From IMG/VR virus record IMGVR_UViG_3300009169_000024, positions 1-62,874 of that record: a DNA stretch of 62,874 bases. One strand, 5' to 3'. This document shows positions 1 to 62,874 of this stretch, piece by piece; the first letter of the stretch is position 1, and each line of letters opens with the position of its first letter. The position numbers and the translations under genes are program-made. Under the pieces are notes generated by a model. That model did no database searches and was not told the origin of the DNA. It saw nothing but the letters and a program-made list of their open reading frames with translations. Origin of the DNA: a virus (Duplodnaviria; Caudoviricetes).

Positions 1-136
1 GGGTTGAACGGCTCCCGAATTCGCCGGACCCTTCCCTCGTCTCTCATCCTGCACCTCCTCGACGAAGTCTCGGAGGTGCAGGTGAGAGACGGGGTGGCCA
101 GCCCCACTGCACCTCCCGGCCATAGACCGCGCACGG

Positions 137-382
137 TCAGCCTGTGGCTGACTCACGCGCCGTCTCCTGCTCGAACACCACCGACTGCCACTCGACCAGC
201 CGATCCTCGACCTCCGCGCCATCCGGCTCTGCCGGATTCACGGGCGGGTCGGGAGCGACCAACGCCACGGCATCGTCGATGAATCGCCGCCAGTCCATCG
301 GCTCCCCGCGCCGCTCTGCCGCACGCCGAGCCGCATCCATGAGCGCAAGCCTCAATTCCGCCAAACCGACCACGTTCGCCAT
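137..382 (-). CDS. hypothetical protein (81 aa)
   Basis: ORF with strong RBS (AGGAGGTG) upstream of ATG. Confidence 0.7.
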   Translation of the reverse strand: MANVVGLAELRLALMDAARRAAERRGEPMDWRRFIDDAVALVAPDPPVNPAEPDGAEVEDRLVEWQSVVFEQETARESATG

Positions 383-392
383 GCTGCACCTC

Positions 393-443
393 CTGCCCCT
401 ATTCCGTAGGGGACACTACGTGTCACCCTACGGATAGGGGCAG
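393..443. repeat. long imperfect inverted repeat abutting the RBS of 137..382
   Basis: ctgcccctat-t-ccgtagggacac-like left arm, tac loop, gtgtc-a-ccctacgg-ataggggcag right arm; about 23 bp with two bulges. Confidence 0.8.
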
Positions 444-648
444 AAGTGCCAAAACGACATGCCAACCGCGCGCAGATCCGCACGGGGTTGGAGAGGTGTT
501 ACCTTCTCGTAACGTGTCGTTACCAAATCGTAACGTGACGTGTTGCAGAGCAACACGTTCGCGTGCCATGGGTGGGGAGTCGCACGCGAGGCGGAGCCTT
601 GACGCACTCCGGCCTGCCCACACATGCGCGTAGCCGCCGAAGGCGGCA

Positions 649-676
649 GGTTGACATAATAGACCTTCTCGGACAC
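649..676 (-). other. dif-like XerC/XerD recombination site
   Basis: Minus strand GTGTCCGAGAA-GGTCTA-TTATGTCAACC has the 11-6-11 layout; the right arm resembles the XerD arm of E. coli dif (TTATGTTAAAT). Confidence 0.75.
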
Positions 677-684
677 TGGCCCCG

Positions 685-709
685 TAAGTCCTTACGTAGT
701 AAGGACTTA
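685..709. repeat. perfect 11-bp inverted repeat next to the dif-like site
   Basis: TAAGTCCTTAC-GTA-GTAAGGACTTA. Confidence 0.85.
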
Positions 710-933
710 GAATCGGGCTGGACAGCGGCAAGGGCCATGCGAGCCGCCCAGCGGGCCTCCAGGGGCGGGGCGGCGGGCAGGCGCAAGCACGTACGGGGGG
801 AGGCGCTTCCGCGACCCTCCCGCCCTCGCCTCTTCTATCGTGGTGCAGTTTCCTGGCGAAACGAATTCTGGGGTGAGGAGCCTTTGCACCTGGGGCTAGT
901 CGGCTATGTCGGCATGCCGACGTTGGTGGGGGC

Positions 934-962
934 TTGACAGCTAGAGATAGAGGGTCTAGGAT
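934..962 (+). promoter_or_regulatory. sigma70-type promoter
   Basis: TTGACA-17 bp-TAGGAT, followed by RBS AGGAGGT and ATG at 983. Confidence 0.75.
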
Positions 963-982
963 GAGACAGGAGGTAGATTCCA

Positions 983-1324
983 ATGGACAGATCAAAGCTA
1001 AGGATGGAGCATGAAATGGGTTACCACGTCCGTGGGGCAGATCATCCTCGGGCCAAACTGACGAAGGAGGATGTTGTTGACATCATCAACTGCCACTGCC
1101 AGGGCTACTCAACCGCGTCGGTTGCAAGAGCCTTGGGCATTTCCGCCACCCAGGTTCGCTCCATTCTGATTGGCGAATCATGGGGATGGTTCACTGGGAT
1201 TCGAGTTGACAGGCCAGTTCTCCAGCACCCCGAGAATGCACGGGAGCTGTTCTATGGTCCACACGCTCCGCTTGCCGCCTATAAGAATCGGGGAGCGGCG
1301 GAAGCTGGCGGTCCCAATGACTGA
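983..1324 (+). CDS. HTH DNA-binding protein resembling the C-terminal domain of HNH homing endonucleases
   Basis: RGADHPRAKLTKEDV motif followed by HTH-like STASVARALGISATQVRSILIGESW; strong RBS. Confidence 0.65.
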   Translation: MDRSKLRMEHEMGYHVRGADHPRAKLTKEDVVDIINCHCQGYSTASVARALGISATQVRSILIGESWGWFTGIRVDRPVLQHPENARELFYGPHAPLAAYKNRGAAEAGGPND

Positions 1325-1337
1325 GCGCTGGGCTCCG

Positions 1338-1366
1338 TTGACAGCCGCTGTAACCTGTAGTAACCT
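1338..1366 (+). promoter_or_regulatory. sigma70-type promoter of the replication operon, overlapped by GTAAC repeats
   Basis: TTGACA-17 bp-TAACCT; GTAAC/GTTAC at 1350, 1360, 1374, 1384, 1405. Confidence 0.6.
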
Positions 1367-1400
1367 CTCGTGGGTTACAGGTAGTTACTGGAGGTAAACC

Positions 1401-2267
1401 GTGGGTTACGCGAAGTTATGGCGTCGGCTGTTGACCTCTTCGATCAACGACTGCGAGGTGGAGACTCGGTGGTTCTGGATCTGTCTTCTGGCGGCGATGG
1501 ATGCACACGGGGTGGTGAACGGGACTCCGGCTGCGTTGGCGAGGGCGGCAAATCTTCCGTTGGAGTCAGTGGAGAAGGCGTTGGAGGAGTTTCAGGCACC
1601 GGACCTCAATTCGCACAGTCAGGAGTTTGAGGGGAGGCGGTTGCAGCGGCTTGAGGGGAACGACTGGCTGATTCTGAACGCGGAGAAGTATCGGAGGATG
1701 CAGAGTGAGGAGGAGGCAAGGGAGAAGACGAGGGAGAAGGTGGCTCGGTGGAGGCAGAAGCAGAGGGAGTTAGGTGTAACCGACTGTAACCAAGATGTAA
1801 CTCCAGGTAACGAAAGTAACCACAAGAGAGAAGTAAGAAGTGAGAAGGGAGAAGTGGATACATCTTCGTCGTCGGAATCCGACGACCTGGGTGTGGACAG
1901 GCCGGATACTGTTCCACTTCGGGACATTAAGATGGTGGTTGAGGCTTACCACGCGGCGATTGCCGGAACGAGGCTGCCGCAGGTGAAGGCGCTTTCTGAT
2001 AGTCGGAAGCGCGTGATTGCTGCGCGGATTCGCGAGCATGGGCTCAAGGATGTCATCAAGGCGATGTCGTGGATTCAGCGTTCGGCATTTCTGCGTGGGG
2101 AGACGGGCAGGGACGGCTGGCCGGGGGCGACGATTGACTGGATCATGGGGCCACGGAACTTCATCAAGGTGATTGAGGGGAACTACGCGGACAAGAAGGG
2201 CGCTGATCCGCTGGCTTCTTTCAACGAGACGTTCGACAGGTTGGCTGGAGGGCAAGATGGCAGCTGA
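1401..2267 (+). CDS. phage replication initiator (replisome organiser)
   Basis: Directly upstream of DnaB; REKVARWR linker; C-terminal IDWIMGPRNFIKVIEGNY motif typical of phage initiators; internal iterons. Confidence 0.8.
   Translation: MGYAKLWRRLLTSSINDCEVETRWFWICLLAAMDAHGVVNGTPAALARAANLPLESVEKALEEFQAPDLNSHSQEFEGRRLQRLEGNDWLILNAEKYRRMQSEEEAREKTREKVARWRQKQRELGVTDCNQDVTPGNESNHKREVRSEKGEVDTSSSSESDDLGVDRPDTVPLRDIKMVVEAYHAAIAGTRLPQVKALSDSRKRVIAARIREHGLKDVIKAMSWIQRSAFLRGETGRDGWPGATIDWIMGPRNFIKVIEGNYADKKGADPLASFNETFDRLAGGQDGS
1776..1855. repeat. putative replication origin (iterons inside the initiator gene)
   Basis: GTAAC at 1776, 1786, 1797, 1807, 1816 (about one helical turn apart), followed by a purine tract. 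Confidence 0.65.
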
Positions 2268-3588
2268 GTGGGAGGATCACGACCTGGAGATGGAGAAGGC
2301 GGTGCTGGGGGCGGCGTTGCGGGACAAGGTGGCGCTCCTGGAGGCGGTTGACCTCCTGAAGCCCACGGACTTCTACGTCGAGGCGCACCGGACGATCTTC
2401 GAGTACATGGAGTGGTTCGTGGAGGAGGGCAGGCCGGTTGACACTCTCCTGCTCGGCAGGGCCATGAGGGAAGCTGGGGAGCTTGCTGGTGGGATCACGG
2501 CTCTTCTGAGTGAGGCTGAGGAGGCGGTGCCGGATGTCGCGAACGTCCGCTACTACGCGGAGAAGGTGCGCGACCTGGCGATTCGCCGGGGGCTGGCGCT
2601 GCTGGTCCGTGATGCCGACCCTCGCCACTCCTCCGCCAGCACCGACGACCTGATCGACGGGCTCTCGTCTGGGCTGGTCGAACTCTCGGGGGCCAGGGCG
2701 TCCGACATGGTGCGGATTGGGGAAGTGGCGAGCGGGGTTGTTTCCGACGCGATTGCCGTTGCGGCTGGCGAGGCGAAGAGCGTTGTGGTCAGGACCGGGA
2801 TCGAGGCGCTCGACAACCTGGTGTTCATGCGCCACGGGCAGCTCATCGTCCTGGCCGGTGCCACCTCCAGCGGGAAGTCGTCGCTGGCCCTGCAGATTGC
2901 CGACAACGTGGCGAGGGCTGGCGGGACCGTCGTCTACTTCTCCCCGGAGATGAGCCGTGAGGAGCTGGCGACGCGGGAGCTGTCCGAGCGCACCGGCTTC
3001 TACATGACGGCAATCGAGCGCGGCACCACCCTCGACAGCTCCGCTCAGGACAGGCTGAGCTGGGCCAGCCGTGACCTCGCCGGGCTCCCCCTGTGGGTGG
3101 ATGACTCGCCCGGCCTCACGCCCATGGAGATCAGGGCGAGGTCGAGACTGGTCCAGCTGCGGCATGGGCTAGACCTCGTGGTCGTGGACTACCTGCAGAT
3201 CGTCAAACCGACAACCAGGAACCGCAGCCGCGAGCAGGAGGTCGCAGAAATCTCCCGCGACCTCAAGCTCACAGCCCGTTACCTGAGAGTCCCCATGCTC
3301 GTCTGCGCCCAGCTGTCCCGCAAGCACGTCGATGAGCACCGCGAGCCCCACCTCCAAGACCTCAGAGAGAGCGGGGCCATCGAAAACGACGCCGACACCG
3401 TGCTCATGCTCTACCGGCCTGACCGAGAGAGCCCGCGAACCCTGATCTATGACCGGAAACAGCGCCAAGGCCCGCTCGGAACCCTCACCGCCATGTTCGA
3501 CCCCGTCAGAATGCGCTTCAACAACACCACGAGAGGAGAAGGCGGCAACGAGGGCGCTCGCCAACCGAGCAATCGCCGCCAAACCTAG
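2257..3588 (+). CDS. dnaB: replicative DNA helicase, DnaB family
   Basis: N-terminal EKAVLGA..DFY..AHRTIF; Walker A GATSSGKS; FSPEMS; VVDYLQ; AQLSR; DLRESGAIENDAD; KQRQGP; ATG at 2257 with GGAGG RBS. Confidence 0.95.
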   Translation: MAAEWEDHDLEMEKAVLGAALRDKVALLEAVDLLKPTDFYVEAHRTIFEYMEWFVEEGRPVDTLLLGRAMREAGELAGGITALLSEAEEAVPDVANVRYYAEKVRDLAIRRGLALLVRDADPRHSSASTDDLIDGLSSGLVELSGARASDMVRIGEVASGVVSDAIAVAAGEAKSVVVRTGIEALDNLVFMRHGQLIVLAGATSSGKSSLALQIADNVARAGGTVVYFSPEMSREELATRELSERTGFYMTAIERGTTLDSSAQDRLSWASRDLAGLPLWVDDSPGLTPMEIRARSRLVQLRHGLDLVVVDYLQIVKPTTRNRSREQEVAEISRDLKLTARYLRVPMLVCAQLSRKHVDEHREPHLQDLRESGAIENDADTVLMLYRPDRESPRTLIYDRKQRQGPLGTLTAMFDPVRMRFNNTTRGEGGNEGARQPSNRRQT

Positions 3589-3755
3589 CCTTTCCCCACG
3601 TCCTCGCCCTTTGGTGGCGGCTTGGGAGGGCTGGTTTTCGTCTGTGGGTGCTGCGATCTAAGGAATTCACGCTCTGCGTTGAGCTTTTCCAGCGACTGCT
3701 TGATTCTCTGGCCTGAGAGGCGTCTTTTCTTTCGCAACTCGGACCCCCCTTTCCC

Positions 3756-4100
3756 CTAAGTGCTTGATTCTGAAGGGGAAGTTTTGGTAAACAGGGGGTT
3801 TTCGGGCTCGGAGCCCGGCAGGGGGAGGCGGTGGGTGAGGCGGTAGAAGATGTTTCGGCTCAGGTAGATGCGCACATCCAGCCACTCATGCTGGAGGAAG
3901 GCGAGTTCCTTCACAATCCTGATGATTTCGGCGTCCTGGGCGGCGTTCTTCTTCCCCTGGTCGAGGATCTTGGTCTCGGCGTTGGCGAAGAAGGAGTCGG
4001 CCTTGTCGATGGTGGTCTTCAAGGCGGCTTCCAGGTTGGAAAGGCGGTCAGGAATCTTGGCCTTGGCCTCGGCAATCTGGCGGGCGAGGTGCTGACTCAT
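3756..4100 (-). CDS. hypothetical coiled-coil protein
   Basis: ATG at 4100 (MSQHLARQ) with GGAGGAG RBS and ATGA overlap with upstream gene. Confidence 0.6.
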   Translation of the reverse strand: MSQHLARQIAEAKAKIPDRLSNLEAALKTTIDKADSFFANAETKILDQGKKNAAQDAEIIRIVKELAFLQHEWLDVRIYLSRNIFYRLTHRLPLPGSEPENPLFTKTSPSESST

Positions 4101-4315
4101 GCGGGCTCCTCCACTTCCAGGCTGTACTTGACGGCGAAGGCGAGCTTGTTGGCGTGGTCGGTCTTGAAGTCTCCGAAGCGCTCCAGGTAGCTCCCGACGG
4201 TGCGGTTGTAGGCGGCGATGGCGTCCTTCTTGGCCAGCTTCATCGTGATCGGGCGGTAGGTGAAGGTGTGGTTGGTGGTGGGGCGCTCCAGGATGATCCA
4301 GCCGGTCTCTTTCAT
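4097..4315 (-). CDS. hypothetical protein
   Basis: ATGA-coupled ORF with GGAGG RBS. Confidence 0.65.
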   Translation of the reverse strand: MKETGWIILERPTTNHTFTYRPITMKLAKKDAIAAYNRTVGSYLERFGDFKTDHANKLAFAVKYSLEVEEPA

Positions 4316-4596
4316 GTCGCTTCCTCCAAAGTAATGGGTTCAGACTCCCAAGCAATGGGCTCAGGGTTGTACGTCATGGATGTCGAGAGGGCCACGTAGA
4401 CGTTGTCGATGTGTCTCCCAAGAAGGTAGTGCAGCATCTCTTCGAGGAGCTTGGCCGTTTGCGCGTCGGTGGGGCTGTTGGGGATGACGCTGAAGATGTG
4501 GTCCGGGATCTCCTCGTAGATGACGGCTGGGTCGAGACCCCAGGCGATCAGAGTCGCCCCGAACAGGGACATGAAGGTGCGGCGGCCAATCTTCAT
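4312..4596 (-). CDS. small protein with twin-arginine-like N-terminus and a portal-like segment
   Basis: MKIGRRTFMSLFGATLIAWG; ATGA overlaps at both ends. Confidence 0.6.
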   Translation of the reverse strand: MKIGRRTFMSLFGATLIAWGLDPAVIYEEIPDHIFSVIPNSPTDAQTAKLLEEMLHYLLGRHIDNVYVALSTSMTYNPEPIAWESEPITLEEAT

Positions 4597-4970
4597 CTCG
4601 ACCCCGCCCATCGCAGCAGGCTCTTGTAGACGGGGATGGGGCGGGCGTGGCAGAGGCCGCGTTGGCTCTTGATGTAGCGGTCGGTCTTGATGCAGAACTG
4701 CCCGATGGCTGCTTTCATCACCGCGCCCCAGGCGCGTGGCTCGCGTGGTTCTTCGAGCCCCATCTGCATCGCGTACCAGTGTACAGCGTCAGTCGTGAAC
4801 TCGTCCCGTTCGAGGCAGACGCCCCTCACCACGTCCAGGGCCTGGTCGATCCAGTCGCCAGCGCCGTGGGCGACGCGGGCGATGGCGTCGTCGCGGAGCT
4901 GCTCCGGGGTGGCGAGGTCGAACAGTGGGCGCTGCTCGGGCTGATGATCGCGGGTCTCGTCGTCCCTCAT
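4593..4970 (-). CDS. hypothetical protein, possible winged-helix DNA-binding protein
   Basis: EFTTDAV..EPRAWGAVM..CHARPIPVYKS pattern seen in small phage proteins; RBS GGAGGAG. Confidence 0.65.
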   Translation of the reverse strand: MRDDETRDHQPEQRPLFDLATPEQLRDDAIARVAHGAGDWIDQALDVVRGVCLERDEFTTDAVHWYAMQMGLEEPREPRAWGAVMKAAIGQFCIKTDRYIKSQRGLCHARPIPVYKSLLRWAGSR

Positions 4971-5179
4971 GTCTCCTCCCCTTCTTCCTTCCGTTCCAGG
5001 CGGCGGTTGGCCTGCCAGATGACCAGCTTCCTGGCATAGCGGCAGGCCAGCTTCACGTCCCGCAGCTTCTCCCCCGTCCAGTCGGGCGGGATGAAGCCGG
5101 AGGCGATCTGGTTCTCGGTCCTGTTGACGATGATCCCCAGCCCTCTCAACACCCGGCAGCCGATCCCTGGCCTACGCAT
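4967..5179 (-). CDS. hypothetical protein (70 aa)
   Basis: ATG at 5179, coupled to both neighbours. Confidence 0.55.
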   Translation of the reverse strand: MRRPGIGCRVLRGLGIIVNRTENQIASGFIPPDWTGEKLRDVKLACRYARKLVIWQANRRLERKEEGEET

Positions 5180-5624
5180 CGTCCTGCTCCCCGATGATGT
5201 CGATGTCCAGGTCGAACGTGGCGGTGTCACGCATGGCGATGTAGGGTGGGTTCTCCCAGTTGTTGAACCTGCCCTTCGCCACCAGGTGGCCGGTCTCCTC
5301 ATCGTAGACCCGGTATCTGTCCACCAACCCCCAGTTCCCCTCGGCTCGGGGGAACTCGGCCCGCAGCCTGGTGGTGCCGAGCGGCTGGATCTTCCCGTTC
5401 CAGGACTCGGCCAGGACACGGCGGTAGCCCCGGCCCGAGACCTCAGCCTCTCCGTGCAGCAGCGCCACCCGCAGGCGGGTGTTCTCCCAAGCCCCCCCGG
5501 TTCCTGCTACCGCGTAGCCCTTGGCCGGAACCTCCGGTGCCATCTCCCTGGCGAACCCGAGCTTCGCCGCAATCGGCAGCGCCGCCAGCAGCCCGAACAG
5601 CCCTCTACGTGTCGTCCTGCTCAT
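5172..5624 (-). CDS. twin-arginine-leader protein paralogous to virion protein 24633..25022
   Basis: MSRTTRRGLFGLLAALPIAA leader; AEVSGRGYRRV..FPRAEGNWGLV aligns by eye with TECSNSGYARQ..FGPATEAWTQV. Confidence 0.65.
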   Translation of the reverse strand: MSRTTRRGLFGLLAALPIAAKLGFAREMAPEVPAKGYAVAGTGGAWENTRLRVALLHGEAEVSGRGYRRVLAESWNGKIQPLGTTRLRAEFPRAEGNWGLVDRYRVYDEETGHLVAKGRFNNWENPPYIAMRDTATFDLDIDIIGEQDDA

Positions 5625-5856
5625 CGTTTCCCTCCACCAGCTTCAGGTCGCCCTGCAGCTGCATCTTTACTCGCTTGGCCAGGATCTCCCCCGTCACCCT
5701 GCTCAGGATCTCCCGCATCGTCTCGTAGTCCTTCCAGGGCAGCAGCGCCCAGGCCCCGTCCTCGGCGGGCGTCACGTACTCCGTGACCTCCAGCGGGAAG
5801 GGGTGTCCGTACAGCGGCCTGGCTTGCAGGTTCACTCTTCTTGCCTCACTACTCAT
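5605..5856 (-). CDS. hypothetical protein
   Basis: Overlap-coupled ORF in the minus-strand operon. Confidence 0.6.
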   Translation of the reverse strand: MSSEARRVNLQARPLYGHPFPLEVTEYVTPAEDGAWALLPWKDYETMREILSRVTGEILAKRVKMQLQGDLKLVEGNDEQDDT

Positions 5857-6142
5857 CGCCCACCACCTTCCTTCCTTCTTCGGCCAGCAGGCCCAACAGC
5901 GCCATAGCTTGGGCGGCTGGCAAACGCACCCTGATGTACTCGCGCAGCCGCCCGATCTCCTCCCTGGCGTCCTCTAACAGCTCGCTCGTGACTTCCGTGC
6001 TGTCATCTTCGAGCCGCTCCAGGATGTCCCTCTTTCCGTCAACCCTCATTTTCCCCTCCATCCACTTCACGATTGGTCCCAGGTCCGGGTACAGCCGGTG
6101 CAGGTACTCGCGATCCGTCTCGCCGGGTTCCCTCTCACTCAT
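5849..6142 (-). CDS. hypothetical protein
   Basis: Overlap-coupled ORF. Confidence 0.6.
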   Translation of the reverse strand: MSEREPGETDREYLHRLYPDLGPIVKWMEGKMRVDGKRDILERLEDDSTEVTSELLEDAREEIGRLREYIRVRLPAAQAMALLGLLAEEGRKVVGDE

Positions 6143-6145
6143 CTC

Positions 6146-6268
6146 TCATCTCCCGCCGATCAGCTCCAGGGACAGCGTCTTCACCATCCACCACGAGATC
6201 ACCGCGAAGACCACCACGTAGGCGATGAAGACGAGAACCCAGAGCGCCGAGAAGAACCGCTTACTCAT
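6146..6268 (-). CDS. 40-aa single-pass membrane peptide (below the ORF-track cutoff)
   Basis: MSKRFFSALWVLVFIAYVVVFAVISWWMVKTLSLELIGGR; RBS GGAGGAG; fills the gap between neighbours. Confidence 0.65.
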   Translation of the reverse strand: MSKRFFSALWVLVFIAYVVVFAVISWWMVKTLSLELIGGR

Positions 6269-6623
6269 CCTTCTCCTCCAGCAACGGGTGGGGGATGATG
6301 CAGAATGTTCCGTAGGCGGTCTTGATCTCTTGCATTCCCATCGCCTTGAGCGTCCGCTCGTGTTCCTCCGGCGTCATCCCCACGACCGTTTCCGCGATCC
6401 GCTTGAGCATCGCTTCCCACTCCCAGTCCTCGGAGGCTGGGATCAGGCCGTCGTCGATGATCCGCTGGATGCAGTTGCAGATGTCCCGCCTTCCGTTCTC
6501 GGTTTCGTCCTCCCATGAGACTTGGATCTCGGAGCCGTAGAAGCCCCACTCCCGGTTGATCTCCTGGATGTGCTTGTGCCAGGCACGGGCGATCTTCTCG
6601 ACGTACTGCTCGGTGTCACTCAT
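6261..6623 (-). CDS. hypothetical protein
   Basis: Starts within the junction repeat (GGTGAGGTGAAGCC-ATG). Confidence 0.7.
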   Translation of the reverse strand: MSDTEQYVEKIARAWHKHIQEINREWGFYGSEIQVSWEDETENGRRDICNCIQRIIDDGLIPASEDWEWEAMLKRIAETVVGMTPEEHERTLKAMGMQEIKTAYGTFCIIPHPLLEEKDE

Positions 6624-6847
6624 GGCTTCACCTCACCATCCAGGGCGCGGAGGGCATCGCTCATTGCGTTGAGGCAGTCAGCGTCAGTTGGGTGTTCTCC
6701 GGGGAGCGGGTTGCCAAGTCCACGGATGTCCCATCTCTTTGCAACCTCCCGCGCCGCGTCCACCACCGCTTGTAGGCGCTTGTTCTCGGCCTCCTGCTTG
6801 TAGATTGTGCCGATCAGGTCACGCAGCTTGTCCACCGGATCACTCAT
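6620..6847 (-). CDS. array protein ending RALDGEVKP
   Basis: RLQAVVDAARE...LRALDGEVKP. Confidence 0.75.
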   Translation of the reverse strand: MSDPVDKLRDLIGTIYKQEAENKRLQAVVDAAREVAKRWDIRGLGNPLPGEHPTDADCLNAMSDALRALDGEVKP

Positions 6848-7155
6848 GGCTTCACCTCACCGTCCAGGGCGCGGAGGATCTCTCGCGCCGTCTCGACGGC
6901 TTCATGCCGCCGGTGAGAGATGATCTCCCAGCACCTCTCCCGCGCCGCGTCCACCACCGCTTGCGCCGCCTTCCACTTCTCCTCATACATCTGAGCGAAG
7001 GTTACAAGCCCCGCCCTGGCGCTGTTGGCCTTGTCCAGCTCCGCTTGCAGGCGCTCGATCTCGTCAGCCGCCCATATCATGTCCTGTTGCACCAGTACGC
7101 CGACCACATTTCTGGAGCATCGACGGAGCCGGTCAAGTCGGTTCTGGTCACTCAT
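6844..7155 (-). CDS. array protein ending RALDGEVKP
   Basis: EIERLQA...QAVVDAARE...LRALDGEVKP. Confidence 0.75.
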   Translation of the reverse strand: MSDQNRLDRLRRCSRNVVGVLVQQDMIWAADEIERLQAELDKANSARAGLVTFAQMYEEKWKAAQAVVDAARERCWEIISHRRHEAVETAREILRALDGEVKP

Positions 7156-7352
7156 GGCTTCACCTCACCCGCTCGGTTCGGACGACTCCAAACTCCTTGC
7201 CCGTAGCAGAACTCATTGAACTGGTCGAGCCGGATCGCTCCGCATGCCTCACAACGCCATACGCGCACGGTGTCACTCTCGACAACAGATGGCTTCCGGC
7301 GAAGCCACAGTCCCTCGACAACCACAATCCTGCGCTTGTGGTTGCAACTCAT
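7152..7352 (-). CDS. array protein with unrelated body (CxH/CxxC), ending GEVKP
   Basis: Shares only the junction repeat. Confidence 0.7.
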   Translation of the reverse strand: MSCNHKRRIVVVEGLWLRRKPSVVESDTVRVWRCEACGAIRLDQFNEFCYGQGVWSRPNRAGEVKP

Positions 7353-7594
7353 GGCTTCACCTCACCGTCCAGGGCACGAAGGATGTCATCTGCTGTATCC
7401 CTCACCTCTTCCATAATCCTCTGGGCGTTGATGACCTCAAGACACGCCTCCCGCGCCGCGTCCAGCACCGCTTGCAGGCGCTCGATCTCGGATTGTGCGT
7501 GCTCACGAGCGTCCCGGTGTCCATCAAAGTACCCAACGCTATATCGGTCATTGTCGCCAGCGTCGTCCAATAGCCGTTTCACGATTTCACTCAT
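7349..7594 (-). CDS. array protein ending RALDGEVKP
   Basis: EIERLQAVLDAARE...LRALDGEVKP. Confidence 0.75.
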   Translation of the reverse strand: MSEIVKRLLDDAGDNDRYSVGYFDGHRDAREHAQSEIERLQAVLDAAREACLEVINAQRIMEEVRDTADDILRALDGEVKP

Positions 7595-7899
7595 GGCTTC
7601 ACCTCACCGTCCAGCCGTCCCCTTCCGTTGCAACGCTGGCACTGGCGCTCCCCGGACTCATCCAGCCCGCTTCCGTCGCATAGCGGGCATGGCTTCACCT
7701 CACCGTCTAGGGCGCGGATGGCGATGCACAGATCGCAGGTGCAGTCGTCCCCGGCGCACATATAGGGTCGCGCCGCGTCCACTACCGCTTGTAGGCGCTC
7801 CCACTCCTCCCACGGCACGATGGCGAACGGCCCGCCGCTGTCGTAGAGCAGCACCTCCTCGTCGTGGCCGGTCAGGTAGGCGCGTCGAACGTCACTCAT
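7591..7899 (-). CDS. array protein extended by a DnaJ-type zinc-finger unit
   Basis: ATG at 7899; ERLQAVVDAAR...RALDGEVKP-CPLCDGSG..CQRCNGRG-RLDGEVKP. Confidence 0.7.
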   Translation of the reverse strand: MSDVRRAYLTGHDEEVLLYDSGGPFAIVPWEEWERLQAVVDAARPYMCAGDDCTCDLCIAIRALDGEVKPCPLCDGSGLDESGERQCQRCNGRGRLDGEVKP

Positions 7900-8054
7900 G
7901 GACCACCCTTCCCTTTCATCATCGCTCTCCAGTCCTTGTCGCTGACGAGCCCACTGATTCCCCACAGGAACTTGCCGGTGCGCTGATGGTAGGCGAGGCG
8001 CACGCGCTGGCTCCTCTTGCCTGCCCAGTAGATTGGGTACTGCCACCACTTCAT
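7896..8054 (-). CDS. 52-aa hypothetical protein (below cutoff)
   Basis: MKWWQYPIYWAGKRSQRVRLAYHQRTGKFLWGISGLVSDKDWRAMMKGKGGP; RBS GGAGGTG; ATGA overlap with 7899. Confidence 0.65.
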   Translation of the reverse strand: MKWWQYPIYWAGKRSQRVRLAYHQRTGKFLWGISGLVSDKDWRAMMKGKGGP

Positions 8055-8057
8055 GGC

Positions 8058-8558
8058 TCACCTCCCCCTGTAGCCGCAGCGATCCAGCCAGCGGAGGAAG
8101 CGCTGCCAGAGGCTCGGACGGTAGGTGATGGCGGCGACTTCCTCGCGGAACTCCGCGACGGCTTCGCTCACGCTCTTTTGCTTGGGTTCCATGCCGAGCC
8201 CAAACAGGAGCGTCATCTCCATCTGGGTGAGCTGCTGCTGGAGCTGCAGGCTCTGTCTCGCTCCCTCCCCCGGATCATCGAAGCGGAGGATGGCGTTCGA
8301 GCCGCAGTTCTTGCAGCGCTCCGGCTTCTCCTCGAAGCGGGAGCCGCAGTGGTCGCACTTCCACATCTCGATCTGCTGCATCCCTTGAAGCCCTGCGGGC
8401 CAGGAAGGGGTCATGCCCTGATTCTGCCAGAGCCCTGCGTACTGGTTCATCTGCTGCTGCGTGTTGCCTGGGTAGATTCCGCCGAAGCCTCCGTAGGGAT
8501 ACTCGCCGTAGAAGGAACCTGGGATGGGCCAGCGGTGATAGGCGTCCATGCTACCCAT
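8058..8558 (-). CDS. hypothetical protein with G/Y/Q-rich N-terminus and zinc ribbon
   Basis: CDHCGS...CKNCGS; ATG at 8558. Confidence 0.6.
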   Translation of the reverse strand: MGSMDAYHRWPIPGSFYGEYPYGGFGGIYPGNTQQQMNQYAGLWQNQGMTPSWPAGLQGMQQIEMWKCDHCGSRFEEKPERCKNCGSNAILRFDDPGEGARQSLQLQQQLTQMEMTLLFGLGMEPKQKSVSEAVAEFREEVAAITYRPSLWQRFLRWLDRCGYRGR

Positions 8559-8787
8559 TGCCGTTGACATCCACGACAGGCGGGGTGCGGAGCGGGAGGA
8601 TCTTGTTCCACAGCTTGTTCGGGATTGCCACGCTGTGGTGGTCCGCATTGAAGTCCCACTCGTCGTAGCACTGCGCTACCTCGCGGAGCAGGCCGCGCAG
8701 CGCTTCCGTCTCACACTTCTCGCAGTGTTCCGCGTGACCGTTCTTGTGCTCCTTGCACGCAGCGTAGGTATTGATGTGCTCACTCAT
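8551..8787 (-). CDS. hypothetical protein (CxxH..CxxC)
   Basis: Coupled ORF. Confidence 0.6.
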   Translation of the reverse strand: MSEHINTYAACKEHKNGHAEHCEKCETEALRGLLREVAQCYDEWDFNADHHSVAIPNKLWNKILPLRTPPVVDVNGNG

Positions 8788-8814
8788 GCCTTCTTTCCTT
8801 TCAAGTCGAACGGT

Positions 8815-9111
8815 TTACTCATCATCCTCCCACGAGGGGTCGTAGGTCTCAGACCAATCGTCAAACGATCCGCTGCCCTTGGGAGCTGCGAAGTCCTCGA
8901 TGCCGAGCGCGGTGACGGTGTCGTCGTAGAGGTGCTGGTAGGGAGTCCCCTTGCGCTCCACGCTCTTGACCTTCGCCGGGGAAATGATGCGGGCAGCCGG
9001 GAACGCGCAGAGCGGGCAGGGGGCAGGATCTCGCGGACTGAGTGGCTGGGCGACGTAGAAGACCTCGAACCGATGGCCGCAGCTGGGGCAGAGGTACTCA
9101 TAGATCGGCAT
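8815..9111 (-). CDS. FmdB-family zinc-ribbon protein
   Basis: MPIYEYLCPSCGHRFE...CPLC...RIIS signature. Confidence 0.8.
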   Translation of the reverse strand: MPIYEYLCPSCGHRFEVFYVAQPLSPRDPAPCPLCAFPAARIISPAKVKSVERKGTPYQHLYDDTVTALGIEDFAAPKGSGSFDDWSETYDPSWEDDE

Positions 9112-9391
9112 CGTCAGCCTCCGGCTCCCAGTCCGTCTTCGGGATTCCAATCCCCGCCCGCTCCAGATCCATCCAGCGGTCCATGGCCTCCTGCCAGAGC
9201 GCCTTGGCGAACGGGACCATCGGACACTTCGGCTCGTGGAGCACCCCGTCGATGGTCTCTTCGACTTCCTTGCATGTGCAGATGGGCAGCTGGTGGCTGT
9301 CCCTTGCAATCTCCAACAGCCTGGATGCTTCCTCTCGCACTCCGGGGTTCTGCCACAGGTAACGCCCTACCAATCCACGGCTCATCGGCAC
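9098..9391 (-). CDS. hypothetical protein
   Basis: First gene of the minus-strand block; RBS GGAGGTG; start may be ATG at 9385. Confidence 0.6.
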   Translation of the reverse strand: MPMSRGLVGRYLWQNPGVREEASRLLEIARDSHQLPICTCKEVEETIDGVLHEPKCPMVPFAKALWQEAMDRWMDLERAGIGIPKTDWEPEADDADL

Positions 9392-9497
9392 CTCCCGAAC
9401 CTCACGTCCTGGCGCGGGTCCGACATCGAAACTTCCATACTCTTTCTCCTTTATGGCCTACTCGGGTTTACCACAGGGGGCCGGGCCGGTCAAGCTC

Positions 9498-9541
9498 CAG
9501 CCCGGCTCTCCCCTCGCAAAGCTCGGGGGAGAGCTGGGCTG
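9498..9541. repeat. 16-bp hairpin with TCGCAAAGC loop
   Basis: cagcccggctctcccc / ggggagagctgggctg with one G:T pair. Confidence 0.8.
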
Positions 9542-9563
9542 TAAAAGAGCGCGATTTTAGGGA

Positions 9564-9592
9564 TTGACCCTTGACACGTTGTGGCCTACGAT
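9564..9592 (+). promoter_or_regulatory. sigma70-type promoter
   Basis: TTGACC-17 bp-TACGAT upstream of the wHTH gene. Confidence 0.6.
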
Positions 9593-9626
9593 CAATGGTG
9601 ACACTCGCCAGAAAGAGAGAAGGCGC

Positions 9627-9881
9627 ATGAAAGGGCTACGCAAAGTCACGGATCGGCAGATTTTACTCAAGATCAACGCTCTCAGCCCGGCGCGGATGTC
9701 AACGCTCGCCAGCGAGCTTGGGGTCACACGACAGGCAATGTCCTACCGGCTGCAGCGCCTGGAGCGGCTCAGAAAAGTGAGCCGAACGAAGGGCAACAAG
9801 TCCATCAGGGAGCCTGACCTGTGGCGCTTGTGCGGAGATAAGGAGCTACCGAAAAATGGCGGACCTATGGGCAACCGATAG
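9627..9881 (+). CDS. winged-helix transcriptional regulator
   Basis: DRQILL..MSTLASELGVTRQAMSYRLQRL (AsnC/MarR-like HTH). Confidence 0.8.
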   Translation: MKGLRKVTDRQILLKINALSPARMSTLASELGVTRQAMSYRLQRLERLRKVSRTKGNKSIREPDLWRLCGDKELPKNGGPMGNR

Positions 9882-10290
9882 CGGACGGGCGGCAATGGCC
9901 GACTACTTCGAGCGCCTGACCCGCGCTCCCTCTGGCGTTTACAGCGCCCTGCTGTTCCTCCACGAGAACCCCCAGGACTTCACGGAGCACTGGGCGCTCC
10001 TCACCAAAACCACGAAGCGCCCCAAGTGGGAGCGCCTGGCCAACGACGGTTTCATCAAGTACCACTACTCCAAGAGGCGGCGCAAGGCCAAACCTCTCTA
10101 CACCCTGGCCGATGAGAACGTGACCTGGCTCCTGATCGAGGTGCTGCAGCTTATCCTCCGCAGAATTGAGAAGGAACGCGCCTCCGCCAGGGCACTCCTC
10201 CGCTACGCATCGTCCGGTCCAGAAAAGGGGGAATTCGAGCAGACTCTCGTTTTTTCCCCAAGGCCAAGAGATTGGACCGGACTCGGCTGA
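9856..10290 (+). CDS. hypothetical protein, possible DNA-binding
   Basis: RBS AAGGAG; basic segment with LANDGFI..YTLAD resembling a wHTH wing. Confidence 0.6.
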   Translation: MADLWATDSGRAAMADYFERLTRAPSGVYSALLFLHENPQDFTEHWALLTKTTKRPKWERLANDGFIKYHYSKRRRKAKPLYTLADENVTWLLIEVLQLILRRIEKERASARALLRYASSGPEKGEFEQTLVFSPRPRDWTGLG

Positions 10291-10301
10291 CGGGTTGCCC
10301 A

Positions 10302-10331
10302 TTGACAATGGGCTATCTCCAAGCCTATGTT
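10302..10331 (+). promoter_or_regulatory. possible sigma70-type promoter for the late operon
   Basis: TTGACA-18 bp-TATGTT upstream of terS. Confidence 0.4.
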
Positions 10332-10485
10332 TAGGATGACTTGAAGCTCCTAGCGAGGCCGGACCCCCTCGCGACCGCCGCTCTGGTACGCTGACTGGCA
10401 GTGATGAGCATGGAGCCAGGCAACCGACCGAATCCGCCCCAGTGCGCGGAGCGGCCAGCGGTGTCATGGACGCGGAGGGACCGGC

Positions 10486-11211
10486 ATGAATGACCCCGAT
10501 GGGAAGAAGCTCGCGCTCGCCCTTGGCTTCATGGACGATGAAAGCCTCGACCAGGTGCTGCAGACGCACCCCACGGTCCAGGCTTACATGGCCGGAGCCG
10601 TCACCTTCACTGAGGCCATGTTCATCGAGGAGTACCTGAGCAACGGCTTCAACCACGCAGCTGCGATGAGGTCGGTTGAGGCCAGGGCGCTCCAGCTCCA
10701 GGCGTATGAGCGCGTCGGGCGCTTCCTGATGAAGAAGGCGGTCGTCCGCCGACTGCTCGCAAGGCGACTCGCTGAGCAGGCCCTGGCGGCTGACGAAGTG
10801 CTGGCGCAGCTCGCCAGCGTGGCTACCGCCTCAATGGAAGACTTCGTTGATGTCAGGCCGGTGACGGACCCGGTGACCGAGCAGGAGATGTGGATCGCCG
10901 TTCCTGACATCAGGAAGGCAAGGGACTCCGGCAAGCTCCACCTGGCCAAAGAGTTGACCTATGACAAAGAAGGCACCGTCAAGATCAAGCTCCGCGATGC
11001 CGACAAGGCGCTCGACATGCTGGCGAAACACCTCGGCCTGTTCGAGCTGGACAACCTCCAGAAGGTGCCGACCGAGATTGCAGAGCTTCTGAAGCTGTCC
11101 GCCGCCGAGAAGAAAGAGCGGCTGTCCGAGTACCGCAACATGATGGAATGGAGTCAGCCGAGTGAGGGGAACCTTCCTCCCAGCACAGACGAAGCAGCTC
11201 CTGAAGAGTGA
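10486..11211 (+). CDS. terS: terminase small subunit
   Basis: FIEEYL..FNHAAA HTH; DEVLAQLASVA; KIKLRDADKALDMLAKHLGLF C-terminal motif; position before terL. Confidence 0.9.
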   Translation: MNDPDGKKLALALGFMDDESLDQVLQTHPTVQAYMAGAVTFTEAMFIEEYLSNGFNHAAAMRSVEARALQLQAYERVGRFLMKKAVVRRLLARRLAEQALAADEVLAQLASVATASMEDFVDVRPVTDPVTEQEMWIAVPDIRKARDSGKLHLAKELTYDKEGTVKIKLRDADKALDMLAKHLGLFELDNLQKVPTEIAELLKLSAAEKKERLSEYRNMMEWSQPSEGNLPPSTDEAAPEE

Positions 11212-11914
11212 GGGCGACGAAACCCTCGCCCTCGTTGCTATGCAGCAGGAGCTGGATGAGGCTTTCTCGAAGGACTGCTGGAGATGGATGTGCTCGTGCG
11301 TCTTCACCGTTGACGAAGCCCAGTTCGGAATGCGCGGCGCAGCCAAGATCCGCCCCTGGCCGCAGCACCTACAGTATCTGCGCGAGGTGCTTGCGGTCCT
11401 CCTCAGTGAGCCGCTCGTCATGATCCCCAAGTCCCGCCGCGTCATGGTGTCCTGGCTCGTCGCCGCGTATTTCGTCTGGGTTGCCAGGTATCAGGACCAC
11501 GCGGCTCTGTTCTGGCAGTCAGAAACCGAGAAGAAGGCGGCGTACATCGTGGATCAGCGCTGCCACTTCATCGAGACCCACATCAAACCACCGGAGTTCC
11601 GGCGCAGGATCACCACGATCAAGACGAAGGACTCCCTCATCGGCCAGATGAACTACCCGAACGGGAGCTACATCTGGGCGGTGCCTCAGGGCGGCGACGT
11701 GCTGCGCACCTACACGGCGACGAAGGTGATGATGGACGAGTGCGAGTTCCAGCCGCAGGCCCCTGGCGCGGTGAGAGCCCTCCTGCCCATGGTCGAGAAG
11801 GGCTCGCAGGCGATCCTCGTCTCGTCCTCGAACGGCCCCATCGGCGTGATGGCAGAGATGTGCAACGCAATTGGCTTTTCTAATTGGTCTGACATCAGTA
11901 GGATAGCGAACTAG
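11162..11914 (+). CDS. terL: terminase large subunit, ATPase half
   Basis: PWPQHLQY adenine-binding region; IPKSRRVMVSW deviant Walker A; VMMDECEF Walker B; VSSSNG coupling motif; ends before any nuclease domain. Confidence 0.85.
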   Translation: MRGTFLPAQTKQLLKSEGDETLALVAMQQELDEAFSKDCWRWMCSCVFTVDEAQFGMRGAAKIRPWPQHLQYLREVLAVLLSEPLVMIPKSRRVMVSWLVAAYFVWVARYQDHAALFWQSETEKKAAYIVDQRCHFIETHIKPPEFRRRITTIKTKDSLIGQMNYPNGSYIWAVPQGGDVLRTYTATKVMMDECEFQPQAPGAVRALLPMVEKGSQAILVSSSNGPIGVMAEMCNAIGFSNWSDISRIAN

Positions 11915-11923
11915 GAGGTGAGC

Positions 11924-12484
11924 ATGCCAATCCCCAGCAGAGGCCAGCTCGGCCAGATGGCCAACCCACAGTTCCAAGACCCGGCCCAGGCCAGAAACCT
12001 CGCCGGATTCCCGGCAGGGGCGAAGCCGAAGCCGATGCCGCCGCAGGGTGGTTTTGCCCGCCCGCAGGGGCCGGGACTCCCGCCGCCGCAGCCCGGCATG
12101 CCCGGCATGGGTCCGAGCGGCCAGATCCCGCCAGGGATGACACCGGGCTCGCAGTACGGTAACGCCCGCGAGGTGCTTTTCAACAACCTCTTCACCCAGC
12201 CAGCGCAGAACATGCGCGGACCGCAGCCTGGACAGATCGGGCCGCTGCAGCGTCTCGGAGGGCAGCCAGGGCAGAAGCCCATGCAGCCCATGCCTGGCAC
12301 GCTGACAGCTGCCGGTCAGCCGCAGCCCTGGCAGCCATACGCTGGCCAGCCCCCGCAGGCAGGTCCGTCGAGGGTGCCGCCTGGGATGCCGCAGGGACCG
12401 CAGCAGAAGCCTCCTGGTCAGGGAGGTAACCAGATGCCCAACCTCGGGACGGTTCCTCCTGGTGGCCTGGGTGGCGGGAAGTAG
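11924..12484 (+). CDS. Pro/Gln/Gly/Met-rich low-complexity protein between the terL halves
   Basis: RBS AGGAGGTG; 186 aa with almost no acidic residues; same frame as both terL halves. Confidence 0.7.
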   Translation: MPIPSRGQLGQMANPQFQDPAQARNLAGFPAGAKPKPMPPQGGFARPQGPGLPPPQPGMPGMGPSGQIPPGMTPGSQYGNAREVLFNNLFTQPAQNMRGPQPGQIGPLQRLGGQPGQKPMQPMPGTLTAAGQPQPWQPYAGQPPQAGPSRVPPGMPQGPQQKPPGQGGNQMPNLGTVPPGGLGGGK

Positions 12485-13396
12485 ATGCCAGCACTCCCCC
12501 CAGTCCGCGTCCTGGAAAGCCCAAAGGGCTGGAAGATCGTTCCGGTCCACTACTCCATGGACCCGGAGAAGGACGTGGAATGGGTCGCCCACATGAAGCG
12601 CAGGGGCGACATCGACGACTGGGAGAAAGAGATGGAGATCAACTTCTCGTCAGTCGCTGGCGTGCGTTGCTTCGAGGCATTCTCCCTCCTGGCCAACACC
12701 GTGGACGAGGCCATCTACGAGCCGGTGCTGCCTCTCCGGCTGACCTGCGACTTCAACGTCGATCCCATGGCATGGCTCGTCTGCCAGATCAACAACAACA
12801 AGCTCTACGTGTTGCGCGAAATCTGGTCCTCGCCCGGCAGCGTCGTCGAGAACTGCGAGAAGTTCCTCAACGACTACGGCGACCACTACGGCGAAGTCTT
12901 CGTCTATGGTGACGCCTCGGGGAACGCCAGGTCGCAGAGAGACCAGCGCTCGAACTACGACGAGATCGCGCTCCAGCTGATGAACCGCCCGTTCAAGCTG
13001 CGCATGCGCGTCCCATCGAAGAACGCGAGCAACATCAATTCGGTCAGGGCTGTCAACCGCAGGCTCAAGGACCAATGGGGCAACCCCATGATCTTCATGG
13101 ATAGAGCCCACTGCAAGAACCTCCTGCTTGACCTGTCGCAGGTCGTCTGGCAGGAGGGCGAATCGAAGTCGATCAAGAAGACGCGGAACCGGGAAGACCC
13201 CTACTTCTACCGTGGCCATGCCGCCGATGCGCTCTGCGCCCTCGTCCACCGGGAATGGCCGACGAGGACGGAACGCTCGGCTGCTGAAGAGAAGCGCGAC
13301 GAAGACGAGATCAACGAGAAGAAGCGCGAGAGCGGCAGGGGCAACAAGAAGATGAAGCCGCGCAAGCCAAAGATCCGCGCTGCCTTTCCAGACTAG
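12485..13396 (+). CDS. terL: terminase large subunit, RNase H-like nuclease half
   Basis: HYSMDPEK and WEKEMEINF linker motifs; TCDFNVDPM; YGDASG; GHAADAL acidic motifs. Confidence 0.85.
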   Translation: MPALPPVRVLESPKGWKIVPVHYSMDPEKDVEWVAHMKRRGDIDDWEKEMEINFSSVAGVRCFEAFSLLANTVDEAIYEPVLPLRLTCDFNVDPMAWLVCQINNNKLYVLREIWSSPGSVVENCEKFLNDYGDHYGEVFVYGDASGNARSQRDQRSNYDEIALQLMNRPFKLRMRVPSKNASNINSVRAVNRRLKDQWGNPMIFMDRAHCKNLLLDLSQVVWQEGESKSIKKTRNREDPYFYRGHAADALCALVHREWPTRTERSAAEEKRDEDEINEKKRESGRGNKKMKPRKPKIRAAFPD

Positions 13397-13404
13397 GAGA
13401 CACT

Positions 13405-13797
13405 ATGCCGACTCATGCACTCGCGGGCATCCTCGGATCGAAGGCTGGCCTCCACGGGCTACTGAACAAGACGACAGCTTCGTTCTTCCGCATCGCGGCT
13501 GCGGGGACGACGAGCGCTGAGATCCCATGCTCTGGGTACAAGCTCACCGCCCTGCTGGTTCCAGACAACTTCACCGGGGCGGCGCTCACCCTCCACGGCA
13601 AGGTGAGGTCCGACCAGAGCCTGAAGCCCGTCTACCAGTGGGTCGGCGGGACGAGGACTCAGGTGAAGCTGACGGATGTGGCGTCTGGCAACATCCTCTG
13701 GTTCCCTGAGCCCATCGAGGGCTTCTACAGCTTGGCCCTTGAAGCCGCGAGCCAGACCTACTCAATCGTCATCGTCCCCCGTTTCGCCAAGTGCTGA
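13405..13797 (+). CDS. beta-rich protein, paralog 1
   Basis: GKVRSDQSLKPVYQWVGGTRTQVKL..LWFPEPIEG shared with next gene. Confidence 0.75.
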   Translation: MPTHALAGILGSKAGLHGLLNKTTASFFRIAAAGTTSAEIPCSGYKLTALLVPDNFTGAALTLHGKVRSDQSLKPVYQWVGGTRTQVKLTDVASGNILWFPEPIEGFYSLALEAASQTYSIVIVPRFAKC

Positions 13798-13805
13798 GGT
13801 GAGAC

Positions 13806-14144
13806 ATGGCTAACAGAGATGAAGTCTTCACAGCACCAGGCGGCGGGACCACAACCAACGAAATCGCCGTTGGCAGCGACGCTCTCTACACCCTCCAGAT
13901 CCCGGCATCAGGGATGGAGGGGACCAACGTCGCCGTCTACGGGAAGGTGCGGGCGGACCAGGCCGCAGTGAAGCCGGTCTACTCCTGGTCAGGCACGACC
14001 AGGACGCAGATCAAGTTGACCGGGGTCGCGGCTGGCGATCTGCTCTGGTTCCCGACGCCAATCGACGGCCTCCACAGCATCGCGCTTGTGGTGGACTCCC
14101 AGACCGGAGACTCGATTATCACTCCGAGCTGGAGATCGGTGTAA
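13806..14144 (+). CDS. beta-rich protein, paralog 2
   Basis: GKVRADQAAVKPVYSWSGTTRTQIKL..LWFPTPIDG. Confidence 0.75.
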   Translation: MANRDEVFTAPGGGTTTNEIAVGSDALYTLQIPASGMEGTNVAVYGKVRADQAAVKPVYSWSGTTRTQIKLTGVAAGDLLWFPTPIDGLHSIALVVDSQTGDSIITPSWRSV

Positions 14145-14147
14145 CCC

Positions 14148-16172
14148 ATGGCAGCCGTAGAGCCAGAAGACACGCAAACGCTCGAAGTTGACATCGAGTC
14201 CATCAGCGTCGTCGAAAGGCCGCTGGAGGAGAAGCTCGATTACGAGGACGGGAAGGAACTCCACACCAAGATCCTCGACAAGCTGATTGCGCGGCGGGAC
14301 TACTCCGTCGAGCACTGCGAGGAGCGGTATGAGGAGTGGGACCGGGTCAGGAAACACCTCAAGCTATACATCGACCTGAAGGCCAAGGCCCGCCTGGGCG
14401 ACAAGACCTCCGATGAGTCAGCGCGTGAGATGCCGTTCCAGAGATCCGTCGCGATCCCGGTCTCCTACGCCAACCTGCATGTGCTGCTGACGCAGATGTC
14501 GTCGATCTTCACGGCCCGCAACCCGATGATCCAGCTGTCCGGGCGCGGACCCGAGGATGTCTTCCGGGCGAAGATGATGGAAGTGCTCCTCGCCTACGAC
14601 AACCAGCAGACCAAGGCGTTCAGCGCTCTCTACTCGATGTTCCAGGACGCCCTGGCATTCGGAACCGGCATCACCTACGACTCCTGGGAAATCGAGAGCG
14701 GAGCCAAGTTCGAGTACCAGCCACTGGCGGTGCCAGGCGTTCCTGCAGAACTGCTCACGGCCTACCTCGGCCCGCTCGCCTACACGCCCATCCGAACGAT
14801 TGGTGTGCGCCGCGAGTACAACCGCTGGAAGCCGGTTGACCCCTACAAGTTCCGGCCTGACCCGCGTGTCGCCTTCTGGAATCTGCAGGACGGCGAGTTC
14901 TGCGGCCATGCCTACGAGGTGGGCTACAACGCGCTGAAGAAGAAGGAGGCCCCGTTCGGCCCCTACTTCAACCTCAGCCACATCCCGAAGTTCGCGAAGA
15001 ACATGGACAGCCGCCACGAGAAACGCGGCACGGACGGCATGAACGAAAGCTCGTTCAACCTGATGAGCCGGGACGAGAAGGACCGTGGCTACTTCGCCGC
15101 CGAAACTATGGTGGTGGAGCTGATCCCGAAGGACTGGGGAATCTCCGACGACGACTTCCCGATGAAGTATGTCTTCACCTGGATCGACGACGAGGTCATC
15201 ATCAGGGCGCACGAGCTGCCCAACGTCCACCAGCAGTTCCCGTACTCGGTAGCTGAGAGCGACCCCGATTTCCACTCGACCTGGAGCCCTGGCATCATCG
15301 AGCTGATCGAGCCGATGCAGCGCTACATCAACTGGCTCTTCAACAGTCACATCGAGAACATCACCTCGGTCCTCAACAACCAGTGGGTCTACTCGCCGCG
15401 CTTCATCGAGCGCAATGACCTGGAGTACGGCGGGCCTGGCGAGCACATCCGGTTGAAGAACGAGGCCGTTGAGATGATGCTCTCCGGCGAGATCGCAGAT
15501 GTCCGGCAGTTCTTCTTCCAGGTGCCGATCCAGGACGTGACCGGCCCGAGCTACATGAATGCAGTGCAGTACCTCTACCAGATGGTGCAGCTGCTGTCCG
15601 GGGCAAACGACCCCATGTCTGGCATCCAGCTGCCCACCGAGCGCAGCGCGACGGAGATCCACACAATCACGGCCAAGGCGAGCGACCGGCTTGCGATCCT
15701 GGCCAAGCTCAGCGACGAGAACGCGATCCAGCCGCTCATCCAGCGCTCCATTCTCAACCGGCAGCAGTTCACCCAGATGGCGCAGTATTACCGCATCCTC
15801 GGGGAGTTCGCCCAAGAGTACGGGATGGACTCCATCTTCGTGGAAATGCAGGACTTGCAGGGCGAGTTCGACTACATCCCGATCAGTGGGATCATGCCGG
15901 AAGACCCGGCCAGGTCGGCGCAGGCGTGGTCGCAGATCATGGCATCAGCCGCCCAGAACCCGGCCCTGCAGCAGCCCGGCCCCGATGGTAGACAGCTCGA
16001 CTTCCGCAAGGTTTTCGACACCATCGCCCAGAAGATGGGGATCACAAACATCGGGCGCTACTACATGGACGTGCAGGTTGTCCCCGACGAAGAGGCCATG
16101 GCTCAGGAGCAGGCCGGAAACTTCCTTCCCGTGCAAGCTCCTGGCAATGCTATGCTTCCGGCAGGAGGATAG
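14148..16172 (+). CDS. portal protein (podovirus-type)
   Basis: 674 aa after terminase; DALAFGTG, VDPYKFRPDP, GIIELIEPMQ, ERSATEI motifs. Confidence 0.9.
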   Translation: MAAVEPEDTQTLEVDIESISVVERPLEEKLDYEDGKELHTKILDKLIARRDYSVEHCEERYEEWDRVRKHLKLYIDLKAKARLGDKTSDESAREMPFQRSVAIPVSYANLHVLLTQMSSIFTARNPMIQLSGRGPEDVFRAKMMEVLLAYDNQQTKAFSALYSMFQDALAFGTGITYDSWEIESGAKFEYQPLAVPGVPAELLTAYLGPLAYTPIRTIGVRREYNRWKPVDPYKFRPDPRVAFWNLQDGEFCGHAYEVGYNALKKKEAPFGPYFNLSHIPKFAKNMDSRHEKRGTDGMNESSFNLMSRDEKDRGYFAAETMVVELIPKDWGISDDDFPMKYVFTWIDDEVIIRAHELPNVHQQFPYSVAESDPDFHSTWSPGIIELIEPMQRYINWLFNSHIENITSVLNNQWVYSPRFIERNDLEYGGPGEHIRLKNEAVEMMLSGEIADVRQFFFQVPIQDVTGPSYMNAVQYLYQMVQLLSGANDPMSGIQLPTERSATEIHTITAKASDRLAILAKLSDENAIQPLIQRSILNRQQFTQMAQYYRILGEFAQEYGMDSIFVEMQDLQGEFDYIPISGIMPEDPARSAQAWSQIMASAAQNPALQQPGPDGRQLDFRKVFDTIAQKMGITNIGRYYMDVQVVPDEEAMAQEQAGNFLPVQAPGNAMLPAGG

Positions 16173-16174
16173 CG

Positions 16175-16573
16175 ATGGCACAATATCCAGCTCGGCTCGA
16201 AACGAGACTGGAAGAGAAGGAGAGGGAGTTCGACCTGCTCGACCAGGTCTACCCTCGCGCCCTCGCTCGCGTCCAGGGGAAAGACGAGGAGTGGGAAGCT
16301 AAGAAGAAGGCAATCGAGGTGAAGATCGCAAGATCCATCCTCCTCTACAAGTTCGACGACCCCCCTCACAAGGCAGTTGCCATTCTCGCCCAGCTTCAGT
16401 CTGAGTGCAGGGAACTGCTGCAGCCACAGAAGATAGTCGACGACTGGCAAGAAGTCAGGCGTGAGCTGAACTTCCTCCATCAAGAGGTGGAGAAGCAGAA
16501 GGAGACGATGACCCGCGCAGAAAAAGCCTACACCCAAGAGACTGACAGGTGGAGGAATCGTGCGATCAGCTAA
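16175..16573 (+). CDS. helical hypothetical protein
   Basis: RBS AGGAGG; lies between portal and scaffold. Confidence 0.7.
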   Translation: MAQYPARLETRLEEKEREFDLLDQVYPRALARVQGKDEEWEAKKKAIEVKIARSILLYKFDDPPHKAVAILAQLQSECRELLQPQKIVDDWQEVRRELNFLHQEVEKQKETMTRAEKAYTQETDRWRNRAIS

Positions 16574-16677
16574 ACCGCTCCGCCCGGAGTACGGGAGCAT
16601 GGGCCACGTGGGAGCCGGGAGCCACGACCCGAAGGTTGCCCTAGCCAACCTCATCACAGGAGCTAGTGGGAGATACC

Positions 16678-17883
16678 ATGGCACGCGATGACGAGTACAT
16701 GAAAGTGGACGACGAAGACGGTGACCGTCTTCAAGTAGATCAGAAGGGCTTCGACGCAGCTCTCGACATCTCTCGTGACGCTGGGGACTCGCGGCCAAGG
16801 GTTGCTGATGACAGTAAGGCTGATCGGCAATCGGAGCGAGCAACCGCACCAGAGTCCGAGCCCGAAGGCGAGAGGGACCGCCCTCCCAAGCGACAGGCGC
16901 AGGAGGTCGCAGAAGAAGCGAGCGCGGAAGAGCAAGAACAAGAGCCTGCAGAGAAAACGGCGGAGGGTGAAGTAGAGCCGGTTCCAGAGGAGCCGACCTA
17001 CACCCTCCCCGGCGGCATCAAGGTGAAGGCGTCCGAGCTGTTCAAGGACCACGAGAAAGTGCAGAAGCTGGTCACGCAAGCGAACCAGATGACGCACTAC
17101 CAGAAGCTCGCGGACGAACGCAAGGAAGCCTTGGCCGGAGCGGAAGCGCAACAGAAATCAATCTACGAGCAGTGGATCGAGATGAAGCTGAACGAGGAGA
17201 TGCGAGCGGCACAGGCCCAGCAGCCCCGTCCAGCGCCAATCCAGCGTCCGCCTGCTGCGCAGATCAAGAGCGCTTTCATGCCGTACATCACCGAACTGCA
17301 GAAGGCGGGGCGCATCAGCGAGGATCACGTGGCGGAGGACAGCGGCTTGCTCGCTGAGTACCTCTACGACCAGATGAGCCTGCGCAACGCCCTCGACCAG
17401 CAGTTGACTGCCTACGAGACGCGAATCATGCAGCTCGAACAGCAGCTCGGCCCAGTGCAGACCACCGTTCAAGCGGAACGCGCTCTCAACTTCGAGCGTA
17501 CCGTCCAGCACCAGCTGGCAGGGACTCCAGGCTACGAAGACTTTGCTGATGAGGCGAAATGGGAGCAGCTCAAGGCGTACATAGGCCAGGAGATTGCAGC
17601 CGCAGGCTACGACGAACACGGAAATCCAAACCTGCGCGTGAAGTTTGATGCCAACCGCATGCGGACCTTCGCTGATGCCCTCATGGCACCATCCATGAGA
17701 GCCGCATTGGCTAGTCGGCGGGGCGAGCTTGAGACCAGGCAGAAGTCCGAGGTCAAGCGTTCCGCAGGCGAGGCGGCTGGGACCGGAAGGCTACCCAAAA
17801 AGAAGCCGCAAGGGGCAAAGACTCCAGAGGAGATGGCGATGGATTTCAGTGGCCAGACTGTCGTCAGGAAGGCGACTGGCTAG
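16678..17883 (+). CDS. capsid scaffolding protein
   Basis: Acidic disordered N-terminus, coiled coils, basic C-terminus; directly upstream of the capsid gene. Confidence 0.75.
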   Translation: MARDDEYMKVDDEDGDRLQVDQKGFDAALDISRDAGDSRPRVADDSKADRQSERATAPESEPEGERDRPPKRQAQEVAEEASAEEQEQEPAEKTAEGEVEPVPEEPTYTLPGGIKVKASELFKDHEKVQKLVTQANQMTHYQKLADERKEALAGAEAQQKSIYEQWIEMKLNEEMRAAQAQQPRPAPIQRPPAAQIKSAFMPYITELQKAGRISEDHVAEDSGLLAEYLYDQMSLRNALDQQLTAYETRIMQLEQQLGPVQTTVQAERALNFERTVQHQLAGTPGYEDFADEAKWEQLKAYIGQEIAAAGYDEHGNPNLRVKFDANRMRTFADALMAPSMRAALASRRGELETRQKSEVKRSAGEAAGTGRLPKKKPQGAKTPEEMAMDFSGQTVVRKATG

Positions 17884-17936
17884 CCGTGACCTATAGCTGA
17901 GCGCTGCTCCCTCCGAAGAACTGGAGGGAACTGAAA

Positions 17937-19169
17937 ATGGCAGCGTCACTTGGAATGCTCGGAATCGGCAGTTTTTCTGCCGACGTAGCTCCGGGCAACT
18001 TTCGGGAAGCGATTCTCCGCGAGTACCCGCAGGGGGGCGCGGTCTTCACAATGATCCTCGGCATGCTCCCCTCGGAGAGCGTGAACTCGCGGAAGTTCAC
18101 CTGGTTCGAGCAGGGGCTGCCCCAGCAGCGGTTCGCCGTGGCCGGTTCGCATGCGGCGGACGCAACCACCATCATCCTCGATCAGGCCGTCCCGATCACC
18201 AACACCACCCCCGCCTACAGCTTCAAGACCGGCCACCTGGTGCGGGTCGAGAGCACTGGCGAGATCATGCTCGTGGTCGGCAAGACCATCTCGCATCCGA
18301 CCTATGAGCTGACCGTCGTCCGTGGCATCGGCAACAGCACCGTCGGCTACATCATCGCGGACCACGGCATCATCACCATCGTCGGCCACGCCGATCAGGA
18401 AGGTGCGGACACGCCGACCGCTCTCAACTACGCTCCGACCGAGGAGTGGAACTACATCCAGACCATCCGAACCGCTCTCGACCTGACCGATGACGCCGCG
18501 CAGGAATACTACCGAACCGGCGACATCATGAAGAACGAGAAGTTCGACAAGGCCATGGACCACGCGCTGGATCAGGAGCGTGCGTTCCTGTGGGGCAAGA
18601 GGGAGTCGGTGCTCGTCTCGACCGGCGACTTCACCTCTGGCGGAACCGGCCTGAATCACCGCATGATGGGCGGGCTCTGGAACTTCCTCGGGGCCAGCTA
18701 CTCGACCGACTTCAGCACCACCGGCCTGACCAAGACCGGGTTCAACAACTTCCTGAAGCCGATCTACACCGTGCAGAACGGCTCCATGAACAAGGCCGCG
18801 TTCTGTGGCGCGACCTTCCTGCAGGCGATCAACGACTACGCCGAGCAGAACTCGGCCATCCAGACCGAGCCCGGCGACAAGACCTATGGTCTGACCATCC
18901 GGTCGCTGCACCACCCCTGGGGCGAGCTGAAGCTCATCCCGCACCCGCTCTTCTCCGAGCACGAGGACTGGTCGAAGATGGCCGTCATCGTTGACCTGAA
19001 GAACGTGAAGTACCGCTTCCTGCGGAATCGGGACACCCGCTTCCTGCTGGAGCGGCAGGGCAACGGTGAAGACCGCGTGACCCACGAGTTCATGACCAAG
19101 TGCAGCCTGGAGCTGCGCTTCAAGCGGACCCACGGTATCGCCTACGGCGTCAGCGAGTACGTCGCGTAG
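17937..19169 (+). CDS. major capsid protein (SU10/DUF5309-like HK97 fold)
   Basis: KFTWFEQ, EGADTP..NYIQTIR, DQERAFLWG, RMMGGL, HPWGELKLIPHPLF; strong codon bias; followed by a hairpin. Confidence 0.9.
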   Translation: MAASLGMLGIGSFSADVAPGNFREAILREYPQGGAVFTMILGMLPSESVNSRKFTWFEQGLPQQRFAVAGSHAADATTIILDQAVPITNTTPAYSFKTGHLVRVESTGEIMLVVGKTISHPTYELTVVRGIGNSTVGYIIADHGIITIVGHADQEGADTPTALNYAPTEEWNYIQTIRTALDLTDDAAQEYYRTGDIMKNEKFDKAMDHALDQERAFLWGKRESVLVSTGDFTSGGTGLNHRMMGGLWNFLGASYSTDFSTTGLTKTGFNNFLKPIYTVQNGSMNKAAFCGATFLQAINDYAEQNSAIQTEPGDKTYGLTIRSLHHPWGELKLIPHPLFSEHEDWSKMAVIVDLKNVKYRFLRNRDTRFLLERQGNGEDRVTHEFMTKCSLELRFKRTHGIAYGVSEYVA

Positions 19170-19184
19170 CGAAGACCGGCCAAC

Positions 19185-19224
19185 AATCCACTGGGGGAGC
19201 TAACCACTCCCCCAGGGGGATTTT
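19185..19224 (+). terminator. rho-independent terminator or attenuator after the capsid gene
   Basis: ctgggggag/ctcccccag stem, outer aatcc/ggatt, then TTTT. Confidence 0.65.
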
Positions 19225-19238
19225 GAAAGGACTGACCA

Positions 19239-19574
19239 ATGCCTTCCACGGTTCACACCTTCACCGCCAAGCGGCGCTTCCCGGCCATCAAGGGCGGCTA
19301 TCGCTCAGGCATCATCATCTTCACTCCGGGAGCGGTCTACGCCGCAGACGGCTTCGACATCACCGCTGCCAACCTCGGCCTCAACAGGATCTTCGGCTTC
19401 ATCCCGCCCGCGTTCGTTCAGGGTGCGACCGAGGAGTGCGTCACCGAGGTGACCTACACCAGCGATACTGCGATCAAGCTCAAGATGAGGACCATCGCGG
19501 CTGGTGCCGAGCTGACCGCCAGCTCGGACGATCTCGACGGCGTGCCGATCCGCTGCTTGTACTGGGGGACGTAA
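19239..19574 (+). CDS. putative capsid decoration protein, paralog 1
   Basis: Follows capsid gene; YAADGFDIT motif; highly similar to next gene. Confidence 0.75.
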   Translation: MPSTVHTFTAKRRFPAIKGGYRSGIIIFTPGAVYAADGFDITAANLGLNRIFGFIPPAFVQGATEECVTEVTYTSDTAIKLKMRTIAAGAELTASSDDLDGVPIRCLYWGT

Positions 19575-19897
19575 TGGCGCACACCTTCACGTCCAAGCGT
19601 AGGTTCCCGAAGATCAAGGGCGGCTTCCGCCACGGCATCGTGGACATCACATTCGTGGACAACTACGCGGCTGGAGGTTTCGACATCACGCCAGCGGACC
19701 TCAAGCTCGACCGCATCTACTTCTTCGCTCCCCCGGCTTTCATCCAGGGGGCCACAGAAGAGTGCATGACGGAAGTCACCTACACGAGCGACACGGCCAT
19801 CAAGTTGAAGCTGCGCACCATTGCGCTCGGCGCTGAGAACGCAACTGCCGCCGACTTCGCTGGCGTCACAATCCGGTGCAGGTACTGGGGGGAGTGA
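19574..19897 (+). CDS. putative capsid decoration protein, paralog 2
   Basis: ATG at 19574 (TAATG overlap); PPAFIQGATEECMTEVTYTSDTAIKLK nearly identical to paralog 1. Confidence 0.75.
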   Translation: MAHTFTSKRRFPKIKGGFRHGIVDITFVDNYAAGGFDITPADLKLDRIYFFAPPAFIQGATEECMTEVTYTSDTAIKLKLRTIALGAENATAADFAGVTIRCRYWGE

Positions 19898-20379
19898 TGG
19901 TAGGAAGACGCTTCCGGCACATCCTGTGGCCGAATTTCAACCTCGGCGGGATCATCCAGTTCGAGGATGGATACTGGCCTCCGACTGAAGACCCGCCCTG
20001 CGCAGACCCTGGGCTCTGCTCATTCGTGGAGAAAGCCCCTCTCTTCGGGACCTACCTCGTCGAGTGCGGCCAGGAGGACTCTTCGACGCAAGAGACTGTC
20101 ATCCGTGACAACGCAACCATGATCGCGAAGGCAGAGGAAGCTCTGGCGAGGATGATGGTTCGCGGCCTCCCGCCAGCAGATGAAGCCTCGGCCCCGCCAG
20201 CCCCAGAGGCGGTGGACGAGTCCAGGCTGCCGTCACCAGGCGAGGTCAAGCGCATGAACAAGACCGAGCTGGCCGTTCTTGGCGAGCGGCTTGGGATCGC
20301 GGACGAGGACTTCAACAGCGGCACGAGGCCAGATCAGATCAAGGCCGTCCTGGGCGAGATCCAGGCCATCGAGGAGTAG
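19897..20379 (+). CDS. hypothetical protein with C-terminal Rho-N/HeH-like domain
   Basis: TGATG overlap; VKRMNKTELAVLGERLGI..TRPDQIKAVL. Confidence 0.65.
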   Translation: MVGRRFRHILWPNFNLGGIIQFEDGYWPPTEDPPCADPGLCSFVEKAPLFGTYLVECGQEDSSTQETVIRDNATMIAKAEEALARMMVRGLPPADEASAPPAPEAVDESRLPSPGEVKRMNKTELAVLGERLGIADEDFNSGTRPDQIKAVLGEIQAIEE

Positions 20380-20382
20380 GCG

Positions 20383-21030
20383 ATGTCCACCGCTGCCGAG
20401 ATCATCACCAGAGTCCGCAGCTGGTCTACCTCCCAGGACACCGCAGTCCTCTCAAACACCGAGATCCTGGCGATTATGAACGACCTAGCTCGGGAGGCTG
20501 TGGACGAGAACGACATCTGGTTCTGCTTCGGCAGCGGAACGACCACAATCACAGCAGGAAGCCGGGCGGCGGACCTCCCAGAGAGGCTCGCCCGCCCGGT
20601 CACTGCCTACGTCACCAGCGGGACGAGCCGCTCCTTCTACTCCCTGCTCAGCTATGAGGAGTACAAGGCCAGGTTCCTCGACCCGGACGACGACGATGTC
20701 TGGGAGGATGTCGGGCCGTTCTACATGATCTATGGCACGGAGATTTGGCTCGGCCCGCTCCCGACCGCGACGGCGACCCTCGCCGTTGACGGGCTCTACT
20801 ACGAGCCGGATCTCAACCTGACCTCCAGCCCGACCAACGAGTTCACCGACCGTGCGGAGAGCTACCTGCTCTTCGCCACGCTGGAGCGGCTGACCAAGTT
20901 CAAGTTCGAGGAGGAGACCAGGCTCGGACTCTTCGAGAAGGAAAAGAACAAAGCGCTGAATCGGATCAGGGCGGCTGGCGATCTGCAGAGCAACCTCGCC
21001 CGCAGGGTCAAGTCGAGGAGGAAGGGCTGA
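20383..21030 (+). CDS. head-tail adaptor (tail tubular protein A-like)
   Basis: MSTAAEIITRVR, IWLGPLP, YLLFATL pattern; position after capsid block. Confidence 0.75.
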   Translation: MSTAAEIITRVRSWSTSQDTAVLSNTEILAIMNDLAREAVDENDIWFCFGSGTTTITAGSRAADLPERLARPVTAYVTSGTSRSFYSLLSYEEYKARFLDPDDDDVWEDVGPFYMIYGTEIWLGPLPTATATLAVDGLYYEPDLNLTSSPTNEFTDRAESYLLFATLERLTKFKFEEETRLGLFEKEKNKALNRIRAAGDLQSNLARRVKSRRKG

Positions 21031-22064
21031 TGTCAAATCCGACTGACAGATTCGTCACCAACCGGATGTCCGATTCGACGGACCTGAGCGATGTTGATGA
21101 TGGTGTGAACGGGCTCGAATCGGCGATCCGCACCACCTTCCAACTTCCTGCGGACACAGCCGTCACGCCGATGTCTGTTGATGCGGACAGCCAGATCACA
21201 GTCAACAGCGGGCTCCGCATTGGGACTGGCCAGTTCGCCGCTTCCATCGTTCAGAGCATCCCAGAGTCAGGGCAAGTGAATGAGCTGGCCACCGTGGATG
21301 CCATCAGGAGCTACGTCTTGGCGCATGCTGGCGGGGGAGGCGGGGGCGGGTTTGAGTTCAGCGCCGGTCAAGAATACGGGTCGCTCTGGGTCAGCAGCAC
21401 TCTCGGGTTGGGAGTCGGCTTCCCGGCTTATTGGCAGATCGTATCTCGGGCTCCGAGTGGCGGAGAGTCAACCCTCTCAGTTGACACCGCGACCACTCCG
21501 ACATCCTTCACTTCGATCCCGTGGACGCATACGCTGCGTGAGCATCCATGGCTCACAGCGCACACAGCTTCGCGCCCGGTTCAGACGCAGCTTGCCCCCT
21601 CGATGTTCAGCTTTCCGTGCGTCGGGCTTTGGCACATCGAGCTTGTCATGGCGGTGCCAAACTTCAACGGCGTCGATTGGTATCCGCTGCAATGGATGGT
21701 AGACGCTGGACCGCCCAATCTCTACCTCCAGCCAGCCTGGACGGCGATGCTCGTGAAGCTCGGGAGCCCAGACGCGGTTCTCGACATTTGCGTGTCACCC
21801 CACCAGGGGTCAGTGCATCAGACGAGCCTTAGCATCCCGAACTGTGTGCTGCAGGCGGTCCAATCTCCGCCAGTCAACGGTGGGTACGCCAAAGCCCCAG
21901 TCGCGATGTTCGACCACAGCCTGCACCTGAACAGAACCTTCTACGTTGAGGATGTGGAGGATCTCTACGAGATCCAGGTCCAGCAGATGAGCGGCGGAAC
22001 AGTCACGCTCGAAAACGACCACCTCAGGATGGTTCTCCGTCACATCCCGACGAACGGTGGCTAG
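21030..22064 (+). CDS. virion structural protein (fibre/spike-like)
   Basis: Between adaptor and nozzle; ATVDAIRSYV and poly-Gly hinge; beta-rich C-terminal domain. Confidence 0.6.
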   Translation: MSNPTDRFVTNRMSDSTDLSDVDDGVNGLESAIRTTFQLPADTAVTPMSVDADSQITVNSGLRIGTGQFAASIVQSIPESGQVNELATVDAIRSYVLAHAGGGGGGGFEFSAGQEYGSLWVSSTLGLGVGFPAYWQIVSRAPSGGESTLSVDTATTPTSFTSIPWTHTLREHPWLTAHTASRPVQTQLAPSMFSFPCVGLWHIELVMAVPNFNGVDWYPLQWMVDAGPPNLYLQPAWTAMLVKLGSPDAVLDICVSPHQGSVHQTSLSIPNCVLQAVQSPPVNGGYAKAPVAMFDHSLHLNRTFYVEDVEDLYEIQVQQMSGGTVTLENDHLRMVLRHIPTNGG

Positions 22065-22066
22065 CC

Positions 22067-24238
22067 ATGGCAAGTAGCGCCAGGAAGTTCATCTACCCGA
22101 TCCCGACGAATGGGGTCATCCAGCATGAGCACCCTCGCCATGTCGGGCTCCAGGGGCTGGTGGATGGCGCGAACTGGCTGTACTCGGAGGGCGAGTTTCG
22201 GACTCGTGGCGGCGTTGGCGTCATCGGCATGGAGGGAGTGGCTGGAGTCAACCTGCTGACGGAGGCGCTATCCGACGCTGAGCTACAGGATGCAGAGGAC
22301 GCCTGGTCCGCCTACGCCGCACCGCACACGATCACCTGTACCCCGAGCTACCACTACTTCCACGACAAGGCGTTTCGCATCGACTGGCTCATCGGGACTG
22401 GCGGAGTCCAGACGCTCCACAACCAGATGCAGGTGTCCGGCAACACGACCTACACGTTCTCTTTCTGGTATCTCATTCCGGCACGCCTGAACGAGGATGA
22501 ATTCTATCTGCGCGAGTACGACGAGGACGATGTCCTAGTTACGTCTCACCTGATCTCCGGTCTTGTTGGCATGTTTGAGCCTCCGTACTTCACGGAATGG
22601 ATCAGGCCGAACATCACAGTCACAACAGACCCAACCACGAGGTTCCTCTGCCTCGACATCTACCACCGCTGGGACCAGGCATCGTCCTGCCAGATCATCG
22701 ACGGGATGATGCTCTCTGAGGGAGCCGTCCTCCTCGACTGGGAGATCGGCATCGGCACCATCCGAACGGTGACGTTCGGCAATCGCCCACTCGGGTTCTA
22801 CCAGCTCGACAAGTACAGCCAGAGCGGAGTTGACGCAAATGCCCTCTACATGGCCTCGGACCAGAGCTTTTTTGAGTTCGACCAGGGGCTGGGTTCGTTT
22901 TCCAACGTGGGGGATTGGCCAGCGCCTGGAGAGCCGGAGAACCTCGTAGTCTTCCGTGGATTTGACCTTGCCGGGGTGACGCAAGTCCTGGCCGTCAATG
23001 GGCAGGCTGGCTGTGGGCTCATGTACAAGACCCCCGGTGACAACTTCCAGAGGATGGAGACCTCCGAAACTGGCTATGGCTACCCGATACGAGCGAAGGC
23101 GATGGCTATTGCCGGGGATCGCGTCCTGCTCGGTAATGCGCAGATGTTCAACATAGGCGGCGGTGACGGTCTCCACTACTGGGACGGTGTCTACTACTCA
23201 CTCTCTGTCCTGGAGGGTGGCTTCTCTCACGCAGAAGCCTGGAGCGATGGCAGACTCATCCGCCTGGCTGATACCCCAGGCGAGATCGTGGCGATGCAGG
23301 AGATGGGAGCGCTGATGGTCGCCGTCTACAAGACGGACGCCATCTACGTGCTCTCAGTCCAGTCCGGCCTCTACCCGTTCCGCCCTGAGCTGCGCTCTGC
23401 TGGCATTTCCGGCCCGGCTTCTCCGAAGGCCGTGACGGCCCTCAACGACAACCTGCACGTCTACCTCGCCCGCAACGCCGGGCTGTACATCTTCGACGGC
23501 TCTGCCCCGCGCTCGCTCGGCAACCACATCCAGGATTACCTGCGCCAGAAGATCGACCTCAACAAGATCGAGCGCTCCTTTCTGTTCTTCGACAATCGGC
23601 GCGAAGAGCTGTGGGTCTTCTATCCAGCCGTGGGCGCATCCGGGGTGATCTTCAGAGCCATCATGGTCTCCATGAGCCGAGAGGGCTTCCCGATGTGGCC
23701 GATGGAGTGGGGCCGCAACTCCTTCGACTTCACGGCTGGCATCGCGGGGTTGGTTGAGCGAGACGTGACGCTGGGGCAGCTGGCCGGGAACACCCTCGGG
23801 GATATGGCTGGGATTACGCTCGGGTCATTCACGACGGCTGGGCCATACATCATCCTCGGCAACAGCGACGGCATGATCTACACCCTACAGACTCACGCGG
23901 CTGACCTTGGGGTAGGCTTCCGCGCCTTCTTCGAGACCGGGACCACCGACCTCGAAGAGCCAGCCAAGCTGAAGACGATCATCGAGGAGCAGCATCTCGT
24001 CAGCTCGCTCGCCTCTGATACCTGCACGGTGACAATCAAGTTCACAACCCATGGCAGTAAGGTTGGCCTGGATGTCGCTGGCGGCAAGAGTTTCCAAGCG
24101 GCGCTCAGCGAGGGGCCGTACACCACCGAGCACCGCGTCACCGGGCGCGAGTTCTCCCACCTCTTCGAGGTTCAAGCAACTGACAGGACAACCTACGCGG
24201 GCTCGATTGCGGCGTACCGGGTGCGCGGCGCGAGATAG
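22067..24238 (+). CDS. tail nozzle/stabilisation protein (beta-propeller) with inserted CBM-like domain
   Basis: GEIVAM..VYKTDAIY, GISGPASPKAV, GLYIFDG, REELWVFYP; insert NLL..NTTYTFSFW..IDGMMLSEG. Confidence 0.75.
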   Translation: MASSARKFIYPIPTNGVIQHEHPRHVGLQGLVDGANWLYSEGEFRTRGGVGVIGMEGVAGVNLLTEALSDAELQDAEDAWSAYAAPHTITCTPSYHYFHDKAFRIDWLIGTGGVQTLHNQMQVSGNTTYTFSFWYLIPARLNEDEFYLREYDEDDVLVTSHLISGLVGMFEPPYFTEWIRPNITVTTDPTTRFLCLDIYHRWDQASSCQIIDGMMLSEGAVLLDWEIGIGTIRTVTFGNRPLGFYQLDKYSQSGVDANALYMASDQSFFEFDQGLGSFSNVGDWPAPGEPENLVVFRGFDLAGVTQVLAVNGQAGCGLMYKTPGDNFQRMETSETGYGYPIRAKAMAIAGDRVLLGNAQMFNIGGGDGLHYWDGVYYSLSVLEGGFSHAEAWSDGRLIRLADTPGEIVAMQEMGALMVAVYKTDAIYVLSVQSGLYPFRPELRSAGISGPASPKAVTALNDNLHVYLARNAGLYIFDGSAPRSLGNHIQDYLRQKIDLNKIERSFLFFDNRREELWVFYPAVGASGVIFRAIMVSMSREGFPMWPMEWGRNSFDFTAGIAGLVERDVTLGQLAGNTLGDMAGITLGSFTTAGPYIILGNSDGMIYTLQTHAADLGVGFRAFFETGTTDLEEPAKLKTIIEEQHLVSSLASDTCTVTIKFTTHGSKVGLDVAGGKSFQAALSEGPYTTEHRVTGREFSHLFEVQATDRTTYAGSIAAYRVRGAR

Positions 24239-24246
24239 GAGGGCAG

Positions 24247-24615
24247 ATGGCAAAATCAGTAGACAACGACGTGCTGGACGGTGCGCTCAACATCGTGAAG
24301 AACAACTGCAACCTGATGACGGTCTGCAACGCGCAGCCGACCAGCAGGACGGAGGCGGTCACCACCTACGCGCTGGCCGATGTCGCCATGGACAGCGGCG
24401 ACTTCACCGTCGCGGACGGCGACTCCAGCGGGCGCAAGCTGACGGTCGCGGCGCAGACCGGAGTCGCGGTGGACGTGAGCGGGACCGCCACGCACGTCGC
24501 GCTGGTGGACGGCACGCGCCTGCTCTACGTGACGACTTGCACATCACAGGCTCTAACGAGCGGCAACACTGTCGATTTTCCGGCTTGGAAGATCGAAATC
24601 GCTGACCCGAGCTAA
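24247..24615 (+). CDS. small virion/tail-associated protein
   Basis: MAKSVDNDVLDGAL..CNAQPT..DFTVADGDSSGRKLTV..SGTATHVAL, a family seen upstream of phage fibre genes. Confidence 0.7.
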   Translation: MAKSVDNDVLDGALNIVKNNCNLMTVCNAQPTSRTEAVTTYALADVAMDSGDFTVADGDSSGRKLTVAAQTGVAVDVSGTATHVALVDGTRLLYVTTCTSQALTSGNTVDFPAWKIEIADPS

Positions 24616-24632
24616 CCGAGGAGGATACAGAG

Positions 24633-25022
24633 ATGGCTGATTTCACGAATGCGTTGGAAGAGCTGGTACTCGACTGGGCGTTCACGACCGGATCGCCCAC
24701 GCGCCCGACTGCGTGGTGGGTGTCGCTGTTCACGACCACGCCGACTGCCGACGACGGCACGGGCGGCACGGAGTGCAGCAACTCGGGCTACGCTCGCCAG
24801 AGTGTGAGCTGGACCCGCACGAGCCAGACGATGAATCCGACCGCGACCGTGACCTTCGGCCCCGCCACCGAGGCGTGGACCCAGGTGGTCGGCTTCGGAA
24901 TCCACAGCCTCGTCACTGGTGGCACGCTGTACGCCTTCGAGACGCTGACCACTCCCAGGACACTCGGCAACGGCGACTCGGCCCAGTTCGCGACGACTGA
25001 CCTGTCGATCACCATCGACTAG
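24633..25022 (+). CDS. small virion/tail-fibre-associated protein
   Basis: FTNALEELVLD..VSLFTTTPT..GTECSNSGYARQ..FGPATEAW..GDSAQF. Confidence 0.75.
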   Translation: MADFTNALEELVLDWAFTTGSPTRPTAWWVSLFTTTPTADDGTGGTECSNSGYARQSVSWTRTSQTMNPTATVTFGPATEAWTQVVGFGIHSLVTGGTLYAFETLTTPRTLGNGDSAQFATTDLSITID

Positions 25023-25030
25023 GCGGGGCC

Positions 25031-25246
25031 ATGGTCCCGCACCGTTGCCCGGTCTGTGACGGGTCTGGGCGCATTGTTGACCTGAGTCTGACCTCAGGTG
25101 GTGGCCCGTGCCATGCCTGCAGTGGGACCGGCATTGTCTGGGAGCCTGACGGTTACCAGACGTGCCGGTGTCCTCTGTGCCAGCCCAAGATCCAGCCCTC
25201 AGACATGCCCTGGCACACGACGACCTGGTCGCCGGATACCACGTAG
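25031..25246 (+). CDS. small DnaJ-type zinc-finger protein
   Basis: CPVCDGSG..CHACSGTG..CRCPLC. Confidence 0.6.
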   Translation: MVPHRCPVCDGSGRIVDLSLTSGGGPCHACSGTGIVWEPDGYQTCRCPLCQPKIQPSDMPWHTTTWSPDTT

Positions 25247-25256
25247 GAGATGAATC

Positions 25257-27167
25257 ATGGCAACCCGCTTGAAAACAGTAGAGTTCTGGTTTCCTTCCGG
25301 CACGACCGCGAACGACAACACCGACACGGCCCTGACCCAGATCACGGTCTACCTGCCGGAGAACTCCAAGGTTTTCAAGTCGGTGGTGCTGGAGATTGTC
25401 GCTCACGACCGGAACACCACGCTGGGGGATCTGGTGCGTCGGCAGTGCTCGCTCCAGTTAGCGTCGGCTGGTTACTCGACGGTGAACAACACGAACACAC
25501 TCGGAGACGACGGCGCCCAGATCTATGTCCAGTTCAGCGGGGACTACACCTCGTATTTCACGACGAACTGGACAGGGACGTCGATGACGTGCGACGCCAG
25601 TGTGTTGATTGACGACGACACCACATCTGCACTCACGCCATCGTTCGTCAACATCTCGGCGCGGTTGCTCATCACCTACGAGTACGACGCGACGACGACG
25701 ACCCACATCAAGACCGTCCGCATTCCATTGGACTGCCCTGTCGGGGCGATGGGGACGAGTAAGCCGTCTGCCGTTGCGACCATCCCTGCTCTCGACACTG
25801 AGTTGCCAGAGTCGAGTAAGACCTTTCGTCAAACGACCCTCATCCTCCAAGGTAACGACGTCGGCGCATCCACTGACCTGACGTTCAATATGCAGATCGA
25901 CAGCAACACCGCCTACGCCAGCTACGCCTACGAGCACAACTCAAGCTATGGGGCCATGATCCGAATGAACGATACCCAGTCGTTCACCACGAACTCGACC
26001 CACAGCTTCTACGTCTGGTGCTCGTCGGCAGTCGGGAATCATATGCAGGCGTGGCTCGTCGTGACCTACGAGTTCGATTCGACTGCGGCCAGCGATGTGT
26101 TCGTCTCGACCATGCTGCCGCTGACTGACGGGAAGGATTTCGGTGGAACAACCTCGGGCGACTACAACAGGATGACCTCGGATTTGTGGATCGAGGAAGC
26201 CGCAACGATCACAACCAAACAGATCGCAGCCTACCTGTTCTGGGTAGAAGATTACCTCACGGCTGGACTCTACGCCAGAGTCGGGACCGGATCATTCGTA
26301 GCCTACACGGACGCTTCCGGTGCGGCATACAAGGGAACGAGAACCATGATGGTCCGCAACGACTCCGCGCACACCCTGGCGCGGGGCAAGAACACGATCA
26401 TCGTGGACACCTACGCCACTGACGCTTACCGAGTTGGTCCCGGGCTGCAGGGATTCGTTCTCGTCAACTACACCTGTGCAAAGCCGTCCGGTGGACACGG
26501 CTCCGAGAACCATACGATCCAGTGGGTGCTCAGGCCAACCGGAACCGCCGACAACGATGATGGGACCAACAAACGGTATGGTGTGTCCGCGACCGCCATC
26601 ACGATCCCCGAGACAAGCTACTTCATCAGCAACGTGGGGCTGGAGATAATTCGGACCTTATCGGCTCCAGGGTTCGGTATACCCTACGGATGCATGCCGA
26701 CCTCCGTTGAGAGGCTGGCCGGAGAGGGAGGGCACGACTGGGAGGTGCTGCATCATGGCCTGGGCTCATTCTCTGGTGGGCAGGGGATCTACTACGAATA
26801 CGGTTCTTGCCCGTTGGTATTCAAGCGATACCCGAGTGACCCAGAGTCGAGTCGCCTCGACATCGAAACGGCTCGGGTGTACCGAGTAGTGATGCAGTTT
26901 GCCACGTTCCCGTTCTGGCAGCTGTCCGCACTCCTCACCTACCACGCGATCACCTTCACCGTCTCCGGGACGATCAGCGGCTCGGACGCTGGAACCGTGA
27001 ACCTCGCCCTGAATCGGTACTCCGACAACGAGCCCCTGCTGACCACGTCGAGGTCTGGTGACGGGGCGTACTCGTTCACTTGGTACGACAACGTGGACTC
27101 TGTCTACGTCTCAGCCTACGAAGATGCCACGCACACAGGGAGATCTGCGAACGGAACGGCGAGCTGA
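25257..27167 (+). CDS. virion structural protein (636 aa, beta/Thr-rich)
   Basis: Tail module position; C-terminal TVSGTI..GDGAYSF Ig/transthyretin-like domain. Confidence 0.7.
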   Translation: MATRLKTVEFWFPSGTTANDNTDTALTQITVYLPENSKVFKSVVLEIVAHDRNTTLGDLVRRQCSLQLASAGYSTVNNTNTLGDDGAQIYVQFSGDYTSYFTTNWTGTSMTCDASVLIDDDTTSALTPSFVNISARLLITYEYDATTTTHIKTVRIPLDCPVGAMGTSKPSAVATIPALDTELPESSKTFRQTTLILQGNDVGASTDLTFNMQIDSNTAYASYAYEHNSSYGAMIRMNDTQSFTTNSTHSFYVWCSSAVGNHMQAWLVVTYEFDSTAASDVFVSTMLPLTDGKDFGGTTSGDYNRMTSDLWIEEAATITTKQIAAYLFWVEDYLTAGLYARVGTGSFVAYTDASGAAYKGTRTMMVRNDSAHTLARGKNTIIVDTYATDAYRVGPGLQGFVLVNYTCAKPSGGHGSENHTIQWVLRPTGTADNDDGTNKRYGVSATAITIPETSYFISNVGLEIIRTLSAPGFGIPYGCMPTSVERLAGEGGHDWEVLHHGLGSFSGGQGIYYEYGSCPLVFKRYPSDPESSRLDIETARVYRVVMQFATFPFWQLSALLTYHAITFTVSGTISGSDAGTVNLALNRYSDNEPLLTTSRSGDGAYSFTWYDNVDSVYVSAYEDATHTGRSANGTAS

Positions 27168-27180
27168 AGTGAGGTAGCGA

Positions 27181-30100
27181 GTGGCGGCACCGTCCTACAT
27201 TGGCAACGGCGGCATCGCCGCATCCGATAACTCGGCAACTGTAGCTGTCCCTTACCCGTCGCTTCAAGCCAATGACATCCTGATCCTCCAACTGCTGTCC
27301 GCTGGCAGCGGCAGTGACACGCACCAGACTCCTTCCGGATTTACTGAGATCCTCGCCCAAACAAATCAAAGCACGAACATGGACGTGTCGTTCTGGTGGA
27401 AGCGTGCGGTTGGCACAGAATCCGGCAACCTGACCTGCACCCGTAGCCTGTCCAATGACGCTTTCTTCGGCATCATGTCGTGCTGGCGCGGGGCGGTCAC
27501 GAGCGGAACACCGTTCAACGCTGCCGCCTCAATCGTGACCGGTCGCAGTGCCTCCGCGTCGTCGTCCGCGATCACGCCAAGCTACGACTACTCCCGCATC
27601 ATCTGCCTCCTAAGCGTTGAGGACAACCTCGGGAACGGCACGTTTGCCGGCGGCAACTACGCTGAGAACTTCGACCTCTCTACCAGTACTGGCGACGATG
27701 CCGAGTTTAGCGCGTGCTCGTTCGCCCAAACGACCGCTGCTGAAGAAGCGGCCAGGACCTCGACAATTGGCGGCACAGACTCATGGGCCACCTGCACGCT
27801 GGCGCTGTGGAGTGGAACTGGCACAACGCAATCTCTCGCTGGGTCCATAGGAGCAACCGCTTCCGTCACTGGGGATCTCAAGGTCAAGCGCAAGCTCGCC
27901 GGAACAATCGGGGGAACTTCCGCGCTCAGTGGCAACCTCAAAGGCTACTGGCCACGGCTCGGGGACTGGCGTTGGTATGCAGACTCGACCTCCCCCGACA
28001 CGCCGCTCGCCGACGAGAACGCCCTCTACACGACGACCTCTCTTTCTACAATCCTTCGCCTTCGGACGGAGATCGTCATCGAGGGCGGGAAGGGGACATC
28101 CACCCCTGGGACCATCATCATTGAGTATTCCACCAATCTAACCAATTGGTATGAACTCGGATCAACTGCCCATTGGGACTGGGCTGATGGAGCAAATGAC
28201 GATCAAGAGAAAATGGATGGCTATCTCGTAGCCGACAGCGGCAGTAGGTTCGGCTATTTTCACGAGAGCAAGGTTGAGTACACCGACTACCCGAGCGATG
28301 GGGCTGTCACCGAAGAAGACTTTGCTATCGCCCCGACCTCAAACGTCACCACCAACACGACCTACTACTTCCGCATCACCGGCTACTTTGGGGCAACCCC
28401 GGTTCCCAAGGCGACCTACGGGGCCGGGACGTACCCGCAGGCGAAGGTAACTCTGGGGACGACCTACAGCCTGGCTGGGAGCATTGCGGCAAAGGCTGCG
28501 GTAGCTGGGGATCTCTTTGCTGACCACGTTGAGTTTGCCGTCGATCTGACATCTCCTGGATCTACGTTCTCCATCAGTCTCGGCGTAGCAACGTGGAGTC
28601 TCGCCGGGAGCATCGCAGCTCAGGCGGCCCTCTCTGGGGACGTGAAGGTAACGAGGAAACTCGCGGGTTCCATCGCCGCGCAGTCCACCCTCTCGGCTGA
28701 CGCATGGATTCTGCCGCCGCTCCCGTCTGGAATGGTGGCTTGGTTTGATGCGAGTAACTCTGCCAACACGGTAGATGGATCATCCGTGGCATCGTGGCCC
28801 GACCGCTCGGGTAGTGGGAACAATGCGACACAAGCCACTGAATCGAAGCAGCCAACTTTCAGGACTGGCGTCGTCAACGGCAGGCCAGTTATTCGCTTTG
28901 ATGGTGGCGACAGGCTTCAGACCGCCGCTTTTAGTTCCGCGCTTGCCCAGCCAAATACGGTTTTCTTCGTCGCCATGGATACTGGCGAGCAAATTTCTGA
29001 GTACATCACCGACGGGCTGACCACTGATGCCCGTCACGCAATCCTTCTCGGCGGCACGGGAACTAGGACCATATACGCCTACGCTGGGTCATTGCCATCG
29101 CCCGGCGAATGGGGATCTATCGCGTCGTTTCATATTCTCTCCGTGGTATTTGCCACAACGTCATCCGACATTAGACGCGATGGAAATTACATAGCAGAGG
29201 CTCAGTCAGTCGGGACAAATGCCCTCGACGGTTTGACGGTCGGCGCTAGGTTCAGTGATGAGGAGTGGTTCAGCGGAGACATTGCCGAGATCATAGTGTT
29301 CGACAGCGAGTTGTCGCTCGCCAACATCATGGTGGTCGAGGAGTACCTCTCGTCCAAGTACGGGATAGGACTCACCCACGAAATGGCCGGGGCAGTCGCC
29401 GCCCAGTCCGCCCTTGCTGGCGACCTCACCGTCATCGAAGGTAGCACGACCTGGGATCTCGCTGGGAGTGTTGCGGCACAGGTGGCGCTCGCTGGCAACG
29501 CAAAGGTAACGAGGAAACTCGCAGGTAGCATCGCCGCAGCGTCAACCGTTACCGGCAATCTGGAACTCACTGAGGCTCTCTGGAGTCTGCAGGGCGCAGC
29601 CGCTGCTCAGTCCACGGTCAGTGGGGATGCCAAGGTCACGAGGAAACTCGCGGGGGCAATCGCTGCCCAGTCTGCTCTCTCCGGCAACCTCCAGAAGACT
29701 GAAGCGCTCTGGAGTCTAGCCGGTGCGATAGCTGCTCAGTCAGCCCTGGCTGGCAACCTGGAGGTACAGCACAAGACCTGGGATCTCGCTGGCGCAATTG
29801 CCGCCGCATCTGCGCTGACTGGCGATCTCGTCAGCACCGAACCCTGGCAGAACATCGTCCTCTATACACCAGGGTCCGCCTTCAACATTCTTCTCAGCGA
29901 AGGGGCGTTCACCCTTTCCGGTCACATCTCAGCGACCAGCGCACTCGTCGGGGATCTCGAAGTTGAGCACACGCCCATCACCTTCGACCTGGCTGGCACC
30001 ATAGGGGCACAGTCTGCAGTCGCCGGGAATCTACGAATCCCGATGACGTACTACGTCGCGATGGGAGGGACCGCCGCCAATAAGGAGGCAGCAACTGGGC

Positions 30101-33100
30101 CAGAGACTGATCTCTCAAAGTGCATGTCGAACTACTACAACAACGACACGGCGGCCTACGATCCTGGCGATACCGTGTTCGTCACCGGATACGGAGGGAC
30201 CATCGACTACCTCTCCTTCAGGGGAGGGTCATCAAGCGGTCGCGTCAACTACGTCGGGAGTACGAACTATCCAGCCATTGTAGACGGCGCACGAGTCACA
30301 ACCGGTTGGACAAACTACTCAGGGAACATCTGGCAAAAGACCGGGATCACTTGGCATCCTCAGCAGCTATGGATAAATGGGACCTATGGCGACCGGAAGA
30401 CCAGCATCGGGAATTGCGTAAACGAGTTCGATTGGTTCTACGACGAAGCTGCCGATACGATCTACCTCTATGCGGCGAGCGATCCAGACACGCTCTACAC
30501 CAACCCCGGCGTTGAAGTGCCGGAACAGTACGCACCGGCTGGTCCCGGAAGTTACGTCAACGTTGACAACATCACTATTAGGCGCGGCTGTCAGAATGGT
30601 TGCTTCGGATGGAATGTTTCGCACGTCAAATTCACAAACTGCACGTTTGAGTGGTCCTGGTGGAACGGTCTTGGCATACAAGGAGATGCCAGCACCATCA
30701 CTTACGACATCGTCGTTGAGGACTGCGTCGCTCGCTTCAACGGTAACCAGGGGTTATCGTTCCCGTCAATTCAGAAGCAGGTTGGGATCGTCATCCGACG
30801 CTGCAAGGCATATCAGAACGGGACTTTCCAGTTTGCAGATCCACGCTGGGGCGACGACATGCTCTACAGCGGTGGGATCAAGATTTGGAACTATGCCGAG
30901 GACTGCATCATTGAGGATTGCGAGGTCTACAGCAACGGTCCTTCCACGCTCGGGTCGAATTCTCTCTGGTTCGGACAGGGCATCTGGTTAGATGGGGCAA
31001 TCTCGTCCGCAGGCCACGAGAACATCGTGCGTCACAACAGGGTCTATGACAACCACGGGGTCGCGCTGTACTGCGAGCTGACGACCTACTCAATCTGGCA
31101 CAACAACGTCTGCTACGACAACGCCAAGGAGCCGGACACCGGCAACTGGTGCAATGCCTCCATCCGGTGCGATGCCAGAGAGAGCATGCAGTCGAGCCAC
31201 AACAAGTTCTACAACAACACCCTCGTCGGCGGGCAGCACGGCATCGCGACGATGGTGACAGACACGACCGGCGAGGTGAGCTACAACGAATTCAAGAACA
31301 ACATTATCATCGGGACAAACAGCGCAAAGATCAAGGCGACCAACGGTGGCGACAACATCACCTACGGCCACGACAATGTCTACAGCCACAACTGCCTCGG
31401 AGCAGAGGCCACCGGGTTCGTCATCTGGACGACGGCCAAAGACACCTACGACGCCTGGGAGACGGCCTACGGCGGTACAACCAACAGCATCGAAGCTGAC
31501 CCGGTCTTCGAGGATGACGCGAATGACAAATACTGGCTCGCCCCATCCTCCCCCTGCAAGAACGCCGGTCTTGATCTTGGTGACGCCTTTGAGGATGGTC
31601 TCCACTACCCGTCCACCTGGCCCGATGGGGTTGTCACACTAGACCAGGATAGTTACGGCTCCGCCTGGGAGGTCGGAGCATACGTCTACGTTGGGCAGCT
31701 AGCTGGAGCCATCGCCGCTCAATCCGCCCTGACGGGCAACCTGGAGATCAGCGAAGACCTCGTCCTCCAGGGTCAGATCGCTGCGCAGTCGAGCTTGACT
31801 GGTGCCATCAAGCTCACTCAGAAGCTCGCTGGCACCATCGCGGCGCAGAGCAGCCTGGTAGGTGAGGCGAAGATTACGCGGCAACTGGCGGGTTCAGTTG
31901 CGGCGCAATCGTCGCTGACCGGCACGCTCAAGCTGCAGCAGAAACTGGCCGGTGCGGTTGCTGCGCAGTCGGCTCTGGCGGGCGACCTCGGCATCACGGA
32001 AGGAGTCTGGAATCTTGCCGGGACGGTCTCTTCCCTCTCCTCACTCAGTGGCGCACTGAAGCTCCAGCAGCGACTACAAGGGGCCGTCTCGGCATTCTCT
32101 TCCCTCGTCGGCAATCTCCAGGTTCAGCACGCCACATGGGATCTGAATGGTGAAATCTACGCCAGGACGGCTGGGATCGAGGGCGATCTCCGAGTCATCC
32201 GCAAGCTGGTTGGCGCAGAAATCTTCGAGAAGTTCGACGCGATAGCGACTCTCCAGATCGTCCATGCCGTCTGGAATCTTCAGGGGTTGATCTTTGAAGA
32301 TGTGGTGCTGGTAAAGGGCGGCCTGCTTGTCAAGCGGAAGCTGACTGGTGCCATCGCCGCTCAGAGTGCGCTGACCGGCAACCTCCAGTCCACAGAGGCA
32401 GCCTGGAGCCTGGCCGGGTCCGTCGCTGCGCAGGTCACGCTTACCGGCAACCTGGTCAACCTGAGCGACATCCCGAAGCTCCTCCACCCGCACAATAGCT
32501 GGATCAACGTCTACAGCGAGCCGGTCACGCTGACCGAGATCCCTGTCCTGGTCGTCTCGAACGGGCTCCACTACCACTACGCGAGCAGCGTCTACGTCCA
32601 CCAGCAGCTGGTCGTCAGCGATGCTAGTCACTCGCATACGATCCAGAATGTCACGTTTGCCCTCGCTGAAGACGCGCTCGCCATCCTGAGTTCTGCTCAC
32701 GCTCTCACCAGCGAGGAGGTTGACCTCCTCAACTCGCTGCTGATCGCGAACGCCCGCCACTACCACTCGGTGATGAACGTCAACATCCCCTATGGCCCGA
32801 CAGCCAAGGAGGGGATGGGGCTCGTGGATGCTCTCTTCGCGCTCAACGCGACGATGAAGCTCCCGCCGTATCCGATGCACCAGAACGAGCTGCTCAAGTT
32901 CTGCCAGCAGCTCTACTGGCAGCTGCAGACCAACTACATCCCGCAGACCGACCGCATCGAGAACATGACGATGGTCGGCCTTGATGAGCAGCGCCCTGAC
33001 CCGGTTGGCCTCCGGCAGATGTTCTTCGCCACCGACACTGCTACGCTCTACATCGACGTGAAGACAAGCGAAGACAAGGCAGAGTGGTTCTCCATCGCGG

Positions 33101-33501
33101 CAGGGGCAGGGACGAACGAGATCCACGAGGAGACGCTAAGCCAAAATGGTGTAGCTAAATCTCTGTTCTGGTTCCAGGGCATAGGGCGATCTCACGGCTG
33201 CATTCTGAATTACTGGGCTCAAGTGCTGAGCACCGACAATTACGAGGTTGGGGAAACCGGGGCTGTCGCGTTCACGGTTGACTATACCAACAACCTAATC
33301 AGCGTCAGCAAGCTAGGGAGTCCAGCCGTTGTCGCGGCTGGGGGTCTGTCAGCGAGCTTCGTATTTGGTGCTTTTGAATCTGGGTACGGTCATGTGGTGA
33401 CGGTGACACCAACCCTGAGTGGCGGGACATTCGACCATGGGACGATTCACTACTCGCCGTGGTTTGGCAACCTGAGCGAAGTACAGTACGAGGGGTATTG
33501 A
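27181..33501 (+). CDS. large modular tail fibre/adhesin (2106 aa)
   Basis: About 26 LAGxIAAQSxLxGxL repeats; LamG-like domain (AWFDAS..WPDRSGSGNNATQ..GDIAEIIVF); parallel beta-helix (IEDCEVYSN, NNTLVG, SSPCKNAG, WEVGAY); His repeats near the C-terminus. Confidence 0.85.
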   Translation: MAAPSYIGNGGIAASDNSATVAVPYPSLQANDILILQLLSAGSGSDTHQTPSGFTEILAQTNQSTNMDVSFWWKRAVGTESGNLTCTRSLSNDAFFGIMSCWRGAVTSGTPFNAAASIVTGRSASASSSAITPSYDYSRIICLLSVEDNLGNGTFAGGNYAENFDLSTSTGDDAEFSACSFAQTTAAEEAARTSTIGGTDSWATCTLALWSGTGTTQSLAGSIGATASVTGDLKVKRKLAGTIGGTSALSGNLKGYWPRLGDWRWYADSTSPDTPLADENALYTTTSLSTILRLRTEIVIEGGKGTSTPGTIIIEYSTNLTNWYELGSTAHWDWADGANDDQEKMDGYLVADSGSRFGYFHESKVEYTDYPSDGAVTEEDFAIAPTSNVTTNTTYYFRITGYFGATPVPKATYGAGTYPQAKVTLGTTYSLAGSIAAKAAVAGDLFADHVEFAVDLTSPGSTFSISLGVATWSLAGSIAAQAALSGDVKVTRKLAGSIAAQSTLSADAWILPPLPSGMVAWFDASNSANTVDGSSVASWPDRSGSGNNATQATESKQPTFRTGVVNGRPVIRFDGGDRLQTAAFSSALAQPNTVFFVAMDTGEQISEYITDGLTTDARHAILLGGTGTRTIYAYAGSLPSPGEWGSIASFHILSVVFATTSSDIRRDGNYIAEAQSVGTNALDGLTVGARFSDEEWFSGDIAEIIVFDSELSLANIMVVEEYLSSKYGIGLTHEMAGAVAAQSALAGDLTVIEGSTTWDLAGSVAAQVALAGNAKVTRKLAGSIAAASTVTGNLELTEALWSLQGAAAAQSTVSGDAKVTRKLAGAIAAQSALSGNLQKTEALWSLAGAIAAQSALAGNLEVQHKTWDLAGAIAAASALTGDLVSTEPWQNIVLYTPGSAFNILLSEGAFTLSGHISATSALVGDLEVEHTPITFDLAGTIGAQSAVAGNLRIPMTYYVAMGGTAANKEAATGPETDLSKCMSNYYNNDTAAYDPGDTVFVTGYGGTIDYLSFRGGSSSGRVNYVGSTNYPAIVDGARVTTGWTNYSGNIWQKTGITWHPQQLWINGTYGDRKTSIGNCVNEFDWFYDEAADTIYLYAASDPDTLYTNPGVEVPEQYAPAGPGSYVNVDNITIRRGCQNGCFGWNVSHVKFTNCTFEWSWWNGLGIQGDASTITYDIVVEDCVARFNGNQGLSFPSIQKQVGIVIRRCKAYQNGTFQFADPRWGDDMLYSGGIKIWNYAEDCIIEDCEVYSNGPSTLGSNSLWFGQGIWLDGAISSAGHENIVRHNRVYDNHGVALYCELTTYSIWHNNVCYDNAKEPDTGNWCNASIRCDARESMQSSHNKFYNNTLVGGQHGIATMVTDTTGEVSYNEFKNNIIIGTNSAKIKATNGGDNITYGHDNVYSHNCLGAEATGFVIWTTAKDTYDAWETAYGGTTNSIEADPVFEDDANDKYWLAPSSPCKNAGLDLGDAFEDGLHYPSTWPDGVVTLDQDSYGSAWEVGAYVYVGQLAGAIAAQSALTGNLEISEDLVLQGQIAAQSSLTGAIKLTQKLAGTIAAQSSLVGEAKITRQLAGSVAAQSSLTGTLKLQQKLAGAVAAQSALAGDLGITEGVWNLAGTVSSLSSLSGALKLQQRLQGAVSAFSSLVGNLQVQHATWDLNGEIYARTAGIEGDLRVIRKLVGAEIFEKFDAIATLQIVHAVWNLQGLIFEDVVLVKGGLLVKRKLTGAIAAQSALTGNLQSTEAAWSLAGSVAAQVTLTGNLVNLSDIPKLLHPHNSWINVYSEPVTLTEIPVLVVSNGLHYHYASSVYVHQQLVVSDASHSHTIQNVTFALAEDALAILSSAHALTSEEVDLLNSLLIANARHYHSVMNVNIPYGPTAKEGMGLVDALFALNATMKLPPYPMHQNELLKFCQQLYWQLQTNYIPQTDRIENMTMVGLDEQRPDPVGLRQMFFATDTATLYIDVKTSEDKAEWFSIAAGAGTNEIHEETLSQNGVAKSLFWFQGIGRSHGCILNYWAQVLSTDNYEVGETGAVAFTVDYTNNLISVSKLGSPAVVAAGGLSASFVFGAFESGYGHVVTVTPTLSGGTFDHGTIHYSPWFGNLSEVQYEGY

Positions 33502-33510
33502 GGCGACCCC

Positions 33511-33882
33511 ATGTGCAAAGAACGGAGGGCGACGGTGGCGAAGACGGAGCTGAATGGGAATGGGAATGGTGGGCCAAAGACCGTGTGGAGTCTAAACCTC
33601 ACCACGGCGCAGCTCGTGCTCGGGAATATCACCAAGTTCATTGGGGTGGTCGCGATTGTGTACGGCATGGTGAACTGGTCGGCTGGCAACGTCTTCAACA
33701 AGGAACTAGAGCGGTTCCACAAGGAAGCCATCCCGCAGATCGAGCGCATGATCGACTCCCGTGTTGCCCTTCAGGATGCTCTTGCAGCAGCCTCGCTTGC
33801 AGAAAGGCTCGACGAGATCAACCAGCGGCTTGCCAGAATCGAAGGGACGCTCGGCAGGGCGGAAGTGAGAGACTTACACTAA
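33511..33882 (+). CDS. single-TM coiled-coil protein, lysis-associated candidate
   Basis: Hydrophobic FIGVVAIVYGMV; RLDEINQRLARIEG; directly upstream of the endolysin. Confidence 0.6.
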   Translation: MCKERRATVAKTELNGNGNGGPKTVWSLNLTTAQLVLGNITKFIGVVAIVYGMVNWSAGNVFNKELERFHKEAIPQIERMIDSRVALQDALAAASLAERLDEINQRLARIEGTLGRAEVRDLH

Positions 33883-33901
33883 TGGACGCCTGGAGGTAAC
33901 C

Positions 33902-34264
33902 ATGGGTGATCTGACCAAGAACTTCGACCGCGTCGAGTTCGCCTGCAAGTGCGGCTGCGGGTTCGACGGCATCAAGCAACACCACGTCGAGATGCTCCAG
34001 CAGGTCCGTGACGAGGTCGGCTTCCCGATGCCGATCACCTCCGGCTGCCGATGCCTCACGCACAACACGACGGTCGGCGGGGTGCCGGACTCCTCCCACA
34101 TGCGGGGGGAGGCGAGCGACGTGACCTGCCTCGACAGCGAGCGCCGCTTCAAGCTGGTCATGGCGGCGCTGAAGGCAGGCTTCACCCGCATCGGCATCGG
34201 GAAGACGTTCGTCCACATGGACAGAGACCCGTTCTTGCCGCAGCCGAGATTGTGGCTCTACTGA
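33902..34264 (+). CDS. peptidase M15A-family endolysin
   Basis: EFACKCGCG, ITSGCRC..HN..VGG, SSHMRGEASD, FVHMD zinc motifs. Confidence 0.92.
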   Translation: MGDLTKNFDRVEFACKCGCGFDGIKQHHVEMLQQVRDEVGFPMPITSGCRCLTHNTTVGGVPDSSHMRGEASDVTCLDSERRFKLVMAALKAGFTRIGIGKTFVHMDRDPFLPQPRLWLY

Positions 34265-34749
34265 TGCTCCACGCAGAAGTCGTCCACGCCAGCAAGGGGA
34301 ACTGCCACCTGTACGGGACGCAATTCCTCGACCGAGCCGTCAACTTCATCATCAGCTACGACTGCGGCGGAGACCCCGAGTTCCTCTGGCACGAGCTGAG
34401 CAACGACATGCGGTCCAACCCACCATGGAAGCTCTGCATCGTCGGCATCGACGATGACACGGGCGAGGTCTGCGGCCATCTCCTCGCAGAGCTGCAGGCC
34501 CAGTACGGCATCAGGCAGGTCATGATTACTCAGCTTGAGATCACGCATCCCTCGGCGGACATGCGCCGCCAGATGCTGGAAGCGGACTGGCACCTCGTGG
34601 AGGATTGGGCGCGAGCCAACCAGGCCAAGTTCATCAAGTGCTGGGCGATGAACGAGAAGGTCGCCAAGGCGTTCGAGAAGTACGGATTCAAGCCGAAAGG
34701 CGTCACCGTGATGGAGCTGCCCCTGCGGCTCCCAGACAAGGAGGAATGA
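34264..34749 (+). CDS. GNAT-fold protein preceding the internal virion genes
   Basis: TGATG overlap; VEDWARANQAKFI..AKAFEKYGFKP C-terminal GNAT pattern. Confidence 0.7.
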   Translation: MLHAEVVHASKGNCHLYGTQFLDRAVNFIISYDCGGDPEFLWHELSNDMRSNPPWKLCIVGIDDDTGEVCGHLLAELQAQYGIRQVMITQLEITHPSADMRRQMLEADWHLVEDWARANQAKFIKCWAMNEKVAKAFEKYGFKPKGVTVMELPLRLPDKEE

Positions 34750-34750
34750 C

Positions 34751-35317
34751 ATGGGCGGCGGAAGTTCCCACAGCACAACCAATCCGACAATCCCCCCGCA
34801 GCTGAGTGGACTCTACTCGCTGATCGGGAGGGAGCTGTCCGGTTCCATCGGAGACATGCCGCTCTCGAACTACTACGAGATGGACCCGAGGCAGTATGCC
34901 GGGATGAGTGAGGCAGAGATGGCAGCCCTCGGCATGGCCCCTGGCATGCTGAATGCGAGCCCCTCGGCGCAGGCGGCGTTCAACATGGCGTCCAACCTCG
35001 GCAACCTGCGGACCTGGGGCGGGTCGGACTTGGCCGGGGTCGGCGGACTCTCGCCCTTCTCCGGCCCTTCGCCGGTCCAGCTCGGAGGGTTTGGCGGAGG
35101 GCAGGGCGGCCAGCCCCCAGGGGCCAGCCCGCAGCCCTCCGGTGGCGGTGGGATGCCGCCAGTCAACCAGGGATTCGGCTTCGCCGGGTCAGCCTACCAG
35201 GGCGGGCAGGCACCTCCGCCGCAGGCTCCACAAGGCTCCGGGTCTCAACTGGTCCAGCAGCGGCGGCTGCCAATGCCGTTCCAGGCGGCAGTCCCTGCGG
35301 CCTCGGCCTCCAGTTAG
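34751..35317 (+). CDS. ejection/pilot-type protein, N-terminal part
   Basis: MGGGSSHSTT start typical of podovirus pilot proteins; G/Q/P-rich tail. Confidence 0.65.
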   Translation: MGGGSSHSTTNPTIPPQLSGLYSLIGRELSGSIGDMPLSNYYEMDPRQYAGMSEAEMAALGMAPGMLNASPSAQAAFNMASNLGNLRTWGGSDLAGVGGLSPFSGPSPVQLGGFGGGQGGQPPGASPQPSGGGGMPPVNQGFGFAGSAYQGGQAPPPQAPQGSGSQLVQQRRLPMPFQAAVPAASASS

Positions 35318-35326
35318 GAGACGGCC

Positions 35327-36394
35327 ATGGCACGCAAGCGCCTGCGGATTGATGAGGGCGGCGGCGGTGCCGGTGGCAGCGGGGGTGGTGGAGGTGCCGC
35401 TGGCACCAGCGGTAGCACCGGCAACCTTGGGAAGCCGCAGCCAGCGGTCGTGACGAATGACGGGAGCGGACAAATGCCAGGACAAGTTACACCACAGCCA
35501 ATCCCCCAGACCGACATGCAGTTCCAGCATCCGGGTGGCTACACCGGCTCCGAAATGCCCTGGAACTACCCCGGCTCTGAGGCTCAGATGGGGCAGACGC
35601 CATCCTCCTACGGGGTCGGTGGCAGCTCCGTCATCCCCAGTGCGCAACAGTACGCCCAGCAGTTCGGGCAGGGGCTCATGGGCGATCTTCCTGGCCGGGA
35701 AGCCAACCCTCTGCAGTCCATGGACTTTGCCAACCACCCGGCCCTGCAGTCGGCAATGGAAGCCTTCAAGCAGACGACGCTGCCGACCATCTCCAACGCA
35801 ATGTCAGCAGCGGGGCTCGGGCGCTCGGGGGCCGCAGGGGCCGCAATCTCACAAGGCCAGGCACAGATGGCACTCCCGGTGATGCAGCAGCTCATGGACC
35901 TGGAGATGCAGGGCATGGGGCTCGGGGTGCAGCAGCGCGGACAGGACATCGGGGCGCTGCAGAACCAGCTTGGGCTGGGCATGCAGGCCCGTGGGCAGGA
36001 TGTCGGGGCTCTGCTCCAGGGCAGGGGCCAGGACATCGAGAGCATGCTCGGCGGCAGGGGCCAGGATCTCCAGGCCAGGGGCCAGACCCTGGATGCGCTC
36101 CTGGCGCAGTCCGGCCAGGGCCTCCAGGCAAGAGGCCAGGACATCGGGGCGATGCAGGCCGGGATGGGCGGGATGCTGCAGGGCGACCAGCAGGCGATGC
36201 AGCGATACCAGGCGGCGCTCGACGCCATGTCTGGGCTCGGCGGGACGCAGCGTTCCATCGAGGATGCCCGGCTCGGGGCCGAGTACGGCGAGCAAGAGCG
36301 GCAGTACGGGCTGGCCCGCGACCTTCTCTTCGGGCCGCTCGGGCAGCTGACACAGCAGGTCGGCAGCAGGACGACTCAGAGCGGAGGGAAGTAG
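35327..36394 (+). CDS. ejection/pilot-type protein with RGQD repeats
   Basis: AAGLGRSGA; about six RGQ(D/T) repeats; G/Q/M-rich. Confidence 0.7.
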   Translation: MARKRLRIDEGGGGAGGSGGGGGAAGTSGSTGNLGKPQPAVVTNDGSGQMPGQVTPQPIPQTDMQFQHPGGYTGSEMPWNYPGSEAQMGQTPSSYGVGGSSVIPSAQQYAQQFGQGLMGDLPGREANPLQSMDFANHPALQSAMEAFKQTTLPTISNAMSAAGLGRSGAAGAAISQGQAQMALPVMQQLMDLEMQGMGLGVQQRGQDIGALQNQLGLGMQARGQDVGALLQGRGQDIESMLGGRGQDLQARGQTLDALLAQSGQGLQARGQDIGAMQAGMGGMLQGDQQAMQRYQAALDAMSGLGGTQRSIEDARLGAEYGEQERQYGLARDLLFGPLGQLTQQVGSRTTQSGGK

Positions 36395-36396
36395 CC

Positions 36397-37029
36397 ATGG
36401 CCATGTGGTGGGAGATTGCAAAGGTAGCGGTCCCCATCGCAGCCGGGGTGGTGGGGACTCCAGCAGCGGGGGTTGCTGTCTCTGCCGCCATGCAGGGCGC
36501 GGATGCGCGGGCCAAGGGCGGCTCCTGGTCTGACGCTGGCAAGGCCGCACTGATCGGCGGCGGGCTGAGTGCGGCGACTGCAGGCATGGGCGGCGGGGCT
36601 GCTGGGGCCGGGCAGGCGATGGGCCAGGCTGCTGGCGCGGGGGCCGGGCAGGCCATGAGCAAGGCCGCTCAGGAAGCTCTCGCCCGTGAGCTGGCCGCGC
36701 AGACCGGAGAGCAGTTTGCAACCAACCTCGGCACTCAACTCGGGGCCGAGGGCATGAACCTCGGCGCTCAGCAGATGATCGTGCAGAGCGCAGCCGAAGC
36801 CGCCAAGACGCAGGGCATCACGTCAGCCGCTCAGGCACAGGCCGACAAGCTCCAGAAGTACGGCAACTACGCCACCGAAGCCAGCGATCTGCTGAAGGAG
36901 TTCCGTGGCGGGACGCAGCAGATGCTCGGACCTCAACAGCAGCAGGGCGGGCAGCAGTGGGTGCCGACAAGCAGCCAGATGTTCCCCTATCCCTACGACC
37001 AATACTTCCGCAGTGAGCCGAGGTACTAG
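36397..37029 (+). CDS. Ala/Gly-rich internal virion protein with hydrophobic N-terminus
   Basis: Gly-zipper-like VAVPIAAGVVGTPAAG..ALIGGGLSAA. Confidence 0.65.
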   Translation: MAMWWEIAKVAVPIAAGVVGTPAAGVAVSAAMQGADARAKGGSWSDAGKAALIGGGLSAATAGMGGGAAGAGQAMGQAAGAGAGQAMSKAAQEALARELAAQTGEQFATNLGTQLGAEGMNLGAQQMIVQSAAEAAKTQGITSAAQAQADKLQKYGNYATEASDLLKEFRGGTQQMLGPQQQQGGQQWVPTSSQMFPYPYDQYFRSEPRY

Positions 37030-37038
37030 GAGACAACT

Positions 37039-38235
37039 ATGGCCGAGGAACAGAAGAAGAAGCGGAGCAGGTTCGGGGAAGAGTTCCACGAGCTGTTTCC
37101 CCAGCTCATTTTGCCAGCAGCCCTCGGCCTGATCTCGTCGTACAACCCGCAGGCCACCGCTGGCGTGCGCACGGGTCTCGCCGCTGCTGACCTGTTCTCT
37201 GATCTGCGGGAGCGGAAGCGGCAGCAAGCCTTGGAAGAGACAGCCTCAGCTGGGATGACGGATTGGATTGAGCGAAGGAGAGAGGCCACTGCCAGGGCTG
37301 AGGACGATCTGCGGACAGCGAAGGGGACGGAAAACCTCGTTGCCACGTTGGAGAACACCGGGAAGTCTAGGCCGGGCGGGGCCACAATTGCAGTTGCCTT
37401 CCCGCCCGGATCGACAGAGCGGGAGCAGGCCGACCAAGTTCCCTACTTCCATGAGGCCGTTCAGCTTCCACAAGCCGGGGGCGCAGCATCGCTGCCTGCG
37501 TTCGCTGGCCTTGAGCCGTTCGGCAACCTGGTGAACGAGCCGATGGGCCAGGAGCTGCTGCCGATTGCCAAGGAGCAGGCGGATGTCAGCGAGATGCAGC
37601 CCAGCTATGACTTCCTCGACATCATGGGGGCGCAGTCCATCCTCAACCCTGCCGCTGCGGCGAGCCAGGCTGGCTGGTGGCAGTACCAGGAACAGGGACA
37701 CATGAACGAGATGGAGCGCATGATCGGGCAGTACCATCTCATGGACCTGAGCGACGCTTCGCGGCACCACCTGAAGACCGCCGAGATCAAGCTGAGAGCT
37801 GGCGAGCGAGTCGCAGCGGAGCGCGAGCTGGCGCTGATCCACCCCCCGAAGCCGGTTGTGTACGGCGGCGGGGCGCTCGTTCCCAAGTCTGTAGAGAAGG
37901 ACTACACGCTGTACCCAACCCCGCCGAGTGCTGGCGGACGCGCCGGGGTGAACGCTTACCTGAGCGAGCCAATGGAGAAGTGGACAGACGCACAACTGGA
38001 CCGCTTCATCATCACCCAGACGAAAGATGCCGCCGCCATCGAAAAGAACATTGGTGATACAAACGAAGAGGTAGTGCAACAGACATGGGCATTGCTCACT
38101 GAAGCGCTGGCTGAGCGCGAGCGGCGTCGCCGGCCAGCCGGTGGTGTTGTGCAGCCGCCGCCTCCTCCTCCTCCTCGCGGCACCACTACGACGCAGCCGC
38201 CGTCGGACATCCCGGCAGAGTTCCTGGGAGGGTGA
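37039..38235 (+). CDS. internal virion protein
   Basis: Position before the giant gene; RBS AGGAG; LILPAALGLIS hydrophobic patch. Confidence 0.65.
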   Translation: MAEEQKKKRSRFGEEFHELFPQLILPAALGLISSYNPQATAGVRTGLAAADLFSDLRERKRQQALEETASAGMTDWIERRREATARAEDDLRTAKGTENLVATLENTGKSRPGGATIAVAFPPGSTEREQADQVPYFHEAVQLPQAGGAASLPAFAGLEPFGNLVNEPMGQELLPIAKEQADVSEMQPSYDFLDIMGAQSILNPAAAASQAGWWQYQEQGHMNEMERMIGQYHLMDLSDASRHHLKTAEIKLRAGERVAAERELALIHPPKPVVYGGGALVPKSVEKDYTLYPTPPSAGGRAGVNAYLSEPMEKWTDAQLDRFIITQTKDAAAIEKNIGDTNEEVVQQTWALLTEALAERERRRRPAGGVVQPPPPPPPRGTTTTQPPSDIPAEFLGG

Positions 38236-41200
38236 CGATGCCAGCCCCGCTTCCTCCGGCCCCCGGCTTCACCGATCCGCAGCAGACTGGCACGACCGAG
38301 GAAGACTGGCTGTACTTCAAATCGCCGGAGTACACGGAGCTGCCGCTGCCGCAGAAGCTCGCGGCGTTCAACAAGGTGGCGAGGCGGAGCAACACCTACG
38401 CCACCATGCCGTGGGGTGACAGGGAGAAGCTGCGCACCAAGGTTCTCGGAGTCAACAACACCTTCGATGTCTTCAAGCACGAGTCCTTCCAAACCCTGGA
38501 GACCGTGGACCAGAACGATCTCTTCAACAGCTACGTCCAGGGGTCTCCGACATGGGAGGGGCTCGACACTGAGAAGAAGCAGAAGGCTCGCGCCAAGTGG
38601 GTGCCTGCCTTCGCCGCTGGTCAGAAGCAGCAGAAGATCCAGGAGACGCTACGGGCTGGCATCGAGCGTCAGAACACGCTCCCTGGCATAGACATCGAGA
38701 TGCCCAAGAGCCTGCAGCCGCAGGTCGAGGCAGAGCCGTCCGCAGAGGAGTTCGAGCGCCGGGTCTACTACGCCTCCATCGGGCGCAGCATCGACGAGGA
38801 GGGGAACCTCAACATCCCGCGCCGTGGGGCGGAGCCGGTCCAAGTTCCAGCCTACGTCTTCGCCATGCCTGGGATGTCGGTAGCTGAGCAGCAGGGGATG
38901 GGCGATGCCGTCGTCCAGCAGCTGAACGACCCGGAGGTGTCCCGCTGGTGGGAGTTCACCAAGCGGCAGCAGAAGGCTCTCGCCTCGAATCCTGAGTTCA
39001 AGCCGGAGGATCTGAGCGCCTTGGAGAGAGCTGGGAAAGGTCTCACTGCCGGGATGGCGCGGATGGCTTCGACGCCCGTGACTGCCTGGTCGATGATGCA
39101 GGCCGCTCACGGCATGCCGAAGGCGGCAGAGGAGACCACAAAGAAGGCCCAGAAGATCAGCGGGGTGATGGCAGAGGGCGGCTATCGTCCGCTCCGAATG
39201 TCCGACTACTCCGGTGGCGATGTCGCAGGCTGGACGACGGCTCTCTTGGAAGGTGTTGCCACCACTCTGCCGACAACCGCCGCTGCGGCTACCGTCGGAG
39301 CCGTGACTGGCGGCATGGGAGCGCCGCCACTTCTTGGCAGCATGGCCGCTGGAGCAGCGCTCGAAATCCCGATGATCTACCAGGATGTGTACGAGGCCAC
39401 CGGCAAACTGGAACCTGGGCTGGCCTTCGGACTCGGAGCGGTTGCCGGAGCGCTTGAAGGCATTGGTGCCGGGGGGATGGCGAAGCGCATGATGGCAGCT
39501 GGCGTCCCGCGCAGCGCCATCAGCAGGGCGCTCGTGAAGATGGCGAGTGGCAAAGAGCTGCTCAAGGACATGGGCCAAGAGTCTCTGACTGAATTCGCGC
39601 AGACATTCCCAGAGGCGCTGGCCATGGCCATCGCAGAAGACCCCACCATGAAGATGGACTTCGAGACTGCCAAGGCGTTTGTGGCGAAGACAGCGCCGGA
39701 GGCAGCCGAGTCCGGGGTCACCGGGTTCTTCACCCCGCTCGCCATCTCCGGCCCGGCGATGATAAGGCAGGACATCCGGGCGCGTCAGCCTCTGCCAATC
39801 GACCAGGCTGAGGTGGACGCTGTTGCCAGGGCCAGCATGAGGCCGACCGGACAGGGCCAGCTCATCATCGACACGGAGGAAGTCGGCGGGGTCCGCGCTC
39901 CCTCGATCCCAGGTGCCGCCCTCGGGCCGGAGGCGATGGAAGCGGGCCGAGCCAGGGCCGCTGCAGAGCAAGGGGCGTACCGCGAGCAGGTCACCGCCGA
40001 GGACGCAGCGCAGGCCCAGGCCGACATCGACGCCTACCGGGAGCGGGCCAGGGCCAGGGGGGCCGAGGAGCCGGAGGTCCAGCTCAACGAGCGGATGAAC
40101 ACGCTCGGGCCGGATGACCAGGCGCAGGTACGGGACCGCACCACCGAGCTGATGGCGCAGATGCGGGCGAGGTTCGTTGAGCAGTTCGGGGAGGAGCGCG
40201 TCACCCCAGCCATCGAGCAGAACATCACCCGTCGAGCCTGGGACCAGGCGCTCACCGAGATGAACGCGCAGCCTGCCCCTCGGCCTGAAGTCGTCGGCCC
40301 GACCGGCGAGTCGCTGACTGCCCCAGAGCCGCTGCCTGCTGGCCCTGTGATCGTGCCTGGCCGGGTGCAGGATGAACGCCTGGCGGAAGAGACAGCGCAG
40401 CGTAGGGCGGCTCAGGTGCGGGGCATGGCGGCGCAGCAGATCGTTGATGACTACCGCGCCCGTGGTGCCTTCCCGCGCATCCCGATGGTGATTGCCGGGG
40501 AGCGCAAGCGCGAGTCGGAGGAGATGGGCAACCAGATCCTCGACAAGCTCAACCGGGACGACACGCTGCAGCTGGGCCTGGCGGACCTGAAGGTGCTCGG
40601 AGACCAGTACGAGGATGCACTCCAGCATTACCTCAACCTGAACGCTCAGCGGCAGGCCAGAGACCGAGAGATAGACGCCCAGATGGATAGACTCATCGAC
40701 CAGATTGACAGGACGGTGATCGGGTCGAAGCGCCAAGTTGCCCTGCAGCAGGAGATTGACAACCTCCACAAATCATATCTTGACGAGACGTTCAATGAGA
40801 CCGAGGAGGAGGCAGACGCCAGGGAGCGGCTGAGCCTGATCGAGGATGCGCATGCGCACATCATGGATCGCCTCACCCCTGACATGACGCCTCACCTTGC
40901 CGACAACCTCAACCGCATCGCGCAGGGATCGCTGCGCTGGGCGTCGAGGGTCTACGAGGCCAACGGCATGACCACGGCTGCGACCGTGGCGGGCCTCATG
41001 GCTGACAGCCCGCAGAACATCCGAGGCATCTCCGAGCAGACGATCAACGAGATCATCGAGGAGGCTCGCGGCATCGCGCAGGAGGGCATCGAGGAAGACC
41101 AGCGGATGGCCAATCCGCGCAAGCTGAAGAACTCCCAGTGGAAGAAGCTCGCAATGGAAGCCACGACTGCGCCCGAGGTTGCGGCGCTGCGGCGGGAGTA

Positions 41201-44200
41201 CATGGCGGCACCGAAGCGTGGGCAGCAGGGGCGCTATGACCAGGGTCTGCTCAACTTCTTCAACGAGCGGATGCTGGAGCTTCCACTGCGGACGGCGGCA
41301 GAGACCGAGGAACTCATCAGGGACGAGACGGGAGTCACCCGAGAACGCACTGAAGAAACTGAAGAAATTGAGGAAACTGGGGCGGAGCTACCTTCCGAAG
41401 AAGCGGCGGCGGCGGTCGATGAGGTGGTCCAACCTGAGCAAGAAATTGAAACCGCAAAGGAAGGTACTCCGCCCGGTCCTACTACCACGACGACGGTCCC
41501 GCCGACCGTCTTCACCACGACCACTACCACCGAAGGGGCTCGCCCCGGCAAGCGAGCCAGGAGGAAGCAGAACCGAGCGCGGTCATTCTGGGAGAGCAAG
41601 CTGAACGCGGCGAAGACGCCGGAGGCGGTCGAGGCTCTCCGCGAGCAGATGCCAGACAACCTCCCCGGTGACACGGCGCAACAGATGTTCGACCAGCGCA
41701 TGGCTGACGTGACGAAGACTCAGCCGCCAGCTCCGAAGCGGAGGGGCCGCGCCAAGCGTGCGGCAGCCCCGGCAGTTGAGCCAGCCCCGGTCGCAGCAGA
41801 GGAGCCAGCCGCAGCACCCGAGGCCGAGGCCGAGCCGGAGGTTGTCGAAGAAGCCCCCAAAAAGCCAGCCAAGAAGAAGGGCAAGAAGCACAACACCCGC
41901 AAGCCGTCCGCTCCTCGGCAGGCAGCGCCGACTCCGCAGGCCCCGCCGAAGCCGAAGGGCAAGACCTCTCGTCGCTTCGTCCGCGCCATCGAGAACGCAG
42001 ATCGGGAGTCCGACCTGTCCAACGTCATGGTCGTCTACCTGCAGAAGGTGGCGGAGGGGAAGAGGGACGAGGCCGTCTTCCACGCATACGAGGTCAGGGC
42101 TCGACAGCTGCACAACGACGCTCGGTACGGGAAGGTCGGCCTTGTCCAGGAATCGGAGCCACTGACGGAGCCGCTCAACCCGGCGAAGATCAAGGGGCTC
42201 CAGGTCGGCAGGCCGGGGGAGGCAGTGACAGCTCCGCGCTTGCCACTGACGCCTACTGGAGAGCGGCGTGGTCCGCGAGCCCCCATCCCACTTGAGCGCC
42301 CGAGCCCGGAGTTCCTCCGCACGAGGTTTGCGCAGCTCCAGAAGGAGATGGCTGAAGTTCTGGCCAGGATCGAGGACCGCCTGGATGCGATCAACGAGTC
42401 CGAGATGCTCGGCCCAACGGCCAAGGTGGCGGCGCATGAAGCCCTGATGGACATGACCGGCCCGCACTGGGCGCTCTACCGCAAGCTGAACGCCCGGCGC
42501 ATTAGGGCCGCAAAGCTGCTGTCCGATGCTCTCGTCGAGGACGGCGGCGTCTCGTTGATTGGGCAGGAGCTGGCGAAGGACGGCGATGCCCGCTACCTGA
42601 AGCTGGCCGAGCTGGCCCAGGTGCTACGGGACAACAGGTGGGAGACGCTGCGCATCGTCTACGTGGACGCCAACGGCATCATCATGGACATTGCGTCGCA
42701 GACCGTGCGAGCCCCTGGTGGAGCGCCCCTGATCCCATACCCGAGCGATGCCAAGCGGGCGCGGCAGGGTGACAAGGCTCCTGATCTGTATAGTGGCATC
42801 GGGAAGAAGTGGGCGGACGACATCCGCAAGAAGGCCAAGCGACTCGGCGCTTCAGGGGTTTACTTCGTCCACAACCATCCGCACTCAGAGACGAATAACC
42901 TGATGTCTACTCCAGACATCTCGGCAACCGTTCTCGTCCATGACGATCTGCTCGGTGATCTCCTCATTGGCCACGTGCTCATCAACGACCGCGTCGGGCA
43001 GTACATCCCTGGTGATATTTCTCAGATGGCTGGCCTACAGAAGGACTGGCCAACTGCAGAGAAGCTCAGCCGCCTCCGGCAGCTTGTCGTCTCTTACGAC
43101 TTGCGGGATTCAGTCGAGCGAGTCCCTCCCAAGCAGGGCAAGGGGCCTGGCTTTGGTGTCGCGGTCGAAGGTTACACGCTCGCCCCGACTGTCAAAGAGG
43201 ATGGGACGCCGCTGGCCTTTGACGATCCAGACGAAGCCAATGACTTCTGGGAGGACAGAGGGCTCACGCTCGGGGAAATCGCGAAGGATCTGGAACAGGC
43301 AGGGATGGATGACGAACATCTCTGGGTCGTCTTCACCGCCTTCGTAATCAAGGATGGGGAGAACGTCGAGGAGACTCTCCACGCCGTGCCATTCAGGAGA
43401 GAGGCATTCAGCTTTGAGCCGCTCGCTGCGGACTGGTCAGGCGACACCATGGCGGCAGAGTCGCAGGCTGACGCATTGGCCGGGACAATCCGTGGAATGG
43501 CTCGTGACCTCGGGGCGCATGGCGCTATCGTTGTCGGCATGAGCAACATGGACGAGGAACTCCTGGATGTCCTCGGCAACTACTACAGAACCGGGCTCAT
43601 CACTGATGTCTACTTCCTGGATGCCCCGGATGCTACAGCCTCATCGCTGGGCGGTGGATTTGCCGAAGGTGGACAGATGGGCAGGGCTGGACACATCCCG
43701 GCCTTGATGGTTGGCGCGTCTGGCAGAGGGATACCAACCCCACCGACCGGCCCCGGCTGGGCGACCAGAGGGGCGGCAGCGCCACCGGCTGCGCCTGCCG
43801 CCCCGGCTGCGCCCGCAGCACCAGCGGCCCCCGCAGCTCAGCCTGCGCCCGCCGCCCCCGGCACGGCCCCTACCGTCACGCGGGGTCAGGGTCTCCGTGA
43901 TCTGGCTGGTCTGCCCAGGCTCGGGGCTGACCGCACGCTGGCCGACCGCTTCCTCCACCGCATCTTCCGCAAGGGTCCGCAGGGTTGGGAGAGCCCGCTG
44001 CGAGCCAAGGTCATGCGCACCCTGCGCGACCAGTTCAACATCCACGGCGGGGACATCCCGAAGGGCGTGGCCAGGCTGCTCGAAGAGCGCGAGTATGCGA
44101 AGGAGCATGCCCGCCTCGACAGCCGGGCGACGCAGGCCAGGCTGACCAACGTCATCAACAACCTCAAGCAGGCCGGGCATGCCGAGGAGCAAGTCCGAGA

Positions 44201-47200
44201 TGCGATCAGGATGGTGACGGAGGGGACGATGACACCGGGCGAGCTGGCCACTCGGCTCGACGTGCCGATGGACAACCCGCTCATCAGGGTGCTGGAGGGA
44301 ATTCACCAGGAGCACCTCGACTGGCAGCAGGCGATAGCGAACTGGAGAGGCATGAGCCCTGAGTTGAAGCAGACCATCGAGGAGCAGGTCTACTACCAGA
44401 CCCGCTTCTACCAGCGGTGGCTGCTCGGTGACTACTTCATCCCAAACGACGCCGATTTCCAGCAGGCCCGGCAGGTGATGGAGGACGACCTGGTGGAGGA
44501 GATCAACCAGGTCATGCGCAGGGCTGGTGATCTGCGGGGCATCCGCCAGCCGGTGGATGTCGCCGCCTACCTGGAGACCGGCGACGACACCTTGCTCGCC
44601 AACCTGTCTGCCAGCAGGCAAGCCTCGATCCGTGGCTTGCGCAACCACTACATGCAGCTGGCCGACCTGGTACATGGCATCCAGCGTGGTCCGAACAACA
44701 CCTACCAGGCGATCCTGGATCTCGGTGAGATCCACGACGTGGCGCTCAAGGCGGTCAACTCCTACCTCCAGCAGGACCCGGTTGGGCCGGAGACCACGAG
44801 CGGAGTCGGCACCTCGAACTTCATCCACCGCAAGCTGACCGAGGCGTTCCGCAAGCTCTACGGCGAGGTGGTGGACCCGACCTACCGGGAACCGGCGACC
44901 GTCGAGGTTCAGCAGAACATCCTCGCCACCATGGTCCTGATGGAGAAGCTCTTCCAAGAGGGGGCGAACGCTGGCTGGTGGACAACCCGACGCAGCGGCA
45001 CGCACTCGATCCAGCTCGGCAGCGAGACCAACCGCCGTGACCAGCTGCGCTACGGCCCCATGGCTGGGAAGTGGGTGACGCCAGGCATAGCGAAGTCGCT
45101 TGAGTCCAAGATGCCGAGCAACAGCCTGGCATCCAAGCTCGCCTCCATCCTCTGGCTCGGGCCGCAGGCCGGGATGCGGGCGACCAAGCTGCTGTGGGCC
45201 AAGACGATTGGCAGGAATGCGGCGACCTCAGTCTTCGGCCAGGCGCTCAGTGCTGGCGATCTCTACTACGAGGGGTTCTGGAGCCACCTCGCGGATGGCA
45301 TTGCCATCGCATGGAAGGCCAACCCCCTCGCCAACATCGGGCCGGATGTCACGCTCCACGGAATCAAGCCGGGGCAGAAGAACGTCTGGGCCATGGACAA
45401 GGTGGCGGAGGCTGCGAAGGAAGGCTACTACTCGCACAAGGCACAGTCCCTATCGCATGGTGTGAGGGCCATCATCGAGAGCCCGCTGTTCTCACCCTTC
45501 GGGCTCAGCGGCAAGATGAAGAACTTCCTCCAGCATGCGATGGAGGCATACGCGCTGATCGACTTCCCGGTGAAGTACGCCGCCTACAAGACCCACCTCG
45601 AAGAGTATGAGAAGGCGAAAGTCCCAACGGAGAAGGCGAAGGCCGGGGCCAGGGACTGGGTGGCGAGGCACTACCAGAACCGGCACCGTGGCCCGAAGGC
45701 GATAGACACCATAGCCCTGGTGCCTGGGGCCGACTACGTGGGCTACACCTACGACAGCGGCAGGATGCTGGCAAACGGGGCGCACACCGCCATCACGCAT
45801 GCGTTCAAGGGCGACCCCGTGATGCCGAACAAGGAGATCAACCTCCGGCCACTGGTCGGGTTCCTCAGCGCCAGGCTCATGCCGCTCGCCGCTCTCGGTG
45901 GTGGCAACTGGCTCTACAACACGGCGTTCCGCCCGATGCTCACCGATGCCTGGTCCGGCTTCGCATCCCAGACCGAGGGCGCAGGCAAGATGGCGGACGA
46001 GATCCTCAGCTACTTCTTCCCGCATGACGACGAGGACAAGGAGAAGAAGGTCGTCAAGCGCACGCCGCTGACGAACGAGGAGATGGTTGCCTTCCGCAAG
46101 TTCATGCCTGACTTCGACGCCAACATGAACACGCTGGCCTGGAAGACGGAGTATGAGGACGGCACGTTCGATGTCAGCTACACAGCCATGAACGGCAACA
46201 CAGCCTTCCCGGTGGAGGAGTGGATCTCGGGCGCGTTGCAGACTTCCATGGAAGGCGGCACCCCGTTCTGGAAGGCGCTGCTCAACAACATGGCGCAGAA
46301 CCTCGGGCCTGGCATGTACCTGCAGGAGCAGTGGGAACTGTGGACTGGGCAGGATACCGCGTTCGATGTTGACCGGGAGGGCATCGGGGAGCTGATCGGC
46401 TCCCGCATGGCTGGCCACCCGAACAAGGAAGAGGGCCGGATTGCGAAGGAGCGGATGTCTCACTTCCTCATCAACGTGATGACCGGGCAGCTGGGGCCGA
46501 CCATCCAGTACACCGCCGACTACGTGAAGCGGCAGAAGCTCGGGCAGAAGGCGCAGCCCAGCAGCATGATCGCGCCGAAGTCGCTGCATGATGTGCGGCA
46601 GAAGTTCACCCGGTTCGTCCGCACCTACCACTACGACAAGGACGACCTCACCCGGCTGCTGAGCTACCAGGTTGCTCCGCTCGCTGAGGACATCCACACC
46701 AACAAGTACAACGCCGGGGCGCAGAAGCGTGCCGAGGTGGACCGTGGGGTCGCCACTCAGGAGGACATCGCTCGCTCCATCTCCGGGCGCAAGGAGCTGG
46801 CTCGGGACCGCATGAAGGCCCACGAGCTGGTCCGCGCCTTCAGGAGCCTGCCTGCCACCAAGGAGATCGACGACAGGCGGCTGGCCCTCACGCTACAGGC
46901 AGCCGGGGCTAAGAAGCGGGCACCCTTCAGCACCGAAGAGGCGATGGCGATTGTCACCGGGGAGTTCGACAAGCTGAAGCCGTGGGAATCGCAGGCGAAG
47001 CCGACCTACGCTGGCACTGGCGAGGACGTGGCGGTCAAGTACATGGAGGAGAACTGGGGCCACATCAGCTACTCAGAGTTGCAGAAGCTGATGATCGAGC
47101 AGGGCTACAAGGTGGAGCCGGACATCAGGAAGTTCAAGGACTGGGCGAAGGACAAGTATGCGAAGTGGAAGAAGGTTGGAAAGACGTTTGGGGAAGAGGA

Positions 47201-47204
47201 GTGA
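38232..47204 (+). CDS. giant internal virion/polyvalent protein with RadC-like JAB domain
   Basis: 2990 aa; hydrophobic Gly/Ala N-terminal region; ETLRIVYVD..VYFVHNHPHS..STPD; PAA and poly-Thr linkers; start may be ATG at 38238. Confidence 0.8.
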   Translation: MTMPAPLPPAPGFTDPQQTGTTEEDWLYFKSPEYTELPLPQKLAAFNKVARRSNTYATMPWGDREKLRTKVLGVNNTFDVFKHESFQTLETVDQNDLFNSYVQGSPTWEGLDTEKKQKARAKWVPAFAAGQKQQKIQETLRAGIERQNTLPGIDIEMPKSLQPQVEAEPSAEEFERRVYYASIGRSIDEEGNLNIPRRGAEPVQVPAYVFAMPGMSVAEQQGMGDAVVQQLNDPEVSRWWEFTKRQQKALASNPEFKPEDLSALERAGKGLTAGMARMASTPVTAWSMMQAAHGMPKAAEETTKKAQKISGVMAEGGYRPLRMSDYSGGDVAGWTTALLEGVATTLPTTAAAATVGAVTGGMGAPPLLGSMAAGAALEIPMIYQDVYEATGKLEPGLAFGLGAVAGALEGIGAGGMAKRMMAAGVPRSAISRALVKMASGKELLKDMGQESLTEFAQTFPEALAMAIAEDPTMKMDFETAKAFVAKTAPEAAESGVTGFFTPLAISGPAMIRQDIRARQPLPIDQAEVDAVARASMRPTGQGQLIIDTEEVGGVRAPSIPGAALGPEAMEAGRARAAAEQGAYREQVTAEDAAQAQADIDAYRERARARGAEEPEVQLNERMNTLGPDDQAQVRDRTTELMAQMRARFVEQFGEERVTPAIEQNITRRAWDQALTEMNAQPAPRPEVVGPTGESLTAPEPLPAGPVIVPGRVQDERLAEETAQRRAAQVRGMAAQQIVDDYRARGAFPRIPMVIAGERKRESEEMGNQILDKLNRDDTLQLGLADLKVLGDQYEDALQHYLNLNAQRQARDREIDAQMDRLIDQIDRTVIGSKRQVALQQEIDNLHKSYLDETFNETEEEADARERLSLIEDAHAHIMDRLTPDMTPHLADNLNRIAQGSLRWASRVYEANGMTTAATVAGLMADSPQNIRGISEQTINEIIEEARGIAQEGIEEDQRMANPRKLKNSQWKKLAMEATTAPEVAALRREYMAAPKRGQQGRYDQGLLNFFNERMLELPLRTAAETEELIRDETGVTRERTEETEEIEETGAELPSEEAAAAVDEVVQPEQEIETAKEGTPPGPTTTTTVPPTVFTTTTTTEGARPGKRARRKQNRARSFWESKLNAAKTPEAVEALREQMPDNLPGDTAQQMFDQRMADVTKTQPPAPKRRGRAKRAAAPAVEPAPVAAEEPAAAPEAEAEPEVVEEAPKKPAKKKGKKHNTRKPSAPRQAAPTPQAPPKPKGKTSRRFVRAIENADRESDLSNVMVVYLQKVAEGKRDEAVFHAYEVRARQLHNDARYGKVGLVQESEPLTEPLNPAKIKGLQVGRPGEAVTAPRLPLTPTGERRGPRAPIPLERPSPEFLRTRFAQLQKEMAEVLARIEDRLDAINESEMLGPTAKVAAHEALMDMTGPHWALYRKLNARRIRAAKLLSDALVEDGGVSLIGQELAKDGDARYLKLAELAQVLRDNRWETLRIVYVDANGIIMDIASQTVRAPGGAPLIPYPSDAKRARQGDKAPDLYSGIGKKWADDIRKKAKRLGASGVYFVHNHPHSETNNLMSTPDISATVLVHDDLLGDLLIGHVLINDRVGQYIPGDISQMAGLQKDWPTAEKLSRLRQLVVSYDLRDSVERVPPKQGKGPGFGVAVEGYTLAPTVKEDGTPLAFDDPDEANDFWEDRGLTLGEIAKDLEQAGMDDEHLWVVFTAFVIKDGENVEETLHAVPFRREAFSFEPLAADWSGDTMAAESQADALAGTIRGMARDLGAHGAIVVGMSNMDEELLDVLGNYYRTGLITDVYFLDAPDATASSLGGGFAEGGQMGRAGHIPALMVGASGRGIPTPPTGPGWATRGAAAPPAAPAAPAAPAAPAAPAAQPAPAAPGTAPTVTRGQGLRDLAGLPRLGADRTLADRFLHRIFRKGPQGWESPLRAKVMRTLRDQFNIHGGDIPKGVARLLEEREYAKEHARLDSRATQARLTNVINNLKQAGHAEEQVRDAIRMVTEGTMTPGELATRLDVPMDNPLIRVLEGIHQEHLDWQQAIANWRGMSPELKQTIEEQVYYQTRFYQRWLLGDYFIPNDADFQQARQVMEDDLVEEINQVMRRAGDLRGIRQPVDVAAYLETGDDTLLANLSASRQASIRGLRNHYMQLADLVHGIQRGPNNTYQAILDLGEIHDVALKAVNSYLQQDPVGPETTSGVGTSNFIHRKLTEAFRKLYGEVVDPTYREPATVEVQQNILATMVLMEKLFQEGANAGWWTTRRSGTHSIQLGSETNRRDQLRYGPMAGKWVTPGIAKSLESKMPSNSLASKLASILWLGPQAGMRATKLLWAKTIGRNAATSVFGQALSAGDLYYEGFWSHLADGIAIAWKANPLANIGPDVTLHGIKPGQKNVWAMDKVAEAAKEGYYSHKAQSLSHGVRAIIESPLFSPFGLSGKMKNFLQHAMEAYALIDFPVKYAAYKTHLEEYEKAKVPTEKAKAGARDWVARHYQNRHRGPKAIDTIALVPGADYVGYTYDSGRMLANGAHTAITHAFKGDPVMPNKEINLRPLVGFLSARLMPLAALGGGNWLYNTAFRPMLTDAWSGFASQTEGAGKMADEILSYFFPHDDEDKEKKVVKRTPLTNEEMVAFRKFMPDFDANMNTLAWKTEYEDGTFDVSYTAMNGNTAFPVEEWISGALQTSMEGGTPFWKALLNNMAQNLGPGMYLQEQWELWTGQDTAFDVDREGIGELIGSRMAGHPNKEEGRIAKERMSHFLINVMTGQLGPTIQYTADYVKRQKLGQKAQPSSMIAPKSLHDVRQKFTRFVRTYHYDKDDLTRLLSYQVAPLAEDIHTNKYNAGAQKRAEVDRGVATQEDIARSISGRKELARDRMKAHELVRAFRSLPATKEIDDRRLALTLQAAGAKKRAPFSTEEAMAIVTGEFDKLKPWESQAKPTYAGTGEDVAVKYMEENWGHISYSELQKLMIEQGYKVEPDIRKFKDWAKDKYAKWKKVGKTFGEEE

Positions 47205-47220
47205 TAGGCTGTGCCGGAAG

Positions 47221-47649
47221 ATGAGACCCAAGCTGGCGCTCTTCCTGCTGGCATGTTCCCTGGCCTGGACAGCCGGAGCCGTCACGCCCACGCCAACCCG
47301 CACCCCAACCAGGACGCGCACGCCGACCCGAACCAGGACGCCTACCATCACGCAGACGCGCACTGTGACCCCGACGCCCACGCCGACTCCGACCTGGCCG
47401 ATTGTGTGCGAGACGCCCGTGTTCAAGGGCAACGACCTGATCGAGGTGAGGGTGCAGTACCAGCACCAGCAGACACAGACGCCGGTCCCCTACGTTGTGA
47501 AGATTGGGCCGCTGCACTTCGAGGACGATGGCAACGCAGTGATCCGTGCTGAAGGGCACCCGAGTGAGTGCATCTGGAGATTCCACATCGTCTTTCGGGA
47601 TGGTCTCGAAAGCGGTGACGCTTCGCAATGGTCTTCGACTGCTCCATAG
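47221..47649 (+). CDS. secreted protein with signal peptide and Thr-Pro/Thr-Arg linker
   Basis: MRPKLALFLLACSLAWTAGA-VTPTPTRTPTRTRTP... Confidence 0.7.
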   Translation: MRPKLALFLLACSLAWTAGAVTPTPTRTPTRTRTPTRTRTPTITQTRTVTPTPTPTPTWPIVCETPVFKGNDLIEVRVQYQHQQTQTPVPYVVKIGPLHFEDDGNAVIRAEGHPSECIWRFHIVFRDGLESGDASQWSSTAP

Positions 47650-47660
47650 GAGGAGGCATC

Positions 47661-48296
47661 ATGGCAACCGATCCGCCCGAGTATCTGCCCTACTTCTACG
47701 CCTACAACGACCTGCTCTTCAAGCTCGGTGAAGCCTACCGCAGGGTTGGAGAGCATATTGCCGAGCGCAAGTACGTCTACCACAGGGGGACGTTCTACCT
47801 CGATGCGGCCCTCGCCATCGAGACGCTGCTCGCTCTGGAGTTCCAGCCCCTGATGGAGTGCAACTACAACTGGGAGTGGTGGGCGACCGAGATGCGCAAG
47901 CACGGCGAAGAGCTGGGCGAGGATGCCCCCTATGCCATGGTTCTGCCAGGCCCCTACGGCGGCGAGTGGCATGACTACCCCGACCTGACCAACCACACCG
48001 ACAAGATGGTCTCGCTGATGACCGGCGTGTACCGCAGCGAGGACGAGGACTCCGATGTCGGCGGGCTCGGCACCGTCACCCCGGCTGAGTGCGTCAAGCT
48101 CACGCACAGGTTCTGCCGCTACTGGCTGTGGCAGTTCTGCAGCGAAGACCTGCGGGGCTACAAGGTGCCGTGGCCGTGGCTGAAGGCAGTGACCGACGAG
48201 CTGCAGCAGATGTACCGCAAGATGGGCGAGGCTGACAGGGCCGGTTCCTCCGGCACGCCGGGCGGTCCCATCCCACCCATCAGCTGGCCTGGCTAG
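47661..48296 (+). CDS. hypothetical Trp/Tyr-rich protein
   Basis: RBS AGGAGGAGG; ATG at 47661. Confidence 0.75.
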   Translation: MATDPPEYLPYFYAYNDLLFKLGEAYRRVGEHIAERKYVYHRGTFYLDAALAIETLLALEFQPLMECNYNWEWWATEMRKHGEELGEDAPYAMVLPGPYGGEWHDYPDLTNHTDKMVSLMTGVYRSEDEDSDVGGLGTVTPAECVKLTHRFCRYWLWQFCSEDLRGYKVPWPWLKAVTDELQQMYRKMGEADRAGSSGTPGGPIPPISWPG

Positions 48297-48305
48297 GAGA
48301 CCGCC

Positions 48306-48344
48306 ATGCCATGCGGTGGTCGCAAGAAGAAGAAGAGGAAGTGA
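48306..48344 (+). CDS. 12-aa basic peptide MPCGGRKKKKRK
   Basis: Own RBS AGGAG; fills the gap between genes. Confidence 0.45.
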   Translation: MPCGGRKKKKRK

Positions 48345-48347
48345 GCC

Positions 48348-48962
48348 ATGTCGAAGTTCACTGATGCCCTGAAAGGGCTCGGGAAGAAGCCCTGGTTCCA
48401 GACCCTGAAGAAGGTGGCACCAACAGTTGCAGGCGGGCTGGTCGGTGGCCCTTTCGCGGGCGTGGCGGTGAGCGTCCTACAGTCCGTGTTGGGCGTGGAT
48501 GGCGATCCAAACGATCCTGGCACGCTCGACCAGATCAGCGAGATCGTGGCAAGCGGCAACCCTGATGCGCTCCTCAAGCTCAAGCAGGCCGAGCAGCAGT
48601 TCATCGAGAACATGAAGAAGCTCGATTTGCAGGAGCAGGATCTCTACTTGCAGGACGTGTCGAGCGCCAGGGAGCGGGAGAAGGTGGTGCGGGACAAGAC
48701 ACCGACCATCCTGTCCTACCTCGCGGTTGGGTTGTGGCTGTTCATCCTCTTCGCCATCTTCTTCCTGCCCGACCTGGAGATTGTCCAGAGCAGGGAGCAG
48801 CGCGACGTGCTGCTCTACCTGCTCGGCGTGACGCAGAGCCTGGTCGTGACGGCGTACTCCTACTACCTCGGCTCCAGCCGGGGGTCGCTCTCGAAGACGG
48901 AGGCGATGGTCGCGCAGCTCAGGTATGGGCCAGCCCCAGATCAAAACGGTGCCGAGAAGTAG
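48348..48962 (+). CDS. holin-like membrane protein
   Basis: VAPTVAGGLVGGP, QDVSSARERE, two TM segments, SYYLGSSRGS motif. Confidence 0.7.
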   Translation: MSKFTDALKGLGKKPWFQTLKKVAPTVAGGLVGGPFAGVAVSVLQSVLGVDGDPNDPGTLDQISEIVASGNPDALLKLKQAEQQFIENMKKLDLQEQDLYLQDVSSAREREKVVRDKTPTILSYLAVGLWLFILFAIFFLPDLEIVQSREQRDVLLYLLGVTQSLVVTAYSYYLGSSRGSLSKTEAMVAQLRYGPAPDQNGAEK

Positions 48963-48992
48963 CGCCAGCCCCTTCGCGCACAAAACGGCACT

Positions 48993-49070
48993 AGCCCCCG
49001 GACCCCCTCCGGGGGCTTCTTTCCCAGGGAGACAACGAAAGGCCCCGGATCTCTCCGGGGCCTTTGTCTT
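48993..49070. terminator. paired terminators between convergent operons
   Basis: agcccccgga/tccgggggct then TCTTT; aaaggccccgga/tccggggccttt. Confidence 0.85.
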
Positions 49071-49110
49071 CACTGCCGTCACAGCGAAGACAGGTTGAAA
49101 GAAGGCGGGA

Positions 49111-50298
49111 TCAGTCTACCATGGCCTTCTTGCTGGCCGATTCCCACTGGGTCACCATGTCTGACCAGTCCTTCAGGAACTTGGCCTTGCCCTCCTCGCC
49201 ATGGATGGAGCCGGGGCCGTCCATCCCGCCCTGCCCGGCAGCCAGGCGCTCCATGACCTTGACGGCGAAGCTCTCCGCCTGGCCAGACCGGACTGCCCGC
49301 TGCAGCAGCTGCTGCCACTCGAAGGTGAACGCTTCACTGCCGGGCGTCTCTCCGAACAATGCCCCGTTGCCAGACTGCCCGGCTTCCTGCGCCCCCCGCC
49401 CCGCCCTTGCGTCTGCCGGAGGCGGCTGTGTGGTGGGGGGCTCCCCAGCCCTGGGCGATCCTGGGGCCTTCTGGCGCGTCTTCTTGAGGCGTGCTTTCGC
49501 GGACTCGTTCTCATCTGAGAAGTAGTCGTCCACCTTGGACATGCCATCCCGCAGGGAGTTGAAGATGCGGGTCAGCTCCAGCAGCTGGACCTCGTCGATG
49601 GCCTCGGCCTTCTTGCCGAAGCGGGCCTCGATCATGGTCTGGCTGACCTCGACTTCCTTGAAGCGCTCCAGCATGGCCTTGATCCTGTCCTTCAGGGGCT
49701 TCCCGCTGCCGCCCTTGAGGGTCGCCTCACAGGTGGTGAGCGCTGACTCCTGCACGTCACCGGGGATGAGGGACAGGATGCAGGCCCGGATGCGCCGGGC
49801 TGCCAGGTTGGCGATCATCTCGTAGATGTCCCTCGGATCGGTGAGCCGCTGCATCCCGCCGCTCTTGCTGTAGCGGATGTGCTTCGCATGGAACACCCTC
49901 TCCTGCAGGGTGTTGGTCTCCATGTCGATGGCATACGCCTGGACCTCGGAGACCCCGGCCCCTTGGGACAGCTCCCTGAAGCCGAAGCGGATGTTGCCCC
50001 AGTGTCTGGCCATCGTCTCGGCCATCCTGATCGAGGCCCCGCGCACCGTTGCTCCGCCCCTGCTGTAGCTGTACTCGGCCACCTGGGCCAGGGACGGGCG
50101 CTTGCACGCCTCGACGATCCGGCGCTCAGCTTCCAGCTCGTTGCGCGGGAAGCGCTTGGCCACAATGAACTGGGCCTGCGCTTCCTGCACAGCCCGGCTC
50201 TCCTCGATTCTGGTGATGGCCGCAGTCTGGCTGTCCTGCTGCACCTCGCCGTCCTCGAAGATGGTGATGGGACTCGCCGTTCTGATCTCGTCGTTCAT
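49111..50298 (-). CDS. putative single-strand annealing recombinase
   Basis: AKRFPRNE, YSYSRGG..RGASIRMAE..WGNIRFG family motifs; adjacent to YqaJ exonuclease. Confidence 0.7.
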   Translation of the reverse strand: MNDEIRTASPITIFEDGEVQQDSQTAAITRIEESRAVQEAQAQFIVAKRFPRNELEAERRIVEACKRPSLAQVAEYSYSRGGATVRGASIRMAETMARHWGNIRFGFRELSQGAGVSEVQAYAIDMETNTLQERVFHAKHIRYSKSGGMQRLTDPRDIYEMIANLAARRIRACILSLIPGDVQESALTTCEATLKGGSGKPLKDRIKAMLERFKEVEVSQTMIEARFGKKAEAIDEVQLLELTRIFNSLRDGMSKVDDYFSDENESAKARLKKTRQKAPGSPRAGEPPTTQPPPADARAGRGAQEAGQSGNGALFGETPGSEAFTFEWQQLLQRAVRSGQAESFAVKVMERLAAGQGGMDGPGSIHGEEGKAKFLKDWSDMVTQWESASKKAMVD

Positions 50299-50516
50299 TT
50301 GCCCAGCTCCTTCTCGAAGAGGTTGGTCAGGGCAGTCTTCAGCACTGCGGACTGCGTGATGGGCGGGACGATGATGTTGCTGTCCCGCAGCTTGGACTGC
50401 ATGTGTGCCTGCAGGTCATGCAGCATCGCCATCTCGATCTCGTTGAGGTACAGGGCCACGACGGTTCGGCCCTTCTTCCACTTCGCCACCGCTGTCACTT
50501 TCTTCTGTCTCGGCAT
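50295..50516 (-). CDS. small basic protein, possible RHH-like
   Basis: RBS AAAGGAGG; ATGA overlap. Confidence 0.6.
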   Translation of the reverse strand: MPRQKKVTAVAKWKKGRTVVALYLNEIEMAMLHDLQAHMQSKLRDSNIIVPPITQSAVLKTALTNLFEKELGK

Positions 50517-50529
50517 GATGTGCCTCCTT

Positions 50530-51501
50530 TCAGTAGACCCTGAAGAACTCGTAGGACAACTCGTTCACATACGCCTCGTACACCTCTGGCTTCTCGGCCT
50601 GCAACTTCTTCGTATCCAGTACCTTGCGGCTCGCCATCTTCCAGATGATGGGCCGGTCTCCAACCTTCACCTTGCGCTGCTGGCCGAGGTGCTCCTTGAT
50701 CTTCCTGGTGTTCTCGTCGAGCAGCTCCTCGTTCTCTTTCGTCATCTCCTGGAGGGAGTCCCGGTCGGTGACGAGGCCAGCCAGGTATGGGTCTTCGATC
50801 TCCTCCGTCTCGGATGCGATGGTGGCATCCACGAGCGCCTCGCCGTGGCAGGTCCACCGGAACTCGCAGGTCTGGCAGCGCTTGTCGGAGGACATGAGCT
50901 TGAAGGGGGCTGGCCCCTCCTGCACCTCACGCATGAAGGTCTCCCCGACCTCACGCATGAGCTTCAGCGCCGCCTCGTCCCGATCCACGAACTGGATGAA
51001 CAGCCGCCAGTAGACGGGCTCAAGGCAGGCGTAGAGCCCCCACTTGAAGCCGGTCAGCCCGAGGTAGTGCTGGACCTGGAGCTTCTCGGTGTCGGGGATG
51101 CCCGTCTTCGTCAGCTTCTGGAACGGGAACGGTCCCTTGGTCTTGAACTCAGCGACCCCACTCCCTTCCTTCCCTGGGACGCAGCCCCGCTTGACCACCC
51201 GGTCGATGTTGCCGATCCACCAGCTGGGGATGTCGGGCGGTCGCTTGGCATTCTTGTTGTGGCGTCGGAAGAAGAAGCCGTGTGCCTCCTCAACTTCTTC
51301 AGCCACAATGGCTTCCAGCTTGTGGCCTCGCTTCATCGCCCCGGTGTAGCGGCGAGGGAAGTCCAGCTCGGTGCCTCGCTTCTCGTACCAGAGCCTGCGG
51401 GCGCAGCCGTAGGGCTCCAGCCCGAGCACGTCGCCCCACTCGCTGCCCCCTATCCCGGCCCGCCTTCTCTCGTGCCAGTCTTCGCTGTGCGCATCTGTCA
51501 T
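50530..51501 (-). CDS. YqaJ-like viral recombinase exonuclease
   Basis: WHERRRAGIGGSE, MKRGHKLE, GNIDRV, EFKT, LQVQHYL. Confidence 0.92.
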   Translation of the reverse strand: MTDAHSEDWHERRRAGIGGSEWGDVLGLEPYGCARRLWYEKRGTELDFPRRYTGAMKRGHKLEAIVAEEVEEAHGFFFRRHNKNAKRPPDIPSWWIGNIDRVVKRGCVPGKEGSGVAEFKTKGPFPFQKLTKTGIPDTEKLQVQHYLGLTGFKWGLYACLEPVYWRLFIQFVDRDEAALKLMREVGETFMREVQEGPAPFKLMSSDKRCQTCEFRWTCHGEALVDATIASETEEIEDPYLAGLVTDRDSLQEMTKENEELLDENTRKIKEHLGQQRKVKVGDRPIIWKMASRKVLDTKKLQAEKPEVYEAYVNELSYEFFRVY

Positions 51502-51752
51502 GCCTTCTCCCCCTTGAGGATTGAGTCGCTGATGTCCAGCTTCCCGACGACCTCACCGCCGTACCCATCCTGGTCGGCACCCCTGACGATGGGGATCTCC
51601 CCGGTCACGGTGGCAGCCCTGGGCTCTGCCGCTGCCTGCTCGTCAGCCCTCGCAATCTCAACCTCCAGGCGCTTGAGGCTGAGCGTCGCACGTTCGAGAT
51701 GCCAGCGCAGCTGCTCTGCCATCTCGGCCACCCTCACCATCTTCTCGTCCAT
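51498..51752 (-). CDS. hypothetical protein
   Basis: ATG at 51752, RBS GGAG, ATGA overlap. Confidence 0.55.
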   Translation of the reverse strand: MDEKMVRVAEMAEQLRWHLERATLSLKRLEVEIARADEQAAAEPRAATVTGEIPIVRGADQDGYGGEVVGKLDISDSILKGEKA

Positions 51753-51753
51753 G

Positions 51754-52020
51754 TCACACTCCCTTCCTGGACTTCTCCAGCTGATCCAAGTTCTTGGGCA
51801 GGTCAGGCACGTTGATCGGCAGCCAGTACCCCAGGCACCCAGTCTCACCCTTGAGCGTGGTGCGCAGCGTCCTGGCCCTGACGCCGTAAGTCCCTGTGTA
51901 CTCTATGTTTACAAGCAGCAGTCTCGGGAACACGTCGATCTCTTTGTTGATCGGATAGCCGTAGAACCAGTAGAGCCCCGGCCTGGCTGGCCATTGGTTC
52001 GACCACTCACCTTGCGCCAT
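51754..52020 (-). CDS. hypothetical protein
   Basis: WSNQWPARPGLYWFYG motif; ATG at 52020. Confidence 0.6.
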   Translation of the reverse strand: MAQGEWSNQWPARPGLYWFYGYPINKEIDVFPRLLLVNIEYTGTYGVRARTLRTTLKGETGCLGYWLPINVPDLPKNLDQLEKSRKGV

Positions 52021-52246
52021 GGAACTGCTCCGATGGCCAGACCTCCTCAACCGTAGTGCCTAGCGCCATGGCTATCCTGACGGCGGTCCCGAGCTTTGGC
52101 TCGGACATGCCGCTCCTGATGTTGAGCAGGCCCTGGTGGCTCATGCCAACGGCCTTCTCCAAGCCACGCACTGTGTGGGAGTACCGCTTGTTCATTCGGT
52201 TTGCTCTCAGGTAGTCGTCGATGTTACAGGTGAGGATTGTGTTCAT
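52007..52246 (-). CDS. XRE/Cro-family HTH regulator
   Basis: TVRGLEKAVGMSHQGLLNIRSGMSEPKLGTAVRIAMALGTTVEEVW. Confidence 0.85.
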   Translation of the reverse strand: MNTILTCNIDDYLRANRMNKRYSHTVRGLEKAVGMSHQGLLNIRSGMSEPKLGTAVRIAMALGTTVEEVWPSEQFHGAR

Positions 52247-52275
52247 GTCAGCAGCCTAGCACACTTGATTGTGCA

Positions 52276-52306
52276 ACTCTACTTGACGCTTGCGCAGCCT
52301 GTCAAG
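52276..52306 (-). promoter_or_regulatory. promoter/operator upstream of the XRE gene
   Basis: Minus strand TTGACA-18 bp-TAGAGT; CTTGAC...GTCAAG inverted arms at 52282-52306. Confidence 0.5.
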
Positions 52307-52793
52307 CCCTCATTTCCAACAGCTGCCTGACCCAGCTAAACAGCTGACCTGATTCGACATCCTCCCACTCGCACTCGATCACGTCGAAGCCCCAGATACG
52401 GGCGAGGTTGTTCTTCAAGATGTCTCTGCGCCTGCCCTCGATGGAGTGGTGGGCTCCACCGTAGCTGAGCTTCCCATCCGGGCCTGTTCGCATGCAGCCC
52501 TTCCCGCCTTGGATGTCGATCAAGAGGCGCAGCACTGGGATGGCCACGTCGAATCTGAACTTCCGACCTGGGATTGCCGGGTACTCCAGGTACATCACGT
52601 GGCTGTCCGTGTCCATGCCCTTCTTCCACGTCCCTCCGAAAGCGATGCCGAGTTCTCGCCTGGCCTCCTCGATGAAGACGAGCAGGGCCAGCTTCTTCTT
52701 GCGCTCCGATCCGTCCGTCCTCTTCGGCTGGGCAGGGGGGCATGCCCCCGGAACCAGGCGGCGGTACTCATCGAGTGTGATGTGGTCGCTCAT
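52302..52793 (-). CDS. PD-(D/E)XK endonuclease (DUF559/Vsr-like)
   Basis: EYPAIPGRKFRFDVA..IDIQGG..H..RDILKNNLARIWGFDVI. Confidence 0.8.
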   Translation of the reverse strand: MSDHITLDEYRRLVPGACPPAQPKRTDGSERKKKLALLVFIEEARRELGIAFGGTWKKGMDTDSHVMYLEYPAIPGRKFRFDVAIPVLRLLIDIQGGKGCMRTGPDGKLSYGGAHHSIEGRRRDILKNNLARIWGFDVIECEWEDVESGQLFSWVRQLLEMRA

Positions 52794-52900
52794 GCCACTA
52801 TCGTACCGTAGAAAACAGGGGAGGCTAGGACTCCCCCTTAGCTGCGTACGTCCCGTCCACGTGGTGACGTGGGTTGATAGTAGGTTGCCTAGCACCTTGG

Positions 52901-53542
52901 CTACCAGCGTTCCTCGTCCTTCACAATCTCCCTGGATTCGATGAGAGGATCGACCTCGGTGTCTTGGATCGTCCCCTGGTAGGGCAGGCCAAGGATCTTC
53001 CTCGCCTTGCGCAGGGCCGGTGGGTACTTGCCCCAGTCCCTGGTGTACAGGCCAGCTGCCAGCGCCATATCCTGGCACTCACGCACCAGGGCATGGAGGG
53101 TTGCTCGAAGCTCGACGTTCTCTCGTGCTGTGGTTGGCAGCGTTCTCACCCTGGCCCCGAGCCCGCCCTCCGTGATGATCTGATCGACTGCGGCGTAGGC
53201 ATCCATCGCCCGCTTCATCATGGAGCGCTGGTCCAGCTTGTGCATCACGCCGTCGATGCACCGATGGACACAAGACCACTCGAACTGGAGCCGCTTGAAC
53301 AGAGTGACCTGTGTCTTCGACGAGACGCCACCAGCCTCCTTCCTGCGGTAGGTCAGGAGCATGGTTGGGTGAGCCCAGATGACCAAGGCCCCACGCAGGA
53401 GCATCTCTGCCCCTGCCCCGAGGTCTCTGCTCTTTGCCTGGTGGGGCGGCAGCTTCCTCTTCTTGATGAAGATGTAGGGCTGGCCCTCGTAGTAGTTGTG
53501 GGGGTAGGCCAGATACCCGCCGACGGTGCCGACGATTCTCAT
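52901..53542 (-). CDS. hypothetical protein (213 aa)
   Basis: Long ORF in the early operon; start uncertain. Confidence 0.55.
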   Translation of the reverse strand: MRIVGTVGGYLAYPHNYYEGQPYIFIKKRKLPPHQAKSRDLGAGAEMLLRGALVIWAHPTMLLTYRRKEAGGVSSKTQVTLFKRLQFEWSCVHRCIDGVMHKLDQRSMMKRAMDAYAAVDQIITEGGLGARVRTLPTTARENVELRATLHALVRECQDMALAAGLYTRDWGKYPPALRKARKILGLPYQGTIQDTEVDPLIESREIVKDEERW

Positions 53543-53618
53543 ACCATGGAGAGGTAGGCAAACAGTGCCGCTGCGGCGAGGAGACCGATCATGGAGACGT
53601 AGTTGCGGACCCGCCTCG

Positions 53619-53951
53619 TCATGTCATCCTCCGATCCAGCTCATCGAAGGCATTGTCGCAGACCATGCAGCCGTCCGCCATCGAGAAGGCCCGGCTCACG
53701 CAGTCGAGCACTGCCTTCTTCCCAGCCATTTTCGCCAACGTGAGAGCCAACGCTTCCAGGCACTGCCCATGTCTGGTCTGCATGTCCTCGTCGCGCATCT
53801 CCTCCTCTGTCACCAGCGAGAGGAAGCATTCTTGTGGGTCATCGGGGTCGGTCAGTAGCAGGACGCAGCTCATCCTGACCCCGGCCTGTGCCTGCGAATC
53901 CCTGAGCCAATCCACCACGCTCATGCCATAGACTGCGAGCTTTTCCGTCAT
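53619..53951 (-). CDS. hypothetical protein
   Basis: ATG at 53951, RBS GAGGAGG, ATGA overlap. Confidence 0.6.
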   Translation of the reverse strand: MTEKLAVYGMSVVDWLRDSQAQAGVRMSCVLLLTDPDDPQECFLSLVTEEEMRDEDMQTRHGQCLEALALTLAKMAGKKAVLDCVSRAFSMADGCMVCDNAFDELDRRMT

Positions 53952-54400
53952 GCGTCCTCCTCTTTCTTTGCCAGTTCCCATTCCTCCCAGGTTGAGGCCG
54001 GGACCACCTCGTCCTCTGGCTGTGGCCTCACCATGATGACGCAGAACGGGTACTTCTTCAGCTGGTAGACGGTCCCGCTCGGGCTGTTGCATGCCTTATT
54101 GAACAGGTGGTGCTCCCCCATCTGGAAGCTATCTCCAATGTGCCAGAGCTTGCCGTTGACCAGGTATCTCGGGCTCCGGTTGAGCAGCTCGCTCTTGAGC
54201 GTGACGTTCTTGTCCCCGAAGTGGGCGATGGCTCGAAGCTCCAACCCGAACTCGATGCCGAATACCCCCTTCGGGCTGTGCTCCCAGGCCCAGCGCAGGT
54301 TACGAGGGTTCTCCTCGTTGTCGCTGATAATCAGTGTCGGCTTGACCCTGTCGGCTGCAGTCCAGTACAGGATGCGTGGAAGCTGGATGTAGTCTGTCAT
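53948..54400 (-). CDS. hypothetical protein
   Basis: ATG at 54400, ATGA overlaps. Confidence 0.6.
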   Translation of the reverse strand: MTDYIQLPRILYWTAADRVKPTLIISDNEENPRNLRWAWEHSPKGVFGIEFGLELRAIAHFGDKNVTLKSELLNRSPRYLVNGKLWHIGDSFQMGEHHLFNKACNSPSGTVYQLKKYPFCVIMVRPQPEDEVVPASTWEEWELAKKEEDA

Positions 54401-54684
54401 TGGTACTCCGTTCTGTCCCCGTGCTTGCGCTTCCTCGGTGTCCCGGTCGGAGGGATGGAGCCCCCCTTCCTCGCATCCACAGCGCCAACCATCGCCTGCC
54501 GTTCTGCCTCCTTCCAGTCCCTCCGATACTCCACGGAGTAGGCCCGCATGTACTGTCCGAAGAGATCGGGGTTGTCGAGGAACATGGTGGCGAGGAGGCC
54601 GATCATCATGTCGATGATCTTCTCCATGGGCAGCTCCCATGCCACCGTCTGCGCCAGCTGACGTGCGGTCGTGGCGTCGGTCAT
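54397..54684 (-). CDS. hypothetical protein
   Basis: ATG at 54684, ATGA overlaps. Confidence 0.6.
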   Translation of the reverse strand: MTDATTARQLAQTVAWELPMEKIIDMMIGLLATMFLDNPDLFGQYMRAYSVEYRRDWKEAERQAMVGAVDARKGGSIPPTGTPRKRKHGDRTEYQ

Positions 54685-54881
54685 GGCTTCTCCCATCCGA
54701 GGCGCTTCGAGGCTCCGACTGTGTCAGCACCCTTGGCCAGCTCAGCCATGCGCTCACTCCAGTAGGCTCCCGTCTCTCCCTCGAACCACGGGTCACCAGC
54801 CGGGGCGAAGCGCCAGTGCCGGAGCAACCCCTCGTATGAGAGGCTGTCGATGTGCTTCTTGTTCTTCTCAGTCAGGATCAT
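54681..54881 (-). CDS. hypothetical protein
   Basis: IDSLSYEGLLRHWRFAPAGDPWF motif; coupled. Confidence 0.7.
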   Translation of the reverse strand: MILTEKNKKHIDSLSYEGLLRHWRFAPAGDPWFEGETGAYWSERMAELAKGADTVGASKRLGWEKP

Positions 54882-55236
54882 CGTCTCCCTCCCTCTTCAT
54901 CTGCTCCCGCATCCAGCCGACCAGCCCGCCTCGGCTCTGCCAGTCCAGCACCTTCTCCTCGCTGCCCCAGCAGTCGGAAGGTGCGGAGTTGAACAGCCAT
55001 GCTGCCCACTCCCGCATGTGCTTGGTGTTCGAGTCATCGGCCTGGCCGTAAGCCTTGACCAGATTGTTCTCGAACAGGTAGGTCAGGAAGTGGCCCGCCG
55101 GGGTTCCGAACAGCACGTGCTCCAGCGCCCCATTCATGCAGTGGTTGCGGACGATGTGCTCAGACAGCCGCACCAGCATCCCATGGTCAGCCTTGTCGAA
55201 GTCCTCGATGGTCTTCACCTTGTCCCACTCGATCAT
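54868..55236 (-). CDS. conserved-looking phage hypothetical protein
   Basis: GHFLTYLFENNL..AD..N..APSDCWGSEEKV. Confidence 0.7.
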   Translation of the reverse strand: MIEWDKVKTIEDFDKADHGMLVRLSEHIVRNHCMNGALEHVLFGTPAGHFLTYLFENNLVKAYGQADDSNTKHMREWAAWLFNSAPSDCWGSEEKVLDWQSRGGLVGWMREQMKREGDDDPD

Positions 55237-55475
55237 GGCTTCACCTCCGTCGCCTCGTACACTGGGAATCCGATGGACTCTGGGGCGTTCGATCCGCCCG
55301 TCCGGTACACCATGATTCGATCCCTCCCTTCGGCATCCACGTCCAGGTAGACTCTCACGCCGATGCTCCAGCCCCGGAGGTGCGCCGTCAGCCCGGACTT
55401 CGCCGTGCCGCAACGGCTCGCCCCTTCCCCACTGGAGCCCTGTATCGCTCCGAAGAATCTCGCCATCTTTCTCAC
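55233..55475 (-). CDS. hypothetical protein ending EVKP
   Basis: MARFFGAIQG..GWSIGVRV..YRTGGSN; ends in a partial copy of the array junction repeat. Confidence 0.65.
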   Translation of the reverse strand: MRKMARFFGAIQGSSGEGASRCGTAKSGLTAHLRGWSIGVRVYLDVDAEGRDRIMVYRTGGSNAPESIGFPVYEATEVKP

Positions 55476-55690
55476 CCTCTTTCCTTCACGTCACGTCGCC
55501 AGTCATTGAGGGACGAGCAGCAGCCTTCGCCCATCGCCATGCCTTCATACACCAGCGGGATGTCAGCAAGCAGGCAGCGGTACTGCTGCCCGTCCCAATG
55601 CAGGGCCAGACATCTGCCGGAATCATCCGCTGCCCCGAAGCAACACGGTGCCTTCAGGCAGCAGTAGCCGCAGCCTACGCAGTCAGGCAT
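55472..55690 (-). CDS. Cys-rich protein (CxxCGxCC, YkgJ-like Zn/Fe-S)
   Basis: CVGCGYCC..PCC..CLAL..CL. Confidence 0.65.
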   Translation of the reverse strand: MPDCVGCGYCCLKAPCCFGAADDSGRCLALHWDGQQYRCLLADIPLVYEGMAMGEGCCSSLNDWRRDVKERG

Positions 55691-55919
55691 CGTCCTCTCC
55701 GTCTATCGACAGGTCGAACCATGCCTGCACCTCGGCAGCGCATGGCCCGTTGTCCCACAGGGCGCAGCCGCCGTGGCCGTTCTTGCATGGGAAGGCGTCT
55801 CCCTCGGTCACGTCGTCGATGTACCTCCTGGCATCCTCCTTCTTCCAGCCATGCCAGTGCTGGGTGGAATACCTCGACAGGGAGCCAGCTGCCACGTCGC
55901 CTGCCTTGTGCCATGTCAT
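55683..55919 (-). CDS. hypothetical protein
   Basis: Coupled ORF; FPCKNGHGGCA..GPC. Confidence 0.6.
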   Translation of the reverse strand: MTWHKAGDVAAGSLSRYSTQHWHGWKKEDARRYIDDVTEGDAFPCKNGHGGCALWDNGPCAAEVQAWFDLSIDGEDDA

Positions 55920-56278
55920 GCGCCCATCCTCCGCTCCGCTTCCTCGATGGAGCGAAGCTCGGCCATGTCCTGCAGGTAGCGTTCGTACATGCCTGCATGC
56001 TCAGGGTCGCTCTTGTACCAGCGATCCCAGTCGATCTCCCAGACCAGCCGCTCTCCCCTGCACTCGTGGCAGGTCACGTCGTAGACGCCTCGCATGTAGT
56101 CTTCGAGGAAGTCATCGCCAAGTTCAGCCATCTCGCTGGACGTGATGCCGTTGCCGTCGATAGCAGGGTTGGAATGCTCCCCCTTGCCCTGGCAGCGTGG
56201 GCAGACCCCCCAGTTCCCAGGGGGGTAAAGCTCAAGCTCTTCCTCGTCGGTGATGATGCGAACCATCGGATTGCGCAT
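55916..56278 (-). CDS. DnaJ-type zinc-finger protein
   Basis: VCPRCQGKG..YDVTCHECRG. Confidence 0.7.
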   Translation of the reverse strand: MRNPMVRIITDEEELELYPPGNWGVCPRCQGKGEHSNPAIDGNGITSSEMAELGDDFLEDYMRGVYDVTCHECRGERLVWEIDWDRWYKSDPEHAGMYERYLQDMAELRSIEEAERRMGA

Positions 56279-56286
56279 GGCTCCTC

Positions 56287-56451
56287 CTATTCCAGCAGCT
56301 TCTTGAGTGCGTCGGCCAGGTTGTTGGCATCCTGTACTGTGATCGCCACCGTGTAGTTGCCATCCTCATCCTCGACCATGAGTTCTCCGAAGGTGATGCC
56401 GAGAACGATGGTGATGCTGCCACCTTGCACGAGTTCGATTCTCTGCTCCAT
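56287..56451 (-). CDS. hypothetical protein (54 aa)
   Basis: ATG at 56451 with GGAG RBS. Confidence 0.55.
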   Translation of the reverse strand: MEQRIELVQGGSITIVLGITFGELMVEDEDGNYTVAITVQDANNLADALKKLLE

Positions 56452-56453
56452 GG

Positions 56454-56684
56454 CTACTCCCTCCCCGTGATCCAGATGATGGCGTGTTGGATCGGCTCCT
56501 TCCACTGCGGGAAGGCGATGCAGAAGGTGTTCTCGTAGAATTCCTCCGGCCAATCGCTGATCTCCAGCCTCAGATCGTTCTTCGCCTCGAATCTGCCAAC
56601 CTCCCAGCCGAAGTAGTAGTACGCCTGGTGGATGTTCTCGGTGCGGTGCGACACGCCGTCCTTGGTCCTGACGAAGTACACCAT
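56454..56684 (-). CDS. hypothetical protein
   Basis: Tightly packed ORF with RBS. Confidence 0.6.
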   Translation of the reverse strand: MVYFVRTKDGVSHRTENIHQAYYYFGWEVGRFEAKNDLRLEISDWPEEFYENTFCIAFPQWKEPIQHAIIWITGRE

Positions 56685-56687
56685 GGC

Positions 56688-56930
56688 TCAGTCCCTCCCG
56701 AATCCGAGCGGCAGGTCTGCCGCCGCCGCCTCCTCGATGATGTCTGACGCTTCATCGAGCGCCAGCTCCAGAACTGCATCGAGCTTCTCGACGAAGGGGC
56801 TGGAGTCCAGGTTCTCAGGGATGTTGTCCCTCCAATCCTGGTACTCGTCCCTCAGTTCTTGCAGTCTGCTGATCGCATCGGATGCCTCGATGCACGCCTT
56901 CTCCCAACGCTTCGCCCTGCTCTCAGCCAT
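56688..56930 (-). CDS. acidic hypothetical protein
   Basis: LQELRDEYQDWRDNIPENL..LPLGFGRD; RBS AAGGAGGT. Confidence 0.7.
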   Translation of the reverse strand: MAESRAKRWEKACIEASDAISRLQELRDEYQDWRDNIPENLDSSPFVEKLDAVLELALDEASDIIEEAAAADLPLGFGRD

Positions 56931-57216
56931 TCGACACCTCCTTCTCTGTTCGCAGCAGCAGATCCCTCGCCGCCTGCTTTTGCATGCACACCGCCTCAGC
57001 CAGGCTCAACCCACAGTTCCGGTGCTGGGCCAGGAACGAAATGGCCAGGCTATCCCACTGACGCAGCGAGATGTTGTTGAGGTGCTCGTCCTGCTCATAC
57101 AGGCGGCGCAGCGCCTCGACGTTCAGCACGTTGACATTCATCGGGCTCTTCTCGTTCCATGCCACGTGGTACTTCTCGTTGAGCGCCCGGTACTTGGCCT
57201 CAAACTCCGGCGTCAT
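56923..57216 (-). CDS. hypothetical protein
   Basis: DEHLNNISLRQWD..SLAEAVCMQKQAA; RBS AAGGAGGT. Confidence 0.7.
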   Translation of the reverse strand: MTPEFEAKYRALNEKYHVAWNEKSPMNVNVLNVEALRRLYEQDEHLNNISLRQWDSLAISFLAQHRNCGLSLAEAVCMQKQAARDLLLRTEKEVSNG

Positions 57217-57217
57217 G

Positions 57218-57463
57218 TCACACCTCCTTGCCTTCGGCCTTCGCCTTCTTGAACTGCTCGTCCCACAGATCGCAGAGGTCGATGGTCGCCATCTGTCCGA
57301 ACGCCTGGCCCATCAGAATCCAGAGGATGCGCTTCGCCGTGTCGTCCTTGATCGCATCCCCTCGCTTCTGCTCCCTCACGTAGTCGGCCAATCCCTGAGC
57401 GAAAGGGATCGGGTTGCACGGGAAGCACTCGCTGAACATCGCCAGCTCCAGGTCTGCTCTCAT
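57218..57463 (-). CDS. hypothetical protein
   Basis: RBS GGAGGTG. Confidence 0.65.
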   Translation of the reverse strand: MRADLELAMFSECFPCNPIPFAQGLADYVREQKRGDAIKDDTAKRILWILMGQAFGQMATIDLCDLWDEQFKKAKAEGKEV

Positions 57464-57478
57464 GCCTCACCTCCATGG

Positions 57479-57549
57479 GATTCAGTCTGCCTCGCAGTGG
57501 GAGAGAGAGGAGGTGCAGTGACCCTCTCCCATGCGAGGCAGAACGAATC
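57479..57549. repeat. long intergenic hairpin with an anti-RBS sequence in its loop
   Basis: tctgcctcgca-g-tgggagag / ctctccca-tgcgaggcaga. Confidence 0.8.
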
Positions 57550-57871
57550 ACACTGAGTTCTCTCGATCCATCCAGAGGTACGGGATGCGGTTCACCTCCG
57601 GCGAGAAGTAGCTGTTGCCGGTCTTGCATGTGAACAGGGCGACGACATCCGAGAAGGTGCGGAGCACGCACTTCATGTTGTTCCAGTCGTTGAAGATGTG
57701 AGTGCCGCACTCCCTCACAACCCAGAAGAATGTCTCGTCGTCATCCATCCCATGTACGGATGCCTTGTCATGCCGAGTGAAGTCTTCCTTGTAGTGCGTG
57801 GGCTGGCCGAGCTTCAGCACCTCGATGGTCATCAGTGCGTAGAGGTGATCGCGAACCTGCGGATGGCTCAT
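57548..57871 (-). CDS. hypothetical protein
   Basis: PTHYKEDF..HD..FFWVVRECGTH; TGATG overlap. Confidence 0.7.
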   Translation of the reverse strand: MSHPQVRDHLYALMTIEVLKLGQPTHYKEDFTRHDKASVHGMDDDETFFWVVRECGTHIFNDWNNMKCVLRTFSDVVALFTCKTGNSYFSPEVNRIPYLWMDRENSV

Positions 57872-58068
57872 CACTCCACCTCCAGCCCTTCGTTGAGCAG
57901 AACCTGAGCGACACCGGCAGCCATGCGATGATCGACGCAGAGCCGGTAGCGCCCCATCCACTGCCATCCCTCCGTCGCCAGCGTCTCGTCCATCACTCGC
58001 AGTGCGTCCTCGTTCTGCGCTTCGAACACGATGATCGACCCCTCGTTCTCAACCTTGATGTCACACAT
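57871..58068 (-). CDS. hypothetical protein
   Basis: VENEGSII..WQWMG..VDHR; RBS GGAGGAG. Confidence 0.7.
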   Translation of the reverse strand: MCDIKVENEGSIIVFEAQNEDALRVMDETLATEGWQWMGRYRLCVDHRMAAGVAQVLLNEGLEVE

Positions 58069-58303
58069 CCTGCTCCTCCTCCTTCATGCCTGGTCCGGGT
58101 GTCATCTTCAGGAAGGTGAGGTTGCCCTTCTTGTCCCAGTCTGCCCACACCGTGGCGACCATCACTCCCTGCCGGTAGAGAATCCATCGGTGCTTGCCCT
58201 GCATGGGGCGGTACTCACGCTGGTAGTATTGCGGCTGGCCCTTGGTCAGCGAGTCGAACAGCTTCCGCAACTGTCGCCGTACTCTCTCCGGCATGTTCAG
58301 CAT
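58061..58303 (-). CDS. hypothetical protein
   Basis: ATG at 58303 just downstream of a hairpin. Confidence 0.55.
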   Translation of the reverse strand: MLNMPERVRRQLRKLFDSLTKGQPQYYQREYRPMQGKHRWILYRQGVMVATVWADWDKKGNLTFLKMTPGPGMKEEEQDV

Positions 58304-58308
58304 GGCCT

Positions 58309-58373
58309 CTCCCCTCTTTTCTTTCGTCACAAAGTTACGAAAGAAAAGAGGGGAGGAGTCGCCTCCTCCCCTC
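58309..58373. repeat. 19-bp perfect hairpin with an overlapping alternative 11-bp hairpin
   Basis: ctcccctcttttctttcgt/acgaaagaaaagaggggag; gaggggaggag/ctcctcccctc. Confidence 0.9.
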
Positions 58374-58378
58374 GTCGA

Positions 58379-58630
58379 TCATCCCCAGTTCTGCAGCCTG
58401 CGGATGAAGCAGTCGCTGCCATGATCGACGTGCCGGATGTTGTACTCGATGCCTCGCTCCTTCAGCACGTCGATGAACAGAGCGGCATCGCAGTCCTCTT
58501 CGAGGAAGACGGCGTTGCCATCCACGTAGCTGAAGCCCGATGGCTTGACGCCGTAGGTCTCCATCATGCGCCGGTCCACTTGGAGCCAGCCATGGCCGGG
58601 GTCGGAATGGAAGGTGAGGGTGAGCATCAT
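58379..58630 (-). CDS. conserved-looking hypothetical protein
   Basis: FHSDPGHGWLQV..SY..FLEEDCDA. Confidence 0.75.
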   Translation of the reverse strand: MMLTLTFHSDPGHGWLQVDRRMMETYGVKPSGFSYVDGNAVFLEEDCDAALFIDVLKERGIEYNIRHVDHGSDCFIRRLQNWG

Positions 58631-58863
58631 GGCGCTCCCGCTTCCTGCCTGTCGAGCCTCGCCTCTTCCATGAGTCTCGCTTCCTCATTCTCGGAGAGCG
58701 AGATCAAGGTATTGGCGTGGGTCTTGATGGCCTCTGCTTCAGCGATGATGGCTGAGCAGTCATCCTCGATCAGGCCAGGCCCTGCGTCGAGGATGTCATG
58801 GATCTCGTCCACGCATCGACGCAACCGCCGGGCCTCTGTCCGCAGTCCGCTCTTCGCGCTCAT
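58627..58863 (-). CDS. hypothetical protein
   Basis: Coupled ORF. Confidence 0.6.
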   Translation of the reverse strand: MSAKSGLRTEARRLRRCVDEIHDILDAGPGLIEDDCSAIIAEAEAIKTHANTLISLSENEEARLMEEARLDRQEAGAP

Positions 58864-59528
58864 TACTTCACCCTCCCTTGGTATGCAGCCTTCACGACGG
58901 CGACCGTGTCATAGTCCTTGGGCGCAGCGTCTGCCACGCGCAGCGGCATGAGCAGCCCGACCAGTTCACCATCCACCTGGAGCTGGATAGGCGCAGCCAC
59001 GTCATGTCGCTTGCACCAATACTCGACGCCAGGGATGAGGTACTCGATCAGCTTCGCCTTGCTCGGGTCGATGGGAACAGGCGGGTCGATCATGCCAGGC
59101 GACGTGAGCAGCACGGCCATCGCCTTGCCAACGCAGACGTTGATCCACTCATCCCTGGTTCCACGCCACAGTTCCGACTTGTCGTTCTTGGCGTTGTCGA
59201 AGATGCGCTCGATACCTTCGAGCCTGACCTTGCCGTTTGCCGCCCCTTCAGTCATGCTCTTGTACGGCGGCTTGCGTTGCAGCGCCGATGCCTTGAGCAG
59301 GATGGTGCCGTCGGTGTACCACCCGCTGCCAGCCGGGGCAGCGTTCCCATCCTGACTCCATGCCTTCCACTTGTCACGCTTGAACTCAGTGAAGCTGATG
59401 CCTGGCTTCGACTCCCGCTCCTCCTCCTGCTCCACCACCTGCGGTGCCGTCGGTTCGTTCGCCATGCCGAGCATCTGCTGCATGCTGCGGATGTCGTTGT
59501 CGATCTGCGCCAGCAATGCCTCACTCAT
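58863..59528 (-). CDS. hypothetical protein, possibly a degenerate sliding-clamp-like domain
   Basis: YTDGTILL and LVGLLMPLR echo the beta-clamp ATDG/LIMP motifs; RBS AAGGAGG. Confidence 0.6.
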   Translation of the reverse strand: MSEALLAQIDNDIRSMQQMLGMANEPTAPQVVEQEEERESKPGISFTEFKRDKWKAWSQDGNAAPAGSGWYTDGTILLKASALQRKPPYKSMTEGAANGKVRLEGIERIFDNAKNDKSELWRGTRDEWINVCVGKAMAVLLTSPGMIDPPVPIDPSKAKLIEYLIPGVEYWCKRHDVAAPIQLQVDGELVGLLMPLRVADAAPKDYDTVAVVKAAYQGRVK

Positions 59529-59874
59529 TCGATGCCTCCTTGTCCAGCCGATCCATGTCGAGCATGGTCATGTCGTCGAGCCGTCCGTACTCTGCGTAGT
59601 AGACGCAGTCATCGCACACTTCGTAGCCATCCTGCGCTTGCTTCTCGGCCTCGTTCCATCCAGCGCACAGCGTCCTGTTGCCGCCGAGGTATGAGCCGCA
59701 GCATGAGCAGCCAGCGCTTGAGAAGTAGGGCTCTCCATAGATGGAGTCGGGGTCATCCTGTGCGCCGAGGTTGCGGAGCCCTTCCTTCTCGAAGAAGTCT
59801 GCGACTCGCCGCTCATACTCGGCGTACCACTTCGAGTTGCGAGGCATGTCGTCCCACTCATGTGTGTCCATCAC
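59521..59874 (-). CDS. Cys-containing hypothetical protein
   Basis: EPYFS..CSCCGSYLGGNR..VCDDCVYYAEYG. Confidence 0.7.
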   Translation of the reverse strand: MMDTHEWDDMPRNSKWYAEYERRVADFFEKEGLRNLGAQDDPDSIYGEPYFSSAGCSCCGSYLGGNRTLCAGWNEAEKQAQDGYEVCDDCVYYAEYGRLDDMTMLDMDRLDKEASNE

Positions 59875-60281
59875 TCGCCTCCCATGTCTGGGATGTGGCC
59901 GAACACTGCGTTGTAGACGCCCGGCTCAATCGCTGCCTTCCTGTACCTGAGCGTCCTCGCCAGCATGTCCTCGTTGGTGATGACCTTGCCGACAGCCTCC
60001 TCCTTCAGCACCACCCACCTGCCAGTGGGATAGGCACCGTTCGCCATGGGAGGCAGGCCAGTGTGGTTCGGGGTGTCCGTCGCCTCGAAGAACTGGATGC
60101 CCTGCGCCATCTGCTCTGCGCACTTGGCGCATGGCTCGTAGCTGACGCATGCCCGGCGTGGTGCCTCGGCGTCGTCCTTCAGCCTGCCCAGCAGCAGCAC
60201 CGTGCCATCGTCCTCGCCGCACCAGAAGCACACTCCGAGCGATGGGTTCACGCCGTGCTTTTGTGACAGTCGGATGCTCAT
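59871..60281 (-). CDS. conserved-looking phage hypothetical protein
   Basis: LSQKHGVNPSLGVCFWCG..YEPCAKC..PTGRWVV. Confidence 0.75.
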   Translation of the reverse strand: MSIRLSQKHGVNPSLGVCFWCGEDDGTVLLLGRLKDDAEAPRRACVSYEPCAKCAEQMAQGIQFFEATDTPNHTGLPPMANGAYPTGRWVVLKEEAVGKVITNEDMLARTLRYRKAAIEPGVYNAVFGHIPDMGGE

Positions 60282-60502
60282 GGCTTGCCTCCTTCTTTCG
60301 GCAGCGTCGGGATGCTGAGATGCCCGCAGTCGTTGCCCTCCTGGTCACTGTCCACCCACACCACCACGCCACCACCCTTCATGCCTGGCTTGGTGAGCAC
60401 CAGCCCGAAGGACTCACCGCTCGGCGTGAGTACCGAATCCGCAATGGTGTAGCCGATCAGCTTCTTCGCCTGCTCCGCTTCCCACTCGGCGTTGTGGCTC
60501 AT
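60278..60502 (-). CDS. hypothetical protein
   Basis: WVDSDQEGNDCGHL; RBS GGAGGTG. Confidence 0.7.
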   Translation of the reverse strand: MSHNAEWEAEQAKKLIGYTIADSVLTPSGESFGLVLTKPGMKGGGVVVWVDSDQEGNDCGHLSIPTLPKEGGKP

Positions 60503-60505
60503 GGC

Positions 60506-60796
60506 TCACCTCCCATCCAGCAGGCCGAGTTGCTCAGCAGCGTAGGCGATACCACCTTCGATGAAGGGAGCGGCGAGACGGATGAATTCGTTGAAGGTTC
60601 CGTCCTCAATCTCCGAGTGGAGGAATGCCTCCTCCAACCTTGACGCTGCCAGCCTGCCGTTCTCGTGGCTACGCAGAGCGACGGCGACAATGCAGTAGAT
60701 GACACCCATCATCGGCTCGTCTCCATCCTCACGGCAGTAGCTGTCGATGTTGCGCTTGTCGAGTTCGCCTCGGAGCATGTGGATGAAGTCGCTCAT
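60506..60796 (-). CDS. hypothetical protein
   Basis: RBS AAGGAGG; ATGA overlap. Confidence 0.65.
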   Translation of the reverse strand: MSDFIHMLRGELDKRNIDSYCREDGDEPMMGVIYCIVAVALRSHENGRLAASRLEEAFLHSEIEDGTFNEFIRLAAPFIEGGIAYAAEQLGLLDGR

Positions 60797-61032
60797 GTCC
60801 CCTCCTTCACGTCTGCTCTCCAGCCATCCGGCGCTTTGATCTTCTCGATCTCAGCGAACAGCGGGAACAGGCTGTCCCTCAAGTAGCGCATGTCTGAGAT
60901 GTTGCTCTCCTCCCTGTGCGGTGGCTGAACCTCCATCATCGTGTCGATGGCAACGCACAGCGCCTGCCCCATGATGTACTGACCCCTCATCGAGTTGAGA
61001 AACCGGATCGCCGCTTCCCGAGTCTCGTCCAT
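60793..61032 (-). CDS. hypothetical protein
   Basis: ATG at 61032, RBS AAAGGAGG; SMRGQYIMGQAL..SNISDM. Confidence 0.7.
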   Translation of the reverse strand: MDETREAAIRFLNSMRGQYIMGQALCVAIDTMMEVQPPHREESNISDMRYLRDSLFPLFAEIEKIKAPDGWRADVKEGT

Positions 61033-61044
61033 GCTGCGCCTCCT

Positions 61045-61109
61045 TTCCCTTCCCTTATCGCTCTCACAAAGTGTGAGCGATAAGGGAAGGGAAGGCCGTC
61101 GCCTTCCCT
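61045..61109. repeat. 19-bp perfect hairpin with an overlapping alternative 9-bp hairpin
   Basis: ttcccttcccttatcgctc/gagcgataagggaagggaa; agggaaggc/gccttccct. Confidence 0.9.
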
Positions 61110-61116
61110 CCATGCC

Positions 61117-61413
61117 TCACTCCTTCTCAATGTATATCCAGTCGAGGCACTCATGGCAGTAGCCATGATCTGCGATGTGCGTCTTGGCAGCAGCCCCAGT
61201 ATCCACACTGTGGCAGCGAGGACACTCAACCTCCTCCGGGTTGTCCTCTGCCACGTCGAGCATGGCATCGAGCAGATGGATGACGCCTTCAAGCGCCAGC
61301 CATGACTCGCCACCCTGGACGAAGATGCGCTCCAGTTCCAGCAATGCATCCCGCTGCTCCCTGAGCAGGGCAACGTCCACGTTCGGCACGGTGATGGTGA
61401 TGCCTTCACTCAT
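61117..61413 (-). CDS. hypothetical protein with C-terminal zinc finger
   Basis: VDVALLREQRDALL..LEGVIHLLD; CPRC..CHEC. Confidence 0.65.
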   Translation of the reverse strand: MSEGITITVPNVDVALLREQRDALLELERIFVQGGESWLALEGVIHLLDAMLDVAEDNPEEVECPRCHSVDTGAAAKTHIADHGYCHECLDWIYIEKE

Positions 61414-62170
61414 AGTGGGGCCTCCTCGTCGGGTATCCCTGCCCAGGCTGGAGCTGGATGCGTACCCTGTACTCGCCGTCGCTGTTGGTGTGGTACATGG
61501 ATGGCCGACCCTCGTTGCTGAACTCGCCGCCCTCCAGGAATCGGGCCAGCATGTACGCATCCTGCAGGCATGACACTGGGTACACCCGCTCGATGCTGCC
61601 CACTATGTACCACCAGCCGCCCTCCTCCGGCCCGCCGTATGCCTGGTCCTCCAGGTAGACGTTGACGAACAGCTGAGTCACGCCGTCAGCCATCCGCTCG
61701 GCGCACTCGGGACACAGCGTCACTCGCAATGGCTCGGCATCCATCGGCAGCGCCTTGCTGTACACCTCCCAGGCATGGAAGGTGGGGGTGCCATCGTCGA
61801 GGAAGTAGTCCAGCCAGTCGAACTCTCCGTCGCCCGGCTCCTCCTTGTCATCGGGCCGCTCCTTCAGGCATGCCTCGCAGATGTCGTGCCGCATCATGTG
61901 AGGCATCGAGTACATCAAGTGCCGCTCCCCGATCTTCTCGATCCAGTGCGCAGGCTCGGACTCGATGTCATCGAGCACCACCTCGTTGGCGAATGCCAAC
62001 AGGTTCAGCGCCCCGCTCTCATCCCTGTAGCCCGCCGCTGCCTCGCCGTCGTACCGGATCTCATGCCATGTCTGGCATGCCTGGCACCACCACTCGACCA
62101 CCGTGTCCATGGTGCCGTCGTCGCACAGCCGCACATCCTGGACACCAACCTTGACCTGGTCAATCCTCAT
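61406..62170 (-). CDS. multi-module hypothetical protein (254 aa)
   Basis: LCDDGTMDTV N-terminal module; VYLEDQAYGGPEEGGWWY..RPHYE C-terminal module. Confidence 0.7.
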   Translation of the reverse strand: MRIDQVKVGVQDVRLCDDGTMDTVVEWWCQACQTWHEIRYDGEAAAGYRDESGALNLLAFANEVVLDDIESEPAHWIEKIGERHLMYSMPHMMRHDICEACLKERPDDKEEPGDGEFDWLDYFLDDGTPTFHAWEVYSKALPMDAEPLRVTLCPECAERMADGVTQLFVNVYLEDQAYGGPEEGGWWYIVGSIERVYPVSCLQDAYMLARFLEGGEFSNEGRPSMYHTNSDGEYRVRIQLQPGQGYPTRRPHYE

Positions 62171-62399
62171 GACTCACCTCCACAGCAGAGTCGATTCGCT
62201 CCGTGATGTCGATGATGACGAAGCGCAACAGCCGATGCTTGTCCGCCCACTCCCTGTTCATGCGATCCACGCCCGACGCCATGTCTCGGCAGTACCCGAG
62301 ATCCGCAGCCTTGCATGACAGGTCGAGCCACTCCTCGTCCGGGTCGAACGGCATGCCTCGCACTGGACACCACATGGACAGGCTCAGGGGCTCAGGCAT
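62160..62399 (-). CDS. hypothetical protein
   Basis: Coupled ORF with GGAGG RBS. Confidence 0.6.
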   Translation of the reverse strand: MPEPLSLSMWCPVRGMPFDPDEEWLDLSCKAADLGYCRDMASGVDRMNREWADKHRLLRFVIIDITERIDSAVEVSHED

Positions 62400-62625
62400 T
62401 GCTCGCCTCCCTCTCGACCGCCTTCTCCAGACATGAGGCGGCGTACTCCAGCCGCTTGCACAGATCCTCCAGACTGACGATGGTCTGCCGAATCATCGCC
62501 ACCTTCACGCTGCCATGGAAAGAGCCGACCGAAGTCAGCATCTCGCGCACCCGTTGCAGGTTGTCCTTGCCGTTCGCCGCCGCCGAGTCAGCCCGCTCCT
62601 CATAGACATCAGTCGATCCGCTCAT
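62392..62625 (-). CDS. hypothetical protein
   Basis: ATG at 62625 with GGAGGAGGTG RBS. Confidence 0.6.
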   Translation of the reverse strand: MSGSTDVYEERADSAAANGKDNLQRVREMLTSVGSFHGSVKVAMIRQTIVSLEDLCKRLEYAASCLEKAVEREASNA

Positions 62626-62797
62626 CGAACACCTCCTCCAATTCCTCGAAGTCAGGGTCGCCATACTCGCTCGGCATCTCGACGCCACAGTGACCGCACC
62701 ATTCGGGCGGACCCTCCCAGTAGACATCGCATCCCACGATGTTCCACTGCGGGTCGCTCCTCTCATGCCTGACCTCCAGTCGATCCGTCCCTTCGGT
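62609..62797 (-). pseudogene. coding-like frame bounded upstream by TGA, with no clear start
   Basis: ERSDPQWNIVGCDVYWEGPPEWCGHCGVEMPSEYGDP reads as protein; TGA at 62798-62800 lies between two 13-bp direct repeats. Confidence 0.4.
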
Positions 62798-62874
62798 TCA
62801 TCCGTCCCTTCGAGATTCCCGCTCGCTCAGCACGTTCTGGTATTCCTGCACGATGGCCGGGTCGTAGCGCATGA

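Follow-up and report, generated by a model that had tools for sequence, protein, structure and literature searches.

Xer recombination sites of the dif type share a core of two 11-bp arms with partial dyad symmetry, which enclose a centre of 6–8 bp (PMC5357621). Several mobile elements of the IMEX type exploit such cores, including the CTX, VGJ and TLC phages of Vibrio, double-jelly-roll phages and the 57-kb gonococcal genetic island (PMC5357621, PMC12715192), and the known IMEX sites described in these and related accounts show a departure from dif, located in one of the arms or in the centre (PMC5357621, PMC9226527). In addition, a non-replicating plasmid carrying dif was reported to integrate at the chromosomal dif with high frequency via FtsK and XerCD (PMC9226527). 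A second use of the same type of core is known from plasmids, where cer combines a 30-bp core with about 180 bp of accessory DNA and also encodes the small RNA Rcd (PMC5357621).

Here, we analyzed a dif-like site in an IMG/VR record of a tailed phage, whose whole stretch of 62,874 bp is referred to as the window. Based on its letters and their conservation, the 28-mer is probably a real Xer substrate of some kind. Among the reactions considered, integrase-free lysogeny of the IMEX kind at the host dif appears the most likely, and we put it forward tentatively.

A dif-type 28-mer in the early region of a tailed phage

The 28-mer is located at 649–676 and reads GGTTGACATAA TAGACC TTCTCGGACAC on the plus strand. 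Its reverse complement is GTGTCCGAGAA-GGTCTA-TTATGTCAACC, and the 11-6-11 site that the first-pass annotation had placed on the minus strand is thereby present as claimed. On this strand, the XerC-type arm (666–676, GTGTCCGAGAA, with the inner seven bases CCGAGAA) is followed by the predicted central strand-exchange region (660–665, GGTCTA, 6 bp) and the XerD-type arm (649–659, TTATGTCAACC), the arm names following, by analogy, the written order of the Frankia alni dif. The site thus has the dif-type layout of two 11-bp arms around a 6-bp centre, and the dyad symmetry of the arms is visible in their inner bases (AGAA/TTAT in the window, ATAA/TTAT in its close relative). The F. alni dif, CACGCCGATAATGCACATTATGTCAAGT, has the inner 7+9 arm bases CCGATAA-N6-TTATGTCAA (Kono et al. 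2011, PMC3025954). When these 16 bases were compared with the window, one site was found at up to three mismatches, and it showed a single mismatch; shuffled windows held on average 0.07 sites of that grade, with any site in 6 of 100 shuffles. At the level of sequence, the likeness of the 28-mer to dif is far beyond chance, which agrees with the dif likeness claimed in the annotation. The exact 28-mer had no match in viral contigs apart from the window's own record.

Site and palindrome are located between divergent genes, within 600 bp that hold no credible gene. On one side, an 81-aa leftward gene (137–382, minus strand) has G+C-rich third codon positions and belongs to no Pfam or PHROG family. 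On the other, a 113-aa helix-turn-helix gene (983–1324, plus strand) is the first of the replication operon; its matches to HTH_23 and CENP-B_N are weak and below the Pfam cut-offs, and its counterpart in the relative is diverged and 89 aa long. This operon continues on the plus strand with an O-like, DnaD-like replication initiator or helicase loader (1401–2267; phrog_10469, 4.7e-31; phrog_345, 1.8e-16) and a DnaB-type replicative helicase (2173–3588; PF03796, 1.9e-63; PF00772, 1.5e-21). Iteron-like repeats and promoter-like sequences occur in the same region as the site, among them TTGACA-17-TAGGAT at 934–962, which was obtained in a consensus scan.

The rest of the record is that of a tailed phage, with small terminase, portal, major head protein and RecE-like exonuclease, and it contains giant ORFs of 2,106 and 2,990 aa. 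Across 98 records of isolate phages, identity of the head protein does not exceed 32.5%, the nearest isolates being mostly podoviruses. A search with the O-like protein returned only distant Firmicute loci, and two distant loci among genome contigs, while a megablast of 1–3000 returned no match. Thirty further phage proteins were annotated, mostly without a family, and no lysogeny or partition function was recognised among them. The phage was found in 10 runs belonging to 7 studies, which cover metagenomes of wetland, soil and freshwater sediment; no RNA run was listed. Its early region comprises the O-like initiator, DnaB, the RecE-like exonuclease and an XRE-type HTH gene, a make-up typical of many temperate phages. 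An early module of this lambdoid type, together with the XRE-type HTH gene and the absence of an integrase, is consistent with integration at dif; against it, no sign was seen that the phage is temperate.

The first-pass annotation had recognised neither a tyrosine nor a serine recombinase, and this was borne out by six-frame searches with the two families PF00589 (Phage_integrase) and PF00239 (Resolvase), which gave no match at E ≤ 1 in the window or in the relative, while the controls worked. The window record is classed as linear and 73% complete. The relative, however, continues across the junction of the window's end and start, where it has 1,431 bp that are absent from the window and encode small proteins without Pfam families, and a contig of run X1 runs 1,372 letters past window base 1; conversely, the window spans the end-to-start junction of the relative, with a gap of about 140 bp. 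Since the two records bridge each other's ends, the map is a circle of about 64–65 kb with nothing hidden from both, and the completeness estimate of 73% is probably too low. A recombinase in sequence missing from the window, which the annotation had named as a case against its reading, was likewise not found, for these two families, in the relative that bridges these ends. The lack of PF00589 and PF00239 in either phage, on a closed map, argues for integration by borrowed host enzymes. The absence of a DUF3653 match (E ≤ 1) counts against it, this being the family linked to XafT, the Xer activator of TLC phage. To our knowledge, an FtsK-independent activator such as XafT concerns the TLC type only, and other IMEX types need none.

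Chromosomal counterparts and a relative with a changed centre

The inner arm bases of the relative are those of the F. alni dif, and the window differs from them by one base (CCGAGAA vs CCGATAA), a correspondence with a published site (PMC3025954) that favours integration. Whole genomes were searched with the pattern CCGA(G/T)AA-N6-TTATGTCAA, allowing up to one mismatch, and the reversed pattern served as control. Matches were obtained in 51/121 Acidimicrobiia genomes (once in 48, twice in 3; reversed control 1) and in 57/121 Acidobacteria genomes (reversed control 10), a tally that takes in one unpublished genome, G500, and in which 7 matches are false, lying inside a conserved coding sequence. 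As many genomes of both classes are incomplete MAGs, those without a match tell little. Examples of true chromosomal sites are AAGGCCGATAA TCCTCG TTATGTCAACT, TCTGCCGAGAA GCCTCG TTATGTCAACT and GCTTCCGATAA GGTATA TTATGTCAACT, and the bacterial comparator sites are mostly single-copy per genome. In one complete genome (G017), the GC skew over twenty 20-kb samples changed sign near the site at 2.23 Mb, in figures too noisy to locate the terminus. The frequent matches in both classes, with few in the controls, point towards integration.

The XerD-type arm of the phage equals TTATGTCAACT at 10/11 bases, as represented by the single-copy sites of G012, G018, G119 and G423. Its XerC-type arm carries G at the position where the commonest form has T, which weighs against integration. 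The CCGAGAA variant also occurs in the single-copy chromosomal sites of G012 and G119, and by this comparison CCGAGAA is a natural variant of the XerC-type arm. The outer four bases of this arm, GTGT, are common to just 2 of about 185,000 species genomes. A scan for all 22 arm bases with any centre, covering one genome per species in about 185,000 species, returned exact matches in 2 genomes, with about 0.1 expected by our own arithmetic. These are an Acidobacteriaceae MAG, from the class of the Acidobacteria set above, and an Acidimicrobiia MAG. Both sites are located among ordinary chromosomal genes, a setting in line with integration, and their loci show no phage likeness outside the 28-mer.

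One of the two exact-arm sites sits between convergent genes, where a promoter is not needed. This bears on an alternative explanation, in which the phage stretch has an ordinary control function in the divergent early region (promoter, operator or part of an origin) and its likeness to dif is incidental. We consider this explanation quite improbable: all 22 arm bases are also found, unchanged, in bacterial chromosomes, and the dif match exceeds chance by far. On the other hand, the position of the site in the 600-bp region between divergent genes is what control DNA would lead one to expect.

The centres can be compared in the same way. The relative's core and centre, CCGATAATCCTCATTATGTCAA (22 bases), recur unchanged in two Acidimicrobiales MAGs, as the only such site in each, and its centre TCCTCA is one base off TCCTCG, the commonest Acidimicrobiia form. 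One MAG labelled Proteobacteria (L191/G574) has the window centre GGTCTA in its only dif-like site. Such matches are mild evidence only, because thousands of dif sites are on record. That both phage centres equal real chromosomal centres nevertheless fits integration, and it is not required if the site serves to resolve multimers of the phage genome. Altogether, on the sequence evidence the 28-mer is of the dif type of real chromosomes, single-copy in Acidimicrobiia and Acidobacteria. The comparison with bacterial dif sites that the annotation had proposed thus came out in its favour, with agreement to a chromosomal type of Actinomycetota and Acidobacteriota. Its suggestion that the site may help to identify the host held in part: a host group is indicated, but no single host, since the core is common to at least two phyla. 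That the same core serves at least two phyla, and points to a host group rather than a host, is also a point against integration.

The only close relative is a 65,098-bp IMG/VR contig with 98% identity in DnaB and 93% in the head protein; a third contig is identical to it over the site region. DNA alignment of the two phages around the site is confined to window positions 603–894, at 77.8% identity and including an identical run of 41 nt, while 492–602 aligns poorly and 894–2195 has no DNA match in the relative. Within the site, the relative keeps 21/22 arm bases and changes 5/6 centre bases (TCCTCA vs GGTCTA). The XerD-type arm is identical, and the XerC-type arm changes on the plus strand from TTCTCGGACAC to TTATCGGACAC. 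Both phages share GGCAGGTTGACATAAT, after which the next five plus-strand bases all differ (AGACC vs GAGGA); the 16 bases before the centre are identical and 18 of the 19 after it. Over 644–684 there are six differences, five of them inside the centre (about 5e-5 in a post hoc hypergeometric calculation, our own arithmetic). In sequence terms, arms that are held around a free centre have the look of a tyrosine-recombinase core site and not of a promoter. Conservation in related phages, named in the annotation as a check, was thereby observed in the one close relative.

This pattern is what integration would lead one to expect, and it also limits how integration could work: the two phages are about 90% alike yet differ in 5/6 centre bases, and so they cannot both match one host dif. 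The unlike centres of two such close phages are therefore held against integration. They fit the resolution of multimers as well, where a centre that must match only itself may drift freely. Control DNA has more difficulty with the pattern, as the conservation spans the XerC-type arm, which a promoter leaves unexplained.

A further alternative is another Xer-linked role, such as a stop for FtsK or a genome held at the septum, or a site carried along as the passenger of a past host recombination; we regard this as very unlikely. FtsK has been reported to stop at XerCD-dif (PMC2800217), which lends the first variant some plausibility. The occurrence of the same core in 96 further viral contigs of many unrelated lineages, described below, would suggest a general benefit that is independent of any particular life style. 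However, no such role was found in published accounts, and there is no direct evidence for one in our data. A passenger origin is disfavoured because 21/22 arm bases are kept amid flanking DNA that cannot be aligned.

Possible integration at dif or resolution of multimers

In the integration reading, the phage genome would form a circle after injection, and host XerC/XerD would pair it at its dif-like site with the chromosomal dif, strand exchange taking place over the 6-bp centre, so that the whole phage would be inserted at the replication terminus. Constant arms would result from the need to bind the host enzymes, and the centre would be free to track the dif of the host population in which the phage lives. 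In this scheme, we infer the binding of XerC/XerD, the partner site and the direction and control of the reaction, as well as any role of the palindrome and the adjoining 185-bp block. The integrating dif-plasmid (PMC9226527) provides a precedent for such an insertion. By contrast, an insert flanked by two full dif sites is expected to be excised by FtsK-driven recombination. Moreover, the known IMEX sites deviate from dif in the cited descriptions, and the window site, canonical in both arms, is unlike them.

An integrated form was looked for in genomes and in contigs. The portal protein had no match in 401 Acidimicrobiia genomes and the capsid protein none in the five genomes with the closest dif match; this lack of an integrated relative speaks against integration. 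The annotation had also looked to host–phage junctions at 660–665. Among the contigs of four runs (four studies) over 1–2400, none stops in 660–665 and continues into host DNA (run X8 is without cover of 641–880), a second result against integration, obtained from contigs, which may miss rare forms. Accordingly, the annotation's proposal of Xer use fares unevenly: the dif likeness, the conservation and the lack of a recombinase support it, and neither an integrated copy nor a junction was found. A separate observation concerns a 151-nt contig of run X2, which contains a 33-nt look-alike of 647–679 in foreign flanks and resembles a host dif.

The lack of an integrated form in the 401 and the five genomes and in the contigs of these runs is what would be expected if the site were used in the manner of cer and psi, with host XerC/XerD resolving directly repeated copies on a dimeric circular phage genome. 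We regard this use as somewhat unlikely. The palindrome and the 185-bp block would then be accessory DNA that gives independence from FtsK and a single direction. The place of the site beside the replication module and iteron-like repeats is in agreement with this view. On the opposite side, neither the window nor the relative has a ParB_N or AAA_31 (ParA-type) gene, the two partition families searched, and no plasmid record was matched. The accessory proteins known from cer and psi come from enterobacteria, which also argues against resolution, and we know of none for hosts of the Acidimicrobiia or Acidobacteria type.

The evidence on accessory DNA starts with the perfect palindrome at 685–709, TAAGTCCTTAC-GTA-GTAAGGACTTA, with 11-bp arms that are 100% complementary and a 3-nt loop. 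It is separated from the XerC-type arm by the 8-bp spacer TGGCCCCG (677–684), which is identical in the relative, and the palindrome described in the annotation 8 bp beyond this arm is hereby confirmed. Perfect inverted repeats with arms of at least 11 and a loop of at most 10 occur at four places in the window (five overlapping hits), this being one; in twenty first-order Markov simulations, the mean was 0.6 such hits. In the relative, the palindrome reads TAACTCCTTGT-GTT-ACAAGGAGTTA: three arm positions are changed on both sides (pairs 59-77, 65-71 and 66-70) and none on one side only. Instead of GTA, the loop is its inverse, TAC, in contigs of three runs (X1, X2 and X5, from three studies) and in a metagenome contig of 1,154 bp. 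These changes fit better with a self-pairing DNA or RNA hairpin, or with a site co-evolving with a phage protein. The accessory-factor site that the annotation had proposed, if bound by a fixed host factor, is less favoured by the sequence, because symmetry is kept through double changes and the loop is found inverted. The same double changes are a point against resolution with a fixed host factor. The HTH genes of both phages are diverged, as are the palindrome arms, and this suits an operator as part of control DNA. Among 80 other distinct viral dif-like sites, no perfect inverted repeat of at least 9 bp was present within 70 nt on the same side. In general, then, phage dif-like sites do not come with such a palindrome, which again tells against resolution.

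Two further elements flank the site. A G+C-rich hairpin, GCCGCC-GAA-GGCGGC (633–647), is set one base off the XerD-type arm on its outer side; its equivalent in the relative reads GCCCC-TTC-GGGGC, and the pairing is thus kept with other letters. On the XerC-arm side, a conserved G+C-rich non-coding block of 185 bp (710–894) follows the palindrome, and together with the spacer and palindrome the non-coding stretch adjoining this arm amounts to about 210 bp. For resolution, this conserved stretch, with flanks diverged beyond alignment, is supporting evidence, in view of the accessory DNA and small RNA of cer cited above (PMC5357621). The block had no match in plasmid or phage collections. Scanning metagenomes with a 20-mer from it identified nine contigs, of which two are real, namely the contig of the relative and the 1,154-bp contig, 99% like the window; the other seven shared just 20–22 bases. 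For cer itself, the accessory DNA likewise lies on the XerC side.

Other readings of this DNA were considered. Coding is disfavoured for the block, since the reading frames over 600–960 meet a 1-nt indel and stops in the relative. No known RNA family was matched in 600–900 (Rfam 15, E ≤ 1); over 1–3000 there were five weak matches, all below the gathering scores. The stretch 630–900 folds on both strands with some double changes, which would suit control DNA or a transcript, but two distinct sequences are too few to establish a structure for the block.

If the stretch were control DNA of the divergent early genes, the plus-strand GGTTGACATAAT could act as a -35-like TTGACA, or TGACATAAT as an extended -10, and the palindrome could serve the neighbouring HTH protein as operator or form the 5' hairpin of a non-coding RNA over 667–890. 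In support, nearby phage promoters use TTGACA (at 934 in the window, and also in the relative), and GGTTGACATAAT occurs at up to two mismatches five times, against 1.26 expected. However, no TAnnnT follows TTGACA at the site by 16–18 bp in either phage, and the stretch belongs to no Rfam family. The consensus scan of 1–2000 returned only 934–962, the extended -10 TGACATAAT being outside its scope. A promoter at the 28-mer with a structured RNA behind it, our initial reading, was set aside in view of this empty scan, the lack of an Rfam match and the bacterial chromosomal copies. Furthermore, a promoter and an Xer site could coexist, as in cer.

Other viral contigs and comparison with known Xer systems

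The core followed by C was found in 98 stretches in IMG/VR, two of which represent the relative and 96 other viral contigs. The free G/T position is T in 96/98, and at the last arm base, which the pattern leaves unspecified, 58 have T and 23 have C. Given this skew, most of the 98 stretches are real dif-like sites and not chance matches. We examined 50 of the 96 contigs, those of at least 15 kb among the first 80 listed. A tyrosine recombinase was present in 9/50; in the 18 contigs that are at least 90% complete, six had one and 12 had none, several of the latter with direct terminal repeats. Likeness to the portal of the window phage was weak and confined to 1/50 contigs. Terminase_6N was found in 14/50 (8 over the cut-off) and TerL_ATPase in one, not over the cut-off, models that are too insensitive for counting tailed phages. 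Genes flanking six other viral dif-like sites yielded 10 proteins, one of them with a PHROG family (a large terminase, on a contig outside the 14). The published accounts we found of Xer exploitation concern inoviruses, double-jelly-roll phages, gokushoviruses and islands, and none of them a tailed phage. Gokushovirus prophages are reportedly dif-type Xer exploiters, too.

A broader proposal would be that tailed phages of soil and sediment bacteria (Acidimicrobiia, Acidobacteria and others) are commonly integrase-free and carry a host-tuned copy of dif, by which XerC/XerD would maintain them as a prophage or as a single circle. In the phage studied here, a cer-like module of hairpin and 185-bp structured block, possibly transcribed, would give independence from FtsK and direction. 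We consider this proposal in its full form doubtful. If true, Xer recombination would have its first accessory architecture outside enterobacterial plasmids, and palindrome and block would be the first candidate accessory control of Xer in hosts of the Gram-positive type or in acidobacterial hosts. Prophage finders and life-style predictors score temperate phages mainly by their integrase. Should tailed phages lysogenise or persist via host XerC/XerD, a class of temperate phages would be scored as lytic, and the chromosome terminus would have been overlooked as a landing site for large prophages. The 96 further viral contigs make the question of Xer use testable widely, beyond the window phage, and the site itself may serve as a sequence-based pointer to the host group of uncultured phages.

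Compared with the chromosomal dif of Actinomycetota and Acidobacteriota, the phage site has the same 11-6-11 arrangement and a XerD-type arm that agrees at 10/11 bases with that of Acidimicrobiia and Acidobacteria. It differs in its place, an early control region of a phage genome instead of a chromosome terminus, and in having a palindrome and a conserved block attached.

With IMEX elements, the phage shares the absence of a PF00589/PF00239 recombinase, the single dif-like site and the expected use of host XerC/XerD, and the gonococcal genetic island of 57 kb illustrates that an element of such size can be handled (PMC5357621, PMC12715192). Unlike these elements, it is a tailed dsDNA phage of about 64 kb with a non-proteobacterial host group, and neither an integrated form nor a DUF3653 gene was found. 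Both arms of the window site are canonical; by comparison, the XerD arm is degenerate in the gonococcal island and in TLC phage, and in VGJ phage the centre is mismatched.

The comparison with cer (ColE1) and psi (pSC101) concerns the architecture around the core. As in these plasmid sites, an Xer core adjoins about 180–210 bp of conserved non-coding DNA, and the centre is private to the replicon; cer in addition holds a promoter and a small RNA (PMC5357621). In contrast, there is no sequence likeness to either, the centre has 6 bp instead of the 8 in cer, no ParB_N or AAA_31 partition gene accompanies the site, and the carrier is a virus.

Dif-like sites in viral contigs, metagenomes and bacterial genomes

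Searching with the inner arm bases of the phage dif-like site (positions 649-676) and a free centre, we found that sites with the same core are carried by 96 other IMG/VR contigs (L045-L140), many of them unrelated, which range from 4 to 109 kb in size and from 42 to 71% in G+C content. Some of these contigs are complete genomes with terminal repeats and without a tyrosine recombinase. In addition, a 151-nt contig of the soil metagenome run X2 contains a 33-nt look-alike of positions 647-679 with three letters different, embedded in flanks that are unrelated to the phage and lower in G+C. This sequence may be the host's dif site or that of a neighbour.

Among bacterial genomes, an Acidimicrobiia metagenome-assembled genome (G003) harbors two dif-like sites on separate contigs (L018 and L020). 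At both sites, the DNA on the side of the XerC arm consists of a repeat of about 80-220 nt, of which at least five copies are found nearby. The paired sites and their repeats could reflect small elements arrayed at dif after insertion there or, alternatively, two strains combined in one bin. Seven Acidobacteria genomes (L034-L040) share AACGCCGAGAA-TTTTTA-TTACGTCAAGC, a dif mimic located within conserved coding sequence. In this class of Acidobacteria, it can mislead dif predictions that rely on pattern matching.

Variation and repeats at the left end of the phage genome

The palindrome next to the dif-like site (685-709) differs in the orientation of its loop (696-698), which reads GTA in the window and the inverse, TAC, in the 1,154-bp metagenome contig as well as in contigs of the runs X1, X2 and X5. 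This difference looks like a flip-flop polymorphism, as would arise from template switching in a hairpin. Further to the left, a mosaic joint was observed at 127-376. Contigs of X2, X5 and X8 carry a different cassette to the left of base 376, spanning 375 letters in X2 versus 248 in the window.

Iteron-like GTAAC(C/G) repeats, spaced by about 10-21 bp, were identified at 498-539 and 1344-1420 of the window and at 3680-3730 of the stored locus (L005) of its only close relative. Their positions differ between the two phages, and in both they lie near an O-like initiator gene; we consider them candidate origin repeats.

Upstream hairpins and repetitive genes

Long, near-perfect hairpins are located immediately upstream of leftward gene starts, at 29-99, 390-446 and 61036-61102 of the window and at 1390-1440 and 3130-3190 of L005. 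One arm is complementary to the Shine-Dalgarno sequence (CCTCC). In the relative, the hairpin is retained at the same positions upstream of leftward genes with its letters changed. These structures may block access to the ribosome site or make the RNA more stable.

The virion module contains two giant open reading frames: one of 2,106 aa (27181-33501), in which a short Leu-Ala-Gly-rich repeat occurs at least 14 times, and one of 2,990 aa (38232-47204). A row of small leftward genes at 6600-7810 looks like a paralogous family, since the start region CATGGCTTCACCTCACC is repeated in six copies and the genes have repeated internal segments in common.
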